A stretch of 64,000 nt of DNA from an uncultured Gammaproteobacteria bacterium (GCA_963821885.1 CAWGFN010000004.1:43485-107484); one strand, 5' to 3'; counted from the stretch's first letter, positions 1 to 64,000 are shown. Numbers and translations are program-made. The notes: generated from the letters alone by a model not told the origin.

Positions 1-744
1 AACATCGCCTTCCTCGAGCGCCTGGCCCGGCACCGATCGGTGGTCGAGGCCACCATCGACACCGGCTACCTGGACCGCCACCTGGACGACTTCGTGCCCG
101 GCGACGCGCCGCTGCCGGCCCGTGCGCTGTTCGCCGCGGCCACCGCGCTGCTGCTGGAGGACGAATGCCGCGCCGCGGGCCGCGCCGACCCGGCCGATCC
201 GCATTCGCCGTGGGCCCGCGCCGACGCCTGGCGCATCGGCCACGCGGGCAAGCGGATCGTGGCGCTGATGCACCGCGGCCAGCGCCTGGAAGTCGACGCG
301 CACGGGCACGCCGGCCGGTACCACCTGCGTCACGACGGCGACGAGGCACGCGTGGAGAACGCCCGCATCGACGGCGATGCCCTGGCGTTGAACATCGACG
401 GCATCGCGCATCGCCTGCCTCTGCTGAGCGGCGACGATCGCGCGGTCGTGCACGTGGACGGCATCCGCCACGTGTTCGAACACGCGCCGGCCTTCGTCGC
501 GGACGTCGGCGAAACCGCCGGCGGCGACCGCGTGCTGGCGCCGATGCCGGGCCGCATCGTGCTGGTCCGCGCCGCGGCCGGCGACGCGGTGGCCGAGGGC
601 GACGAACTGCTGGTGATGGAGGCGATGAAGATGGAGCTGTCGCTGAAGGCGCCACGCGCGGGCACCATCGAGACCCTGGCCGCGGTGGAAGGTGAGTTTG
701 TGGAAGCGGATGCCATCCTCGTGGCGTTTGCGGCGGATGCGTGA
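1..744 (+). CDS. Methylcrotonoyl-CoA / acyl-CoA carboxylase alpha (biotin-carrying) subunit, C-terminal part; the 5' end lies outside the window
   Basis: Frame 1 is open from nt 1 (NIAFLERLARH...) into ORF 40..744. The C-terminus carries the biotinyl-lysine motif EAMKME. HMG-CoA lyase follows, as in leucine/isovalerate (liu) clusters. Confidence 0.8.
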   Translation, partial: NIAFLERLARHRSVVEATIDTGYLDRHLDDFVPGDAPLPARALFAAATALLLEDECRAAGRADPADPHSPWARADAWRIGHAGKRIVALMHRGQRLEVDAHGHAGRYHLRHDGDEARVENARIDGDALALNIDGIAHRLPLLSGDDRAVVHVDGIRHVFEHAPAFVADVGETAGGDRVLAPMPGRIVLVRAAAGDAVAEGDELLVMEAMKMELSLKAPRAGTIETLAAVEGEFVEADAILVAFAADA

Positions 745-840
745 TGACGCCGATGGGATCTGCCGCGAGCCTGGAGATCGCCTTGGTTGGTCTTGCGACC
801 GTACCTGGTCGCCGTCGTGGATGGCGTGCGGCCAGGGTGA

Positions 841-1023
841 GGCTTGAAGTGGGCGGGTTCAGCAGCCAGCTTGGGGATGGCGGTGTTTGTTTTTGCGATC
901 GTCCGTGATCGCCGTTGCAGGTGGCTTGCGGCCAGCCTTGAGGCTTGAAGTTGGTGGGTCTTGCGGCCAGCTTGGGGATGGCGGTGTTTGTTTTTGCGAT
1001 CATCCATGATCGCCGTTTTAGGT
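841..1023. repeat. Two near-identical ~82-nt copies spaced 100 nt apart (tandem duplication) in the carboxylase / HMG-CoA lyase spacer
   Basis: ggcttgaagtgggcgggt..cagcttggggatggcggtgtttgtttttgcgatcgtccgtgatcgccgtt at 841-922 recurs at 941-1023 with few changes. Each copy contains a GCGATC-N6-GATCGC hairpin. Confidence 0.85.
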
Positions 1024-1126
1024 CGTCGTCCGAGAATGCGCATGGCGCGCTTTGTGGAAACACCAGAAGCGGCCATCCATGGCCGCACTTTTCGAACAGC
1101 GTCGTGCTTGGGTGGGTTTCTGGTTT

Positions 1127-2029
1127 ATGAGCAAATTTCCTGACAGCGTTCGCATCGTCGAGGTCGGCCCGCGTGACGGGTTGCAGAACGAGAAGACCAT
1201 CGTTCCGGCGGCGGTGAAGATCGAGCTGATCGAGCGGCTGGTCGACTGCGGGCTGAAGACCGTCGAGGCGACCAGCTTCGTCTCGCCCAAGTGGGTGCCG
1301 CAATTGGCCGACGCGGCCGAGGTCTACAGCGGCATCCGCAAGCGCGAGGGCGTCGCCTACCCGGTGCTGGTGCCCAACGAGAAGGGCTACGCACGGGCGC
1401 GGGAGGTCGGCGTCACCGAGATCGCCGTGTTCAGCGCCGCCAGCGAGGCCTTCAACCGCAAGAACATCAACGCCTCCATCGACGAATCCATCGAGCGATT
1501 CATGCCCGTCCTGGAACGCGCCCGCGCCGACGGCGTCAAGGTCCGAGGTTATGTCTCCACCGTGCTCGGCTGTCCCTACCAGGGCGAGGTCCCGCTGGCC
1601 GACGTGGTCCGCGTGGCCGAGCGCCTGCATGCGCTGGGCTGTTACGAGATATCGCTCGGCGACACCATTGGCGTGGGCACGCCGGAGAAGGCGCGCGCGA
1701 TGCTGCGGGCGGTCGCCGCGGCCGTGCCCGTCAATGCGCTCGCCGTGCATTTCCATGACACCTACGGCCAGGCCCTGGCCAACATCCACGCCTGCCTGGA
1801 AGAAGGCGTGGCGGTGGTCGACAGCGCCGTGTCCGGCACCGGCGGCTGCCCCTACGCCCGGGGCGCCACCGGCAATGTCGCCACCGAGGACGTGGTGTAC
1901 ATGCTGCACGGCATGGGCATCGCCACCGGCATCGACCTCCAGGCGCTGGTGGCGACCGGGCAATGGCTCTCCGCCAAGCTCGGCCGCAGCACCTCGAGCA
2001 GGGTGGCGCGCGCCATGGCAGACGGCTGA
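1127..2029 (+). CDS. Hydroxymethylglutaryl-CoA lyase
   Basis: MSKFPDSVRIVEVGPRDGLQNE... is the classic HMGL N-terminus, and the protein is HMGL-like throughout. The start is taken at the internal ATG 1127 of ORF 1052..2029. Confidence 0.9.
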   Translation: MSKFPDSVRIVEVGPRDGLQNEKTIVPAAVKIELIERLVDCGLKTVEATSFVSPKWVPQLADAAEVYSGIRKREGVAYPVLVPNEKGYARAREVGVTEIAVFSAASEAFNRKNINASIDESIERFMPVLERARADGVKVRGYVSTVLGCPYQGEVPLADVVRVAERLHALGCYEISLGDTIGVGTPEKARAMLRAVAAAVPVNALAVHFHDTYGQALANIHACLEEGVAVVDSAVSGTGGCPYARGATGNVATEDVVYMLHGMGIATGIDLQALVATGQWLSAKLGRSTSSRVARAMADG

Positions 2030-2126
2030 AACAGCGCTTCGGCGCCACTTTCCACCGCGCCGATCCGCGATGCTAGACTGTCCCCGCCACTGGCGATGGG
2101 GGTCGCGGGCTGCATCGGAGATCCGG

Positions 2127-3938
2127 ATGCGCAAGAAGCTGCCAGACGAGCAAGTCACCTCGGTGACGTCCGCGAACACGGGCGCCACGAGCCGGCGCGC
2201 ATTCGGCATGGGCATCACCGACCAGGATGCGTCGGGCGGCGATCCGGTCAACCGCTTCCACAACCTGCTCGATGCGGTGCCCGACGCGGTCACCCTGCAT
2301 GACGACAACGGCACCATCCTGGATGCCAACACCGCGGCCGCGCGCATCTTCGGCTACCCGCTGGAGGAACTGCGTGGGATGAACGTGCGCGACCTGAACC
2401 CCAGCCTGCCCGAGGACCACATGGTCTCGGTCATGCGGATGCACGAGACCGGCGAACCGTTCAGCGTGGTGGGCATGAACCAGCGCGCCGACGGCAGCAC
2501 CTTCCCCGTCGAGGTGCACTCGAGCATCTTCTTCGATGACGGCAAGCCGCGCATCATCGCCGTGGCGCGCGACATCACCAGCCGCATGGAGACCGAGCGC
2601 CAGCTGCGCGCCTCGGCCGATCACCTGCGGCGCCAGGCGCGCATCGACGCGCTGACCCGCCTGCCCAACCGCGACACCATGCTGGAGGCCATCCACGTGG
2701 CCCTGGGCAATGCCGAGGACCAGGCGCGCCCCGCGGTGCTGTACATCGACCTCGACCGCTTCAAGATCCTCAATGACATGCTCGGCCACAATGCCGGCGA
2801 CCGGCTGCTGCAGGCCGCGGCCGAACGTCTGCGCATGTGCTGCGGCGACAGCGCCTCGTGCGGTCGCTACGGCAACGACGAATTCATCGCCCTGCTGCCG
2901 CGGTGCGGCAGGCATGCCCAGGCGCGCGCGCTGGCCCAGCACATCACGCGGGCCTTCGAGCGGCCGTTCGAACTGGACGGCGAGGCCTTCGTCCTCACCA
3001 CCTCGATCGGCATCGCCAGCTACCCCACCCACGGCCACACGCCGGAAAACCTGATCCGCCACGCCGACATCGCCATGCACGAAGCCAAGCGACGCGGCCG
3101 GCATACCTTCCGCGACTACGACGAGGCGCTCTCGCAGCAGGCCGGCATGAGCAACCAGATCGAGACCCAGCTGCGCCTGGCGCTCGATCACGACGAGCTG
3201 TGGCTGGCTTTCCAGCCGAAGATATCGCTGCGCGACAACCGGGTGATCGGCGTCGAGGCCCTGCTGCGCTGGCGCAGCGCGCAGTTCGGCGACGTGCCGC
3301 CTTCGGACTTCATCCCGCAGGCGGAAAGTTCCGGCGAGATCGTGCGCATCGGCGCCTGGGTGGTCGATGCCGCCTGCCGCCAGCTGCGCGCCTGGCACGA
3401 TGCCGGCCTGGACCTGCAGAGCATCGCCGTCAACGTGTCGTTCCGCCAGCTGCTCAGCGGCACCTTCATCGACAGCGTCAAGGCCGCCCTTGATGCCCAT
3501 GGCCTGCCCGGCAACGCGCTTGAGCTGGAAATGACCGAGCGCATCCTGATCGACGAGGCGCCCGATACCCTGGACACCTTCACCGCGCTCAAGCGCATGG
3601 GCGTGCGCCTGTCGATCGACGATTTCGGCGAGGGCTATTCCTCGTTCAACTACCTGCGCCACCTGCCCATCGACAGCGTCAAGATCAGCCACAGCTTCAT
3701 GCAGGGCATACCGTCCCAGCGCGCCGACAACGCCATCTGCGAGGCCATCGTGCGCATTGCCGCCAGTCTCGGCCTGACCGTGGTCGCCGAGGGCGTGGAA
3801 ACCGAGGAGCAACGGGCCTTCCTCGACGGCATCGCCACCGACGAGGCGCAGGGCTACCTGTTCGCTCGGCCGCTGCCGGCCGAGCAGGTGCCGGACTTCC
3901 TGGCCACCTGGAACCGCCGGCGCGGCGACGCCGACTGA
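2127..3938 (+). CDS. PAS-GGDEF-EAL c-di-GMP signalling protein; the GGDEF site is degenerate (RYGNDEF) and EAL is intact, so it is probably a phosphodiesterase
   Basis: The real start is ATG 2127 (MRKKLPDEQ) inside ORF 1551..3938. It has a PAS domain (AVTLHDDNGTILDANTAAARIFGY), the GNDEF motif, EALLRW and DDFGEGYSS. Confidence 0.85.
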   Translation: MRKKLPDEQVTSVTSANTGATSRRAFGMGITDQDASGGDPVNRFHNLLDAVPDAVTLHDDNGTILDANTAAARIFGYPLEELRGMNVRDLNPSLPEDHMVSVMRMHETGEPFSVVGMNQRADGSTFPVEVHSSIFFDDGKPRIIAVARDITSRMETERQLRASADHLRRQARIDALTRLPNRDTMLEAIHVALGNAEDQARPAVLYIDLDRFKILNDMLGHNAGDRLLQAAAERLRMCCGDSASCGRYGNDEFIALLPRCGRHAQARALAQHITRAFERPFELDGEAFVLTTSIGIASYPTHGHTPENLIRHADIAMHEAKRRGRHTFRDYDEALSQQAGMSNQIETQLRLALDHDELWLAFQPKISLRDNRVIGVEALLRWRSAQFGDVPPSDFIPQAESSGEIVRIGAWVVDAACRQLRAWHDAGLDLQSIAVNVSFRQLLSGTFIDSVKAALDAHGLPGNALELEMTERILIDEAPDTLDTFTALKRMGVRLSIDDFGEGYSSFNYLRHLPIDSVKISHSFMQGIPSQRADNAICEAIVRIAASLGLTVVAEGVETEEQRAFLDGIATDEAQGYLFARPLPAEQVPDFLATWNRRRGDAD

Positions 3939-3997
3939 GTCCCAGTCGCGCGGCCGTCTCGGTTAAAATGGCGGTTTTCCATCCTCGGGAACCGACC

Positions 3998-4765
3998 ATG
4001 CAACTGAACCAGATCAAGGCCGTCATCACCGGCGGCGCCTCCGGACTCGGCCACGCCGTCGCCCGCCACCTGGTCGCCAATGGCGGCAGCGTCGCCCTGT
4101 TCGACGTCAACGAGGAAAAAGGCCAGGCCGCGGCCGCCGAACTGGGCGATGCCGCCAGCTTCCACCGCACCGACGTCACCTCCGAGGATGGCGTGGTCGC
4201 CAGCCTGGACGCCGCGAAGGCCGCCATGGGCGGCATCAACGCGGTGATCAACTGCGCCGGCATCCTCGGCGCCGGCCGCGTGCTCGGCCGCGAGGCGCCC
4301 ATGGCGCTGAGCAACTTCAGCACCACGGTCATGGTCAACCTGGTCGGCAGCTTCAACGTCGCCAAGTCCGCCGCCAACCTGATGCAGCACAATGAGGCCG
4401 GCGAGGACGGCGAGCGCGGCGTGATCATCAACACCGCGTCGGTGGCCGCCTACGAGGGCCAGATCGGCCAGGCCGCCTACTCGGCCTCCAAGGGCGGCGT
4501 GGTCGGCATGACCCTGCCGATGGCGCGCGAACTGTCGCGCTTCGGCATCCGCGTGGCCACCATCGCCCCGGGCATCTTCTGGACCCCGATGGTCGACGGC
4601 ATGCCCGAGGCCGTGCAGGAGTCCCTGTCGGCATCGATCCCGTTCCCCTCGCGCCTGGGCAAGCCGGAGGAATACGCCAGCCTGGCCGCCTACATCCTGA
4701 CCAATCGCTACATCAACGGCGAGACCATCCGCCTGGACGGCGCGGTGCGCCTGCAGCCCAAGTGA
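3998..4765 (+). CDS. Short-chain dehydrogenase, 3-hydroxyacyl-CoA dehydrogenase type-2-like
   Basis: ITGGASGLG Rossmann motif and YSASKGG catalytic motif. Overall it resembles HSD17B10 / 3-hydroxy-2-methylbutyryl-CoA dehydrogenases. Confidence 0.8.
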
Positions 4766-4847
4766 TCCCGGCGCCGGGGCGCCACACGCGTCCCGGCGTC
4801 ACGCTCGCCTTTCCATCCTGCCCAACCCCTCTCCGGCGCCCACACCC

Positions 4848-5411
4848 ATGAAAGCCTCCGACATCAAGCGCGGCAACGTCGTCGAACACAACGACACCGT
4901 CTATCAGGTTCGCGACATCGAACGCAGCGCGCCGACCGCGCGTGGCGGCAACGTCACCTTCCGCTTCACCATGTACGCCATCCCCGGCGGACAGAAGTAC
5001 GACCTCAGCCTGCGTGCCGACGACGACCTCAAGGAAGTCGAGCTTCTGCGCCGCCAGGCCAGCTACTCGTACATGGAGGGCGACGCCTTCGTGTTCATGG
5101 ATGCCGAGGACTTCACCCAGTACCTGCTGGCGCCGGAGCTGGTCGGCGACAACGCCGGCTACATCGTCGACGGCCTGGAGAACTGCTACGTGCAGCTGAT
5201 CGACGATGCGCCGGTCGGCCTGCAGGTGCCGGCCACGGTGGTGCTGACCGTCACCGACACCGCCCCCGAGCTCAAGGGCGCCAGCGCCACCAAGCGCGCC
5301 AAGCCGGCCACCCTGGAGACCGGCCTGGAAATCCAGGTGCCCGAGTACATCACCATCGGCGAACGCGTCCAGGTCAACACCATGACCGGCGAATTCTCCG
5401 GCCGCGCCTGA
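4848..5411 (+). CDS. yeiP: Elongation factor P-like protein YeiP (EfpL)
   Basis: 187 aa. [21 protein letters not shown]...[11 protein letters not shown] shows the EF-P fold pattern and YeiP length. Confidence 0.85.
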
Positions 5412-5459
5412 GCGGGCCGGAGATATACTGATTCCCCGACTCCGCAAGGGAATGCGCGC

Positions 5460-6065
5460 ATGTCCATGCTCTCGCTGATCGCGATGCTTGCCCTGGCCAC
5501 GGCACCCGCGGCCACGGCACCCGTTCCGCCGGCAGCCACGCAGGGCGCATGCACGATCGTCTACGGCGACACCTGGGGCTTCATGGTCGACGTGCCTCCG
5601 GGCTGGTCCAGCGCATGCGGTGATCGGGCCATGGCACAAACCGCGCTGACGCTGTGGCCGTCTGACGAATCGCCGAATGCGCTCGAAGCGCTGATGTACG
5701 TGTCGGTGTCCATGCCCAAGGGCCGGTCCCTTGATGCCTTCGTCCATGGCGATCTGGCCCGATACACGAAGGGGGACGTCACGCCGGGATCGACATCAGC
5801 AAACCAGCCGGCCATGCACGTGGATGGCATCGAGCGCATTTCATCCGGTCGCCGTCTGGTCCACATCGCCCATACCGATGGCGATCGCGACGAGCTGGTG
5901 GCCTACATCAAGGGTCCGACAGCCTATTTCATCCTGGTCCTGAGCACGCAATCGCCAGCCATGACCGCGAGATACCGCCCTGCGTTCAAGGCGACGCTGG
6001 ACAGTTTCGACCCGCTGAGCGTGAAAATCGAAGGCGCCAGCAAGACCACCGCGCGCAAGCACTGA
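5460..6065 (+). CDS. Hypothetical exported protein
   Basis: 201-aa ORF with an N-terminal signal-like peptide (MSMLSLIAMLALATAPAATA). No family recognised. Confidence 0.55.
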   Translation: MSMLSLIAMLALATAPAATAPVPPAATQGACTIVYGDTWGFMVDVPPGWSSACGDRAMAQTALTLWPSDESPNALEALMYVSVSMPKGRSLDAFVHGDLARYTKGDVTPGSTSANQPAMHVDGIERISSGRRLVHIAHTDGDRDELVAYIKGPTAYFILVLSTQSPAMTARYRPAFKATLDSFDPLSVKIEGASKTTARKH

Positions 6066-6122
6066 CCAACCGATGTCGCCCCATGGGGTGCAGGCCGCGC
6101 GGGCAGCCTCTACACTCACGCC

Positions 6123-7154
6123 ATGCTGAAGATCGACACCCACAGCCACATCCTGCCGCGTGACTGGCCGAACCTGTCGGAGAAGTTCGGCGAGCCGCGC
6201 TTCCCGGTGATGACGCACACCGGCGGCCACCACCGCATCTACCGCGGCGGCAAGTTCTTCCGCCAGGTATGGGATTCGGCCTTCGACATCGACACGCGGA
6301 TCGCCGAGTACGCCGCGCACGGCGTCGACGTGCAGGTGATCTCGACCGTGCCCGTGCTGTTCTCGTACTGGGCGCGCGGCCACCAGGCCCTGGAGCTGCA
6401 CACCTTCCTCAACGACCACTGCGCCGGACTGTGCCGCGACCATCCGCGCAACATCGTCGGCATCGGCACGGTGCCGCTGCAGTCGCCGAACCTGGCGATC
6501 CGCGAAATGGAACGCTGCGTCGACCAGCTGGGCCTTGCCGGCGTGCAGATCGGTTCGCACTGCAACGAATGGAACCTGGACGCGCCGGAACTGTTCCCGT
6601 TCTTCGAGGCCGCCGCCGACCTCGGCGCGGCGATCATGGTCCACCCGTGGGACATGATGGGCCGCGACACCATGCCCAAGTACTGGCTGCCGTGGCTGGT
6701 CGGCATGCCGGCCGAGCAATCGCGCGCGGCCTGCAGCCTGATCTTCGGTGGCGTGCTGGAGCGCCTGCCGAAGCTGCGCATCATGTTCGCCCATGGCGGC
6801 GGCAGCTTCCCGTTCACCATCGGCCGCATCGAGCACGGCTTCAACATGCGCCCGGACCTGGTCGCCAAGGACAACGCCCGCAACCCGCGCGAATACTTCC
6901 CGCGGCTGTTCTTCGATTCCTGCGTTCACGACCCGCAGGCGCTGGCCTACCTGCTCGACGTGGTCGGCCACGACCGCGTGATGCTGGGCACCGACTACCC
7001 GTTCCCGCTGGGCGAGCAGGAGCCGGGCTCGGGCATCGAGGCGCTGGAGCTGGACGAAGCGGCCAACGCGCGCCTGATGCACGGCACCGCGCTGGAGTGG
7101 CTGGGCCTGTCCAGGTCGCTGTTCGAAGCGCCGGACGCCGCCGCGACCGCATGA
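6123..7154 (+). CDS. 2-amino-3-carboxymuconate-6-semialdehyde decarboxylase (ACMSD, amidohydrolase_2)
   Basis: MLKIDTHSHILPRDWP..., STVPVLFSYWA, KYWLPWLVGMPAE, FAHGGGSFPFTIGRIEHGF and LGTDYPFPLGE are colinear with animal/bacterial ACMSD as I recall it. Confidence 0.88.
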   Translation: MLKIDTHSHILPRDWPNLSEKFGEPRFPVMTHTGGHHRIYRGGKFFRQVWDSAFDIDTRIAEYAAHGVDVQVISTVPVLFSYWARGHQALELHTFLNDHCAGLCRDHPRNIVGIGTVPLQSPNLAIREMERCVDQLGLAGVQIGSHCNEWNLDAPELFPFFEAAADLGAAIMVHPWDMMGRDTMPKYWLPWLVGMPAEQSRAACSLIFGGVLERLPKLRIMFAHGGGSFPFTIGRIEHGFNMRPDLVAKDNARNPREYFPRLFFDSCVHDPQALAYLLDVVGHDRVMLGTDYPFPLGEQEPGSGIEALELDEAANARLMHGTALEWLGLSRSLFEAPDAAATA

Positions 7155-7194
7155 GCATGCCGGCACCCCTCACCTTCCGCCTTTTCCTGGACGA

Positions 7195-8475
7195 TTGATG
7201 ACCGCTCCCTTTGAAGCCACCGCCGAATGGGCCGCGCAGGCCGATCGCGACGACCCGCTGCGCGACTTCCGCGACCGCTTCCTGATTCCCCCGCACGGCG
7301 ACGGCGACACGCTGTACTTCTGCGGCAACTCGCTGGGCCTTCAGGCGCGCGGCGTGCGCCAGGCCATCAACGACGAGCTCGACTACTGGGGCGAGCTGGG
7401 CGTGGAAGGCCACTTCAAGGGCCGCCTGCCGTGGATGGACTACCACGAGTTCGTGCGCGAGCACCTGGCCGAGGTGGTCGGCGCCTCGATGTCCGAGGTG
7501 GTGGCCATGAACACGCTCAGCGTGAACCTGCACCTGCTGATGGTCAGCTTCTACCGGCCCACCCGCGAGCGCTCGAAGATCATCATCGAGGAAGGCGCCT
7601 TTCCCAGCGACCGCTACGCGGTGGAATCGCAGATCCGCTTCCACGGCTTCGATCCGGCCACCGCGCTGATCGAGCTGGCGCCGGACGAGCCCAACGGCAC
7701 CCTCTCCATGGCCGCCATCGAGCGCGCCCTGGCCGAGCACGGCGACAGCACCGCGCTGGTCATGCTGCCCGGCATCCAGTACCGCACCGGCCAGGCCTTC
7801 GACCTCAAGGCCATCACCGCGCTGGGCCACGCGCGCGGCTGCACGGTCGGCTTCGACCTGGCGCACGCGGCCGGCAACCTGCCGCTGGCGCTGCACGACA
7901 GCGGCGCGGACTTCGCCGTGTGGTGCCACTACAAGTACCTCAACGGCGGACCGGGCGCGGTCGGCGGCGCCTTCGTGCACGAGCGCCATGCGCGCGGCGA
8001 CCTGCCGCGCTTCGCCGGCTGGTGGGGCCACAACAAGGACACGCGCTTCCAGATGGGCCCGCACTTCGACCCCACGCCGGGCGCCGAGGGCTGGCAGCTG
8101 TCCAACCCGCCGATCCTGGCGCTGGTGCCGCTGCGCATCTCGCTGGACCTGTTCCACGAGGCCGGCATGGATCGCCTGCGGGCCAAGTCCGAGCGCCTGA
8201 CCGGCTACCTGGAATGGCTGGTCGACACGCAGCTGGCCGGGGTGCTCGAGGTGGTGACCCCGCGCCAGCCCGAACGTCGCGGCGCGCAGCTGTCGATCCG
8301 CGTGGAAGGCGGGCGCGAGCGTGGCCGTGCGCTGTTCGAGCAGCTGGTCGACGATGGCATCATCGGCGACTGGCGCGAGCCGGACGTCATCCGCATCTCG
8401 CCGGTGCCGATGTACAACCGCTTCCAGGACTGCCTGGGCTTCGTGCAGGCGGTGCAGGCCTGGCACCGCGGCTGA
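7195..8475 (+). CDS. kynU: Kynureninase
   Basis: 426 aa. LYFCGNSLGLQ, HYKYLNGGPG and SNPPILAL are kynureninase signatures. The gene is adjacent to ACMSD. Confidence 0.9.
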   Translation: MMTAPFEATAEWAAQADRDDPLRDFRDRFLIPPHGDGDTLYFCGNSLGLQARGVRQAINDELDYWGELGVEGHFKGRLPWMDYHEFVREHLAEVVGASMSEVVAMNTLSVNLHLLMVSFYRPTRERSKIIIEEGAFPSDRYAVESQIRFHGFDPATALIELAPDEPNGTLSMAAIERALAEHGDSTALVMLPGIQYRTGQAFDLKAITALGHARGCTVGFDLAHAAGNLPLALHDSGADFAVWCHYKYLNGGPGAVGGAFVHERHARGDLPRFAGWWGHNKDTRFQMGPHFDPTPGAEGWQLSNPPILALVPLRISLDLFHEAGMDRLRAKSERLTGYLEWLVDTQLAGVLEVVTPRQPERRGAQLSIRVEGGRERGRALFEQLVDDGIIGDWREPDVIRISPVPMYNRFQDCLGFVQAVQAWHRG

Positions 8476-8479
8476 GGAC

Positions 8480-8938
8480 TCATCCGCCGGCGTTGAGATA
8501 CCACAACGAGGCATTGAGCACGCTGGCGAAGCTGACCCAGGCCACGTAGGGCACCATCATCCAGCCGGCCAGCCGCTCGCGGCGCCAGAAGGCCACCGTG
8601 GTGGCCACGATCAGCGCCAGCAGGATGAGGATTTCGACCAGCGCGGCGCCCAGCAGGTGGCGGCCGAAGAACAGCCATGACCAGGCCGCGTTGAGCACCA
8701 GCTGGGCCAGCCACAGCATGATCGCGGGCCGCAGTCCGGCCCGCCGCCAGACCCGCCAGGCCGCCACGGACATCAGCGCATAGAGCACGCCCCACACGGG
8801 CGCGAAGATCCAGTTGGGCGGATTGAAGGGCGGCTTGACCAGCAGCGCGTACCACGCGCCCGGCATGAAACGACTGCCGATGAATGCAGCCGTGAATGCA
8901 AGCAGCAGGAAGACCAGCAACGAGAACCAGCGGCGCAT
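8480..8938 (-). CDS. tspO: TspO/MBR family tryptophan-rich sensory protein
   Basis: 152 aa, five hydrophobic segments, Trp-rich. KPPFNPPNWIFAPVWGVLY is the family motif. Confidence 0.88.
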   Translation of the reverse strand: MRRWFSLLVFLLLAFTAAFIGSRFMPGAWYALLVKPPFNPPNWIFAPVWGVLYALMSVAAWRVWRRAGLRPAIMLWLAQLVLNAAWSWLFFGRHLLGAALVEILILLALIVATTVAFWRRERLAGWMMVPYVAWVSFASVLNASLWYLNAGG

Positions 8939-9113
8939 GCATCACTCCTCGAGCCCGGAAGCGCCGGGCACATGGCCTTTACGCAGGCCGCGCGCGCCCG
9001 GATGCGGGTGTTCGGGCGACCGTCCACGGCGTTCGCCGGGGTGGACGAAAGCCTACCGCATTCGATGCTAAGGTTAGCAATCGCCCCATCCCCAAACCAG
9101 CCAAGTCATTGCC

Positions 9114-10891
9114 ATGCCGAGATATCTTCTTGCAGTCGCTGCCTGCGTGGTCATCGCGGCGATGCCGGTCGCGCGGGCCGGCACGCCACCCCAGGACAAG
9201 GGATCGATTCCCGCATCGGCGCTGGACGCCACCGCGCCACCGACCACGCGCGCCCAGCTGGCCGCCGCCCGCCCCGTGCAGGCGCGTCACGCGATGGTGG
9301 TCACCGCGCAGCACCTGGCCACGCAAGGTCGGCGTGGACATCCTGCGCAAGGGCGGCAACGCCATCGACGCCGCGGTCGCCGTCGGCTACGCGCTGGCCG
9401 TGGTGCATCCGTGCTGCGGCAACATCGGCGGCGGTGGCTTCATGGTCGTGCACCTGGCCGGCGGCAAGACGGTGTTCCTCGATTTCCGCGAAAAGGCCCC
9501 GCTGAAGGCCACGCCGACGATGTTCCAGGATGCCGAGGGCAACGTGGTCAAGGGCCGCAGCACCCATACCTATCTCGGCGTCGGCGTGCCGGGCACCGTG
9601 ATGGGCATGGACGAAGCGCTGAAAACGTACGGCACGATGTCGCTCAAACAGGTCATGGCGCCGGCCATCGCGCTGGCCCGCAAGGGCTTCGTGCTGCAGC
9701 AGGGCGACGTCAACATCCTGCACGAGCGCAGCAAGGATTTCGCCGCCCACCCCAACGTCGCGTCGACCTTCCTCAACCACGGCAAGCCCTACCAGGTCGG
9801 CGACCGCCTGGTGCAGCCCGAACTGGCGCACACGCTCGAGCTGATCGCCGACAAGGGCACGCGCGTGTTCTACAGGGGCGCCATCGCCCGCGCCGTGGTC
9901 AAGGCCAGCGACGCCAACGGCGGCCTGCTGAGCATGCGCGACTTCGCCGACTACACCGTCAAATGGAACAAGCCCGTCGACTGCGAGTACCGCGGCTACA
10001 CCATCATGTCCTCGCCGCCACCCAGCTCCGGCGGCACGACCATCTGCCAGATCCTCCAGATCATCAAGCCCTACCCCTTCGCCAAGTGGGGCTACGGGTC
10101 GGTCAAGACCATCCACTACCTGGTCGAGGCCGAGCGCCGCGCCTTCGCCGACCGCAACACCTACCTCGGCGACCCGGCCTTCGTGCGCAATCCGATCGAC
10201 ACCCTGCTCTCGCCCGCGCACGTGGCCCGCATGCGCGCCGGCATCCAGGCCGATCGCGCGACACCGTCCAGCGAGATCCACGGCAGCCTCGGCGCCGCCG
10301 AGGGCCGGCACACCACGCATTACTCGGTGGTCGACGCCAAGGGCAACGCGGTCAGCGTCACCTACACCATCAACTATCTGTTCGGCGTGGGCCGGATCGC
10401 CGGCGACACCGGCTTCTTCCTCAACAACGAGATGGACGACTTCACCTCCAAGCCCGGCGTGCCCAATTCGTTCGGCCTGGTGCAGGGCAGGATCAACCAG
10501 ATCGAGCCCGGCAAGCGCCCGCTGAGCTCGATGTCGCCGACCATCGTGCTGCGCAAGGGCAAGCTGTTCATGGTCACCGGCAGCCCGGGGGGCTCGACCA
10601 TCATCTCGACCACGCTGGAAAGCATCCTCAACGTCGTCGACTTCGGCATGAACATGCAGCAGGCTGTGGATGCCCCGCGCGTGCACAACCAGTGGTATCC
10701 GGACGTGGTCTTCAACGAGCCGGGACTGATGACGCCCAAGGTCCAGTCCACGCTGGAGAAGATGGGCTACAAGTTCAAGACCGTGAAGTCCTGGGGCGCC
10801 GACGAGGCCATCCTGGTGCAACCCGAAGACCAGGCTCCTGGAAGGCGCCAACGACCGCCGTCGACCCGCGGGCCTCGCCGCCGGCTACTGA
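9114..10891 (+). pseudogene. ggt: Gamma-glutamyltranspeptidase, interrupted by two frameshifts (~9327 and ~10831)
   Basis: The signal peptide and N-terminus (..HAMVVTAQHLATQ) are in the frame of ORF 9114. The body (VGVDILRKGGNAIDAAVAVGYALAV...TTHYSVVD...) is in the frame of ORF 8896. The conserved tail RLLEGANDRRRPAGLAAGY* is in the third frame and ends at 10891. Confidence 0.85.
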
Positions 10892-11138
10892 GTCCCCCGC
10901 CCCCGGGGGAGCACCGGTCGCCCTGCCTGACAGCGGTCACGCCCGCCGCGGCAACCCAATTAACGCCTACGAACGATTGCGCGCCTACGCACAACCGTGT
11001 ATGAACGGGTCCAGGCGTCTCACCTTGAATTGACGCCCGCCGGTTCAGCAGGGAAAGACCGGCACGTGCCCGCCGCAAGGGGCGCACGCTGGAGGTCGCG
11101 GAGGAAGCGATGCAGCCGGTCAGCAGGAGCGAGAAGGG

Positions 11139-14100
11139 ATGCTGAGGCCCAGGGAATCGGCAGCCGCCATGCTGGTGGTTCTGGCGCTGCTTCTCGTGCC
11201 GTGCTCCATGACGGCACATGCGGCTCCGAAGACGTTGCGCGTGGTCGCCGCCGACAATTACCCCCCATACCTGTTCATCGGCCCCGACGGCAAGACCGAA
11301 GGCTACCGCGCGGACCTGTGGAAGCTGTGGTCGCAGAAGACCGGCATCGACGTGCAACTGGAGCCGATGCAGTGGGCACGCGCCCAGTCCCGGATGCGCA
11401 ACGGCCAGGCGGACGTGATCGACATGATCTTCCGCACGCCCACGCGCGACCAGCTGTACGCGTTTTCCGCTGCCTACGCCACGCAGAATGTCGGCATCTA
11501 CGTCGACCACTCGATCCAGGGCATCCATGACGCCGATTCGCTGCGCGGATTCAAGATCGGCGTCCAGCTCGGCGACGCCTGCATCGACCAGTTGGCCAGC
11601 AAGGGCATCGCCCCCCGCGACATGGTCACCTACCCCGATTACACCAGCATGTTCGCCGCCGCCAAGACCGGCGACGTCAAGATCTTCTGCATGGATGACG
11701 ATCCGGCCAGCTACTACCTCTACCTGTACCGCGACCAGCTGGCGTTCGCCCACGCGTTCACCCTGTACCAGGGCCACTTCCACTGGGCCGTGGACCACGG
11801 CGACCAGGCCACCTACGACCTGGTCGCGCGGGGCATGGCGCGCATCACGCCCGAGGAACGGGCGGCGCTGAAGCGCAAGTGGCTCACCAAGCCCGTCCAC
11901 TATTACGCCTACGCCCGCAACATCCTGCTGGTGGTGCTGGCCGCACTGGGCGTGTTGATCCTGGCCCTGGCCTGGATCTGGATCCTGCGCCGGGCCGTGC
12001 GCAGGCGCACCATGGAAATCCAGGAGAAGAACGCCCTGCTCCTGGATCAGTCGCAAAAGCTCGAGAATGACCAATCCAGGATGCGCACGCTGTTCGAACA
12101 AAGTCCGGATGCGATGTGGATGAAGGACAACCATGGCGTCTACATCGAATGCAATGCACGTGCCTGCGAGCTCCTCGGCCGTCCACGGGAAGCCATCATC
12201 GGCACCAGCGACGACAGCCTGCAGGTACCCACCGATCTCATGAAGAGAGTGTCCAGATTCGATGCTCGCATCCGCCGCACTGGAAAGATGCAGAGCGAGG
12301 AATTCCCGTTCACCGATGCCCAGGGCAAGGCACGCACCATGGAGCTTGCCAAGGTTCCGATCCATGGTCCCGACGGCCAGATCAACGGCCTGCTGGGCGT
12401 GGCCAGGGACATCACGGCGCGACGCCGGGCCGAACGCGAGCTGCGCATCGCCGCCGTGGCCTTCGACAGCCAGGACGGCATTGCGATCTGCCGCGCCGAC
12501 GGGTCGATCGAACGCGTCAATGAGGCCTTTACCGCGCTCACCGGCTTTTCCGCGCAGGAGGCCGCGCATTTCACGCTGATGCAGCTGGTCGGCTCGAGCC
12601 TGAACAACGAGGACGTCAACCTGCAGGTCGACTTGAGCATCCAGGACGGCATGACCTGGAGCGGCAAGGTCTGGATCAGTCCGCGCCAGGGCGTGCTGCG
12701 CTTCGTGCGCCTCACCGCATCGGGTGTACGCGACGACGCGGGCGCCCTGCTCTACATCGTCTACACCCTGCACGACCTGACCGCCGAGACCGAAGCCCGG
12801 GCGCGGATCGAACACCTGGAAAAGTACGACCATCTGACCGAACTACCCAACCGGTCCCTGCTGGAAGAACACATCCGCGAGGTCAATAACCAGGTCAGCG
12901 CCTCCAGCATCGATGATCTGTGCCTGGGTACGCTCCTGTTGATCGGCCTGGACAACTTCGCCACGCCGAACACCACCCATGGCCACCGGATCGGCGACCG
13001 CATCCTGCAGCAATCGGCGCAACGCATGCTGCGACTGAAACCGGCAGACAGCACGCTGGCCCGTTTCAGCGGCGACGTGTTCGCCCTGCTCATTCCCTGC
13101 TGCGCGCAAACGCGAAGCGAGAAAGCCGAGGACGCCATGCGGCTGGCACGAACGCTGTGCGAGACGCTGGCCAAGCCCTATGCGTTCCCCCGGATCGGCG
13201 AGGTGGTCTGCACCGCCAGTATCGGCGTGAGCCTGATCTGCGCGCCGGTGCACTCGGCCGACATCCTGCTGGGCCAGGCGGAACTGGCGATGTACCAGGT
13301 CAAGCACAACGGCAAGAATGCCGCGCAGCTTTTTGAACCCAGGATGCAGCGTGACCTGGAGGCGCGCCAGAGCTTGGCCAGGGAACTGCGCACGGCCGTG
13401 ACATCGAACCAGTTCGTGCTGCATTTCCAGCCGCAGGTGGACACCGAGGGCCGGATCGTCGGCGCCGAGGCGCTGCTGCGCTGGAACCACCCCGAACATG
13501 GCTTGCTGGCGCCTTCGACATTCATCGACGAGGCCGAGTCCTCGGGCCTGATCGAGCCGATCGGTCGGCTCGTGCTGCAACAGGCCTGCCTGCACCTGGC
13601 CGCCTGGCATGCCGTCCCCGAGCTTCGCGATCTGATACTTGCGGTCAACGTCAGTCCACGCCAATTCCGTCAGGCCGATTTCGTCGAAAGCGTGGCCGGC
13701 ATCGTGACGAGTTTCGGCGTGGACGTGCGGCAACTCAAGCTGGAAATCACCGAGCACTCGGCGATGGAGGACATCGACGACGCCGCGGCCAAGCTTCACG
13801 CGCTGCAGGACCTTGGCGTGAAGGTGTCCCTGGACGATTTCGGCACCGGAAGCTCCTCGCTGGCCTACCTGACACGGCTGCCGCTGGACCAGCTCAAGAT
13901 CGACAAGTCCTTCGTGCAGAGGCTTCCCGATGCCCGCAACGATGCCCATCTGGCCCGCAGCATCCTCGGCATGGCGCGCGGCATGGGGCTGGAAGTGGTC
14001 GCCGAGGGCGTGGAAACGCAGGCACAGTTCGCCTTCCTGCGCGACCACGGCTGTCAGCTGTTCCAGGGCTATCTGTTCGGCAAGCCGCTGCCGCTGGCTG

Positions 14101-14153
14101 CATTCGAGACGCTGCTGCATCAGCCCCTCAAGCTGAGCGAGACGCCGCACTGA
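11139..14153 (+). CDS. Sensor protein: periplasmic solute-binding (SBP_bac_3-like) domain, TM, 2 PAS, degenerate GGDEF (SGDVF), EAL
   Basis: 1004 aa. It has a signal/TM, an ABC-type amino-acid-binding-like N-domain, PAS repeats, then EALLRW and DDFGTGSSS. Confidence 0.85.
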   Translation: MLRPRESAAAMLVVLALLLVPCSMTAHAAPKTLRVVAADNYPPYLFIGPDGKTEGYRADLWKLWSQKTGIDVQLEPMQWARAQSRMRNGQADVIDMIFRTPTRDQLYAFSAAYATQNVGIYVDHSIQGIHDADSLRGFKIGVQLGDACIDQLASKGIAPRDMVTYPDYTSMFAAAKTGDVKIFCMDDDPASYYLYLYRDQLAFAHAFTLYQGHFHWAVDHGDQATYDLVARGMARITPEERAALKRKWLTKPVHYYAYARNILLVVLAALGVLILALAWIWILRRAVRRRTMEIQEKNALLLDQSQKLENDQSRMRTLFEQSPDAMWMKDNHGVYIECNARACELLGRPREAIIGTSDDSLQVPTDLMKRVSRFDARIRRTGKMQSEEFPFTDAQGKARTMELAKVPIHGPDGQINGLLGVARDITARRRAERELRIAAVAFDSQDGIAICRADGSIERVNEAFTALTGFSAQEAAHFTLMQLVGSSLNNEDVNLQVDLSIQDGMTWSGKVWISPRQGVLRFVRLTASGVRDDAGALLYIVYTLHDLTAETEARARIEHLEKYDHLTELPNRSLLEEHIREVNNQVSASSIDDLCLGTLLLIGLDNFATPNTTHGHRIGDRILQQSAQRMLRLKPADSTLARFSGDVFALLIPCCAQTRSEKAEDAMRLARTLCETLAKPYAFPRIGEVVCTASIGVSLICAPVHSADILLGQAELAMYQVKHNGKNAAQLFEPRMQRDLEARQSLARELRTAVTSNQFVLHFQPQVDTEGRIVGAEALLRWNHPEHGLLAPSTFIDEAESSGLIEPIGRLVLQQACLHLAAWHAVPELRDLILAVNVSPRQFRQADFVESVAGIVTSFGVDVRQLKLEITEHSAMEDIDDAAAKLHALQDLGVKVSLDDFGTGSSSLAYLTRLPLDQLKIDKSFVQRLPDARNDAHLARSILGMARGMGLEVVAEGVETQAQFAFLRDHGCQLFQGYLFGKPLPLAAFETLLHQPLKLSETPH

Positions 14154-14502
14154 CGGCCTGATGGCGCTCGACCCTCACCCAGGCGAGGACGGTTCGCCCC
14201 CTTGCCATGGCCTGCCATCAGAACCAGACATGCCAGGCACACGCTTCCTTGTCATGCTGCAGACCGCCCAGCTTGTGCCGTTCGCGACGCAGGCCCCGAA
14301 TCGGGTCATCGCCATCGTGGACCATGCACGGATACTGCTGCGGCGCACCCATGAGAGCGACTTCGAGAAGACGCACCCGCCGGGGTTGCCTCGCGCCACG
14401 GCCGCGCCCCCGGCGGGCGTCGTCCGGCAGGAACTTCCGCCGGGCGCTAGACTCCCAATGCATGAAGCGCGCGCCTTGCGCGCACGTCCCACGGATCCGC
14501 CC

Positions 14503-14943
14503 ATGCTCGCCACGCCAATGAAGGCCGCTTGTCTCGCGCTGCTGGTCTGCGCGCCCGCGCTGGCGCAGTCGACCCGGCACAAACCGCTCAACCTGGAACT
14601 GCCGCCCCAGGACATCCCGGCCACGGCCTCCAGCGCCCATGGCAAGGCCAGCGCGACGCCCGTGAACCCGGCCGCGCAGCCGGGCGTGTACTACGGCGAT
14701 ACCAGCGGCCGCCCGCCGCGCCGCCATCTGTCGACCTGCGACGATGCCACCTACAACCAGGCCCAGGTCCACGGCAGCGTGGGCGCCGGGGTGGCCGCCG
14801 GCAATCACGTCAGCGGCAGCTACCGGTACGGCACGGCCAACCTCAGCAAGGCCTTCGGCAGCTGCGCGCATCCGACCGGCAGCATCCACCTGAGCGTCGG
14901 CGTCGGCACGAGCACGATGAACGGCCCCAGGCCGCACCATTAA
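14503..14943 (+). CDS. Hypothetical small exported protein
   Basis: MLATPMKAACLALLVCAPALAQ signal peptide inside ORF 14161..14943. The start is uncertain (14503 or 14518). Confidence 0.45.
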   Translation: MLATPMKAACLALLVCAPALAQSTRHKPLNLELPPQDIPATASSAHGKASATPVNPAAQPGVYYGDTSGRPPRRHLSTCDDATYNQAQVHGSVGAGVAAGNHVSGSYRYGTANLSKAFGSCAHPTGSIHLSVGVGTSTMNGPRPHH

Positions 14944-15015
14944 TTATTTTAAATACAGTTACTTGTCGTATTTTCTTGATGCTGGGTCGCGACGGCGATC
15001 CGTGGCCCCGGGGTT

Positions 15016-15891
15016 TCAGCGCAGGCTGCCGCAAGCGTCGGGCAGGTCCTTGCCGGGGATGTCCATGCTCATGCAGTGCCACCTCACCGGCCTGCCGTGC
15101 AGCGCCACCGGCACCAGCATCAGCGTCCGACCGCGCAGCGGTTCGGCGGCATCGGTGTCGTCGAAGGTCATGATGATGACCCCCTTGAGAATACGCACGC
15201 CGCTCAGGTGCGGGATGTGCATGTCCGCGGGCAGGCCGGCTTCCTCGCTGTCCTTCGGCAAGCGGTGCTGGTCGCGCTGGAACGACGCGACGGCACGCTT
15301 GGGCGTACCCATCGATGCCAGTACCTGACTGACCTGCCCCTGCACGTCCTCGCTGTGCCGGAACGACATGGACAGCCACGCCACCGTCGCGACCACGACC
15401 AGGGCCACGCCCCCCCAGAACAGGCCGCCCCTGAACTTGCCGGGCGTACGAGGCGGCGGCACTTCCTTCACCCCCGCGGTGCGCAGTGCGCGCTCGCGCA
15501 CGCTGGTATCGCCGTCATCGGGCCGGGTGAGCAGATCCTTGAACATGACCAGCAGGAAGAAGACCAGCGTCAGCGTGAACACGCTGCCCGCCACCACGAT
15601 CAACCAGAACCCGATGGGACTGCTGTCGTGGTTGAAGCACAGCAAACGCATCGAGTAGAGGGTTTGGGTGCAGGCCACGCCGCGGAGTCCATGGGCCACG
15701 GTCGAGGCGAAACTGGCGATGAAGTACATCTCGCCGCCCAGCAGCATCAGGAACACGGCGAGCCTGCGCAGCCTGCGGCGTTCGGGCGCCCACAGGGCCC
15801 ACAGCGACCACAAAAGCACGCCAAGGCTGGCCACGCCCACGACGACCAAGAAGAAACCGTTGGAAGAAAGAATGTCGAGCAGTGACCTCAT
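15016..15891 (-). CDS. Polytopic membrane protein whose C-terminal domain resembles a type IV pilin globular head (tentative)
   Basis: 291 aa. There are about 4 N-terminal hydrophobic helices and then a fifth helix. The tail ...GVIIMTFDDTDAAEPLRGRTLMLVPVALHGRPVRWHCMSMDIPGKDLPDACGSLR looks like a pilin C-terminus with a Cys pair. No prepilin leader is present. Confidence 0.55.
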   Translation of the reverse strand: MRSLLDILSSNGFFLVVVGVASLGVLLWSLWALWAPERRRLRRLAVFLMLLGGEMYFIASFASTVAHGLRGVACTQTLYSMRLLCFNHDSSPIGFWLIVVAGSVFTLTLVFFLLVMFKDLLTRPDDGDTSVRERALRTAGVKEVPPPRTPGKFRGGLFWGGVALVVVATVAWLSMSFRHSEDVQGQVSQVLASMGTPKRAVASFQRDQHRLPKDSEEAGLPADMHIPHLSGVRILKGVIIMTFDDTDAAEPLRGRTLMLVPVALHGRPVRWHCMSMDIPGKDLPDACGSLR

Positions 15892-15973
15892 GGCGGAACG
15901 TCCTTGGTCTCGCGTCGTGCTTCCGGGGCACGCGTCCCGATCGCCGCGGCGGCGAATTCGCAGGCATCACATC

Positions 15974-16540
15974 TTACATGCCACTCGATGCGTCATCGAC
16001 TGCGCGCGGCGCGGAGAAAGCCTTGCTGTACATGCCCGAGCGGTCGAAACAGCACACCCGGCGCTTGCCCGAGGCGAGCATGTCGCAGGCGTTGGCGATG
16101 CGCCGCACTCGGGTCTCGGGCTTCTTCGCCGAGAGGATCCAGTCGATCCAGTCACGCCGCGCGGTGGCCGTGATGGCCTTCCAGGTCGCCTTCGCCGCGG
16201 GCGCCACGGCCAACGCCTTGCGCAGGTCGACCGGCACCCGCGGCTCGGGTTCGCGCTCGCAGGGTTTCATCTCCAGCACCACCGTGTCACCGACATCCGC
16301 CTGTGCTGCCGTACGCAACGCGCGCGGCACCTTGAGCCAGTGGCTGCCGGCGCCGTCGGGCTGCACGGTGGCGGTGAAGCCGGCGCCGTTGATCGTGCCG
16401 TCAACCGAGCACGGACCGCGCGCCGGCAGCTTGGCGCTGGCCGCCGCCGGCAGCACCAGGAACGCCCAACGGGCGCCCCGCGGCTCGGCCGGACGCAGCA
16501 GCCGGGCGCGGACGCGTATCATGGATGCATCACGTGGCAT
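15974..16540 (-). CDS. DUF1905 / YdeI (bacteriocin-protection)-family protein
   Basis: The pattern ...VDGTINGAGFTATVQPDGAGSHWLKV...RRDWIDWILSAKKPETRVRRI... is typical of YdeI/OmpD-associated proteins. Confidence 0.7.
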   Translation of the reverse strand: MPRDASMIRVRARLLRPAEPRGARWAFLVLPAAASAKLPARGPCSVDGTINGAGFTATVQPDGAGSHWLKVPRALRTAAQADVGDTVVLEMKPCEREPEPRVPVDLRKALAVAPAAKATWKAITATARRDWIDWILSAKKPETRVRRIANACDMLASGKRRVCCFDRSGMYSKAFSAPRAVDDASSGM

Positions 16541-16582
16541 GAATCGCCCCTTCGCGCATATGTCGACACCCGCCTACCCTAG

Positions 16583-17620
<1,038 letters not shown>

Positions 17621-17685
17621 GGCCCGCGCCGATTCTGACGGCCATGATCCTCACCGGGCCATCGCCACCGAAGCTGGACATGAAC

Positions 17686-18330
17686 CTAGACAACATCCGC
17701 GCCAGCGCGTGACACCGCAGCGGATGCCTCAAGCGCGCAGCGCACGAGGATCCCCAACGCCTCGACCACATCGTCCAGCGGCATCGACGGGGCGTTCGCA
17801 TGGCGATGAGCCTGCGTGTCCAGCAGCGGGACGTGCACGAACCCGGCGGGCAGTGGCGGGCGCGCGCGGAGCGCGTGGCACAGCGTGTAGAACACCTGGT
17901 TGCACACATAGGTGCCGGCGCTGTGCGAGACCTCCGCCGGCAGGCCCGCGGCACGCAGCGCCGCGAGCATGGGCCGGATCGGCAGCGTGCCGAAATAGGC
18001 GGCGGGGCCGTCCGCCACCACCGGCACGTCGACGGGTTGCGCGCCGGCGTTGTCGGCGATGCGCGCATCGATGAGGTTAATGGCGACGCGTTCCAGCACG
18101 ATGCCGGCGTGCTCGCGCGACTCGCCCACGGCGATCACCGCCGCGGGCTCGACGGCGTGCAAGGCTTCGGTCAACGCCCGGGGCGCCTCGGCGAAGACCG
18201 TCGGCAGGCAGCGGGTGACGACGCGATGCCCGTCCAGCACCGCGCCCTCCAGCGAACGCACCGCCTCCCAGGCGGCATTGACCGGCTCGCCGTCGAAGGG
18301 CGCGAAGCCGGTCAGAAGGACCCTGGGCAT
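17686..18330 (-). CDS. pcp: Pyroglutamyl-peptidase I
   Basis: MPRVLLTGFAPFDGEPVNAAWEA...SHSAGTYVCNQVFY contains the catalytic Cys context. The start is taken at the internal ATG 18330. Confidence 0.88.
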   Translation of the reverse strand: MPRVLLTGFAPFDGEPVNAAWEAVRSLEGAVLDGHRVVTRCLPTVFAEAPRALTEALHAVEPAAVIAVGESREHAGIVLERVAINLIDARIADNAGAQPVDVPVVADGPAAYFGTLPIRPMLAALRAAGLPAEVSHSAGTYVCNQVFYTLCHALRARPPLPAGFVHVPLLDTQAHRHANAPSMPLDDVVEALGILVRCALEASAAVSRAGADVV

Positions 18331-18337
18331 GGCGCGA

Positions 18338-21300
18338 TCACTCTCCGTGAGCGGCCACCTCGACGGGCGGCATGCCGGCCGCCTGCAACGTGGCATTCAG
18401 CTGCGTCATCGCCTTGCCGGTCAATCCGTGCCACGTCGCCAGCGCCTGCGCGAGGCTGCGCGACAGCTCGGCGTGCGAGGCGCGCGCGTCCTGGCTGGGA
18501 TCGGCGTCGGCGCCGTCCACGGCGCGCTCCAGCGTGGCCAGCTGGCGGGTCAGCGAATACAGGCTGTCGGTACGCTTGGGCGGCGGACCGGTGTAGTTGC
18601 GCGGATCGTGGTGCAACTGCACGCCGGAAACCTCGATCAGCCGCTCGCGCAGATCCGCGGCCTGCGCACGCAGGTCCGGATGGTCACCGAGCGTGCCGAT
18701 GCGCGCATCCAGCGCATGCACCAGCGGCGCGGCCTCGCCCAGCGCCCGGGCGGCACGCACCTGCTCGGCCTCGACGGTACGCGCCAGCGCGAACTCGCGC
18801 TGGTAGGCCGCCTGGGTCATCTTCACCCGCGGGTCCGGCCTGACCGTCAGCGGCTGGCGCAGGGACCGGCCGTCGACGTTCAGCACCACCGTGTAACGAC
18901 CGGGCACCGCCCACACGCCGTCGCCGGCCGGCCGCCCCGGCTCGCCGCCCTGCGCCGGATAGCGCAGATTCCAGACGAAGCGATGCATGCCCGGCGCGGT
19001 GGCCAGGTGCGCGGGCATCCGCACCCATTCGGGCGCATAGGCCAGCTTGGCCGGATCCAGCGACGGCAGCGGGTCGGCGCTGCTGAAATGGCGCACCAGC
19101 GCACCGTGCGCGTCGCGCACGTCCAGGGTCACCGGCCCCTTCACGCCCGCCGGCAGCACGTAGTCGATGTTCGCGCCCGACGGCGGGTTGGCCGCCTTCG
19201 GCTCGTCCTTGGGCAACGGCGTGCCGGTGAAGCCGGCCGGACGCACGCGGTAGGCGATGGCGGGCTTGAACAGCGTGGCATGCGCGGTGTCGACGCCGTG
19301 CATCTGCCGCAAGGCGGTGACGTCGTCCATGATCCAGAAGCCGCGGCCATGGGTGGCGATCACCAGGTCGTTGTCGTGCACGTCGATGTCGCGCACCGAG
19401 GTCATCGGCAGGTCCTGCTGCAGCGACTGCCAGTGCGCGCCGTCGTCGAAGGACACGAACATCCCGCGCTCGGTGCCGGCATACAGCAGGCCGCGTCGCA
19501 CGGGGTCCTCGCGCACCACGTTGACGAAGGCGTTGGCCGGCAGGCCGTCGACGATGGCCGTCCAGTGCGTGCCACCGTCGACGGTGCGATAGATGTAGGG
19601 CCGGTCATCGTCCAGGCGATGACGATCGATGGCCAGGTAGGCCACGTTGGCGTCGAAGTGCGAGGGCTCGATGCCGCCGACCTTCGACCACGCCGTCAAC
19701 GCCTTCGGCGTGACGTTGCGCCAGTGCGCGCCGTCGTCGTCGCTGCGCCAGACCAGGCCGTCGTCGGTGCCCACCCACAGCGCGCCGGCGTGCAGCGGCG
19801 AGGGGGCGATGGTGTAGATCACGCCCTTGCGCTTGCCGCCATGCACGTCATCGGCCGCGGTCACCGCGTCCAGGTTGGACGGCACGCCGGGATCGGCGCG
19901 GGTCAGGTCCGGGCTGATGCGCTTCCAGTGCTCGCCGCCGTCGGTGGTCTGGAACAGCCGCTGGTTGGCGAAGTACAGCGTGCGCTTGCCGCGCTTGGAG
20001 AACGCCAGCGGCAGGGTCCAGGCGCTGCGGTAGTGCGCCGCCGGATAGGCCAGCGTGGGGTCGACGTCGCGGGTCTGTTCAGTGGTGCGGTCGAGCTTGC
20101 TGACGGTGCCGCCGTAGACGATGTCCGGATCGTCCGGATCCGGCGCGATCATGCCGCTCTCGCCGCCGGCGGTCACCTCGTGGAACTGCTCCATGGTGAT
20201 GCCATCATAGGTCGAGGTGCGGCTGGGCAGCGCCACCGCGCCCGAATCCTGCTGCGCGCCGTAGACCCAGTACGGGAACTGGTTGTCGGTGCTGACGTGG
20301 TAGATCTGCGCGGTCGGCTGGTTGTACCAGGTCGACCAGGTCTTGCCGCCGTTGAGGGTGATCAGCGCGCCCTGGTCCACGCCCAGCATCTGGTGGTCGG
20401 GGTTGGTCGGGTCGATCCACATCTGGTGGAAATCGTCGCCGGTGGGATCGCCCTTGAGCGCGATGAACTGTTTCCCGCCGTCGTCCGAGCGCAGCACGAT
20501 GGTGTTCATCACGTACACGCGGTCGGCGTTCTTCGGGTCCACCGTGATGCGGCAGAAGTACCAGCCGCGCTGCCAGATGCGCGGGTCGCCGGTGACGTGC
20601 TGCCAGTGCGCGCCGCCGTCGTCGGAGCGGTACAGGCCGCCCTCGCCGTGCAGCGCGTCGACGATGGCGTACACGCGATCGGGCTGGCTGGCCGCCACCG
20701 CGATGCCGATGCGCCCGGGATGCGCCGGAAAGCCGTGGCCCTGGACCTGCGTCCAGTGGTCGCCGCCATCATGCGAGACATACAGGCCGCTGCCCGGGCC
20801 GTTGGACGGCGGATAGACGTTCCACGGCGGGCGCCGGGTCTGCCACAGCGCGGCGTAGATGGTGTGCGGGTCGCCCGGCTTGAAGGCCAGGTCGATGGCG
20901 CCGGTGTCGGGCCCCGTGTAGAGCACCTTTTTCCAGTGCGCGCCGCCGTCGGTGGAGCGGAACACGCCGCGCTCGGCATTGGCGCCGTAGGCGTGGCCCA
21001 GCGCGGCCACGAACACGGTGTCCGGGTGCGTGGGATCGACCCGCACGCGGCCGATCTGGAAGGTGTCGTCGAGCCCGATGTGCTGCCAGCTCTGGCCGCC
21101 GTCGCCGCTGCGGTACATGCCGTGGCCGTGGGCGATGTCCGAACGCATGTCGGCCTCGCCGGTGCCCACGTAGATCACCTTGGGGTCGGACGGCGACACC
21201 GCGATGTCACCGATGGAGCCGTCCGGCTGGCCATCGAAGATCGGCTTCCAGGTGCGCCCGGCATCGTCCGTGGCCCACACGCCGCCGTCCACCGCGCCGA

Positions 21301-21475
21301 ACCAGAAATGCCGGCTGTCGCCGGGCACGCCGGTCACCGCCAGCACCCGCCCGCCGCGGAACGGGCCGATCAGGCGCCAGTGCAGGTTCTGGTAGAGCGC
21401 GGGATCGACCGCCGCCTGGGCACACGCCGCGAACGCGGCAAGCACGACAAGAACCATCCCAAGACGCAGTTTCAC
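18338..21475 (-). CDS. Large exported BNR/Sortilin-VPS10-type repeat protein (glycosyl-hydrolase-like)
   Basis: About 1045 aa. It has a signal peptide (..LVVLAAFAACAQA) and many S-x-D-G-G-x-T/H-W BNR motifs (SDDGGAHW, SHDGGDHW, TTDGGEHW, ...). The start is GTG 21475 or ATG 21457. Confidence 0.8.
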   Translation of the reverse strand: MKLRLGMVLVVLAAFAACAQAAVDPALYQNLHWRLIGPFRGGRVLAVTGVPGDSRHFWFGAVDGGVWATDDAGRTWKPIFDGQPDGSIGDIAVSPSDPKVIYVGTGEADMRSDIAHGHGMYRSGDGGQSWQHIGLDDTFQIGRVRVDPTHPDTVFVAALGHAYGANAERGVFRSTDGGAHWKKVLYTGPDTGAIDLAFKPGDPHTIYAALWQTRRPPWNVYPPSNGPGSGLYVSHDGGDHWTQVQGHGFPAHPGRIGIAVAASQPDRVYAIVDALHGEGGLYRSDDGGAHWQHVTGDPRIWQRGWYFCRITVDPKNADRVYVMNTIVLRSDDGGKQFIALKGDPTGDDFHQMWIDPTNPDHQMLGVDQGALITLNGGKTWSTWYNQPTAQIYHVSTDNQFPYWVYGAQQDSGAVALPSRTSTYDGITMEQFHEVTAGGESGMIAPDPDDPDIVYGGTVSKLDRTTEQTRDVDPTLAYPAAHYRSAWTLPLAFSKRGKRTLYFANQRLFQTTDGGEHWKRISPDLTRADPGVPSNLDAVTAADDVHGGKRKGVIYTIAPSPLHAGALWVGTDDGLVWRSDDDGAHWRNVTPKALTAWSKVGGIEPSHFDANVAYLAIDRHRLDDDRPYIYRTVDGGTHWTAIVDGLPANAFVNVVREDPVRRGLLYAGTERGMFVSFDDGAHWQSLQQDLPMTSVRDIDVHDNDLVIATHGRGFWIMDDVTALRQMHGVDTAHATLFKPAIAYRVRPAGFTGTPLPKDEPKAANPPSGANIDYVLPAGVKGPVTLDVRDAHGALVRHFSSADPLPSLDPAKLAYAPEWVRMPAHLATAPGMHRFVWNLRYPAQGGEPGRPAGDGVWAVPGRYTVVLNVDGRSLRQPLTVRPDPRVKMTQAAYQREFALARTVEAEQVRAARALGEAAPLVHALDARIGTLGDHPDLRAQAADLRERLIEVSGVQLHHDPRNYTGPPPKRTDSLYSLTRQLATLERAVDGADADPSQDARASHAELSRSLAQALATWHGLTGKAMTQLNATLQAAGMPPVEVAAHGE

Positions 21476-21547
21476 GGCACAACCCCCAAAGCGGAAAGGC
21501 AAGTGCCCTTTATCCCGCAACGCGGCCCCGACCTCAAGGTCGGGAAG

Positions 21548-22003
21548 TCATGCCTCCCACTGCGACGATCCGGGCGCAGGCCCTGCCCCGCCGCGGAAGA
21601 AGTCGCTGGCCGGCGACCAGTAACAGACCGCGATCAACCAGATGTGCGCGACACCGAGAAGATTCGCGGTGAGCATGGTCCATGGGCCGAGGACGACTTC
21701 GCCGGCGAACGGCACGATCAGCAAGCCGAGCAGCAGCGCGGCGACCAGAAGGCGACGCCCCCAGTTCCTGAACATGAAGACGCCGACCAGCCCGCACAAC
21801 CAGAGACCAAGGTGAAAAAGCCCGATCATGTGAAGGGGCACGAACGGGATCACCATCCCTGCGTATCGCCAGTTGCTGGCATCGTGAGCGATCGCGCCCA
21901 GGCCACCTTCCCGTTCGGCGAGCATCAGCGCCATGGTGGTCAGTAGAAGTCCGACGACGGCAAGACAGGCGATACGGATGTGACGACGCGAAACCGTGAG
22001 CAT
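21548..22003 (-). CDS. Hypothetical small integral membrane protein
   Basis: 151 aa starting MLTVSRRHIRIACLAVVGLLL, with 4 hydrophobic segments. The upstream part of ORF 21548..22855 belongs to other features. Confidence 0.55.
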   Translation of the reverse strand: MLTVSRRHIRIACLAVVGLLLTTMALMLAEREGGLGAIAHDASNWRYAGMVIPFVPLHMIGLFHLGLWLCGLVGVFMFRNWGRRLLVAALLLGLLIVPFAGEVVLGPWTMLTANLLGVAHIWLIAVCYWSPASDFFRGGAGPAPGSSQWEA

Positions 22004-22035
22004 GTGAGTTCCCTCTTCAATTGATTCCAGGCAGG

Positions 22036-22621
22036 TCAGTCCGAGCCAACTGCGGGCAGCACGTGACGCTGGCCCCGCCCCGCCGCCCACAGCGATCGCC
22101 CGGCGCCGACCCACAGGATCGCCGCCGCCAGCAGGCCGCCCAGCGGATCCGTCGGACCGCCGGGGGCCAGCCACGGATAGACCAGCGCCACCGCGATCAG
22201 CGCGCCGCCGGTGACGTAGTGGAAGCGATAGCGCAGCAGGCGCGCCAGCGGCAGGAAATGCAGGCCGACGATCAGCATGATCGCGGGCACGAACCAGTCG
22301 ATCTGGCCCAGATTGTTCAGCACGTTGCCGACGATGAAGATGAGCACCCACTGGCCGGCGTTGATCAGCGTTGAACCAGCGGTCCGCTCGCTTCCGTGCC
22401 TCGGACGGCGGCGCTTCGCCGGCCGTCCGGTACGTCCGGTAGCGCGCGAAGGCAAAGGCCAGAAGCCCCGCCGTGACCAGCCCGACAGCCGCCAGCGCGG
22501 CCACGTTCCAGCCGGTGAATCGCCAGGCCGCGTAACCCAGCCAGGCGCCACCGAAGGCGAACAGGAACATCGCGCCGATGGCGCGTCGTGCCGGAACGTT
22601 GCCGAACGCATCGGGTTGCAC
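22036..22621 (-). pseudogene. Hypothetical membrane protein split by one frameshift (~22365-22385)
   Basis: The N-terminal half (..AMFLFAFGGAWLGYAAWRFTGWNVAALAAVGLVTAGLLAFAFARY..KRADRWFN) is in the frame of ORF 21548..22855. The C-terminal half (LINAGQWVLIFIVGNVLNNLGQIDWFVPAIMLIVGLHFLPLA...) is in ORF 22036..23286. The start is uncertain. Confidence 0.5.
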
Positions 22622-22848
22622 ACGTGTTCCCTGGCGCCGGGCGCCTGCATCGGACTCACCCTGAGTATATACAGACGCAACCGGATCCCGGCGCCCGCCA
22701 CGGGCCCCGAGGCACGTGCCGAGGCTCCGACGCGAAACGTACCCGTCATCCAGGAGTGTTCCGCAGCGCCATAACCAAGTAGATTGGGCAGGCCCAATGG
22801 CCATCGCTCCATGAGGGGCGGTGTACAAAAAAGAGACCAACGAGAACC

Positions 22849-23244
22849 ATGGCAACCAAAAAAGCTGCTAAGAAGACCACCAAGGCCAAGCCGGCCGCCA
22901 AGGCCGCCCCGAAGGCCGCCGCCCCCATCAAGCCGATCAAGGACGCGCTGAGCAAGTCCGCCCTGATCGAGCACCTGGCCGCGCAGGCCGCCGTCGAGAA
23001 GAAGCACGTCAAGGCCGTGCTGGCGGCGCTCGAGACCACCATGTTCGGTTCGGTGCACAAGAGGGGCCTGGGCAGCTTCACGCTTCCCGGCCTGTTCAAG
23101 GTCACCTCCGTGAAGGTGCCGGCCAAGCCCAAGCGCAAGGGCAAGAACCCGTTCACCGGCGAAGAGCAGGTGTTCGCGGCCAAGCCGGCGACCGTCAAGG
23201 TCAAGGTGCGTCCGCTGAAGAAGCTCAAGGACGCCGCGCTCTGA
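22849..23244 (+). CDS. HU-family DNA-binding protein with a ~35-aa Lys/Ala/Pro-rich (histone H1-like) N-terminal tail
   Basis: MATKKAAKKTTKAKPAAKAAPKAAAPIKP... is followed by an HU fold (SKSALIEHLA...GKNPFTGEE...VKVRPLKKLKD). Confidence 0.85.
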   Translation: MATKKAAKKTTKAKPAAKAAPKAAAPIKPIKDALSKSALIEHLAAQAAVEKKHVKAVLAALETTMFGSVHKRGLGSFTLPGLFKVTSVKVPAKPKRKGKNPFTGEEQVFAAKPATVKVKVRPLKKLKDAAL

Positions 23245-23253
23245 TCGCGCCCT

Positions 23254-23284
23254 GTCCCCTGCAACACGCCGTGTTGCAGGGGAC
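23254..23284 (+). terminator. Perfect 14-bp stem / 3-nt loop hairpin after the HU gene (no U-tract)
   Basis: GTCCCCTGCAACAC-gcc-GTGTTGCAGGGGAC, 10 nt after the stop codon. Confidence 0.5.
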
Positions 23285-23420
23285 AACCCTCCGGCCCCGG
23301 ACGTCCCGTACCGTCGCCACCCGGGCCATCGCCCGCCCCTGATCCCCGCCCCGTCCGCCGCCCACCCGCCATCGACTTTGGCTTATGGTGTCCTCACCCG
23401 GCACCGATGGAGGCAAGCCC

Positions 23421-23819
23421 ATGCAAGGCGGATGCGTATGCGGCGCGGTGCGCTACACCGCGGGCGAGGCGCTGAGCCTGGTCAACTGCCACTGCCGGAT
23501 GTGCCGCAGCATCAACGGTGGCGCGTTCAGCTCCTACGTGGTGGTGCGCTCGGACGGCTTCACCGCCAGCGGCGACACCCTCGCCGAGATCCAGGTCGGC
23601 GACAGCGCCATCAAGCACTTCTGCCGCCACTGCGGTACCCCCGTGTTCAACACCAACCCCGGTCGCTACCCGGGCTTGACCATGCTCTACCTGGGCACGG
23701 TGGAAGGTCACGAATCCCTTGAGCCGTCGGTCAATATCTACTGCAGCAGCAAGCTGGCGTGGGTGGATGCGCTGGTCGGGTTGCCGAGCTTCGATGAAGG
23801 GCGACAGCGTCGGGGATGA
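23421..23819 (+). CDS. GFA (glutathione-dependent formaldehyde-activating / CENP-V) family protein
   Basis: MQGGCVCGAVRY...CHCRMCR...HFCRHCGTPVF shows the Zn-binding Cys pattern of the GFA family. Confidence 0.8.
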   Translation: MQGGCVCGAVRYTAGEALSLVNCHCRMCRSINGGAFSSYVVVRSDGFTASGDTLAEIQVGDSAIKHFCRHCGTPVFNTNPGRYPGLTMLYLGTVEGHESLEPSVNIYCSSKLAWVDALVGLPSFDEGRQRRG

Positions 23820-23874
23820 GGAAAGCTACGCAAGAACTGGATTTAATTGCTTCCGTCCCCTATTTCCGCGGCGG

Positions 23875-23905
23875 GTCAAACGTCACCTGCAGCGATTTGT
23901 TGGGC
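23875..23905 (-). repeat. Truncated terminal attC remnant (cassette 8)
   Basis: GTCAAACG-TCACCTGCAGCGATTT-GTTGGGCGGC shares both end boxes (GTCAAACG / TTGTTGGGCGGC) with the 24752-24810 site but lacks the central arms. Confidence 0.5.
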
Positions 23906-23932
23906 GGCGACGGCACCGCTCCCCGACTGAAT

Positions 23933-24511
23933 TCAGCTACTGGCATCCAGCGCCGCTTTGTATAGGCTCTGTTTGGGCTCAGCCATGAGCTTTCTGACCA
24001 ACGGAGCAAACAGGTCGAGCGACAATTCAGGATGCGAGCTATCAAATGCGAGGTTGTCGTACTCAGCAATGAAGCGCGCCGTACGCTCGTAATGCTCTGA
24101 ATCTTTGAACCTGTCCCGCATATTGCGATCCATGCCCAAGTGATGGAAGAAGTTGTAGCCCTGAAAGATCGCATGATGCTTGATCATCCAGTGGTTGGCC
24201 TCCGAAACGAAGGGCTGCAAGATTGCTGCTGCCACGTCCGCATGGTTGAAGCTACCCAATGTATCTCCGATGTCGTGCAGGAGAGCACAAACGACGTATT
24301 CGTCATCTTCGCCAGCTTCTGCAGCCCGCTCAGCGGTCTGAAGGCAGTGCTGCAGCCTGTCAATGGGAAAGCCACCGTAATCGCCTTTGAGGAGCTGCAT
24401 ATGCGCCAGGATCCGATCTGGCAGTCCGGACATGAACTGCTTCTGCTCCCCGATGATTATTTGCCAATCATCTTTAGTGCTTTCTGTGAAAGATTTGAAG
24501 CTTGTTTTCAT
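23933..24511 (-). CDS. Cassette 8: HD-domain metal-dependent protein (PhnZ/MIOX-like His/Asp pattern)
   Basis: 192 aa from ATG 24511. IDRLQHCLQTA...VVCALLHDIGD...NH...NHW..KHH.. gives a multiple His/HD ligand pattern. Confidence 0.65.
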   Translation of the reverse strand: MKTSFKSFTESTKDDWQIIIGEQKQFMSGLPDRILAHMQLLKGDYGGFPIDRLQHCLQTAERAAEAGEDDEYVVCALLHDIGDTLGSFNHADVAAAILQPFVSEANHWMIKHHAIFQGYNFFHHLGMDRNMRDRFKDSEHYERTARFIAEYDNLAFDSSHPELSLDLFAPLVRKLMAEPKQSLYKAALDASS

Positions 24512-24582
24512 CGGACTACCTAGCTTTCCGCCCAGCAGAAGATTAACACCCCTTCGCCGGATATCTACGATGTCGACATGCC

Positions 24583-24657
24583 GGCCAACGCCTGAGTTCA
24601 CCGGCATTTGCGGAAATTGTCCCTGACACCGTTTTCCGGGCTTGTCTCAGTGAACTA
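24583..24657 (-). repeat. attC-like site (cassette 7), degenerate
   Basis: GGCCAAC-GCCTGAGTTCACCGGCA...TCCGGGCTTGTCTCAGTGAACTA. The left box and arm match the array consensus, but the right box is GTGAACT rather than GTTRRRY. Confidence 0.45.
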
Positions 24658-24747
24658 AATAGAGGTGCTCGGCGCTTTGCTAGTTAGCGTTCCACTGCAC
24701 GCGAAAAGCAGTACGGCGGCTAGGATGATTACGAAGGGCTTGCTCAT
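24655..24747 (-). CDS. Cassette 7: 30-codon putative lipoprotein mini-ORF
   Basis: MSKPFVIILAAVLLFACSGTLTSKAPSTSI* has a signal peptide with a lipobox-like LFAC. It starts 3 nt after the preceding attC box and is not in the supplied ORF track (too short). Confidence 0.3.
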   Translation of the reverse strand: MSKPFVIILAAVLLFACSGTLTSKAPSTSI

Positions 24748-24751
24748 GTGG

Positions 24752-24810
24752 TCAAACGCTCAGCATCAGCGGCGGCGCGCAGCGCCGTCCGCTGCATGCT
24801 GTTGTTGGGC
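24752..24810 (-). repeat. attC site (cassette 6), divergent arms
   Basis: TCAAAC-GCTCAGCATCAGCGGCGGCGCGCAGCGCCGTCCGCTGCATGCTGTT-GTTGGGC. The arms CAGCATCAGCGG / CCGCTG(C)ATGCTG pair with one extrahelical base. Confidence 0.75.
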
Positions 24811-24821
24811 GGCACGGCGGA

Positions 24822-25217
24822 CTAGGTTGCGCTTCGGAATGCTTCGCCCGCAGCGTAGGTGTCGAAAAACTCTTGGAAGCGAACGACCTTACCGTCGCGA
24901 AACGTCACGACGTGGACAAAATCGGACTCGTAGACGCGCCCCGTCTGCTTCGCCCGGCATCTCATGTAGCCCACGACGGCAACAGTATCTTCGTTGGCAA
25001 GAAACTGCCGCGGCTCAAGGACCTCGATGTCCTCGGCCTCCCGGCCGATCTGGACCCACTCGAGAAAGCCCTTGTGACCGCGATGTTCGCCAGCCGCTGG
25101 GTTGAACGGATTCTCCGGCTCGCACCACACGACATCAGGTGCCAAACGCGCCAGCATGTCCTCGATGTCGCGTCGCGCAAACGCGTCGTACAGCTCTTCC
25201 ACCGCGCCGATATTCAT
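24822..25217 (-). CDS. Cassette 6: SnoaL-like / NTF2-fold protein
   Basis: 131 aa. MNIGAVEELYDAFARRDIEDMLARLAPDVVW...DGKVVRFQEFFD is typical of ketosteroid-isomerase-like proteins. Confidence 0.75.
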   Translation of the reverse strand: MNIGAVEELYDAFARRDIEDMLARLAPDVVWCEPENPFNPAAGEHRGHKGFLEWVQIGREAEDIEVLEPRQFLANEDTVAVVGYMRCRAKQTGRVYESDFVHVVTFRDGKVVRFQEFFDTYAAGEAFRSAT

Positions 25218-25274
25218 GCCTGCACCTCTCCTACCTCCGCAAATTGCGTTTCGCCACGCTGACGTTCTACATCA

Positions 25275-25329
25275 ACCCAACGCAGAGCTAAGCCGCGCCG
25301 AAGGCGTCGGCTTGAATGATTAGTTAGGC
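25275..25329 (-). repeat. attC site (cassette 5)
   Basis: ACCCAAC-GCAGAGCTAAGCCGCGCCGAAGGCGTCGGCTTGAATGATTA-GTTAGGC. The TAA that would end the full-length Imm50-like frame lies in the box (25324-25326). Confidence 0.8.
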
Positions 25330-25767
25330 CTTCGCTCGCGCATAGACGCTTGCGGGAGGAATGCCCGGGGTAACGGAAGCCACCTCAATGGCTCGACACT
25401 TGAACTGGGCGTCCATGCCGTACACCGCCTCAAAACGAACCTAAAAGAGGCTTTCCGTGCCGACGTCAGAGATGACCAGCCCTGACAATGCATTCTGATG
25501 GTTGAAACCGCCGAGCTCCAGACCATCGACACCGTCAAATTTGAGCACCACGATGGAATGGTTATCGCACACAAAGTAGCCTCGTTCATCCACCTGGCTT
25601 GTCATTGAGAAGACGTGGACCTCAGCCACAAGTGCGGGGCTGAAGGGTGCGTCGAACTGGCGACAAAGCTCCAGACGCAGAACCTCTGCGTCATGAAAGC
25701 TCGGCCAACGTCCGAAGACGGACGTGATGGCAGTCGAGTTCGCGATGCGGTCTACGGGGGTGGACAT
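25324..25767 (-). pseudogene. Cassette 5: Imm50-like polymorphic-toxin immunity protein interrupted by an in-frame TAG at 25441-25443
   Basis: ORF 25441..25767 reads ..FGRWPSFHDAEVLRLEL...EVHVFSMTSQVDERGYFV..LKFDGVDGLELGGFNHQNALSGLVI... After the TAG, the same frame continues VRFEAVYGMDAQFKCRAIEVASVTPG.. to a TAA inside the attC. Confidence 0.55.
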
Positions 25768-25772
25768 CGAAG

Positions 25773-25830
25773 GCCTAACTCTGGAGTTCAGCGGCGAGCA
25801 CAGCGAGTCGGCTGGAACGACGGGGTAGGT
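25773..25830 (-). repeat. attC site (cassette 4), degenerate in one box
   Basis: GCCTAAC-TCTGGAGTTCAGCGGCGAGCACAGCGAGTCGGCTGGAACGACGG-GGTAGGT. The right-hand box reads GGTAGGT instead of GTTAGGN, and the adjacent arm has several substitutions. Confidence 0.65.
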
Positions 25831-25851
25831 GCGTGCGACGGGCGGCCGACC

Positions 25852-26379
25852 CTAGAACGCGTTGAATTCGGGCGCGTATGAGACGAGCCCATTGAGGCCG
25901 GACAGGGCCCCCGGGCTCAGGGCGAGGGCCAAGAATACGGCATCGGGCACCGGCCAGATACAGGTAAGCCCGAACGTGCTGGCAGGACGGAAACCGAAAC
26001 GGGGGTAATAGTTCGGGTGACCAAGGACGACAACGAAGCCAACGCCGCGTGACGCACAGAGCTCAAGGCCGCGGCGCACAAGGAGAGAGCCGATACCTTG
26101 ACGCTGATGCTCTGGTAGGACAGCCATAGGCGCAAGGCCTGCGCCGACGATACCCGGCGGTGCGCCAGGAACCGTCACCGGACTGAAAGCGATGTGGCCG
26201 ACGACGGAGTTCCCGTAGAGAGCCACCAAAGAGAGCAGGAGACCACCCCTTGACCGAAGTCGGTCGACGAGGTCGGCCTCGGCTGACGTCTCGAAGGCGG
26301 CCAGGTTGACGTGGTGGACGTCGCCGACGTGGGCTGGCGCCTCTTCAAGGACGTTAATGTCTGACAGCATGATGTTCAC
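25852..26379 (-). CDS. Cassette 4: GNAT-family N-acetyltransferase (YhbS-like)
   Basis: ..VLPEHQRQGIGSLLVRRGLELCASRGVGFVVVLGHPNYYPRFGF.. is the acetyl-CoA binding motif. The start is GTG 26379 or ATG 26370. Confidence 0.8.
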   Translation of the reverse strand: MNIMLSDINVLEEAPAHVGDVHHVNLAAFETSAEADLVDRLRSRGGLLLSLVALYGNSVVGHIAFSPVTVPGAPPGIVGAGLAPMAVLPEHQRQGIGSLLVRRGLELCASRGVGFVVVLGHPNYYPRFGFRPASTFGLTCIWPVPDAVFLALALSPGALSGLNGLVSYAPEFNAF

Positions 26380-26381
26380 GC

Positions 26382-26453
26382 ACCTAACGCTGGAGTTAAG
26401 ACGCCGACCGCTGGCGTAGCCAGTGGGCGGTCGGCTTGAATGAATTGTTAGGG
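26382..26453 (-). repeat. attC site (cassette 3)
   Basis: ACCTAAC-GCTGGAGTTAAGACGCCGACCGCTGGCGTAGCCAGTGGGCGGTCGGCTTGAATGAATT-GTTAGGG. Its reverse complement begins CCCTAACAATTCATTCAAGCCGAC and ends CTTAACTCCAGCGTTAGGT, very like the aadA1 attC ends as I recall them. Confidence 0.88.
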
Positions 26454-26467
26454 CGCGTGCCCCACTG

Positions 26468-27046
26468 TTACCAAAACTTATACCAAGGCTTGCGGGGATC
26501 AGTGCTCGTGCCCGTCGCTAGGTGTGGCGGGGCTGTCTTGGAACCTTCGATAAAGCCATACACGGCCACATTGAACGCGGTTTCGGCACCGATAGCCGGG
26601 ATGCACTCTTTGACGATAAACGCCGTAGCCAAAGCAGCGGATTGAGCAGCTTGCTCCAGCGACAGCGAATGCTGCCGCGCGATCTCCAGCGCGGGCGCTT
26701 GAAGAAGCGCGAGCGACTGCAGAACGTCGATGTGAGGCTCAGTGCCGCGTTGTTCAGGGGCGCCGCCGAACTTTGTGGAATCCAGTTGAATCCCGCACTT
26801 ATCCAGGAACGCTAGAACCAAGTTGGCCAAGCTTGGGTATTTGTCATTGGCTTCGTTCGACAGCAACACAGTGCCCGGTTGTGCAGATTCCAAGTTGAGG
26901 CCAAAGGACCGTAGCAGCAGGCTTCCGGAAAGGCGCGCGGCAGAAGCAATTGCCGTCTCCGGGTGTACTGCGCGGCCAGAGCCCGTGCCGGCCAAAAGTT
27001 CGACGTAGTCCCCCGTTGCTCGATTTTGCTCGTCTGTGATCAACAT
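26468..27046 (-). CDS. Cassette 3: hypothetical protein (192 aa)
   Basis: ATG 27046 is preceded by AGGAAAG. An attC follows 14 nt after the stop. No family recognised. Confidence 0.55.
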   Translation of the reverse strand: MLITDEQNRATGDYVELLAGTGSGRAVHPETAIASAARLSGSLLLRSFGLNLESAQPGTVLLSNEANDKYPSLANLVLAFLDKCGIQLDSTKFGGAPEQRGTEPHIDVLQSLALLQAPALEIARQHSLSLEQAAQSAALATAFIVKECIPAIGAETAFNVAVYGFIEGSKTAPPHLATGTSTDPRKPWYKFW

Positions 27047-27061
27047 AGAACTTTCCTAGCG

Positions 27062-27118
27062 CCCTAACGCTGGAATTGAGCGGCGGCGAAGCCGTCCGCC
27101 TCGAATGATTTGTTAGAC
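27062..27118 (-). repeat. attC site (cassette 2)
   Basis: CCCTAAC-GCTGGAATTGAGCGGCGGCGAAGCCGTCCGCCTCGAATGATTT-GTTAGAC. The stop codon of the upstream cassette ORF (27113-27115) lies inside the box. Confidence 0.85.
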
Positions 27119-27718
27119 CGCGGTTCGCTCACGTCTAATCACTTTTTTTCCGGACACTTCAAAACGCTGCTCCAGCTCAGGCCCAGTTTGTCCCTCCCGG
27201 TAGTAAGAAACACACATTCTCACAATTTCGGCAAGACGTTCGGCGTCGGCGGAAAGACCTTCTATTTCAGTCGGAAGGTAGTGCGCTGACTTGTACTCAA
27301 CGCCGGTTCCGTGGCTACGAACCCTCAGGAGCGAGAACGGATTTGGCTCGGGATCATCGCCCACTGAGGTGCTGGCCCACGCATCGTGCATAAGACGATT
27401 GCGGAGCTGTACAAGCGCTTCCAACTCACGGCGCAAACACTTCATGATTTGCTTGTCGCCTTCTGTTAGCGCCCCAGCCCATCGTTCGTGTAAGACCGAA
27501 AAAAATGTTGAAACTATCGGGCTGGCGGTTCGGTCGGTTAGTGCGCCTTGAAGCAGCAGCATCCTTTTACCTGAGAGAAGGAAACTATGCCCATCCATAC
27601 CGATAAGCAAAACCGTTGCATTTTCGAGAGCCCAAAGTACCACGGAGAACTTAACAACAAAACGCCCGAGAGCGCCGAAGGTTTGCTCATCAAGTGCGAG
27701 TTGCTCCTGAGTGTTCAT
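27113..27718 (-). CDS. Cassette 2: hypothetical protein with a HEPN-like Rx4H motif (LRNRLMHD); candidate RNase toxin / abortive-infection-type protein
   Basis: 201 aa from ATG 27718, preceded by GAGGA. The sequence looks helix-rich by eye (composition only, not predicted), with ..ELEALVQLRNRLMHDAW.. in the middle. The stop is embedded in the attC. Confidence 0.4.
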   Translation of the reverse strand: MNTQEQLALDEQTFGALGRFVVKFSVVLWALENATVLLIGMDGHSFLLSGKRMLLLQGALTDRTASPIVSTFFSVLHERWAGALTEGDKQIMKCLRRELEALVQLRNRLMHDAWASTSVGDDPEPNPFSLLRVRSHGTGVEYKSAHYLPTEIEGLSADAERLAEIVRMCVSYYREGQTGPELEQRFEVSGKKVIRRERTAV

Positions 27719-27733
27719 AGTCCTCACTGGAAG

Positions 27734-27793
27734 GTCTAACGCTGGAGTTAAGCGGCGCGCGTCAGCGCGTCCGCCTTGAATGAGTTGTTATGC
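27734..27793 (-). repeat. attC site (cassette 1)
   Basis: Plus strand: GTCTAAC-GCTGGAGTTAAGCGGCGCGCGTCAGCGCGTCCGCCTTGAATGAGTT-GTTATGC. It is an imperfect palindrome and starts 3 nt after the stop of ORF 27797..28285. Confidence 0.85.
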
Positions 27794-27796
27794 ATA

Positions 27797-28285
27797 TCAT
27801 GCGAAGCCATTGAACGACAGTTGTGAAAATTGCCTTGTTTCTGGGTCGTAAAGAGCTCCCCAGAAGCTACTCCCGCCGTCGCATACAAGTTCAGGCACGC
27901 TGCGCCAACGATCACGGTCTGTGCCTCGGGCATAGATCGGATGGCTTAGAAAAGCATTGATATATATGTATTTGTGACCGTTGATGATGACGCCTGCGTA
28001 CTGTCTGTAGAATGCAGTCGGGTTTGCAACTGACAAGCCTTTTCCGCAACAGGATTGGGACACCAGTTTTGAAAGTTTGGGCAGGTCTTGCTCAAGTTTC
28101 GCGATTACCTTGGGGCTCACCTTCCACACGCCGGTGATTGATCTTGGTGTCTCGCGAGAGCATTGCTGTAGGACGTGCCGTGCCTGCGTCGGGGGCAACA
28201 AAGTTGCGCGCTCAGACGAGCCCGGATCGGCAATCGCAGAAAGGCTTAGAAGAAGCAACGTGAGCAGGGTGAGTTGTTTATGCAT
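27797..28285 (-). CDS. Cassette 1: hypothetical exported Cys-containing protein
   Basis: MHKQLTLLTLLLLSLSAIA|DPGS signal peptide. The attC follows 3 nt after the stop. No family recognised. Confidence 0.6.
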   Translation of the reverse strand: MHKQLTLLTLLLLSLSAIADPGSSERATLLPPTQARHVLQQCSRETPRSITGVWKVSPKVIAKLEQDLPKLSKLVSQSCCGKGLSVANPTAFYRQYAGVIINGHKYIYINAFLSHPIYARGTDRDRWRSVPELVCDGGSSFWGALYDPETRQFSQLSFNGFA

Positions 28286-28524
28286 AACTGAAATTCGGTT
28301 GCATATTGATGTGTAATCCATCCACCTATCACGGCAAATGGATCGCTCCTGTCAGGCCAACACCCCATACATTGGATACTTATGCATGTACAGGCAACCT
28401 AAATCGTCGACCTAATCATGCAGCCTTTCCGGCTGGTTCGCTTTGCCATCCTTGCACCGGGTGCATGAGAGCGCAAGCGTGGCCCGCATGTCGGGCGCGC
28501 CCACCATGCACCATGACGGGGCAT

Positions 28525-28556
28525 GAAAAAAAGCCCGCGCAGTGCGGGCTTTTTTT
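28525..28556 (-). terminator. Bidirectional intrinsic terminator downstream of proA
   Basis: AAAAAAA-GCCCGC-gcagt-GCGGGC-TTTTTTT, 25 nt after the proA stop (28581). Confidence 0.85.
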
Positions 28557-28580
28557 GGAGTGCGGGCGCCGTGGGCGGCA

Positions 28581-29848
<1,268 letters not shown>

Positions 29849-29852
<4 letters not shown>

Positions 29853-31024
29853 GCGTTTTCAACTCCTGTCGTGTCGAAGTCCAGGGGATCGGCCGGGGCC
29901 AGGTCGTCGCGATGGATCACCGAGTCGCCATAGCTGTAGCCCAGGCGCTTCTCGATCTCGCGGGTGTGGCAGCCCAGGATCTGTCCCAGTTCCGCGGCGC
30001 CATACTGGGTGATGCCGCGGGCAATGCAGCGCGAGCTGTCATGGGTGATCACCTCCACCATGTCGCCGCGCTGGAAGTCGCCGTCGACGCCGAGCACGCC
30101 CTTGGGCAGCAGCGAGGCGCCCTCTTCGGTCAATGCGCGGACGGCGCCGGCATCGACGCGGATGTAGCCGGGCACGGCCGGCATGTGGTGCAGCCAGTAC
30201 TTGCGCGCCTGCAGTCGCGAGGACCGGCTGCGCAGCCGCGTGCCGTGCAGCTTGTCCTGCGACAGCAGGCGCACCACCTCGCCATCGCGTCCGTTGAACA
30301 GCACCGTCTCGATGCCGGCGGCGGCGGCCTTCTGCGCCGCTTCCAGCTTGGTGCGCATGCCGCCGGTGCCGACCGAGCTGCCGGCGGCACCGGCCATGGT
30401 CATGACATCGGCGGTCACCTCGTCCACGTCATGCACCGGCTCGGCGCCGGGATTGCGCCGCGGGTCGGCGTCATAGAGTCCGTCGATGTCGGTGGCGATC
30501 ATCAGCAGGTCGGCGTCGATCAGGCCGGCGACGATGGCGGCCAGGTTGTCGTTGTCGCCGAGGGTCAGCTCGTCCACCGCCACGGTGTCGTTCTCGTTGA
30601 CCACCGGCAGCACGCCGTGGTCGAGCAGTTCGGCGATGGTGGCGCGCGCGTTGAGGTAGCGCCGACGGTTGCGCATGTCGTCATGGGTCAGCAACACCTG
30701 CGCCAGCGGGCGGTCGAACAGGCGTTGCCACAGGGCGACGGTCTGCGTCTGGCCCAGCGCGGCCATGGCCTGGCGCGCGGCGTTGGAGGTGTCCTCGTCG
30801 GAATGGTCCGCCAGCAGCATGCGTCCGGCGGCGACGGCGCCGGACGACACCAGCACGATCTCGCGTCCGGCGGCCTGGTGGGTCGCGATGAATTGCGCCA
30901 GGCCGAGCACGTGCTGGGTGCTCAGGCCGCCGTCACTGCCGGCCAGCAGGCTGCTGCCGACTTTCAGGACCGCGCGATTCCAGGTTGGAAGTTGTTGTTG
31001 CGGAAAAATCCTTGTTGCACTCAT
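29849..31024 (-). CDS. proB: Glutamate 5-kinase (with a PUA domain)
   Basis: 391 aa. VLKVGSSLL...[11 protein letters not shown]...NDNLAA.. is characteristic. It overlaps proA by 4 nt. Confidence 0.92.
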
Positions 31025-31042
31025 GCGCCTTCGATCATGGCG

Positions 31043-32356
31043 TCAACCACGTTTGTCATGCATATCCTCAAGAACATTGAGACGCTGGCGCAGGATTTCA
31101 AGTCCCGGGTCCGCCGCGCCGCCCGGCGACACGCGCGCGGCAAGGCTCGATTCGGCCGTGCGACCACTGCCGGTGTCGCTGCCCGCCTTCGCCGCCTCGC
31201 GATACGCGATACGGAATGGCACGCCCTGCGCGGCCTGCTCGATGGCGACATCGGTGGCATGCATGGACGGCTCGATGGCCGCCTGCATCGCCTCGCCACG
31301 CCAGCTGAAACGCGCCAGCAGGTCGGGCAGCAGGTGCAGCGCGCGCAGGCCGTGGGTGAAGCCGTGCACCAGCGAGCCCTTGCCCAGCTGCAGGTCGCGC
31401 TGGTAACCGCTGGGCAGCGACAGCAGCTGTTCGATCTCCACCCGCGCGGCGGCGATCGGGGCGTAGCTGGCGCGCAGCAGTTCGATGACGTCGGGATTGC
31501 GCTTGTTGGGCATGATCGAGCTGCCGGTGGTGTACTCGTCGGGCAGCGTGACGAAGCCGAACTCGGCGGTGGTGAACAGCGACAGGTCCCAGGCCAGGCG
31601 GCGCAGATCGAGCATCGCGCCGGCCAGCGCATCCAGCGCGCCGAGCTCGAACTTGCCACGCGAGAGCTGCGCGTAGACCGGGCTGACCTGCATGCGCGCG
31701 AAGCCCAGCGCGCGGGTGGTGTAGTCGCGATCGAGCGGCAGGTTCACGCCGTAGCCGGCGGCGGTGCCCAGCGGGTTGGCGTCCAGCCAGTCGCGCGTGT
31801 CGCGGGCGCGGCGCGCGTTGTCGATGAAGCCCTCGGCGAAGCCGGCGAACCACATCGTGGTGGAGGACACCACCGCGCGCTGCAGGTGGGTGTAGCCGGG
31901 CATCGGCAGCGACTCGCCCTCGGCGCGGGTCAGGCAGACCCCGGCGATGCTCGTGCACAGCGCGGCCAGTTCGTCCATGCGTTCCTTCAGCCACAGCCGC
32001 GTGGCGACCAGGACCTGGTCGTTGCGGCTGCGCCCGGTGTGCACCTTGCGGCCGACGTCGCCCAGGCGCTCGACCAGCCGCGACTCGATGGCCGAGTGGC
32101 CGTCCTCGTGACGGTCGTCGAGCACGAAGTCGCCACGCGCGAAATCCTCAGCCAGCGCGTCCAGCTCACGCAGCAGCGCGGCGACCTCGGCATCGTCGAG
32201 CACGCCGATGCGGCCCAGGCCCTGCACGTGCGCCTTGCTGGCGGTGATGTCGTGGCGCAGGAACTCGCGATCCAGCAGCACGTCGTCGCCGGCCAGGAAT
32301 TGCATGATGCGCGCGTCCACGCGCACGCCGTCTTTTTGCCAGAGCAAATCGCTCAT
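31043..32356 (-). CDS. argH: Argininosuccinate lyase
   Basis: 437 aa with the fumarate-lyase signature ([12 protein letters not shown]) and ArgH-like ends. Confidence 0.92.
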
Positions 32357-32399
32357 GGTGAAGCCCTCGGTTTGTCGGGTCGCGGTCGCGCCGCGTTGT

Positions 32400-33344
32400 T
32401 CAGTGCTCGATGCCCATCAGCTCGGGCAGGCTCAGGGCGAGGTTGAGATTCTGCATGGCCTGGGTGGCGGCGCCCTTGAGCAGGTTGTCCAGGCAGCTCA
32501 CCACCACCGCGCGCTTGCCGTCGGCGGACAGGGTGAGGCCGCCGACTTCGGCATGGTGCCTGTTGGCCACGTCGCGTACCTGCGGCGCTTCGTCGAGCAC
32601 GCGCACCAGCGGTTCGTCCTGGTAGCGGGCACGGTAGCGCTGCATCAATTCGTCGCGACCGCGCGGGCGGTCCAGGTACAGGTTGCTGGTGACGCTGAGG
32701 CCGCGGAAGTGCGGCGCCACGTGCGGCATGAACTCCACCGGGATGCCCAGCTGGAAGCTGCACTCGCGCTCGTGCATGTGGTCGATGAGGCTGTACGGCA
32801 TCAGGTTGTCGCGCAGCTTGTCCGGGTCATTGCGCTCCGACGGCGTGGTGCCGGCGCCGGAATAGCCGGACACGCCGAAGCACACCGGCGGCGCGGCCAG
32901 CAGGTCCTTGAGCGGCGCGATGGCCAGCTGGATCGCGGTGGCGTAGCAACCGGGATTGCTGATGCGCCTTTGACCCCGGTACTGCGCGCGGGTCAGCTCC
33001 GGCAGGCCGTAATGCCACTGGCGGTCGAAGCGATAGTCGGCCGAGAGATCCACCACCACGGTGTCCGGCGCCGTGGCATCGATGGCGTCGACGAAGGGTT
33101 TGCCGGCACCGTTGGGCAGGGCCAGGATCACCGCGTCGCAGCCGCGCGTGGCGACCGCCGCCGGGTCCAGGTTCTCGTAGGCCAGCGCCCCGGTGTAGCC
33201 CGGCTGGTGGTCGGCCAGGCGCTGGCCGTCCCGCTCGCGCGAGGACACGAAGCCCAGTTCCAGTTGCGGATGGGCGTCGATCAGGCGGATCAGTTCCGCG
33301 CCGGTATGACCGCGCGCGCCGACCAGTCCGACGGTACGGCTCAT
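32400..33344 (-). CDS. argC: N-acetyl-gamma-glutamyl-phosphate reductase
   Basis: The start is ATG 33344 ([21 protein letters not shown]..) inside ORF 32400..33827. The active-site context is ISNPGCYAT. Confidence 0.9.
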
Positions 33345-33937
33345 GATTGTCGCTCCAGCTGATGGTCCAGGTGCCGGCGCACGGCCGGCCATTCGGATTC
33401 GAGGATGGAATACACCACGGTATCGCGATAGCTGCCGTCGGGCAGGATGCGGTGGTTGCGCAGCACGCCGTCCTGTTTGGCGCCCAGACGCTCGATGGCG
33501 GCGCGCGAGCGATGGTTCAACACGTGGGTGCGAAACTCCACCGCGATGCACTGCAGCGATTCGAAGGCGTGGCCCAGCAGCAGCCGCTTGCAGGCGCTGT
33601 TGACCGCGCTGCGCTGGGCGCCGGCGGCGTACCAGGTCCAGCCGATCTCGAGGCGACGGTTTTCGGCGTCGGCGCGACAGTACCGCGTGCAGCCGACGAT
33701 GCGGTCGTCGGCCCGCCGGCGCACGGCGAACGCCTGGCCCTGCCCGTCCGCGGCCTGGGCCAGGGCCGCGTCGATGTAGCCGGCCATGGCATCCGGGGTG
33801 GGCACGCTGGTCACCCACACGCGCCACAGCTCGCCGTCGCTGGCCGCCTCGCCCAGCGCGGCGGCGTGCTCGACCGCCAGCGGCTCCAGACGCACGTGCG
33901 CGTTTTCCAGCACCCGCGGTTCGATCCAGGCGCTCAT
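33341..33937 (-). CDS. GNAT-family N-acetyltransferase (RimJ/RimL-like) embedded in the arg cluster
   Basis: [20 protein letters not shown]... shows an acetyltransferase fold pattern. The ATGA overlaps the argC start. Confidence 0.75.
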
Positions 33938-35262
33938 GCCGTCGCCTCCAGGGTCGGCGGGCGCGTCTCGCAATGGGTGATGCAGCGCTGGATCACGTCG
34001 AAGTCGTCGATGCCGTACCAGAACACCTTCCAGTGCTCGCGCTTGATGCAGCCGTCGGACTGCGCGTCATAGAACGGGTTGACGGCATTGCCGTGGCGCG
34101 AGCGCCAGAACAGGTGGGGCACCTGCTCGCGCATCACCTGCCACACGGCGCGGCCGATGCCCTCGCCCTGGGCGTCGTCGAGCACGGCGAACTTGTCCAG
34201 GTACGGCAGCCCCTCGTCCTCGGTGAGGATCATCGCCGCGCGGTAGTTCTCGCTGACGAACACGCGGTAGGGACGCGTGCGTTCGAAATAATCGGCAAGC
34301 AGGCGGCGGCGGAAGCTGGATTCGATCAGCGCGCGCATGCGCTCGATGTCCACGCCGTTCCAGCCGTCGTCCATGACCAGCACGCGCTCGCCGCGGCGCA
34401 CCAGCGTGCCCGAGCCCTTGTGCGTGAACAGCTCCTTGGCCAGCTCGCCCGGCTTGGTGATCGACACCGACGAGGTCAGCGGCAGGTCGTCGAGCAGGTG
34501 CTTGATCTGCTCCAGCTTCAGGCGCATGCCCGAATGCACCCACGGCTGCGCCATCAGGTGCTCGTATTCGGTGCGCAGGTTGATCGACTCGATGCGCCGG
34601 CCCTCCTCGTCGAGCAGGCCGCCGGTGCCGGTGAGGAAGACGATCTTGTACGGCTGCAGCACGCGCACCAGTTCGTTGGCGGCGAAGTCGGCGTTGACGT
34701 TGAGGATCTGCCCTTCCGCGGTCTCGCCCAGCGAGGCGATCACCGGGATCGAACCGATGCGCAGGCTGGCGTCGATCGGCGCCAGGTTGACCTTGTCCAC
34801 GCGGCCGACCAGGCCCAGGCGGTCGCGGTCCAGGTAGCGGGCCTCGAACACGCCGGACAGGATCGAGGTGGCGCGCACGTCGATGTCCTGCAGCGCCTCG
34901 ACCAGGCGCAGGTTCTGCGCCTGGAACACGCGACGCACCACTTCCAGCGCCCTGGGCGAGGTCACGCGCAGTCCATCCACGGTCTGCTTGTCGATGCCGG
35001 CGGCGGTCAGTTCCTCGTCCAGCTGCGGGCCGGCGCCGTGCAGCACGATCGGGGTCAGGCCGACCTGCTGCAGGAAGGCCAGCGAGGAGGTCAGCGCGTC
35101 CAGCTCGTCGCGCAGCACCGCGCCGCCGACCTTGACCACGGCGAAGCGCTTGGCGTCGAGCTGCGAGAAGCGCTTGAGGTACTGCTGGATCTCCTTGGCG
35201 CTGCCCATCGACGAGAGCAGCCGGACGATGGTCTGGCGGGTGTTTCGTGTTTCGGCATTCAT
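33934..35262 (-). CDS. argB: Acetylglutamate kinase fused to a C-terminal GNAT-type N-acetylglutamate synthase domain (bifunctional ArgA/B type)
   Basis: 443 aa from ATG 35262 ([16 protein letters not shown]..). The N-terminal AAK fold ([18 protein letters not shown]) is followed by ~150 aa with an acetyltransferase motif ([11 protein letters not shown]). Confidence 0.85.
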
Positions 35263-35269
35263 GGCGCTG

Positions 35270-36370
35270 TCACGCGTGTCCCGTGTTGATGATGCGATGC
35301 AGGTGATCGGCGTAGGCGGCCAGCTGGTCCAGCGCCACCCACTCGTCGGCGCTGTGCGCCTGGGCGATGTCGCCGGGGCCGAAGACCATGGCGGTGAAGC
35401 CGGCCGCGGAGAACAGCGAGGCCTCGGTCCAGAAGTCCACGGCGTTGCCGATCGGCAAGCCCAGCTCGTCGGCCAGGTCACGCGCGGCCAGGCGCCGCGA
35501 TTCGGCGGCGGCGATGTCGCCGGCCGGCAGCGAGGGACCGCGGAAGGTCTCGGCGAACTCGGCCGGATGCGGATCGGCCAGATCGTGGAAGGTCTTCAGC
35601 AACGCGTCCGGGTCCATCGACGGCAGCGGGCGGAAACCGAACTTCACCTCGGCCTCGGGCGCGATGACGTTGGCCTTGATGCCACCCTCGATGCGGCCGA
35701 GGTTGAGGCGCAGACCGGTCAGGCCACCGAAGCGGTGGTGCGCCTGGTCGTCGACATAGTCGAGCACCCGGTTGCCCCAGCGCACCGCCTGGTGCAACGC
35801 GCTGTCGGCGGCGCCCTGCTCGGCCGAGGCGTGGCCGGCGCGCCCGGCGAAGCGCACGCGCACCGAGTTGATGCCGCGATGCGCCAGCACCGCCTCGCCG
35901 CGGGTTGGCTCGGCGACGATGATGGCCTCGTACGCATGCGATCCGCGCACGAAGGCGGGGATGCAGCGCGCGTCGTTGGCTTCCTCGTCGGTGGTGAACA
36001 GGAACGCGCAGTCGCCCTCGCCGGCCTGCGCCACCGCCAGCATGGCCGCGGCCGCGCCCTTGATGTCGCAGGCGCCCAGGCCCACCGCGCGGTCGTCGCC
36101 CACGCGCAGCTCGAACGGGCTGGCGCTCCAGTGCGGCGAGTCCGGCACGGTGTCCAGGTGCACGTTGAACAGAAAGCGCGGCGCACCGCGCACCGCCAGC
36201 AGGCTGACCGCGCCGGCGCCATGGTCGGTGAGCGTCAACTCGAAACCGTCCAGCTGCGACTTGAGGTAGTCGAAGATGCCGCCGGTGTCGATCGCGCGCG
36301 GCGGGTTGCGCGTGTCGAAGGCGACCAGCGCGCGCAGGTGCGTCAGCGTGGCGTCGAGATAAGCGCTCAC
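35270..36370 (-). CDS. argE: Acetylornithine deacetylase (M20 family)
   Basis: 366 aa, ArgE/DapE-like (..[26 protein letters not shown]..). The apparent start is GTG 36370. Confidence 0.85.
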
Positions 36371-36403
36371 GGGGCGAGATCCTGGGGCTGAGTCTCGGAA
36401 GGC

Positions 36404-36435
36404 CGGGACTCGGGACTCGGGACTCGGGACTCGGG
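36404..36435. repeat. Heptamer microsatellite (CGGGACT)x4 plus a partial unit, 34 nt upstream of argE
   Basis: ccgggactcgggactcgggactcgggactcgggg; it is the reverse complement of the array at 36676-36713. Confidence 0.9.
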
Positions 36436-36459
36436 GAAGATGCTTACGGTGACTTCATA

Positions 36460-36653
36460 CATGTCGCACGACTCCGACATCGGTAGAACGCCGAACATCT
36501 GAAAAGCGCCCATTTCCGGATTCCGGCATCCGGGGTACGGCGACCCTAATGACGCCCTCCTGCGGGAGACCCGTGCTCCGGTTTGAATACTTGCGTTGAC
36601 TGCATGCATTTCGCACCACTCCGACTTCGATAAAACGCCGAACATCTGAAAAG
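36460..36653. repeat. Two 47-nt direct repeats (36460-36506 and 36607-36653) inside the heptamer-bracketed argG-argE spacer
   Basis: catgtcgcacgactccgacatcggtagaacgccgaacatctgaaaag versus catttcgcaccactccgacttcgataaaacgccgaacatctgaaaag. Confidence 0.85.
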
Positions 36654-36658
36654 ACCGC

Positions 36659-37921
36659 TTACTCGCCTACGGCTACGAGTCCCGAGTCCCGAGTCCCGAG
36701 TCCCGAGTCCCGGTTCGTCTCCGCCCACAACGACGAACTCATCCCGAACAGCTTGATGAAACCTTCGGCCTCCTCCACGCCCCAGTCGGCGCTCTGCGCG
36801 TAGGTCGCGCCCCGCGAGCGCAGGATGTGCGGCGAGTCCACCGCCACCGCGTCCACCGTGCCGCCCTCGGTGCGCAGCGTCACGTTGCCGTTCACGCAGC
36901 GCTGGCTGGCGGCGAGGAAGGCTTCCAGGTCGGTCTTCAGCGGATCGTGGAAGAAGCCCTCGTAGACCAGCTCCACCCACTGCTTCGCGACCAGGGGCTT
37001 GAAGCGGTTCTGGGCCTTCGAAAGCACGGCCTCCTCCAGCGCGCGATGCGCGGTCAGCAGCGCGACCAGGCCCGGTGCCTCGTAGACGATGCGGCCCTTC
37101 AGGCCGATGGTGGTGTCGCCGGTATACAGACCGCGGCCGACGCCGTAGGCGGCGAACTGCTGGTTCAGGCGCGCCAGGATCTCGTGGCCGGCCAGCGCCT
37201 CGCCGTCGATGGCCACGGCCTCGCCGTTGCGGAACTCGACCTTCATTTCCAGCGCCTGTACCGGCCACTCGCTGCGCGGCTTGCACCAGCCGCGCGCGCC
37301 CTCGCCCGGCGCCTGCCACTCGTCGATCTCGCCGCCGGACAGGGTCACGCCCAGCAGGTTCTCGTTGATGGTGTAACTCTGCTGCTTGGCGCGCACACCG
37401 AAGCCGCGCTCCTCCAGGTAGGCCTGCTCGTAGGCACGGGTCTGGGTGTGCTCCTTCTGGATCTCGCGGATCGGCGCCACGATGTCGAAGTCGCCCAGCG
37501 CCTTCACGGTCAGGTCGAAGCGCACCTGGTCGTTGCCCATGCCGGTGCAGCCGTGCGCGATGGCGCGGGTGCCCAGCTCGGCGGCGCGCTTGAGCGCGGC
37601 CTCGACGATCAGATAGCGATCCGAGACCAGCAGCGGGTACTGGCCCTGGTAGCCCTGCCCGGCCCACACGAACGGCTTGACGAAGCCGTCCCAGATCGCC
37701 GGACCGCCGTCCACGGTCTGGTGGCTGGCCACGCCCAGTTCGGCGGCGCGCTGCTCGATGAAGGCACGCTCGTCGGCGTCCACGCCGCCGGTGTCGGCGA
37801 ACACCGTGTGCACGGCGTAGCCACGCTCGGCCAGGTAGGGAACGCAGAAACTGGTGTCGAGGCCGCCGGAAAAGGCGAGGACGATGTCGGTGGTACCGGG
37901 ACTCGGGGTGTTGTCGGACAT
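36659..37921 (-). CDS. argG: Argininosuccinate synthase
   Basis: 420 aa. [12 protein letters not shown].., [14 protein letters not shown]... The last ~17 codons are written by the heptamer array. Confidence 0.92.
36676..36713. repeat. Heptamer microsatellite (CGAGTCC)x5 inside the 3' end of argG
   Basis: cgagtcccgagtcccgagtcccgagtcccgagtcccgg. On the coding strand it encodes ..[12 protein letters not shown].. of the ArgG tail. Confidence 0.9.
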
Positions 37922-37988
37922 GTTCGTTTACCGTTGAAGATGCGAGAGGGGCATGGGGAATGCTTGTTGCTGAGAAACGATTCGGCGT

Positions 37989-38492
37989 TTACGCATCCCG
38001 AACCCCGTCTCCGGCACTTTCGTCGACCACGATGCGCGGTTCGCAGCGCACGGGAAAATTGACGGAGTTGGCGATGAAGCAGGCGTGGTGCGCGTCCTCG
38101 TGCAGGGCCGCGGCGCGGGCGATGTCGCTGCCGGCGGCCAGGGTCACCTCGGGGCGCAGCACCACCTCGACAAAGCGGCCGCCCTTGCCTGCCGTCTGCA
38201 TGCGGCCTTCGGCGTGGTCGGCATAGGCGGCGACCACGACCCCGGCCTCGGCGGCGAAATGCAGGTACGAGAGCATGTGGCAACTGGCCAGCGCGGCGAC
38301 CAGCAGGTCCTCCGGGTTGTACCGGTCGGCGTCGCCGTGGAAGGACCGGTCGGCGGAAACCTGCAGGTCCGGCTTGCCGTCGACGCGCACGACGTGGTCG
38401 CGGCCGTAGACGCGGTAGCCGGACGTGCCCTCGCCGCGGTTGCCCGTCCAGGTGAGGCCCACGGCGTAGCGATGCTCGTGCGTGGCGCTCAT
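37989..38492 (-). CDS. OsmC-family peroxiredoxin-like protein
   Basis: 168 aa from ATG 38492 (MSATHEHRYAVGLTWTGNRGEGT..NPEDLLVAALASCHML..HHACFIANSV). Confidence 0.8.
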   Translation of the reverse strand: MSATHEHRYAVGLTWTGNRGEGTSGYRVYGRDHVVRVDGKPDLQVSADRSFHGDADRYNPEDLLVAALASCHMLSYLHFAAEAGVVVAAYADHAEGRMQTAGKGGRFVEVVLRPEVTLAAGSDIARAAALHEDAHHACFIANSVNFPVRCEPRIVVDESAGDGVRDA

Positions 38493-39124
38493 GCCTGCGA
38501 CTCCACGGCGGCATGACGCAGCATCATCTCGATCAACGCCGGATCGCGCTCGGCACTGCGCTGGCGCAGGCCGTCGACCACCCCGGCGCGGTTGCGCGCG
38601 GGATGGTTCTGGCTGAGCTTGAACTTGCCTTCCACGCGCTCGACCTCGATGTCCAGGCCGGCAATGGCGTCGAGCATCTTGCGGGTGTGGTCGGGCGGCG
38701 CGTCGTCGACCTTCCACGGATCGGGCAGCGCGGCTTCGTGGCGGTCGGTGAGGTCGCGGATCATGTCCAGCAGCCAATCGCGCTGATGGATCACGCGCAG
38801 GCGACCCTCGATCTGCACCATGGTGTAGTTCCAGGTCGGGACCTCGCGCCCGGTCTCGTGCTTGCTGGGGTACCAGTTCGGGCTGATGTAGGCGTCCGGC
38901 CCGCGGAAGATCACCAGCACCCGTTCGCCATCGGCATCGACCAGGGCGTTGCCACGCGCCACGTGACCGCGCAGATGGCCGTCGGAGGCCGGGATCAGCG
39001 GCAGCACGTCGGCCTGCACCTCGCCCCGCTCGGCGCCGTGCACCACGGTGGCCAGCGGGTAGTTGAGGATCAGGTCGGCCAGCGCCTCGGCGCGGTTCTC
39101 GCGGAAAGCCTGCGGCAGGTACAT
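38489..39124 (-). CDS. FMN-binding negative transcriptional regulator (PaiB family)
   Basis: MYLPQAFRENRAEALADLILNYPLATVV...PTWNYTMVQIEGRLRVI...FKLSQNHP are PaiB-like motifs. Confidence 0.8.
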   Translation of the reverse strand: MYLPQAFRENRAEALADLILNYPLATVVHGAERGEVQADVLPLIPASDGHLRGHVARGNALVDADGERVLVIFRGPDAYISPNWYPSKHETGREVPTWNYTMVQIEGRLRVIHQRDWLLDMIRDLTDRHEAALPDPWKVDDAPPDHTRKMLDAIAGLDIEVERVEGKFKLSQNHPARNRAGVVDGLRQRSAERDPALIEMMLRHAAVESQA

Positions 39125-39134
39125 GCGCGTCCCC

Positions 39135-40148
39135 TCAACCCTGTCCGGCCAGCGTGGCCATGATGGCCTTCTGCACGTGCAGCCGGTTCTCGGCCTCGTC
39201 GATGGCGATGCAGGCGGGCGAATCCATCACCGCGTCGGTGGCCTTGACGTTGCGACGCAGCGGCAGGCAGTGGCTGAACACGCCATGGTCGGTCAGCGCC
39301 ATCTTGGCCTCGTCGACGATGAAGTGGCGGTGGGCGTCGCGAATCGGCTTTTCCGCGTCCCAGCGGCCGAAGTACGGCAGCGCACCCCAGCTCTTGGCGT
39401 AGACCACATGCGCACCGCCGTAGGCCTCCTCGATGTCGTGGCTCACGCGCAGGCTGCCGCCAGTCTCGGCCGCATTCTGTTCCCCGATGGCCATGTAGCG
39501 TTCGTCCAGCGCGTACTCGGGCGTGGGACACAGCAGCGTCACGTCCATGCCGAAGCGCGTGGCGATGGTCAGCGCCGAGTTGGCCACGGCGGTGTTCAGC
39601 GGCCTGGGGTGGTAGGTCCAGGTCAGCACGTATTTCCTGCCGCGCAGGTCCGTGGTGCCGAAATGCTCCTGCAGCGCCATGATGTGCGCCAGCTCCTGGC
39701 ACGGATGGGTGATGGTCTCCATGTTGATCACCGGCACCGTGGCGTACTGCGCGAACGCCTTCAGGACCCGGTCCTGGCGATCCACCGACCAGTCCTGGAA
39801 CTTGGGGAAGGCGCGCACGCCGATCATGTCCACGTAGCGACTGAGCACCCGGGCCACCTCGGCGATGTGTTCCTCGGCCTCGCCGTCCATCACCGCGCCG
39901 AGCTCGAATTCGATCGGCCAGGCGTCCTTGCCCGGCGCCAGCACGATGGCCTTGCCGCCCAGCTGGTGCGCGCCCAGCTCGAAGCTGGTGCGGGTACGCA
40001 TGGAGGGGTTGAAGAACAGCAGCGCGATCGACTTGCCGGCCAGATGCCCGCCAAGCCTGGAGCGCTTGAAGTCGGCGGCCTGCGCCAGCAAGGCGTCAAG
40101 GTCGCCGCGGCTCCAGTCCTGGGTGTTGAGAAAATGACGAGGCGGCAT
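39135..40148 (-). CDS. argF: N-acetylornithine carbamoyltransferase (AOTCase, argF'-type)
   Basis: 338 aa from ATG 40148 (MPPRHFLNTQDWSRGDLDALL..FFNPSMRTRTSFE..HPCQELA..HCLPLRRNV). It resembles the Xanthomonas-type acetylornithine transcarbamylase rather than classical OTCase. Confidence 0.8.
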   Translation of the reverse strand: MPPRHFLNTQDWSRGDLDALLAQAADFKRSRLGGHLAGKSIALLFFNPSMRTRTSFELGAHQLGGKAIVLAPGKDAWPIEFELGAVMDGEAEEHIAEVARVLSRYVDMIGVRAFPKFQDWSVDRQDRVLKAFAQYATVPVINMETITHPCQELAHIMALQEHFGTTDLRGRKYVLTWTYHPRPLNTAVANSALTIATRFGMDVTLLCPTPEYALDERYMAIGEQNAAETGGSLRVSHDIEEAYGGAHVVYAKSWGALPYFGRWDAEKPIRDAHRHFIVDEAKMALTDHGVFSHCLPLRRNVKATDAVMDSPACIAIDEAENRLHVQKAIMATLAGQG

Positions 40149-40200
40149 CTGGATTCCTGGATCAAGTGGGGCAAACAGTGGGAAAACGGCTTTCGGAAAC

Positions 40201-40225
40201 AAAAAAACCCGGCGCGGCGCCGGGT
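40201..40225 (-). terminator. Intrinsic terminator inside the argF' 5' leader (~52 nt upstream of the ATG)
   Basis: Minus strand: ACCCGGCGCCGCGCCGGGTTTTTTT (GC hairpin plus T7). Confidence 0.7.
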
Positions 40226-40424
40226 TTTCGTCAAGCAGCGTGAACCACGCGTGACAGCCTACCCGGCCGGGCTGGTCGTCTCCGGTCGGCGCGCGCGCGA
40301 GGTCATGCCAGCGGCCATGCGGGCGCTGGTCAGGATCACGGGAGCGGCGGAAACGGTCGTCACGGAAGTGAAGTTCCTGAGCTTGCAAAGGCATACAAAT
40401 ACATGAAGGCGATGCACCGCACAA
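40226..40424 (-). promoter_or_regulatory. Candidate argF' leader / attenuator or small RNA, with a possible promoter (TTGTGC-17-TATTTG at 40424-40396)
   Basis: About 200 nt lie between two terminators. The region contains a 19-codon ORF (40318->40259, MAAGMTSRARRPETTSPAG*) with 3 Arg codons in 4 positions. Confidence 0.3.
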
Positions 40425-40450
40425 GCCTTGCGCGACACGGTCACCTCGGA

Positions 40451-40491
40451 GCCGAAAACGAAACGGCGCGCAGGCCCGGGGCCTGCGCGCC
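40451..40491 (-). terminator. Intrinsic terminator of the glycine-zipper protein gene
   Basis: Minus strand: GGCGCGCAGGCC-ccg-GGCCTGCGCGCC followed by GTTTCGTTTTCGG. Confidence 0.75.
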
Positions 40492-40514
40492 GCGTGACGG
40501 TCGGACGGTCCGGC

Positions 40515-41045
40515 TTATTCGACCGGCGAGACGCTGACGCGGATGCGAAGGCGGTCGCCCGGGTCGTACGGCAGTCGCGAAACGTAGATATCACCGTGAT
40601 AGCGGTACTCGACGCTGTAGGCGACGATGCGGCGCTCCTCGCTCACCGTGGTGACGTTCTGGCACTGCGTCTGGGTGCCCTGGTAGGTGGTGTCCGAACG
40701 CGAACCCACGCGGTTGCCGATGGCGCCGCCGGCCACGGCGCCGGCCACGGTGGCGGCCTTGCGGCCATCGCCCTTGCCGACGGTGTTGCCGAGCACGCCG
40801 CCGACGATGGCGCCGATCACCGTGCCGGCAGTGCGGCTGCGGGTATCCTCGCGGACCACCGGCTGGTCGTAGCACTGCTGTTGCGGATGCTCCACGCGGA
40901 CGCGCTGGTAGATCGGATCCACGCGCAACACGTCGGCCCAGCCGAAGTGCGTGTTGGCGCCGGGCGGCGGTGGCGGCGCGTCCTGGGCCAGGGCCGGCGC
41001 GGCGATGAAGGCGGAGAGGAGCAACGGGAGAAACAGCTTGTTCAT
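40515..41045 (-). CDS. Glycine-zipper 2TM (Rick_17kDa_Anti/SlyB-like) exported protein
   Basis: MNKLFLPLLLSAFIAAPALA signal peptide, then ..GTVIGAIVGGVLGNTVGKGDGRKAATVAGAVAGGAIGN.. glycine zipper. The start is ATG 41045. Confidence 0.8.
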   Translation of the reverse strand: MNKLFLPLLLSAFIAAPALAQDAPPPPPGANTHFGWADVLRVDPIYQRVRVEHPQQQCYDQPVVREDTRSRTAGTVIGAIVGGVLGNTVGKGDGRKAATVAGAVAGGAIGNRVGSRSDTTYQGTQTQCQNVTTVSEERRIVAYSVEYRYHGDIYVSRLPYDPGDRLRIRVSVSPVE

Positions 41046-41205
41046 GGAATCCTCGGACGGACGGTTGGGGGTGCCGTCATGCGCGTCTTGATCAGCATTG
41101 CACCAAAGCGTGGCTGAACCGATGCTTAGAGGGCACCGCACGCTCCCGCGCCGGTGGCGCTGTTGCTAAGATGCAGCGCTCACCGCCCAACGCCGCGCAC
41201 CGCCC

Positions 41206-42585
<1,380 letters not shown>

Positions 42586-42611
42586 GGTCCCCGCCAGAGC
42601 CGGAGCACGTT

Positions 42612-42670
42612 CCGTGGGGCGGACTTTGTCCGCCATGGCGTGTGCACGGCGGACAACGTCCGCCCTACGG
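42612..42670. repeat. REPIN-like inverted REP doublet downstream of cysS
   Basis: CCGTGGGGCGGACTTTGTCCGCC-atggcgtgtgcac-GGCGGACAACGTCCGCCCTACGG. The arms are 21/23 complementary, and each arm is itself a GGCGGAC-N4-GTCCGCC palindrome. Confidence 0.7.
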
Positions 42671-42733
42671 GATCGCGCTTGCCCGGCAACGGGCGCATTT
42701 TCCGGATCGGTCCGGCTGCGCGATAATGGCCCG

Positions 42734-43168
42734 ATGAACGAGACCGCATCCGCCGCCGCGGCGCAGCAGGACATCATCGACGAGTTCGCCTTTTTCGGCG
42801 ACTGGAGCGAACGCTACCAGTACCTGATCGACCTCGGCCGCAAGCTGCCCGACTTCCCCGAGGAGCTCAAGCGCGAGCAATTCAAGGTCCACGGCTGCCA
42901 GTCGCAGGTGTGGCTGGTGCCCGGAGGCGATGCTTCGTGCCTGCGTTTCCAGGCCATCAGCGACTCGGCCATCGTGTCCGGCCTGATCGCACTGATCCTG
43001 CGGGTGTACTCGGGCCGCACGGCACGCGAGATCCTGGACACGGAACCGACCTACATCGAGTCGATCGGCCTGGCCAAGCATCTGTCGCCGACGCGCTCCA
43101 ACGGGCTGGTGGCCATGCTCAAGACGATCAAGGGGCATGCCGCGCGTGCCCTGCAAGGCGACGCCTGA
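42734..43168 (+). CDS. sufE: SufE/CsdE-family sulfur acceptor protein
   Basis: 144 aa from ATG 42734. ..FKVHGCQSQVWL.. is the conserved Cys motif. Confidence 0.85.
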   Translation: MNETASAAAAQQDIIDEFAFFGDWSERYQYLIDLGRKLPDFPEELKREQFKVHGCQSQVWLVPGGDASCLRFQAISDSAIVSGLIALILRVYSGRTAREILDTEPTYIESIGLAKHLSPTRSNGLVAMLKTIKGHAARALQGDA

Positions 43169-43171
43169 GGC

Positions 43172-43831
43172 CCGACCGCTTGCGCGTGCCGATGCCTCGC
43201 GCACCCCTCCGTGGCCAGCGCGTTCCGTGGCCCGGATAAGCGCAGCGCATCCGGGACCCGCCGGCCCGCGCTGGACCGACACGTCGCGCTCGCCTGGCGA
43301 GCTTCCCGGAGGCGACCTTCGCCCTTGTCCGGGCTACGACGCCTTGCACGTGCCGATGCCTTGCGCATCCCTCCGTGGCCAGCGCACTCCGTAGCCCGGA
43401 TAAGCGCAGCGCATCCGGGATCCACCGGCCCGCGCTGGACCGACACACCGGGCTCGCCTGGCGAGCTTCCCGGAGGCGGCCTTCGGCCTTGTCCGGGCTA
43501 CGACGCCTTGCACGTGCCGATGCCTCGCGCACCCCTCCGTGGCCAGCGCACTCCGTAGCTCCGGATAAGCGCAGCGCATCCGGGACCCGTCGGCCCGCGC
43601 TCGACCGACACGCCGCGCTCGCCTGGCGAGCTTCCCGGAGGCGGCCTTCGGCCTTGTCCGGGCTACGACGCCTTGCGCGTGCCGATGCCTCGCGCATCCC
43701 TCCGTGGCCAGCGCGCTCCGTGGCCCGGATAAGCGCAGCGCATCCGGGACCCACCGGCCCGCGCTGGACCGACACGCCGCGCTCGCCTGGCGAGCTTCCC
43801 GGAGGCGGCCTTCGACCTTGTCCGGGCTACG
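43172..43831. repeat. Tandem array of four ~164-bp units (periods 164/164/165), each built from REP-like hairpins
   Basis: Unit landmarks CTTGCRCGTGCCGATGCC occur at 43179, 43343, 43507 and 43672. Each unit contains CCCGGATAAGCGCAGCGCATCCGGG, GCTCGCC-t-GGCGAGC, GGCC-ttc-GGCC and ..CTTGTCCGGGCTACG. Confidence 0.9.
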
Positions 43832-43871
43832 GTGCTGCCGGATTCGCCTGCGGCGTTCCAGGCCGACAAAG

Positions 43872-43900
43872 AAAAAGCCCCGCGTCAGGCGGGGCTTTTT
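43872..43900 (-). terminator. Bidirectional intrinsic terminator after dksA
   Basis: AAAAA-GCCCCGC-gtcag-GCGGGGC-TTTTT, 28 nt after the dksA stop. Confidence 0.85.
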
Positions 43901-43927
43901 CTTGTCACGAGCAGAGCGAATGTGCGA

Positions 43928-45160
43928 TCAGTCGCCCATCTGCTTCTGCAGGTGCTCGCGTCGCTCCTGCGCGTCCAGCGAAAGCGTGGCGATGGGCCGT
44001 GCCTCGAGGCGCTCGACCCCGATCTCCTCGTCGGTTTCCTCGCAGAAACCGTAGCGGCCTTCCTCGATCCGCCGCAGCGCCTTCTCGATCTTCGAGATCA
44101 GCTTGCGGTAGCGGTCGCGGGTACGCAGCTCCAGCGAGTTCTCGGTCTCGCGCGTGGCGCGCTCGGCCTCGTCGCCGACGTCACGCACTTCCTCGCGCAG
44201 GTTGTCGATGGTCTGGCGCGATTCCTCGACCAGCTGTTCACGCCAGGTGCGCAGCTTGTCGCGGAAATACGCCAGCTGACGCGGGTTCATGTACTCCTCG
44301 TTCGACTTCGGCTTGTAGCCCTTGGGCAGGTCGATGATCACGGTCGAGGGCAGCGCGTAGCGGCCGTCCTCCTTGGTGACGCTGGGTTCGTTATTGGGTG
44401 CGACAATGGCCATGCGTGGACGTTCTTTCGTACTCTTCTTGCCCGGTGCCTTGCCGGCAGGCGCCTTGGCGCTCTTCGGTGCCCTGACGGGCGCCTTGGA
44501 TGCCGCGGCCTTGCTGCGCGAAGACGGGGACTTGGTGGCAGCGGTCTTCTTCGAAGCCGCCTTGGGAGGGGTGGTCTTGCGGGCCGGAGCCTTCTTGGCG
44601 ATGGTCTTCTTCGCCGCTGTCTTCTTGCTGGCTGCCTTCTTGGCAACCGTCTTCTTGCTGGCCGGCGTCTTCTTCACCGCGGTCTTCTTCGCGGCCGGTT
44701 TCCTTGCTGCCGGTTTCTTCGCCGTGGCCTTCCTGGTCGTCGGTTTCTTCGCCGCGACCTTCCTGGTTGCCGGTTTCTTCGCCGCGACCTTCCTGGCTGC
44801 CGGTTTCTTGGCCGCCGACTTCTTCACCGCGGGCTTCCTGCTGACCGCCTTTTTCGCTGGAGCCTTCTTCACCGCGGTCTTCTTCACCGCGGCCTTCTTG
44901 CTCGCAACCTTCCTGGCCGGCGCCTTCTTGGTCGTCGTCCTGGACGCGGTGCTCTTGCTTGCCGCGACCTTCTTCTTCGGCTTGACGGCCGCCTTCTTCA
45001 GCGGGGCTTTCCTCGCCGTCGACTTCTTCGCGGCAGCCGTCTTGCTCGCCTTGGCGGCGCGCGCGGTGGCTGCGGTCTTGCGGGACCTGGAATCCTTCCC
45101 GCGAGCCGAGGACGTGGTCTTGCGTGCCTTGCTGGAGGCACTACGCGTTGATTTCGCCAT
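43928..45160 (-). CDS. dksA: RNA polymerase-binding protein DksA with a ~250-aa Lys/Ala-rich N-terminal extension; the Zn-finger is reduced to one Cys
   Basis: The C-terminal 150 aa are DksA (..DVGDEAERATRETE..IEEGRYGFCEETDEEIGVERLEARPIATLSLDAQ..). The N-terminus is AKK/ARK repeats. ATG 45160 is preceded by GAGGGAG, and there is no stop between tail and core. Confidence 0.85.
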   Translation of the reverse strand: MAKSTRSASSKARKTTSSARGKDSRSRKTAATARAAKASKTAAAKKSTARKAPLKKAAVKPKKKVAASKSTASRTTTKKAPARKVASKKAAVKKTAVKKAPAKKAVSRKPAVKKSAAKKPAARKVAAKKPATRKVAAKKPTTRKATAKKPAARKPAAKKTAVKKTPASKKTVAKKAASKKTAAKKTIAKKAPARKTTPPKAASKKTAATKSPSSRSKAAASKAPVRAPKSAKAPAGKAPGKKSTKERPRMAIVAPNNEPSVTKEDGRYALPSTVIIDLPKGYKPKSNEEYMNPRQLAYFRDKLRTWREQLVEESRQTIDNLREEVRDVGDEAERATRETENSLELRTRDRYRKLISKIEKALRRIEEGRYGFCEETDEEIGVERLEARPIATLSLDAQERREHLQKQMGD

Positions 45161-45273
45161 GCTCCCTCACCATTGTAGGTCGGCGGCCGGGTGTTATAGC
45201 CTAGTTCGACCACACCAGCAACCGCTTGCACACGACTTCCGGAGCGCTGTTGGACCGTCACCGGAAACCGCAC

Positions 45274-45543
45274 GTGACCCGCATCATCCTTTTTCTGCTC
45301 GGCCTCTACAAGCGCCTCATCAGCCCCCTGCTCGGACAGCGCTGCCGATTTCACCCAAGTTGCTCCGATTATGCCCGCGTCGCGGTGGCACGATTCGGGC
45401 CCTGGCGCGGCAGTGTTCTGGCCGGTTGGCGCATCCTGCGCTGCCAGCCGCTGTGCAGCGGCGGCATCGACCCGGTGCCGGACAGCTTCCATCTGGCCCG
45501 CTGCCGCGGACACGACCACGAGGACGGACACGCCCATGATTGA
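45274..45543 (+). CDS. yidD: Membrane protein insertion efficiency factor YidD
   Basis: ..[24 protein letters not shown]...[14 protein letters not shown] is the family signature. The start is GTG 45274 or ATG 45226. Confidence 0.85.
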
Positions 45544-46396
45544 GCGACTGCACGTCGGCCTGCTGCTGGCCGCGCTCGCCCTCCCCACGCCGGCCACGCG
45601 GGCCGCCACGAAACCGCTGGTCATCCCCGTCCGGGTCCCACAGGGCGGCCTGGTCATGGGCCATGCCGCCCGTGGATGCCAGGTGCGCGTGGACGGACGC
45701 GTGCTGCGGGTGGGCGCCGACGGCGTGTTCGCCTTCGGCGTCGGCCGCGACGAGAGCGGCCCGGTCACGGTCAGGGCGCGCTGTCCCGGACACCCCGAGT
45801 CCGCGCTGAAGATCCGGGTGACCGCGCGCCACTGGCCCGTCGAACACGTCAACGGCGTGCCGCCGAAGACGGTCTCGCCACCGCCGGCCATCGCCGCGCG
45901 CATCGCCCGCGAACGCACCCTGGTGGCCAACAGGCGCACCCGCGACGACGCCCGAGAGGATTTCGAGCACGGCTTCCGCTGGCCCGTGCACGGCCGCGTC
46001 AGCGGCGTGTTTGGCAGCCAGCGCGTGTACGACGGACAGCCGCGGGCGCCGCATTCGGGCCTGGACATCGCGGTTCCCACCGGCACCCCGGTGCATGCCC
46101 CGGCCGCCGGCCTGGTGACGCTGGCCCGGGACCTGTACCTGAGCGGCAATACCGTGATCATCGACCACGGCGCCGGCATCAGCTCGGTGCTGCTGCACAT
46201 GAGCAGGCTCGAGGTCGAACCGGGACAGCGGGTCAAGGCCGGACAGGTCGTGGGCCTGTCGGGCATGACCGGACGCGCATCGGGTCCGCACGTGCACTGG
46301 GGCATGAACTGGTTCGGCGTGCGCATGGACCCGCGTCTGGTGGCGCGGGAGCACCCGTGGCGCGACCCGGGCGGTGCCCGCAGGCAGGCACGCTGA
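45536..46396 (+). CDS. M23-family metallopeptidase (exported)
   Basis: Signal-like N-terminus [49 protein letters not shown] is the M23 motif set. Confidence 0.88.
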
Positions 46397-46427
46397 ATAC
46401 GCCCGCCGGCGGCGCGCGAGGCCCTGC

Positions 46428-47420
46428 CTAGCCCTTGCCCGAACGGTTGGACACCCCGTGCGGCACATGGCCCGTGGCCACGTGGCGGCGGGTGGACTCG
46501 ACGTTGAGTGGCGAATCGTCGAAGAAGATGTCGGCGCCGAAGGCATCCAGGAACGGGCCCTTGTCGCGACCGCCCAGGAACAGCGCCTCGTCGATGCGCA
46601 CGCCCCACTGGCGCAGGGTCAGGATCACGCGCTTGTGAGCGGGTGCCGAGCGCGCCGTGACCAGCGCGGTGCGGATCGGCGAGTCCTCGGCCGGGAACGC
46701 CGCCTGCAGACGATGCAGGGCCGCCAGGAAGCCGCGGAAGGGACCCACCGACAACGGTTCCCGTGCCTGCTCGCTCTCCTGTCGGTGGAAGGCCTCCAGG
46801 CCCTCCTCGCGCGACACGCGCTCGCCCTCGTCGCCGAAGATCACCGCGTCGCCGTCAAAGGCGATGCGCAGTTGCTCGCTGACCCGTGGCGGCGCGGTCG
46901 AGGGCAGGATGGTGGCGGCGGCCACGCCCGCGTGCAGCGCGCGGGTGACGTCCTCGGCATGGGCCGACAGGAACAGGTCGGCGCCGAACGGCTGCACGTA
47001 GTCGGAGGTCGAACCCCCACTGGTGAAGGCGGCGCGGGAGATGTCCAGGCCGTAATGCTGGATGGAATTGAAGATGCGCAGGCCGGTGTCGCCCGAATTG
47101 CGCGACAGCAGGATCACCTCCACCGGCGGCTTGTCCCCGGCCAGGCGGTTCAGGCCCAGCAGCTTCTGCACCAGCGGGAAGGCCACCCCGGGCGCGAGGA
47201 TGTCCTCCTCGTGGTCGATCTGGAAATTGCGGTAGGCATCCAGTCCCTCGCGCTCGAACAGGGCGTGGCTGTCGCCCAGGTCGAAAAGCGCGCGCGAGGA
47301 GATCGCCACCATCAGGCGGTCGTCCGTGGCCGAACCGGCCGAATGTGCGTTGGGCGCTGCGTTCACGAGTGTGTCCTGGCGGATCTGCGTGGCCTGCGTT
47401 ATGGCATGGGCGCGTCTCAC
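46428..47420 (-). CDS. 5'-nucleotidase (cytosolic IA-like, PF06189-type)
   Basis: ..VAISSRALFDLGDSHALFEREGLDAYRNFQ...ALVTARSAPAHKRVILTLRQWG..DEALFLGG.DKG. The start is uncertain. Confidence 0.7.
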   Translation of the reverse strand: MRRAHAITQATQIRQDTLVNAAPNAHSAGSATDDRLMVAISSRALFDLGDSHALFEREGLDAYRNFQIDHEEDILAPGVAFPLVQKLLGLNRLAGDKPPVEVILLSRNSGDTGLRIFNSIQHYGLDISRAAFTSGGSTSDYVQPFGADLFLSAHAEDVTRALHAGVAAATILPSTAPPRVSEQLRIAFDGDAVIFGDEGERVSREEGLEAFHRQESEQAREPLSVGPFRGFLAALHRLQAAFPAEDSPIRTALVTARSAPAHKRVILTLRQWGVRIDEALFLGGRDKGPFLDAFGADIFFDDSPLNVESTRRHVATGHVPHGVSNRSGKG

Positions 47421-47458
47421 GGACTGCGCCGCGGGTGACGCATCCAGTGTAGCGCGGC

Positions 47459-48226
47459 TCAGAGCAGGAACTGCTCGTCGAGGATGCGCTGCTCGAGGTT
47501 GTGCTCGGGATCGAACAGCAGGCGCACGGCGTGCTGGCCGGACTGGCGCACCTCCACGCTGAGCACGTCACGCACCTCGTGGTAGTCGGCGGTGGCGCTG
47601 ACCGGGCGCTTTTCCGGATCCAGGCTGAGCAGCCCCACCCGCGTGGCGTGCGGCAGGATCGCGCCACGCCAGCGGCGTGGCCGGAACGGACTGATCGGGG
47701 TCAGCGCCAGCACGTTGGCGTCCAGCGGCAGGATCGGGCCGTGCGCCGAGAGGTTGTAGGCGGTGGAACCGGCGGGCGTGGACACCAGGATGCCGTCGCA
47801 GACCAGTTCGTCCAGCTTCGGATCGCCGTTCAGGGTCACGCGCAGGTGCGCGGCCTGGTTGCTCTGGCGCAGCAGCGAAACCTCGTTGAAGGCCAGCTCC
47901 ACCACCTCCTCGCCCGCGGCGGTGGTCGCGCGCATCTCCAGCGCGTGCAGCGTCGAGGGGTGCGCGCGGCGAATGCGCGCCTCCAGGTCGTCGTCGCGAT
48001 ACTGGTTCATCAGGAAGCCGACCCGGCCGAGCTTCATGCCGTAGAACGGCTTGTCCAGGTCCAGGTGCTCGTGCAGGGTTCGCAGCATGAAACCATCGCC
48101 GCCGAGGGCGACGATGACGTCGGCCTCGGCCGGCGGCACCGCGGGGTACTGGTCCCCGAGCCGCTGCGCCGCCTCGCGGGCGGCGGGTGCGGTACTGGCC
48201 ACGATGGCGATCTGCATCGGCGACAA
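47459..48226 (-). CDS. nadK: NAD kinase
   Basis: 255 aa with GGDGFML and ..[17 protein letters not shown].. motifs. Confidence 0.9.
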
Positions 48227-48254
48227 CCGGCTGTTGAGTCCTCCCCGAGCTTAC

Positions 48255-51200
48255 TCAGTCGAGCGGCATCTGCGCCAGCTGCGCCAGGCGCCGCACCGCC
48301 ACCGAGGCGATCGGATAGTCCGCGTTCTGGGTCAGGATCTCGGCCAGCATCATGCGGGTATGGCGCAGCGTGGGGTCGTCACGCTCCAGCCAGGCCGCCA
48401 CGGCCTTGTCGCCCTGGCGGCCGCCGGCAAAGGTCATGACCTGCGCCGACAGCGCGCGATGCTGGTGGCTCAGCTCCTCCAGCAACGAGCCGCGCGCCTG
48501 CGCATGCCAGCTGCTTTCCACCGGTAGCGCCTCGATCTGGCCACGCAGCCAATCCAGGTCCAGGGCACCGGCCAGGCCGAAGAACACCGTGGCCACCTGA
48601 TCCACCGGACGCTTGGCGTGGGTGGCGACCTCGATCATGTCCAGCGCCGGGCGCAGGAACGGCAGGCACGCCAGGCGGTGGGCAAGACCGCTGGAGGCGC
48701 CGAGGCCTTCCCACTTCTCGATGCCCGACTCGAAGTCGGCCTTGCCGGTGGCCGTCAGCGCGACCGGCAGGGCCTCGCGCAATGCCTGCATGCCCGGCTG
48801 GTAGCGCTCGACATTGGCGGCAATGTCGAGACTGCCGCCGGGCCGCCCCAGCAGCCATCGCGTGAGGTGACGCAACAGGCTCCAGATCTGCAGCATCGCG
48901 TCGATCTGCATGTCCTCGGATGCCTGGCCGTCCAATGCCTCGATGTCCGACCACAGGTTGCGCGCGTCGAGGATCTCGCGGGCGGCGGTGAAGGCCTTGG
49001 CGATCACCGCCGGCGCCTGGCCGCTGTCCTCGGCCATGCGCATCATGAAGGTGGCGCCCATGCGGTTGATGGTCGAATTGGTGACCGCGGTGGCGATGAT
49101 CTCGCGACGCAGGCGGTGCCGGAGCATGTGCTCGGCATAGCGCTCGCGCAGCGGCTCGGGGAAGTAGCGCTCGAGCTCGCGCGACAGGAACGGATCCTCG
49201 GGCACGTCCGAATCGAGCAGCTGCTGGTACAGCTTGAGCTTGTCGTAGGACAGCAACACCGAGAGTTCCGGCCGGGTCAGGCCCAGGCCGCGGGTCTTGC
49301 GCTCGGTCAGCTCGGCATCGCTGGGCAGCGATTCGACCTGGCGGTCGAGCATGCCCTCGGCCTCCAGCGTGCGGATGAAGTGCGCCATCGAGCCGATGCG
49401 CTTGGCCGACATGTGCTCCATCAGTGTGATGGCGTAGTTCTGCCGGTAGTTGTCCCACAGCACCAGGCGCTCGACCTCGTCGGTCATCGCCGCCAACTGC
49501 GTGTTGCGGCCATCCAGGTCCAGCTCGCCGCGATGCACGGCATCGCCCAGCAGGATCTTGATGTTGACCTCGTGATCGGAGGTGTCGACGCCGGCCGAGT
49601 TGTCGATGAAGTCGGTGTTGAGCAGCACGCCATGCAGCGCCGCCTCGATGCGGCCCTTCTGGGTCAGGCCCAGGTTGCCGCCCTCGCCCACCACCTTGCA
49701 GCGCAGCTCGTCGCCATTGATGCGCAAGGCGTTGTTGGCGCGGTCGCCGGCGTCGGCGTGGGTCTCCGAGGAGGCCTTGACGTAGGTGCCGATGCCGCCG
49801 TTCCACAGCAGGTCGACCGGCGCGCGCAGGATGGCGCTCATCAACTCGTGCGGGGAAAGGTGCTCGACGTCGTTGCGCAGGCCCAGGGCCTGGCGCACCG
49901 GTTCGCTGACCGGGATCGACTTGGCCGAGCGCGACCAGATGCCGCCGCCCTCGGAGATCAACGACTCGTCGTAGTCTTCCCAGGACGATCGCGGCAGCTT
50001 GAACATGCGCTCGCGCTCGGCGAAGGACGTCGCCGCGTCCGGATTCGGATCGAGGAAGATGTGGCGGTGGTCGAAGGCGGCCAGCAGGCGGATGTGGCGC
50101 GACAGCAGCATGCCGTTGCCGAACACGTCGCCGGACATGTCGCCGATGCCCACGCAGGTGAAATCCTCGGACTGCGAGTCGCGCCCCATGGCGCGGAAGT
50201 GGCGCTTGACCGACTCCCAGGCGCCCTTGGCGGTAATGCCCATGCCCTTGTGGTCGTAGCCGTTGGAGCCGCCGGAAGCGAAGGCGTCGCCAAGCCAGAA
50301 ACCGTGTTCGATGGCGATGCCGTTGGCGATATCCGAGAACGTCGCGGTGCCCTTGTCGGCGGCCACCACCAGGTAGGGGTCGTCGTCGTCGTGGCGCACC
50401 ACGTCGACCGGCGGCACGATCTTGCCGTCGACCAGGTTGTCGGTGATGTCGAGCAGGCCCTCGATGAACATGCGGTAGCAGGCCACGCCCTCGGCCTGAA
50501 CGTCCTCGCGCTCGCCGCTGGCCGGCGGCTGCTTGACGAAGAAGCCGCCCTTGGAGCCGACCGGCACGATGACGGTGTTCTTGACCATCTGCGCCTTGAC
50601 CAGGCCCAGCACCTCGGTGCGGAAGTCCTCGCGCCGGTCCGACCAGCGCAGGCCGCCGCGGGCGACCGCGCCGAAGCGCAGGTGGATGCCCTCCACGCGC
50701 GGGCCGTAGACGAAGATCTCGCGATACGGCACCGGCTTGGGCGCATCGGGCACCAGCGAGGAGTCGAACTTGAAGCTGATGTAGTGGCGCGCCTGGCCGT
50801 CGGGCCGCTGGAAATAGCTGGTGCGCAGGGTCGCGCGGATGACGTCCATGTAGCTCTTGATGATGCGCTCGTCATCGAGGCTGGCGACGCCGTCCAGCAG
50901 CACGCGGATGGCGTCCCAGAACACCTCGATCTGCTTCTGCCGCGGCTGCACCAGCGCGCCGACCACGCGATCGATGAACTGGCCGCGGTCGACCGACATC
51001 GATGCCGGAACCAGCGCCTGCATCTCGGTGCGCAGCTGCTCGGCATGCAGGACGCATTCATCCTCGCTGCGATCGGCGCGTTCCGGGTCGAACTTGGCGT
51101 TGAACAGCTCGACCAGCAGGTTGGCAATGCCCGGATAGCGGTTGAGCGTCTCTTCCATGTAACTCTGGGAAAAGGCGATGCCGACCTGCTGCAGGTACTT

Positions 51201-53207
51201 GCAGTACCCGCGCAGCATGGCGACCTGGCGCCAGTGCAGCAGCGCGCCGAGCACCAGGCGATTGAAGCCGTCGCTCTCGGCATTGCCGCGCCATACGTTC
51301 TCGAAGGCATGCTCGAAATGGCCGCCAACCTGGTCGACCGGGAACACCAGGTCGCCGTCCGGACGCACCTCGAAGTCCTGGATGAACAGACGCGCGTCAT
51401 CCACGCGCATGTCGTAGACGTGCTCGGTGAGCACGCGCAGGCCGAGGTTCTCCAGTTGCGGCAGCATGTCCGACAACGGGATGTCGACGCCGCGGCGGTA
51501 GACCTTGAAACGCAGCTGGTCCGGCTGCTGGGTGGGACGGTAGAAGGACATGCGCACGGCCTGGTCGTCGTCCAGCTGCGCCAGCGCCTGCACGTCCGCG
51601 GCCGCGACATCGGGGGAGACTTCCTCGATGTAGCCGGCCGGCAACGCCGCGCCGTAGCGGCTGGCCAGGACCATGCCCTCGGTTTCGCCCATCACGTGGA
51701 CCAGGCTGTCGCGCAGCTCGTCCTGCCAATTGCGCACGATGCCGATCAGTTTCTGCTCGAGTTCGTCGGTGTCGAAATCCGGCGTATGGCCCGGCTCCGG
51801 GCGCACCACCACATGCAGGCGGGCCAGCGCGGCCTCGCCCATCAGGACGCTGGAATCGAGCGACTTGCCGGCCAGCTCCTCGCGCAACATCGCTTCCACG
51901 CGCTGGCGCACCGTGGTGTTGAATCGCTGCCGCGGGATATAGGCCAGGCAGGAGAAGAATCGGCCGTACTGGTCACGGCGCACGAACAGGCGCGCGCGGG
52001 CGCGCTCCTTCAGTTCCAGCACGCCGATGGCGGTATCGAACAATTCATCCGGCGCGCCCTGCAGCAGCTCGTCGCGCGGCAGGGTCTCCAGGATGTGCCT
52101 GAGCGCCTTGCCCGAATAGGCATCGCGGCGCAGGCCCGAACGGCGCATCACCGACTCGTACTTCAGCCGCACCAGCGGGATTTCCTGCGGACGGCGGGTG
52201 TAGGCGGTGGAGGTGAACAGACCGAGGAAGCGTTGCTCGGCCACCGGCCTGCCATCGGCATCGAAGCGCAACACGCCGATGTAGTCCATGTAGCCCGGGC
52301 GGTGCACCCGCGAGCGCGAGTTGGTCTTGGTCAGGATGATCGCATCCATCGAACCCGACTGCGGCAGGCGCGAGGCCGCCAGGGTCCGCAGCGAACGCGG
52401 CGCGGTCGCGCGCTCGTCGTCGCGCAGGATGCCCTTGCCCGATCCCGACACGGTGCACAGGACCTGGTCGCCCTGGGCCTCGGTCACCTCGTATTCGCGG
52501 TAGCCGAGGAAGGTGAAATGGTCGTCGGCCACCCAGCGCAGGAAGGCCTGCGCCTCGGCCACGCCGTCCTCGTCCAGCGGCAGGGAACGCTGCGGCAGGG
52601 CATCGGCGATCTCGACCATCTTGCCGCGCATCGCGCGCCAGTCGTTGACCGAGGCGCGAACATCGGCCAGCGAAGCCTGGAGGTCGCGCAGCAGGTGCTC
52701 GCAGTCCTCGCCGTCGGCCAGGCGGTCGATCTCCAGGTGCATGATCGACTCGTGCGCCGTCTCGCCGCCCTCGTTGCGCAGCGTCTCGAGGCGTCCCTGC
52801 CCGTCGCGGGTCACCGCGAACACCGGGTGGGTGACCATGTGCACGCTCAGCCCCGCGCGCTCGACGGCCATGGTCAGGGTGTCGACCAGGAAGGGCATGT
52901 CGTCGGTGACCACCTGCACGGTGGTACGCAGGCCACCCCAGCCCTGCTGCTCGTGCTCGGGATTGAACACCCGCAGTTTCGCCGCGCCGGCCACGCGCTC
53001 GCGCATGAATCCATACCATTCGCCGAGCAGCGCCGCCCACTCGCCCGGCTCGTGCTGGGCCCGGTCCGCGGCCGGCATGCGGTCGAAGAAACCGTGCAGC
53101 AAGGCACTGGCGTTGTCGGCATCGATGCCGGCCTTGGCGAGCAGGCGATCGAAGTGTTCACGGACCTGACCTTCGAAGTGGTCAACGTCGTGTTTTGTAT
53201 GATTCAT
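48255..53207 (-). CDS. gdhB: NAD-specific glutamate dehydrogenase, large (~180 kDa) class
   Basis: 1650 aa from ATG 53207 (MNHTKHDVDHFEGQV..). The central block ..VVAADKGTATFSD..GYDHKGMGITAKGAWE..GDMSGDVFGNGML.. is typical of Bac_GDH. Confidence 0.9.
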   Translation of the reverse strand: MNHTKHDVDHFEGQVREHFDRLLAKAGIDADNASALLHGFFDRMPAADRAQHEPGEWAALLGEWYGFMRERVAGAAKLRVFNPEHEQQGWGGLRTTVQVVTDDMPFLVDTLTMAVERAGLSVHMVTHPVFAVTRDGQGRLETLRNEGGETAHESIMHLEIDRLADGEDCEHLLRDLQASLADVRASVNDWRAMRGKMVEIADALPQRSLPLDEDGVAEAQAFLRWVADDHFTFLGYREYEVTEAQGDQVLCTVSGSGKGILRDDERATAPRSLRTLAASRLPQSGSMDAIILTKTNSRSRVHRPGYMDYIGVLRFDADGRPVAEQRFLGLFTSTAYTRRPQEIPLVRLKYESVMRRSGLRRDAYSGKALRHILETLPRDELLQGAPDELFDTAIGVLELKERARARLFVRRDQYGRFFSCLAYIPRQRFNTTVRQRVEAMLREELAGKSLDSSVLMGEAALARLHVVVRPEPGHTPDFDTDELEQKLIGIVRNWQDELRDSLVHVMGETEGMVLASRYGAALPAGYIEEVSPDVAAADVQALAQLDDDQAVRMSFYRPTQQPDQLRFKVYRRGVDIPLSDMLPQLENLGLRVLTEHVYDMRVDDARLFIQDFEVRPDGDLVFPVDQVGGHFEHAFENVWRGNAESDGFNRLVLGALLHWRQVAMLRGYCKYLQQVGIAFSQSYMEETLNRYPGIANLLVELFNAKFDPERADRSEDECVLHAEQLRTEMQALVPASMSVDRGQFIDRVVGALVQPRQKQIEVFWDAIRVLLDGVASLDDERIIKSYMDVIRATLRTSYFQRPDGQARHYISFKFDSSLVPDAPKPVPYREIFVYGPRVEGIHLRFGAVARGGLRWSDRREDFRTEVLGLVKAQMVKNTVIVPVGSKGGFFVKQPPASGEREDVQAEGVACYRMFIEGLLDITDNLVDGKIVPPVDVVRHDDDDPYLVVAADKGTATFSDIANGIAIEHGFWLGDAFASGGSNGYDHKGMGITAKGAWESVKRHFRAMGRDSQSEDFTCVGIGDMSGDVFGNGMLLSRHIRLLAAFDHRHIFLDPNPDAATSFAERERMFKLPRSSWEDYDESLISEGGGIWSRSAKSIPVSEPVRQALGLRNDVEHLSPHELMSAILRAPVDLLWNGGIGTYVKASSETHADAGDRANNALRINGDELRCKVVGEGGNLGLTQKGRIEAALHGVLLNTDFIDNSAGVDTSDHEVNIKILLGDAVHRGELDLDGRNTQLAAMTDEVERLVLWDNYRQNYAITLMEHMSAKRIGSMAHFIRTLEAEGMLDRQVESLPSDAELTERKTRGLGLTRPELSVLLSYDKLKLYQQLLDSDVPEDPFLSRELERYFPEPLRERYAEHMLRHRLRREIIATAVTNSTINRMGATFMMRMAEDSGQAPAVIAKAFTAAREILDARNLWSDIEALDGQASEDMQIDAMLQIWSLLRHLTRWLLGRPGGSLDIAANVERYQPGMQALREALPVALTATGKADFESGIEKWEGLGASSGLAHRLACLPFLRPALDMIEVATHAKRPVDQVATVFFGLAGALDLDWLRGQIEALPVESSWHAQARGSLLEELSHQHRALSAQVMTFAGGRQGDKAVAAWLERDDPTLRHTRMMLAEILTQNADYPIASVAVRRLAQLAQMPLD

Positions 53208-53491
53208 GGCGTATTCTGCGAGACGAGCGGAGTGGAGTGGATGACTCAGGCAATCGCCATCGTCGGCGTCGCGAGCGGGCGGCCGCAAGCGTCAGCTTCC
53301 AGGGGGTTGCTGATGGCGTTCACGGTTCGAAAGCACGCATGCCGGAGGCATGCCGGGGAAAGAAGCGGGTACCTTGCTGATTCCGGGCGCTTCGTCGGCC
53401 GCTGGATACGGGGCATGGTCGGTTTCGTCAATCCAAGGCTGCATGCTGGTACCGTTGACCCACGACTTTCCGGCTGGGGATACGGTTCGGA

Positions 53492-55282
53492 ATGAGAAGG
53501 ATAGCTCCGCAGGCACCGGCTGATCCAGCACCGCCATCGCTGCTGATGTCGCGCGGGAGCACACTTCGCTTCCGTCGCAGGCTGATCCTGATCGCCGTGA
53601 TCGCCATCGCCCTGATCCTCGGCATGGCCGCGGCCGCGGTCATCAATGTCTCGAGCTATCGCCATTACAACGCGGCGACGCGCCATTCCAGCGGCGTCCT
53701 GCAACAGATCCTGAGCACGTCGAACGCGCTGCGCGGCGCCGAATCGGGACTGCGCGGCCACCTGCTGACCGGCGATACCGGGCAGCTGGAGAGCTACCTG
53801 ATCGCCCTGCCGAAGATCGACCAGGGCAGCGCGCAACTGCTGGACATGACCCGCGGGGACCCTCCGCAGCACCAGTTGGCGCTGAACCTGCGCGCCAGCC
53901 TGCAGGCCCGCGCGCGGCAATTGCAGGCCGTGCTCGCGCGCTATCGCGGCGGCGACCGCAACGGCGCCCTGTCCATGCTGCGCGCACAGATGGCCGCCGA
54001 TGCCGACCATCCCCTGCTCCGGCAGACCGAGGCCATGCGCGACGTCGAGATGGCGCATCAACGAAACGTCGACCAGCAGCGCGACCGCTCGGCCAGCCTG
54101 ACCGCCTGGTTCACCTTCGCCAGTCTGTCCTGCGCGCTGGCGCTGCTGCTCAGCTCGATCGTCCTGGTTCTGCGCCAGCAACGCCATGCACTGGATTCCA
54201 AGGAAGCGCTGATGCAGGCCTACATGCAGCTGGCGCAATCGCTGGAGGAGTCGCGCGGTCTGGCCGACCGCATGCAGCGCCTGCATGCATTGAGCGAAAC
54301 CCTGCAGAACTGCCGCAGCATGCATGAAGCCCTGCGCACGCTGCCCCCGAGCCTGGAGGACATGCTTCCCGACACCGCCGGCGTGGTCATGCTGATCAAT
54401 GCCTCGCGCAATCTGGTCGAGACCGCCAGCGCCTGGGGGCAGCTGACGCATCGCAGCGAGGACGTCTTCGCCCCGGACGACTGCTACGCCCTGCGCCGCG
54501 GCCAGGCCTACCCCGAATCGGACACCCAGGCGAGGATGCCGTGCGCGCACCTGCACCCGGTGGAAGCCGCCGGTCACGGCCAGACCTGGCTGTGCGTGCC
54601 CCTGCTGGCCCAGGGCGAGACCCTGGGCGTGTTGCACATGCAGCAGGCGACAGGCCTCAGTCCGGAAATCCGCGATATGTGCATCACGCTGGGCGAACAG
54701 CTGGGCCTGCTCCTGGGCAACCTGCGCCTGCAGGAAAGCCTGCACAACCAGTCGATCCGCGATCCGCTCACCGGCCTTTACAACCGCCGCTATCTGGAAA
54801 CCTCGCTGTATCGCGAGCTGCTGCGCAACATCCGCCAGGGCAGCCGGCTGACCGTGCTGATGATGGACCTGGACCATTTCAAGCGATTCAACGACGTGCA
54901 TGGCCACGACGCCGGCGACCAACTGCTGCAGCAGTTCGCCGCGCTCCTGCGCGAACTGGTGCGCGCCGAGGACATCGCCTGCCGTTACGGCGGCGAGGAG
55001 TTCACCGTGATCCTCCCCGATACCGACGCCGAGGCCGCCCTGCGGCGCGCGGAGACCATTCGCGCACGCACCGAGCAGCTCAACATCCGCCATCGTGGCG
55101 CGCTGCTGGGCGGGATCAGCGTGTCCATCGGCCTTGCTGTCCAGGAAGACCAGGAACACGATACGGCCAGCCTGCTGCATGCCGCCGACCAGGCGCTCTA
55201 CCGGGCCAAGCGGGCCGGCCGCAACCGGATCGAGTCCGCCACCGCCCAGGATCACACCGCGGCCCCCGAAGACACGAATTGA
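53492..55282 (+). CDS. CHASE3-GAF-GGDEF diguanylate cyclase (intact GGEEF with an RxxD I-site)
   Basis: TM, then CHASE3-like (..GAESGLRGHLLTGD..), a second TM, GAF, and RAEDIACRYGGEEF. An alternative start is ATG 53546. Confidence 0.8.
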   Translation: MRRIAPQAPADPAPPSLLMSRGSTLRFRRRLILIAVIAIALILGMAAAAVINVSSYRHYNAATRHSSGVLQQILSTSNALRGAESGLRGHLLTGDTGQLESYLIALPKIDQGSAQLLDMTRGDPPQHQLALNLRASLQARARQLQAVLARYRGGDRNGALSMLRAQMAADADHPLLRQTEAMRDVEMAHQRNVDQQRDRSASLTAWFTFASLSCALALLLSSIVLVLRQQRHALDSKEALMQAYMQLAQSLEESRGLADRMQRLHALSETLQNCRSMHEALRTLPPSLEDMLPDTAGVVMLINASRNLVETASAWGQLTHRSEDVFAPDDCYALRRGQAYPESDTQARMPCAHLHPVEAAGHGQTWLCVPLLAQGETLGVLHMQQATGLSPEIRDMCITLGEQLGLLLGNLRLQESLHNQSIRDPLTGLYNRRYLETSLYRELLRNIRQGSRLTVLMMDLDHFKRFNDVHGHDAGDQLLQQFAALLRELVRAEDIACRYGGEEFTVILPDTDAEAALRRAETIRARTEQLNIRHRGALLGGISVSIGLAVQEDQEHDTASLLHAADQALYRAKRAGRNRIESATAQDHTAAPEDTN

Positions 55283-55482
55283 CGGCCTTTGCCGACATTC
55301 TTAAACTGGCCGGTACATTACACCCCCGCCCGCGACCAAGACCCGCCAGACAAACCCATTACGGCATTTCGTCCCATCATCCATGCGATGGCCTACCGCG
55401 CATGGCCGCTGGACACGCATTGCCGCGATCGTCACGCTTGGCGGATCGGATCGATGGGACATCGTTCATCCAAGGAATACAG

Positions 55483-56676
55483 ATGCATTTCACGCGCCCG
55501 CGCACACTGGATGCGTTCCTGTTCACGCTGATCGCATGTGGCCTGCTGTCCGCCTGTGGACAAGGCAGTTCACAAGGCAACCGGAAGATGCCCCCGGCCA
55601 ACGTCGGCGTGCATCCGGCCGTGCCCACCTCGGTGCCCCTCGTACGCGACCTGGTCGGCCGCCTCTCGGCCTACCGCAGCGCCGACGTGCGCGCACGCGT
55701 GAGCGGCGTGCTGCTCAAGCGCGACTACGAGGAAGGTGGCGATGTGAAGAAGGGCCAGGTGCTGTTCGAGATCGACCCGGCGCCGCTGAAAGCCTCGCTG
55801 GATGCGGCCAGGGCCTCGCTGGCCCAGGCCCAGGCGGACTACACCAACAAGAAGATCGCGGCCAGCCGCGCGCGCGAACTGGCGCCCAAGGGCTTCGTCT
55901 CGCGTTCGGACCTGGACAACGCCGAGGCCGCCGAACGCACCGCGGCCGCCAGCGTGCAGCAGGCCCGGGCGGCCGTGGAAAGCGCCACGATCAACCTGGG
56001 TTACGCCACCGTGCGCTCGCCCATCGACGGCCGCGCCGGCAAGCAGCAGGTGACCGAGGGCGCCCTGGTCGGCCAGGGCAGCGCGACCCTGCTGACCACG
56101 GTCGACCAGATCGATCCGCTGTACGTGAACTTCAACATGGCCGTGGACGAGCTCGACAAGCTGCGCCGCGAACAGGCCGAGGGCAGCGCGACCCTGCGCG
56201 GCGCCAACCAGGCGCGCATCGAACTGTCCATGCCCGACGGCGGCAAGTACGGCGAGCCCGGCACCCTGGACTTCTCCGGCACCACCGTGGACCCGGATAC
56301 CGGCGCGGTGGCGCTGCGTGGCCTGATCCCCAACCCCAAGGGCAACCTGCTGCCCGGCATGTACGTCCACCTCAAGGTCGAATTCGGCACCCTCGATCAT
56401 GCCTACCTGGTTTCCGAGGCCGCCGTGCAGCGCGACCCGACCGGACCCTACGTCCTGGTCCTGGGCAAGGACGGCATGGTGCAGCAAAAGCGCGTGCAGA
56501 CGGCTGGCATCTACAAGCAGCAGTGGATCGTCACCGGCGGCCTGGCCCAGGGCGATCGCATCATCGTCGAAGGCCTGGCCCAGGCGCAGCCCGGCAAGCC
56601 CGCGGTGCTCGCCAAGCCGGCGCCCAGGGCGACCGGCCCGGCCACGCAGGGCGCGGCTGGCGCCGGCTCGCACTGA
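55483..56676 (+). CDS. RND efflux membrane-fusion (periplasmic adaptor) lipoprotein, AcrA/MexA-like
   Basis: Lipobox LLSACG. ..VRARVSGVLLKRDYEEGGDVKKGQVLFEIDP..INLGYATVRSPIDG.. The start is ATG 55483 inside ORF 54541..56676. Confidence 0.9.
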   Translation: MHFTRPRTLDAFLFTLIACGLLSACGQGSSQGNRKMPPANVGVHPAVPTSVPLVRDLVGRLSAYRSADVRARVSGVLLKRDYEEGGDVKKGQVLFEIDPAPLKASLDAARASLAQAQADYTNKKIAASRARELAPKGFVSRSDLDNAEAAERTAAASVQQARAAVESATINLGYATVRSPIDGRAGKQQVTEGALVGQGSATLLTTVDQIDPLYVNFNMAVDELDKLRREQAEGSATLRGANQARIELSMPDGGKYGEPGTLDFSGTTVDPDTGAVALRGLIPNPKGNLLPGMYVHLKVEFGTLDHAYLVSEAAVQRDPTGPYVLVLGKDGMVQQKRVQTAGIYKQQWIVTGGLAQGDRIIVEGLAQAQPGKPAVLAKPAPRATGPATQGAAGAGSH

Positions 56677-56685
56677 GGTCCCGTC

Positions 56686-59600
56686 ATGCCCGGATTCTTC
56701 ATTGAACGCCCGATCTTCGCCTGGGTGATCGCGATCCTGATCTCGCTCGGCGGCGTCATCGCCATCGCCAACCTGGGCGTGGAGTCGTACCCCGACATCG
56801 CGCCGCCGCAGGTCACCATCAACGCCAGCTATCCCGGCGCCAACGCCGAGACCATCGAGAAAAGCGTCACCCAGGTCATCGAGCAGCAACTGACCAGCAT
56901 CGACAACCTGCTGTACTTCAGCTCCTCGTCCAGCTCCACCGGCATCGGTCAGCATCACCCTGACCTTCGCCGACGGCACCGACCCGGACACCGCCCAGGT
57001 GCAGGTGCAGAACAAGGTGGCGCTGGCCACGCCGCGACTGCCCTCGGAAGTGGTGCAGCAGGGCGTGGTGCGTGGCCAAGGCCAACACCGGCTTCCTGAT
57101 GGTGGTCGCGCTGCGCTCGGACGACGACGGCTCGATGGACGCCAACGCGCTCAACAACATGATCGCCACGCGCATCCAGGACCCGATATCGCGCCTGCCC
57201 GGCGTCGGCAGCACGCAGCAGTTCGGCTCCGAATACGCCATGCGCATCTGGCTGAACCCGGACAAGCTGCACGGCTACGGCCTGTCGGCCACCGACGTGC
57301 TGGACGCCGTGCGCGCGCAGAACGTGCAGTTCGCGGCTGGCTCGATCGGCGCCGCGCCGGCCCGCAAGGGCCAGGGCTACACGGCCACGGTCAGCGCCGA
57401 GAGCCGCTTCACCTCGCCCGACCAGTTCCGCAACATCATCCTGCGCGCCAACAGCGACGGCTCCACGGTGCGCCTGAAGGACGTCGCGCGCGATCGGAGT
57501 TCGGACCCGAGGGCTACGGCTTCGAGCGGCGCGCTACAACGGCAAGCCCGCGGGCGGCTTCGCCGTGTCAGCTGCAGCCCGGCGCCAACGCGCTGACGGT
57601 GGCCCAGGAGGTGCGCGACAAGATGGCCGAGCTGCAGCGCAGCTTCCCGCCGCACGTCACCTGGTTCTCGCCGTTCGACTCCACCACGTTCGTGAAGATG
57701 TCGATCAACGAGGTGGTGCAGACGCTGATCGAGGCGATCATCCTGGTGTTCCTGGTGATGCTGCTGTTCCTGCAGAACATCCGCGCCACGTGATCCCGAC
57801 CCTGGTCATTCCCGGTGGCCCTGCTCGGCACCTTCCTCGGCATGCTGGTCATGGGCTTCACCATCAACCAGCTGACCCTGTTCGGCATGGTGCTGGCCAT
57901 CGGCATCGTGGTCGACGACGCGATCGTGGTGATCGAGAACGTCGAGCGCATCATGACCGAGGAGAACCTTCCGCCGAAGGAAGCCACGCGCAAGGCGATG
58001 ATCCAGATCACCGGCGCGGTGGTCGCCATCTCGGTGGTGCTGGCGGCGGTGTTCATCCCCAGCGCGCTGCAGACCGGCAGCGTGGGCGCGATCTACCGCC
58101 AGTTCGCCCTGACCATCGCCCTGTCGATGGGCTTCTCGGCCTTCCTGGCGCTGTCGTTCACCCCGGCCCTGTGCGCCTCGATGCTCAAGCCCGAGCACGA
58201 CAAGCCCAAGAACCGGCTGTTCCGCGGCTTCAACCGCTTCTTCGCGGCGACCACCCAGACGCTACACCCGCCATGTGGGCCGGGCCATCACCCACGCGCC
58301 GCGCTGGATGCTCGGCTTCGCGCTGCTGGCGGTGCTGACCGGCTTCCTGTTCACCCGCCTGCCCGGCAGCTTCCTGCCTCCGGAGGACCAGGGGTACGCC
58401 TTCGTGGTGGTGCAGCTGCCGCCAGGCGCGACCATGCAGCGCACCAACAAGGTGCTGGACCAGATCCGCACCATGGTCATGGCACGATCCCGGCCGTCCA
58501 TGGCATGTTCCAGGTCGCGGGCTTCAGCTTCATGGGCTCGGGCGAGAACGCCGGCATGGCCTTCATCCACCTCAAGGACTGGTCCAAGCGCGACATCACC
58601 GCGGACCAGTTCGTGCAGCGCATGAACGGCATGCTGTTCATGAAGATCCACGACGCCAAGGCGTTCGCCGCCAACATGCCGACGGTGCGCGGCCTGGGGC
58701 AGTTCGGCGGCTTCGACATGTACCTGCAGGACCGTGGCGGCCAGGGCTATGCCGCCCTGGCCAAGGCCCGCGACCAGCTGCTGGCCAAGGCCGCGCAGGA
58801 TCCGGTCCTCAGCAACGTGCGCCCCAATGCCCTGGGCGACACGCCGCAGATCAGGCTGAACGTCGATCGCGTCAAGGCGCAGTCAATGGGCCTTTCGGTC
58901 AGCGACGTGTACAACGCCATCCAGCTGATGCTGGCGCCGGTCTACGTCAACGACTTCTTCTACCAGGGCCGCGTCAAGCGCGTGATCATGCAGGCCGACT
59001 CGCCCTACCGCATGGATCTGGACGCCCTCTCGCACTTCTACACGCCCAGCAGCAAGGTCGGCGGCAACGGTGACGACAGCATGATCCCGCTGTCCGGCGT
59101 GGTCGACGCCAAGTGGCAGCATGGGGCCGCCCGCGCGCAGCCGCTACAACGGCTACTCGGCGGTGGAGATCGTCGGCGACCCGGCGCCCGGCTACAGCTC
59201 CGGGCCAGGCCATGACGGCCATGCAGCAGATCGTCGACAAGGACCTGCCGGAGGGCTTCGGCGTCGACTGGAGCGGCCAGTCCTACCAGGAGGTGATCTC
59301 GGGCAACCAGGCGCCGCTGCTGTTCGGCCTGTCGATCCTGGTGGTGTTCCTGGCCCTGGCCGCGTTGTACGAGAGCTGGTCGATCCCGGTCTCGGTGCTG
59401 CTGGTGGTGCCGCTGGGCGTGCTCGGCGCGGTGCTGGCGACCATGCTGCGCGGCATGCCCAACGACGTCTACTTCAAGATCGGCCTGATCACCATCATCG
59501 GCCTGGCGGCCAAGAACGCGATCCTGATCGTGGAGTTCGCGGTCGAGCAGCAGCAGATCGGGACGCTCGCTGCGCGAGGGCGTGGTCGAGGCGGCGCGCC

Positions 59601-59870
59601 TGCGCCTGCGGCCGATCCTGATGACCTCGCTGGCCTTCATCCTCGGCGTGCTGCCGCTGGCCATCTCCACCGGACCCGGCGCCAACGCGCGTCACGCCAT
59701 CGGTACCGGCGTGATCGGCGGCATGCTGTTCGCCACCTTGCTCGGCCTGCTGCTGATCCCGGTGTTCTACGTGGCCATGCGCCGCCTGCTCGGCGACCGG
59801 CTGGACCCGGCCGGCCGCGCCACGCGGACCGGGCGGACCGCAGCCGTTCGACTCCGATCCGCGGCGCTGA
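56686..59870 (+). pseudogene. RND multidrug efflux permease (AcrB/MexB-like) broken by at least 12 single-nt frameshifts; the 3' end is uncertain
   Basis: Colinear AcrB-like sequence hops between all three frames at ~56944, 57071, 57492-97, 57527-31, 57568, 57790, 57814, 58259, 58479, 59123-26, 59205 and 59557-60. It uses ORFs 56686, 56999, 57072, 57565, 57815, 58275, 59121, 59113 and 59582. Confidence 0.85.
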
Positions 59871-59892
59871 TCGCCGAGGGACGCCGAAAACG

Positions 59893-59925
59893 AAAAAGGC
59901 CGCGGATGCATGCCCGCGGCCTTTT
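59893..59925. terminator. Bidirectional intrinsic terminator between the RND gene and fabG
   Basis: AAAAA-GGCCGCGG-atgcatgc-CCGCGGCC-TTTT. Confidence 0.8.
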
Positions 59926-59946
59926 CATCATGCGGGGCGATGCCAC

Positions 59947-60690
59947 TCAGGGCATGTACATGCCGCCATTGACGTGCATGGTCTCACCGGAGATGTAGGC
60001 TGCCGCCGGTGAAGCCAGGAAGGCCACCGCGTTGGCGATGTCCTCGGGCTGGCCCAGGCGACCCAGGGCGATCTGGGTCTCCAGGGTGCTGCGCTGGTTC
60101 TCGTCGAGGGCGCGTGTCATGTCGGTGTCGATGAAGCCCGGGGCAACCACGTTGACGGTGATGCCTCGCGAACCGACCTCGCGCGCCAGCGACTTGGAGA
60201 AGGCAATGATGCCGGCCTTGGCCGCGGCGTAGTTGGACTGGCCCGGATTACCGGTCACCCCGACCACCGAGGCGATGTTGACGATGCGGCCCTTGCGCGC
60301 CTTCATCATCCCGCGCATGACCGCCTTGGACGTGCGGTAGACCGAGGTCAGGTTGGTGTCGATGATGGCGTTCCAGTCCTCGTCCTTCATGCGCATGAGC
60401 AACTGGTCGCGGGTGATGCCGGCGTTGTTGACGAGGATGGAGACCGGACCGAAATCCTTGCCGATCGCGGCAATCAGCGCGTCCACACCGGCGCCGTCGG
60501 TGACATCCAGCACGCGGCCCGCGCCACCGTGTGGCTGCAGGCGCGCGTCGATGCTGGCCGCGCCCGCTTCGCTGGTGGCGGTGCCGATCACGGTCGCGCC
60601 CTGCGCGGCCAGGGTGTCGGCAATGGCGGCGCCGATGCCGCGCGTGGCGCCGGTGACCAGCGCGATCTCGCCTTCGAGTGGCTTGCTCAT
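59947..60690 (-). CDS. fabG: 3-oxoacyl-ACP reductase
   Basis: 247 aa from ATG 60690 ([28 protein letters not shown]..). Confidence 0.92.
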
Positions 60691-60734
60691 GGAAAGGTTT
60701 CCTTCAGGGATGGTGGATCGGTTCCGTTGGCGAC

Positions 60735-61682
60735 TCAGGTCCACGCGCTGCGCGCGGCCTCCAGCGCTTCGGGTTCACCCAGTGCACGGGCGTCGAGCGC
60801 CCGGTCGATGCGCCGGGCCAGGCCGGTCAGCACCTTGCCGGGGCCGCATTCGCCCAGCGCCGTGGCGCCCGCGGCGGCCAGGGCCTGCACGCATTCGGTC
60901 CAGCGCACGGGCATGAACAGCTGGCGACGCAGCGCGTCACGGATGGCGTCGAGGTCGGGCTGCACCGCCGCGTCGGCGTTCTGCACCACCGGCAGGGACG
61001 GCTCGCGCCAGTCCAGCCCGTCCATGCGCGCGGCCAGCTGCTCGGCGGCGCCGCTCATCAGGGCGCAGTGCGAGGGCACCGACATGGCCAGCTTCACGGC
61101 CTTCTTCACGCCTTCCTCGGCCAGCCGCGCCAGCGCGCGGTCGACCGCCTCGGCATGACCGGCGATGACCACCTGACCGGGCGAATTGAAGTTGGCCGGG
61201 GACACGACCTGCTCGCCGGAGACTTCCTCGCAGATGGCCGCGATCCGCGCATCGTCGCCACCGAGCACCGCCGCCATGCCGCCGACGCCGACCGGCACGG
61301 CGGCCTGCATCAGGCGACCGCGCTCGGCCACCAGGGCGGCCCCGTCATGCAGCGAGAGCGCATCGGCGCAGACCAGCGCGGTGTACTCGCCCAGGCTGTG
61401 GCCGGCCAGGCGGGCCGGGCGCGCGCCGCCAAGTTTGTTCCATACGCGCCACACCGCCACGCCGGCGGCCAGCAAGGCCGGCTGGGTGTGCTCGGTGCGG
61501 TTGAGCTGGTCCTCCGGACCCTCCTGCGAAAGACGCCACAGGTCGGCGCCGGCACCGTCGGAGGCTTCCTCGAACGTGCGGCGAACTTCCGGATGGGCGG
61601 TCGCCAGTTCGGCAAGCATGCCAACCGACTGCGAACCCTGTCCGGGGAACACGAAGGCGAGATGGGCGGAGATTTCAGTCAT
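60735..61682 (-). CDS. fabD: Malonyl CoA-ACP transacylase
   Basis: 315 aa from ATG 61682. FVFPGQGSQ and GHSLGEY are the active-site motifs. Confidence 0.92.
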   Translation of the reverse strand: MTEISAHLAFVFPGQGSQSVGMLAELATAHPEVRRTFEEASDGAGADLWRLSQEGPEDQLNRTEHTQPALLAAGVAVWRVWNKLGGARPARLAGHSLGEYTALVCADALSLHDGAALVAERGRLMQAAVPVGVGGMAAVLGGDDARIAAICEEVSGEQVVSPANFNSPGQVVIAGHAEAVDRALARLAEEGVKKAVKLAMSVPSHCALMSGAAEQLAARMDGLDWREPSLPVVQNADAAVQPDLDAIRDALRRQLFMPVRWTECVQALAAAGATALGECGPGKVLTGLARRIDRALDARALGEPEALEAARSAWT

Positions 61683-61833
61683 GTCGAATGCGTATCCTGA
61701 ACAACAAGCCGCCAATCTTGCCAGCATTGGCCCGCCGGTTCAGCAGTCGGGCGTTTGAATCCGTCGCGCGCGGCCGCCCAACGACAGCGGCCGCCCGGGG
61801 GCGGCCGCTGGTATGCACGAACCTGCTTCGGGG

Positions 61834-62817
61834 TCAGTAGCGCAGCAACGCCGACGCCCAGGTGAAACCGCCGCCGAAGGCCTCCAGCAGCAGGGTCTGG
61901 CCGCGCTTCACCTTGCCCGAGCACACCGCCTCGTCCAGGGCCAGCGGCACCGAACCGGAGGAGGTGTTGGCGTGCTTGTCGACGGTGACGATGACCCGGT
62001 CCATGGACATCTTCAGGCGCTTGGCCGTGGCCTCGATGATGCGCAGATTGGCCTGGTGCGGGATCAGCCAGTCGATGTCCGACTCGTGCATGCCCGCGGC
62101 CTGCAGCGTCTCGCCGACCAGCGAATCCAGGGTCTTGACCGCCACCTTGAACACTTCACGGCCGCTCATGCGGATGCGCACGCCGTGGTTGGGCTCGTCG
62201 GTGAAACCGGCGGACACGCCGACCGGGTTGTACAGCAGCTCCTTGTAGCCGCCGTCGGCATGCATGCAGGTCGCCAGGATGCCCGGTTCGTCGGACGCCT
62301 CCAGCACCACCGCGCCGGCACCGTCGCCGAACAGCACGCAGGTCTCGCGCTCGTTCCAGTCGACCATGCGGGTCAGGGTCTCGGCACCGATCACCAGGGC
62401 CTTCTTCGTCTGCCCGCTGCGGATGAACTTGTCGGCCACGCCCAGGGCGTAGACGAAGCCCGAGCAGGCCGCGTTGACGTCGAACGCCGCGCAGCCGTTG
62501 GCGCCCAGGCGATGCTGGATCAGGCAGGCGGTGGACGGAAAGATGATGTCGGGCGTGGTGGTGCCGAGAATGATCAGGTCGAGCTCCGAGGCCTTGACCC
62601 CGGCACGCTCGAGCGCCTGCACCGCGGCGCGGTAACCCAGCTCGCCGGTGGTTTCCTCGGCGCTGGACACGCGCCGCTCGCGGATGCCCGTGCGGCTGCG
62701 GATCCACTCGTCGCTGGTATCGACCTGTTTCTCGAGGTCGGCGTTGGTGACCACGCGCTCGGGGAGCGCGCTGCCGGTGGCGAGGATGCGTGCGTACTTC
62801 AGGGTCCTGTCCCCCAT
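61834..62817 (-). CDS. fabH: 3-oxoacyl-ACP synthase III
   Basis: 327 aa. ..ACSGFVYAL.. is the catalytic Cys context, and the C-terminus ..FGGGFTWASALLRY is FabH-like. Confidence 0.9.
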   Translation of the reverse strand: MGDRTLKYARILATGSALPERVVTNADLEKQVDTSDEWIRSRTGIRERRVSSAEETTGELGYRAAVQALERAGVKASELDLIILGTTTPDIIFPSTACLIQHRLGANGCAAFDVNAACSGFVYALGVADKFIRSGQTKKALVIGAETLTRMVDWNERETCVLFGDGAGAVVLEASDEPGILATCMHADGGYKELLYNPVGVSAGFTDEPNHGVRIRMSGREVFKVAVKTLDSLVGETLQAAGMHESDIDWLIPHQANLRIIEATAKRLKMSMDRVIVTVDKHANTSSGSVPLALDEAVCSGKVKRGQTLLLEAFGGGFTWASALLRY

Positions 62818-62957
62818 GCCTGCGTGGCGACCGCCGGCCGCCGTGGTTTCAGGCCTCGCACTCTACCGCACATGCGGCACCGAGCGGACCTGCCGTAAAC
62901 GCAAAGCGGCGCGTTGCCGCGCCGCCCTGCACACAACGTCCCTGATCGGCGAGGAGC

Positions 62958-63152
62958 TCAGTCCTCGTCGACGATCTGCTCGGCCGTCTCGATGACCTTG
63001 CGGCCACGGTAGTAGCCGTCCTTGGTCACGTGGTGGCGACGGTGCACCTCGCCGCTGGTCGGGTCGGTCGACAGCTGCACCGGCGTGAGCTTGTCGTGCG
63101 AACGACGCATGCCGCGGGTGGACGGGGTTCTGCGGCTCTTCTGGACTGCCAT
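62958..63152 (-). CDS. rpmF: 50S ribosomal protein L32
   Basis: [22 protein letters not shown].., 64 aa. Confidence 0.95.
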
Positions 63153-63171
63153 GGGAGTTTCTCCGGAAAAA

Positions 63172-63690
63172 TCAGTGTTTCTTCAGTTCGCGCAACACCG
63201 CGAACGGGTTGGGTCTGTTCTCTTCGTCCGGCATCGCCTCCGGACCGCTTGCTCTGCCCTGCTCGGGCCATTCGCTTTCGGGCGAGACCGGCACCAGGGG
63301 CACGGCCAGCACCAGTTCATCCTCGATCACCGCCACCGGATCGATACGGCCATCGCTCTCGATAAGCAGCGGCTCGTACCCCGGCGCCAGTGCGGCCTCC
63401 TCGCGCTCGTGGGCGATCAGGCCCAGGCGTGCGTGCAAGTCGACCGGATGCACGAAAGGCTCCAGCGTCCGCTGGCAGGCCAGCGTCAACGACGCCGACA
63501 CATCCAGCAGCAGGGACGCGCCACCGAGCTCGCTGCGGGCGAACTCCAGACGGTAGTTGGCATCCCCGGTGTCGTCGGCCAGCAGGCCGCGCAAGCGCTC
63601 GAACCCGGCAATCGGAAGCGTGCCTTCGAAAATGCGCCGCTCCTCGACCATGCGCCACGCGTCGACAAAAGCTGGCAAAGACACGGACAT
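63172..63690 (-). CDS. yceD: YceD (DUF177) 23S rRNA accumulation protein
   Basis: 172 aa, acidic, located immediately upstream of rpmF as in most bacteria. Confidence 0.85.
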
Positions 63691-63830
63691 ATCCGCGCAA
63701 TTCTAGGCGCGGAAGCGTTTGCAGTCAAACCCTTCCGGCCATCGCAAACCCCGGTGCCCGGGCCGGGGCGGCCGCTTGCAGCGCCTGTCCGCCTGCACCA
63801 CACTGGCGGCGTACGTACGGGGGTAGATTT

Positions 63831-64000
63831 TTGAACGTCTCCACGCTGATTCTCGGCGTCATCCTGCTGCTGGTCATCCTTGCCGGCCTGTTCTTCCAGG
63901 GCCGCCGGATCCTGCGCGAGCACCGTCGCACCCATGCCCTGCGCAGCCTCATGGAACATGCCGACCGGCTGGAAAAGGACCTGATCGAATGCCGGACGCG
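63831..64000 (+). CDS. Possible N-terminus of a membrane-anchored protein (TTG start); continues beyond the window
   Basis: The open frame LNVSTLILGVILLLVILAGLFFQGRRILREH.. runs to the window edge. It is not in the ORF track. Confidence 0.25.
   Translation, partial: MNVSTLILGVILLLVILAGLFFQGRRILREHRRTHALRSLMEHADRLEKDLIECRT

Follow-up and report, generated by a model that had tools for sequence, protein, structure and literature searches.

A cassette array downstream of proA

Our analysis showed that, in the 64-kb stretch of DNA examined here (the window), the conserved argF'-argG-argB-argC-argH-proB-proA cluster, which is syntenic across Xanthomonadales and ends with proA, is followed by an array of eight co-oriented cassettes (Table 1). 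Synteny with more than 100 relatives stops at the 3' end of proA. The AT-richer composition noticed in the original prediction is confirmed, with a GC content of 0.50-0.64 at 23.75-28.5 kb against 0.67-0.74 on either side; GC at third codon positions is 0.53-0.73 in the array ORFs versus 0.82-0.95 for most flanking genes. All eight ORFs lie on the minus strand, direct-repeat families in the array are spaced 609-680 bp apart, and no IS or transposase was found in or beside it. The distal flank, consisting of a GFA-family gene and an HU-like gene, is 87.7% identical at the nucleotide level to that of Oleiagrimonas soli, in the same order. At the amino-acid level the GFA protein is 88.7% identical to L177 (13631-14029), with which homology in nucleotides begins exactly at the GFA stop codon (23819). 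The description of the array as lying between core genes holds on the proA side but not on the GFA side, where the gene is common to O. soli only and is absent from the locus in O. citrea and O. sp. MCCC 1A03011.

Table 1. Features of the proA-linked array and its flanks. Bit scores are those of covariance models R1 and R2.
Feature	Coordinates	Strand	Description	attC site	R1; R2 (bits)
proA (glutamate-5-semialdehyde dehydrogenase)	28581..29852	minus	NCBIfam NF001221, 590 bits; conserved array flank
proA intrinsic terminator	28526..28556	minus	AAAAAAAGCCCGC-ACTGC-GCGGGCTTTTTTT; bidirectional in form
Leader	28362..28525	minus	between terminator and first cassette boundary
Array-start site	28355..28377	minus	ATCCAAT (28371-28377), 9-nt spacer, GTTGGCC (28355-28361)
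Array	23875-28361	minus	~4.5 kb; eight co-oriented cassettes, 168-708 bp
Cassette 1	27740..28360	minus	621 bp; ORF 27797-28285, 162 aa	a1 27734-27793, 60 nt	77; 71.5
Cassette 2	27068..27739	minus	672 bp; ORF 27113-27718, 201 aa	a2 27062-27118, 57 nt	69.4; 64.2
Cassette 3	26388..27067	minus	680 bp; ORF 26468-27046, 192 aa	a3 26382-26453, 72 nt	61.8; 54.9
Cassette 4	25779..26387	minus	609 bp; ORF 25852-26370, GNAT acetyltransferase	a4 25773-25831	62.2; 54.7
Cassette 5	25281..25778	minus	498 bp; Imm50 immunity-protein gene 25324-25767	a5 25275-25329, 55 nt	58.2; 51.2
Cassette 6	24757..25280	minus	524 bp; ORF 24822-25217, SnoaL-like protein	a6 24751-24810, 60 nt	61.3; 50.6
Cassette 7	24589..24756	minus	168 bp; doubtful 30-codon ORF 24655-24747	a7 24583-24660
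Cassette 8	23881..24588	minus	708 bp; ORF 23933-24511, HD-domain protein	a8 23875-23905	12.7; 12.2
GFA-family gene	23385..23819	plus	PF04828, E 1e-22; convergent with array, distal flank

The cassette 1 protein has a signal-peptide-like segment at its N-terminus and matches no Pfam or NCBIfam family, and no family match was found for the cassette 2 protein. The product of cassette 3 belongs to a widespread uncharacterised cassette-borne family with 223 homologues across phyla, and the cassette itself occurs at 90% nucleotide identity over 646-649 nt in metagenomic arrays, where its upstream neighbours form at least three distinct sets; at least this one cassette has moved between arrays. The GNAT acetyltransferase of cassette 4 (Pfam PF00583, E 6e-10; PDB 4rs2, E 1e-26) matches no resistance family, and no resistance genes were found among the array's cassettes. 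The Imm50 gene of cassette 5 is interrupted by an in-frame TAG (25441-25443), scoring 28.3 bits (profile 1-87) up to the stop versus 46.1 bits (1-117 of 118) with read-through. Cassette 6 encodes a PF12680 protein (E 5e-19), and that of cassette 8 matches PF01966 (E 7e-7) and, weakly, N-terminally and below cut-off, the PhnZ-like family TIGR03276 (E 1.5e-8).

Transcription of the array from proBA by read-through, as had been suggested, is doubtful: the hairpin that separates it from proA has 13-nt arms that are 100% complementary, a 5-nt loop and flanking A7/T7 runs, and a hairpin followed by a T-run is present at the same position in L177, L179, L180 and L181. No match to a minus-strand promoter was found for the array. 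Given a strong terminator upstream and no recognisable promoter, most of the array is probably silent cargo.

The attC sites and the identity of the array

The bottom strand of an attC site (here the plus strand of the window) folds into a bulged hairpin in which R' and R'' form the recombination box, L' and L'' pair into a stem carrying extrahelical bases, and the loop varies. The integron integrase cuts the R' box between G and TT; two adjacent attC sites make a cassette releasable as a circle, which can be inserted at an attI, an attC or a secondary GWT site.

We called attC sites with covariance models built in this analysis: R1 was trained on the window's attC sites only, and R2 is a wider model. 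Six full-length sites of 55-72 nt with R'' and R' boxes (a1 to a6) score 58-77 bits with R1 (E 1e-12 to 1e-17), on its own training sites, and 50-72 bits with R2, the E values over both models ranging from about 1e-11 to 1e-17. AAC/GTT cores are intact in only five of the six, the R'' box of a4 being degenerate (CACCTAC, with AAC changed to TAC). In the DNA folds R' pairs with R'' and the L stems are bulged, as in a2, with z-scores of -4.3 for a3 and -4.5 for a6; the z-score of a4 is 0.06. In an alignment of 22 attC sites, 81.9% of cells are paired versus 30-52% with slid partners, five L-stem pairs have changed on both sides, and none of 500 shuffles reaches the observed covariation score. 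Stop codons do sit within boxes, as first noted (27113-15, 25324-26 and 24655-57), that of cassette 2 being a TAA inside the R'' box GTCTAAC.

The palindrome originally described after every ORF is a full-length attC at six of the eight junctions only. Site a7 keeps the canonical R'/L' half, with about 18 of 24 bases matching the R2 consensus, and lacks the R''/L'' half; it is recognised by neither R1 nor R2, and its centre carries the motif GAAAACGGTGTCAGGGACAATTT, also present in L177, L179 and L181. Site a8 is a 31-nt remnant without central loop or L' arm, both ends of which match a6, its 28-nt alignment with the R''-side half of that site showing 75% identity (repeat family D6). It is the window's best non-training full-length match, and neither model gave any further attC-like match above 16 bits in the 64 kb.

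Beyond the window, R1 recovered all five attC, at cassette ends, of the class 1 integron L081 of a Klebsiella plasmid, which carries intI1 and attI1 (36-59 bits; one match directly after aadA2, one after an aadA23 call), and 11 attC in the Pseudoxanthomonas array L162; across the proA loci of relatives, about 1.8 Mb in all, it gave no matches. Site a3 has 82.6% identity to the aadA2 attC over 69 nt (blastn, E 4e-8) and, used as a query, matches attC sites in 4,768 plasmid records; the attC ends that had been likened to those of class 1 aadA sites belong to a3. For the covariance model, the window sites are interchangeable with class 1 integron attC. The match between a3 and aadA2 agrees with the Xanthomonadales-like clade of attC already described (Ghaly et al., 2021, PMC8352920).

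Neither an integrase nor any other tyrosine recombinase was detectable in the 64-kb window, where an IntI1 query, validated as an integron integrase at 799 bits, gave best E values of 0.44 (tblastn) and 0.07 (phmmer on six frames); this search covers the window, and an intI gene could lie elsewhere in the genome. Because six model-detected attC lie on one strand and no integrase is detectable in the window, the region is classed as an integron gene-cassette array whose integrase gene is absent in cis (CALIN), a common and previously described kind of element characterised by two or more attC on one strand, spaced by under 4 kb, with no intI near (Cury et al., 2016, PMC4889954). We are highly confident in this assignment, with eight promoter-less minus-strand cassettes each originally ending in a Xanthomonadales-type attC, and the original prediction of an integrase-less array of ORF/attC units is upheld, every element of the published definition being present.

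The array start and the same locus in relatives

The last 55 nt or so of the leader are AT-rich, the GC content of 40-nt windows dropping from 0.72-0.75 to 0.42-0.45 from about 28420, and the leader contains two direct TTAGGT motifs (28410-28415 and 28397-28402) and shows no similarity to IntI or to relatives' leaders. The GTTGGCC box proposed as the first cassette boundary, and presumed to be the first crossover (G|TT), is present, but lies 10 nt away from the position first given (28365-28371). The array-start site aligns with the start sites of L177, L181, L162, L180 and L167 and looks like a partial attI, with an inferred left-hand box weaker than that of its relatives. The case for an attI relic is weaker here than in the relatives, because the leader shares no homology with that of Oleiagrimonas and there is no clear L box. 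Of the earlier statement that this side has neither integrase nor attI, the first half stands, but the partly attI-like start means that absence of attI is not established.

The closest named relatives are O. soli, O. citrea and O. sp. MCCC 1A03011 (proA 85-86% identical; the nearest proA to that of the window is 87% identical). All three have attC arrays directly after proA and co-oriented with it, with model-independent attC matches of 53-56 bits in O. soli, 41.5 in O. citrea and 36-41.5 in O. sp. MCCC 1A03011, and their cassettes are entirely different from, and unrelated to, those of the window, so that cassette content does vary at a conserved locus. No integrase was found within 10 kb of the array in these three relatives, nor an intI remnant beside any proA-linked array. 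O. soli and O. sp. MCCC 1A03011 share a conserved leader of about 270 nt, with homology stopping exactly at its end, where GGGGTCTAC-WTGTA-G|TTAGA would constitute an attI-like site. Between L177 and L181, the leader is about 94% identical up to GTTAGA and the sequences are unrelated beyond. L179 and L181 have distal ASCH and glyoxalase cassettes in common (98.8% identity) and differ in their proximal cassettes, a replacement of leader and proximal cassettes more suggestive of homologous recombination than of an integrase at work. In L180 the array opens with the glyoxalase cassette and in L179 it ends with it, homology setting in some 10 nt before the ATG, just past the R' box. The proA-to-AKR interval is a variable region, and IS110-family elements are present in the O. 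soli and Pseudoxanthomonas arrays.

Origin of the array and comparison with known systems

We propose that the locus may be a cassette platform of long standing in an Oleiagrimonas-like lineage of Rhodanobacteraceae; its integrase gene would have been lost, or was never in cis, and the integrase that supplied the cassettes would have acted in trans or at an earlier time. The window array appears partly decayed, with one nonsense pseudogene and three of eight attC defective. Because five attC keep intact AAC/GTT cores, an integrase, if there is one, could still release cassettes 2, 3 and 6.

A possible but rather unlikely alternative is that there was never an intI or attI here, and that a first cassette was inserted in trans at an attG (5'-GWT-3') site downstream of proA, with later attC x attC additions. 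GWT sites across the genome are used by integron integrases for cassette insertion, a possible source of small CALINs or SALINs (bioRxiv 10.1101/2022.09.11.507474); the G|TT first boundary and the lack of intI remnants beside the window array or any proA-linked relative would agree with this, as would the absence of intI pseudogenes from 95% of CALINs (PMC4889954). However, at least four further genomes (L177, L179, L180 and L181) have an array at this position in the same orientation, and one ancestral platform is therefore favoured over repeated random insertions. The start site of O. soli and O. sp. MCCC 1A03011 also resembles that beside an intI remnant in L167 (GTCTACTT-N3-GTT), the eight cassettes here outnumber those of the two-cassette arrays to which nearly half of CALINs belong (1,362/2,961; bioRxiv 10.1101/2022.09.11.507474), and the last attC is internally deleted rather than a complete site fused to target DNA. 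Conservation of position across species likewise argues against a recent split from a larger chromosomal integron by inversion, translocation or IS, with intI and the remaining array elsewhere in the same genome, an origin that we consider improbable. The splitting of integrons by rearrangement has been put forward as one way in which CALINs form, half of them being found in IntI-encoding genomes (PMC4889954), and CALINs separate from the ilvD-linked intI occur in about 50% of Xanthomonas genomes (bioRxiv 10.1101/2025.06.18.660453). The variable proA-to-AKR interval, the IS110-family elements of the O. soli and Pseudoxanthomonas arrays and an IS-associated motif within a7 would also suit such a split, but the window array has no IS or transposase, inside or adjoining.

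Mis-joining of a foreign organism's cassette array to proA during assembly is highly improbable: the source may be a metagenome-assembled genome and the array composition is foreign, but Oleiagrimonas assemblies have arrays at the identical junction, the GFA and HU-like flank matches O. soli in identity and order, and the cassette 3 protein and proA are both recorded on contigs of 342,754 bp. That the palindromes are REP-like repeats or terminators after short genes is effectively refuted. An Rfam search at gathering threshold gave no family here and the sites are missing from the output of a generic inverted-repeat search, but the selectivity of R1 (all class 1 sites of L081, nothing in relatives' proA loci), the identity of a3 to the aadA2 attC, the AAC/GTT cores, the bulged-stem covariation and the cassette-sized spacing all suit attC.

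The favoured reading, a proA-linked cassette platform, can be set beside several known systems. In attG insertions and SALINs (Loot et al., bioRxiv 10.1101/2022.09.11.507474), as here, cassettes lie outside a complete integron, with a G|TT boundary and no integrase in cis, but these are scattered single insertions at a bare GWT, whereas the window holds a multi-cassette array that keeps its position between species and whose relatives' start site resembles an attI core with two inverted boxes. The sites have the same R''-L''...L'-R' layout and bulges as class 1 aadA1/aadA2 attC (PMC8352920), one covariance model detecting both; unlike class 1 mobile integrons, the array is chromosomal, with no resistance cassettes and no intI1, attI1 or Pc. 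The ilvD-linked integrons and off-site CALINs of Xanthomonas (bioRxiv 10.1101/2025.06.18.660453) belong to the same order, Xanthomonadales, and have the same attC type; these CALINs, too, are found at species-conserved loci separate from intI, a placement that has been taken to indicate ancestral integron activity, and are frequently decayed. They differ in host, which for the window is an Oleiagrimonas-like Rhodanobacteraceae bacterium, and in neighbours (lamG, secF, recD and others, rather than proA, a name that does not occur in the text of that paper). As in CALINs generally (PMC4889954, IntegronFinder 2), the model-detected attC of the array (six, where two are the minimum) share one strand at distances below 4 kb; each cassette has a single ORF, the ORFs all point the same way and are mostly of unknown function, and intI is missing within both 4 kb and 10 kb (in the window, across all 64 kb), as is any recognisable intI pseudogene. 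Its eight cassette units put the array somewhat above the CALIN average of about five attC, and it departs from typical CALINs in that its position is conserved over several species while its content turns over, and its relatives retain an attI-like start site.

Cassette units and attC sites

The array stands out as an AT-richer stretch, its GC content being 0.50-0.64 between 23.8 and 28.4 kb of the window as against 0.67-0.74 around it, and its eight ORFs, all on the minus strand, have GC3 values of 0.53-0.73 versus 0.82-0.95 in most neighbouring genes. The composition and ORF content are as originally noted, and three stop codons do lie within R'' boxes; the GTTGGCC box marking the first cassette boundary had been misplaced, at 28365-28371 (Table). 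The units were delimited by cutting at the G|TT of each R' box. None carries a resistance gene. When the in-frame TAG of C5 is read through, its Pfam match grows from 28.3 to 46.1 bits and from profile positions 1-87 to 1-117 of 118. Exact-protein look-ups for proA, GFA, C6, C3 and P0001 gave no match. A direct repeat of 13-14 nt brackets the C1 ORF, whose first codons (GCATAAACAACTCA) are near-identical to the R''-L'' start of a1 (GCATAACAACTCA), differing by a single-base indel.

Features of the array, its surroundings and related loci (C1-C8, cassettes numbered from the proA side; a1-a8, their attC sites; other loci by handle)
Feature	Sequence	Position	Remarks
C1, a1	window	a1 27734-27793	621 bp; 162-aa protein with signal-peptide-like segment
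C2, a2	window	a2 27062-27118	672 bp; 201 aa, matches no family
C3, a3	window	a3 26382-26453	680 bp; 192 aa, matches no family
C4, a4	window	a4 25773-25831	609 bp; GNAT protein (PDB 4rs2 at E 1e-26), without resistance-model match
C5, a5	window	a5 25275-25329	498 bp; Imm50 immunity protein, in-frame TAG
C6, a6	window	a6 24751-24810	524 bp; SnoaL-like protein
C7, a7	window		168 bp; doubtful 30-codon ORF
C8, a8	window	a8 23875-23905	708 bp; HD-domain protein
First boundary box, GTTGGCC	window	28355-28361
Direct repeat of C1	window	28270-28283; 27781-27793	first codons; start of a1
Hairpin between proA and array	window	28526-28556	perfect, 13-nt arms, A/T runs
Kynureninase gene	window	7195-8475
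Host-composition genes	window	8480-23819	TspO, gamma-glutamyltranspeptidase, PAS-GGDEF-EAL protein, pilin-domain protein, aldo-keto reductase, pyroglutamyl peptidase, 1,060-aa BNR/sortilin-repeat protein, HU-like gene, GFA
HU-family DNA-binding protein gene	window	22849-23244 (+)	~35-residue Lys/Ala-rich N-terminal extension
GAAAAYGGTGTCAGGGACAATTT motif	window	24610-24640	~22 nt, at centre of disrupted a7
GAAAAYGGTGTCAGGGACAATTT motif	L177 (O. soli)	13580-13603, 14309-14332, 15089-15112
GAAAAYGGTGTCAGGGACAATTT motif	L179 (O. citrea)	~12220-12260, ~12845-12875	two variant copies, within attC sites
GAAAAYGGTGTCAGGGACAATTT motif	L181 (O. sp. MCCC 1A03011)	~15040-15065
24-aa stretch	L177	11285-11356 (reverse)	translation RKRERARHKKTPALRAQAFDRWLR
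intI remnant	L167; L168 (metagenome contigs)	4425-4710; 3030-3320	~55 N-terminal residues, 49% identical to IntI1
IS110/IS1111-family element	L162 (Pseudoxanthomonas sp. JBR18)	10600-11840	within attC
C3-homologue island	L163 (one of L163-L166, metagenome contigs)	9700-12450	small, low GC, inside his operon
Phage-type integrase	L055 (Lysobacter niastensis)	15347-16609	Arm-DNA-binding and Phage_integrase domains

Extraction of the inter-ORF DNA gave six canonical sites, a1 to a6, of 55-72 nt, ordered R''(RYYYAAC)-L''...L'-R'(GTTRRRY), lying 446-680 bp apart and scoring 50-77 bits with two covariance models. The first of these, R1, was built from the six window sites only, with its structure set by hand, and the second, R2, from 22 sites of the window, of a class 1 integron on a Klebsiella plasmid (L081) and of the Pseudoxanthomonas array. 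The bottom strand of every site is the + strand of the window; folded as ssDNA, this strand pairs R' with R'' and forms a bulged central stem (z-scores of -4.3 for a3 and -4.5 for a6). Mean column identity among the six is 66%. With filters off, R1 found only these sites in the 64-kb window, at 58-77 bits, the next-best full-length match being a8 at 12.7 bits; R1/R2 matches at 53.7, 18.8 and 61.4-62.7 kb were set aside as noise, being partial GC-rich hairpins of at most 16 bits in host-composition DNA. No R1 match was found in 109 other loci (~1.8 Mb around proA of relatives). On the Klebsiella locus, an IncN-R plasmid region with intI1 (98.6% identical to our IntI1 query), attI1 and the cassettes HAD, aadA2, cmlA1, aadA23 and qacL, R1 found five sites at 36-59 bits; four start within ~11 nt of an annotated cassette-gene end, one of them overlapping the gene, and the fifth lies ~75 nt after the amrfinder cmlA1 call, within the longer rgi cmlA5 call.

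In an alignment of the 22 R2 sites, itself fitted to the model, 81.9% of pair cells are paired as against 30-52% with slid partners, five L-stem pairs have changed on both sides, and the observed covariation was reached by none of 500 shuffles. The R2 consensus has three bulged positions on the 3' side of the bottom strand. Because of such bulges, a generic inverted-repeat search overlooked the attC sites; an Rfam gathering-threshold search of the window returned no family, and a strict RYYYAAC...GTTRRRY regular expression gave only two candidate spans, a5 among them. By blastn, a3 matched 4,768 plasmid records, the best being the aadA2 attC (82.6% over 69 nt), which bears out the likeness to class 1 aadA sites that had been proposed from the site ends. 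The window sites also matched qacL-associated attC sites and are up to 91% identical to Pseudoxanthomonas ones. The Xanthomonadales-like attC clade takes in the aadA1, aadA2, qac and catB cassettes (PMC8352920); judged by our own sequence comparisons, the window sites belong to this type.

Integrase, leader and array start

There is no IntI, IntI pseudogene or other tyrosine recombinase in the 64 kb. Using as query a true integron integrase (IntI1; NF011946, 799.5 bits, full length), tblastn against the window gave no match better than E 0.44, phmmer against its six-frame segments nothing better than E 0.07, and a search confined to the leader likewise found none, in accordance with the predicted lack of a tyrosine-recombinase ORF beside the array. 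The CALIN test asks for no integrase within 4 kb, with pseudogenes sought within 10 kb (PMC4889954). The array is a CALIN as defined there, an attC cluster on one strand with no intI nearby, and the original identification therefore stands, on six attC sites and the lack of an integrase in the window. A complete integron would have an adjacent divergent intI, which the window lacks, an attI at the integrase-proximal end, for which the window start is a weak candidate, and a Pc promoter, to which the scan described below found no match; a sedentary chromosomal integron possesses intI and is present in all genomes of a species or has more than 19 attC sites (PMC4889954), as against eight cassette units and no intI in the 64-kb window. 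In Lysobacter niastensis, an IntI1-like match ~4 kb downstream of proA was rejected as a phage-type tyrosine integrase.

The proA stop and the first cassette boundary are 220 nt apart, with the hairpin, a strong terminator, in between, and a crude consensus scan of the minus strand from 23.6 to 28.7 kb found no match to a sigma-70-like promoter. At its start the window array reads ATCCAAT-N9-G|TTGGCC, and the two TTAGGT repeats upstream belong to an AT-rich tail of 55 nt. The leaders of O. soli (L177) and Oleiagrimonas sp. MCCC 1A03011 (L181), ~270 nt long, are ~94% identical up to GGGGTCTAC(T/A)TGTAGTTAGA and unrelated immediately beyond, and both hold an attI-like core, GGGGTCTAC-WTGTA-G|TTAGA, the O. 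soli array-start site reading GGGGTCTACTTGTAGTTAGAC. Other array starts share this form, in which two core-like boxes face each other across 4-5 nt, often after a short GC hairpin: GGGGTCTAATAGTAG|TTAGGG in Pseudoxanthomonas and GTCGTCTACTTCACG|TTGGGC in an array with an intI remnant. Such a pair is the layout of the attI simple site (attI1 of the Klebsiella plasmid reads, for comparison, GCCCTAAAACAAAG|TT), and we infer that the relatives retain an attI-like site. The window leader has no homology to that of Oleiagrimonas, and the same reading is therefore weak for the window start; neither does this leader show nucleotide similarity to the intI-attI region of L167. The array-start pattern GGGGYCWAMYNNNNGYTAGRS matched only its source loci and is not an independent test. 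A 24-aa translation from the O. soli leader shows weak resemblance to residues 21-43 of IntI (E 0.08, the search space being tiny) and is as far from the attI-like site as a start of intI should be. The stretch shares sequence with the terminator hairpin of proA and is preceded by a stop, and this unproven candidate for an intI relic is probably due to chance.

The proA locus in relatives, cassette mobility and decay

The arg-pro cluster (argF', argG, argB, argC, argH, proB, proA) is syntenic across Xanthomonadales, and synteny ends at the 3' end of proA. Scans of genome and metagenome contigs with proA gave only relatives of at most 78% identity, none with attC within 10 kb; the idea of an insertion unique to the window was set aside once a protein search found closer relatives with arrays, the nearest named ones being Oleiagrimonas species (proA 85-86% identical). 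In O. soli (GCA_014201555.1), O. citrea (L179; GCA_012395255.1), O. sp. MCCC 1A03011 (GCA_003267965.1) and a metagenome contig (L180), an array follows proA immediately and in the same orientation, with no IntI within 10 kb and no cassette in common with the window. O. soli has two cassettes with attC (53 and 56 bits), then an IS110-family element, GFA (88.7% aa identical to the window GFA), a truncated HU-like gene, and an attC (52 bits) with its cassette before an aldo-keto reductase gene. O. citrea has four cassettes (Rv1289-like, 137 aa, ASCH, glyoxalase), likewise followed by an aldo-keto reductase gene. O. sp. MCCC 1A03011 has five, the two distal ones (ASCH, glyoxalase) being common to O. 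citrea, and in L180 the glyoxalase cassette comes first. Cassette content at this one locus thus varies among relatives, the outcome that had been put forward as favouring a cassette array.

The loci of O. sp. MCCC 1A03011 and O. citrea are 98.8% identical in the distal region and 96.8% in the proBA region, while their proximal parts, of 3.7 and 1.5 kb, are unrelated; this difference takes in the leader and therefore looks like a replacement by homologous recombination. The difference between O. soli and O. sp. MCCC 1A03011, which begins at the core site, looks site-specific. The glyoxalase cassette of L180 is 85.9% identical in nucleotide sequence to the O. citrea copy, and homology sets in ~10 nt before the ATG, immediately past the R' box. 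The interval from the kynureninase gene to proA measures ~20 kb in the window, ~7-10 kb in Oleiagrimonas and ~2.9 kb in the metagenome-assembled genome L001, which makes the array the margin, on the proA side, of a more extensive variable region.

The C3 family occurs across many phyla. One member (93% aa and 90% nt identity over 646-649 nt) turns up in metagenome contigs, its upstream neighbours there forming at least three distinct sets, where an R2-detected attC precedes the C3 gene and other cassettes carry their own attC. With C3 in other arrays and content varying at the same locus, the cassettes are independent mobile units. Two of these contigs, L167 and L168, have an intI remnant at the array start; it is divergent from the cassettes, the canonical arrangement, and adjoins the end of a GCV_T-family gene, and in this truncated intI integrase loss is caught in the act; L168 has IS66-family genes after the C3 cassette. 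The L162 array, whose attC sites number at least 11 and which lacks an intI within 10 kb, opens with a 65% identical homologue. An IS110/IS1111-family element sits in one attC of this array, a few bases upstream of the R' box (…TTAACTCAGC | IS | GCGTTAGGC); IS1111-family elements are known to target attC in this way. In L163-L166, another 65% identical homologue lies in an island flanked by hisD on one side and by a PIN toxin pair with hisC on the other, followed by one degenerate attC-like sequence, GCCTAAACAATTTATTCAAAAG...CTAAAGCAGTAGGCC, that R1 and R2 do not detect, and looks like an isolated, SALIN-like cassette.

The window array shows decay. An attC had been predicted after each ORF, which holds for the six canonical sites; a7 retains the R'/L' half only and fits neither R1 nor R2, and a8 is a 31-nt remnant without loop and L' arm, both of its ends matching a6. 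In a4 the R'' triplet is mutated (TAC for AAC). Five of the eight sites keep intact AAC...GTT cores and, from their sequence, look recombination-competent. The motif in the centre of a7, GAAAAYGGTGTCAGGGACAATTT, recurs in the Oleiagrimonas arrays: in O. soli one copy adjoins the start of the IS110-family transposase gene, another truncates the counterpart of the window HU-family gene and another truncates an attC, and the distal breakpoint of homology between O. citrea and O. sp. MCCC 1A03011 coincides with it. It may mark where an element of the IS110/IS1111 type ends, inserts or has left its footprint.

Origin of the array and its place among CALINs

IntI recombines the folded bottom strand of attC at G|TT, whereby cassettes are excised and inserted. 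How an array came to lie after proA with no integrase beside it could be explained in several ways. We lean, with roughly balanced confidence, towards an old platform after proA whose integrase has since been lost. A less likely origin is insertion at a secondary attG site by an integrase acting in trans, and we consider it rather improbable that the array broke off an integron located elsewhere in the genome.

Apart from the question of origin, it is possible, if somewhat doubtful, that the site downstream of the proA terminator is a still-active platform for cassette acquisition without an integrase in cis, conserved across the Oleiagrimonas-like clade with its attI-type core kept. An integrase encoded elsewhere or brought by mobile elements would service the proA site in trans, and cassettes would be gained at the end nearest proA, exactly the way a complete integron gains them. 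If true, this would be a natural 'orphan attI' kept over speciation, with a bearing on how CALINs form and persist. The locus offers a clean comparative case: several Rhodanobacteraceae species carry arrays at one conserved chromosomal address, behind proA, with no integrase in the 10-kb flanks read. Homology between two of these species ends exactly at the G|TT core, and distal cassettes are common where proximal ones differ, a pattern relevant to the question of whether CALINs are dead relics or are still being served by integrases in trans.

The element itself is ordinary. CALINs are common, numbering 279 in a 2016 survey (PMC4889954) and 2,961 in RefSeq complete genomes (bioRxiv 10.1101/2022.09.11.507474), and much has been published on arrays with attC sites of the Xanthomonadales type. 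In Xanthomonas, conserved loci other than ilvD carry CALINs in about 50% of genomes, according to a study in whose text the word proA is absent (bioRxiv 10.1101/2025.06.18.660453). New here are the proA address and the Oleiagrimonas-like host as further instances, which widen the range of hosts for the attC clade from which the aadA, qac and catB resistance cassettes are believed to come.
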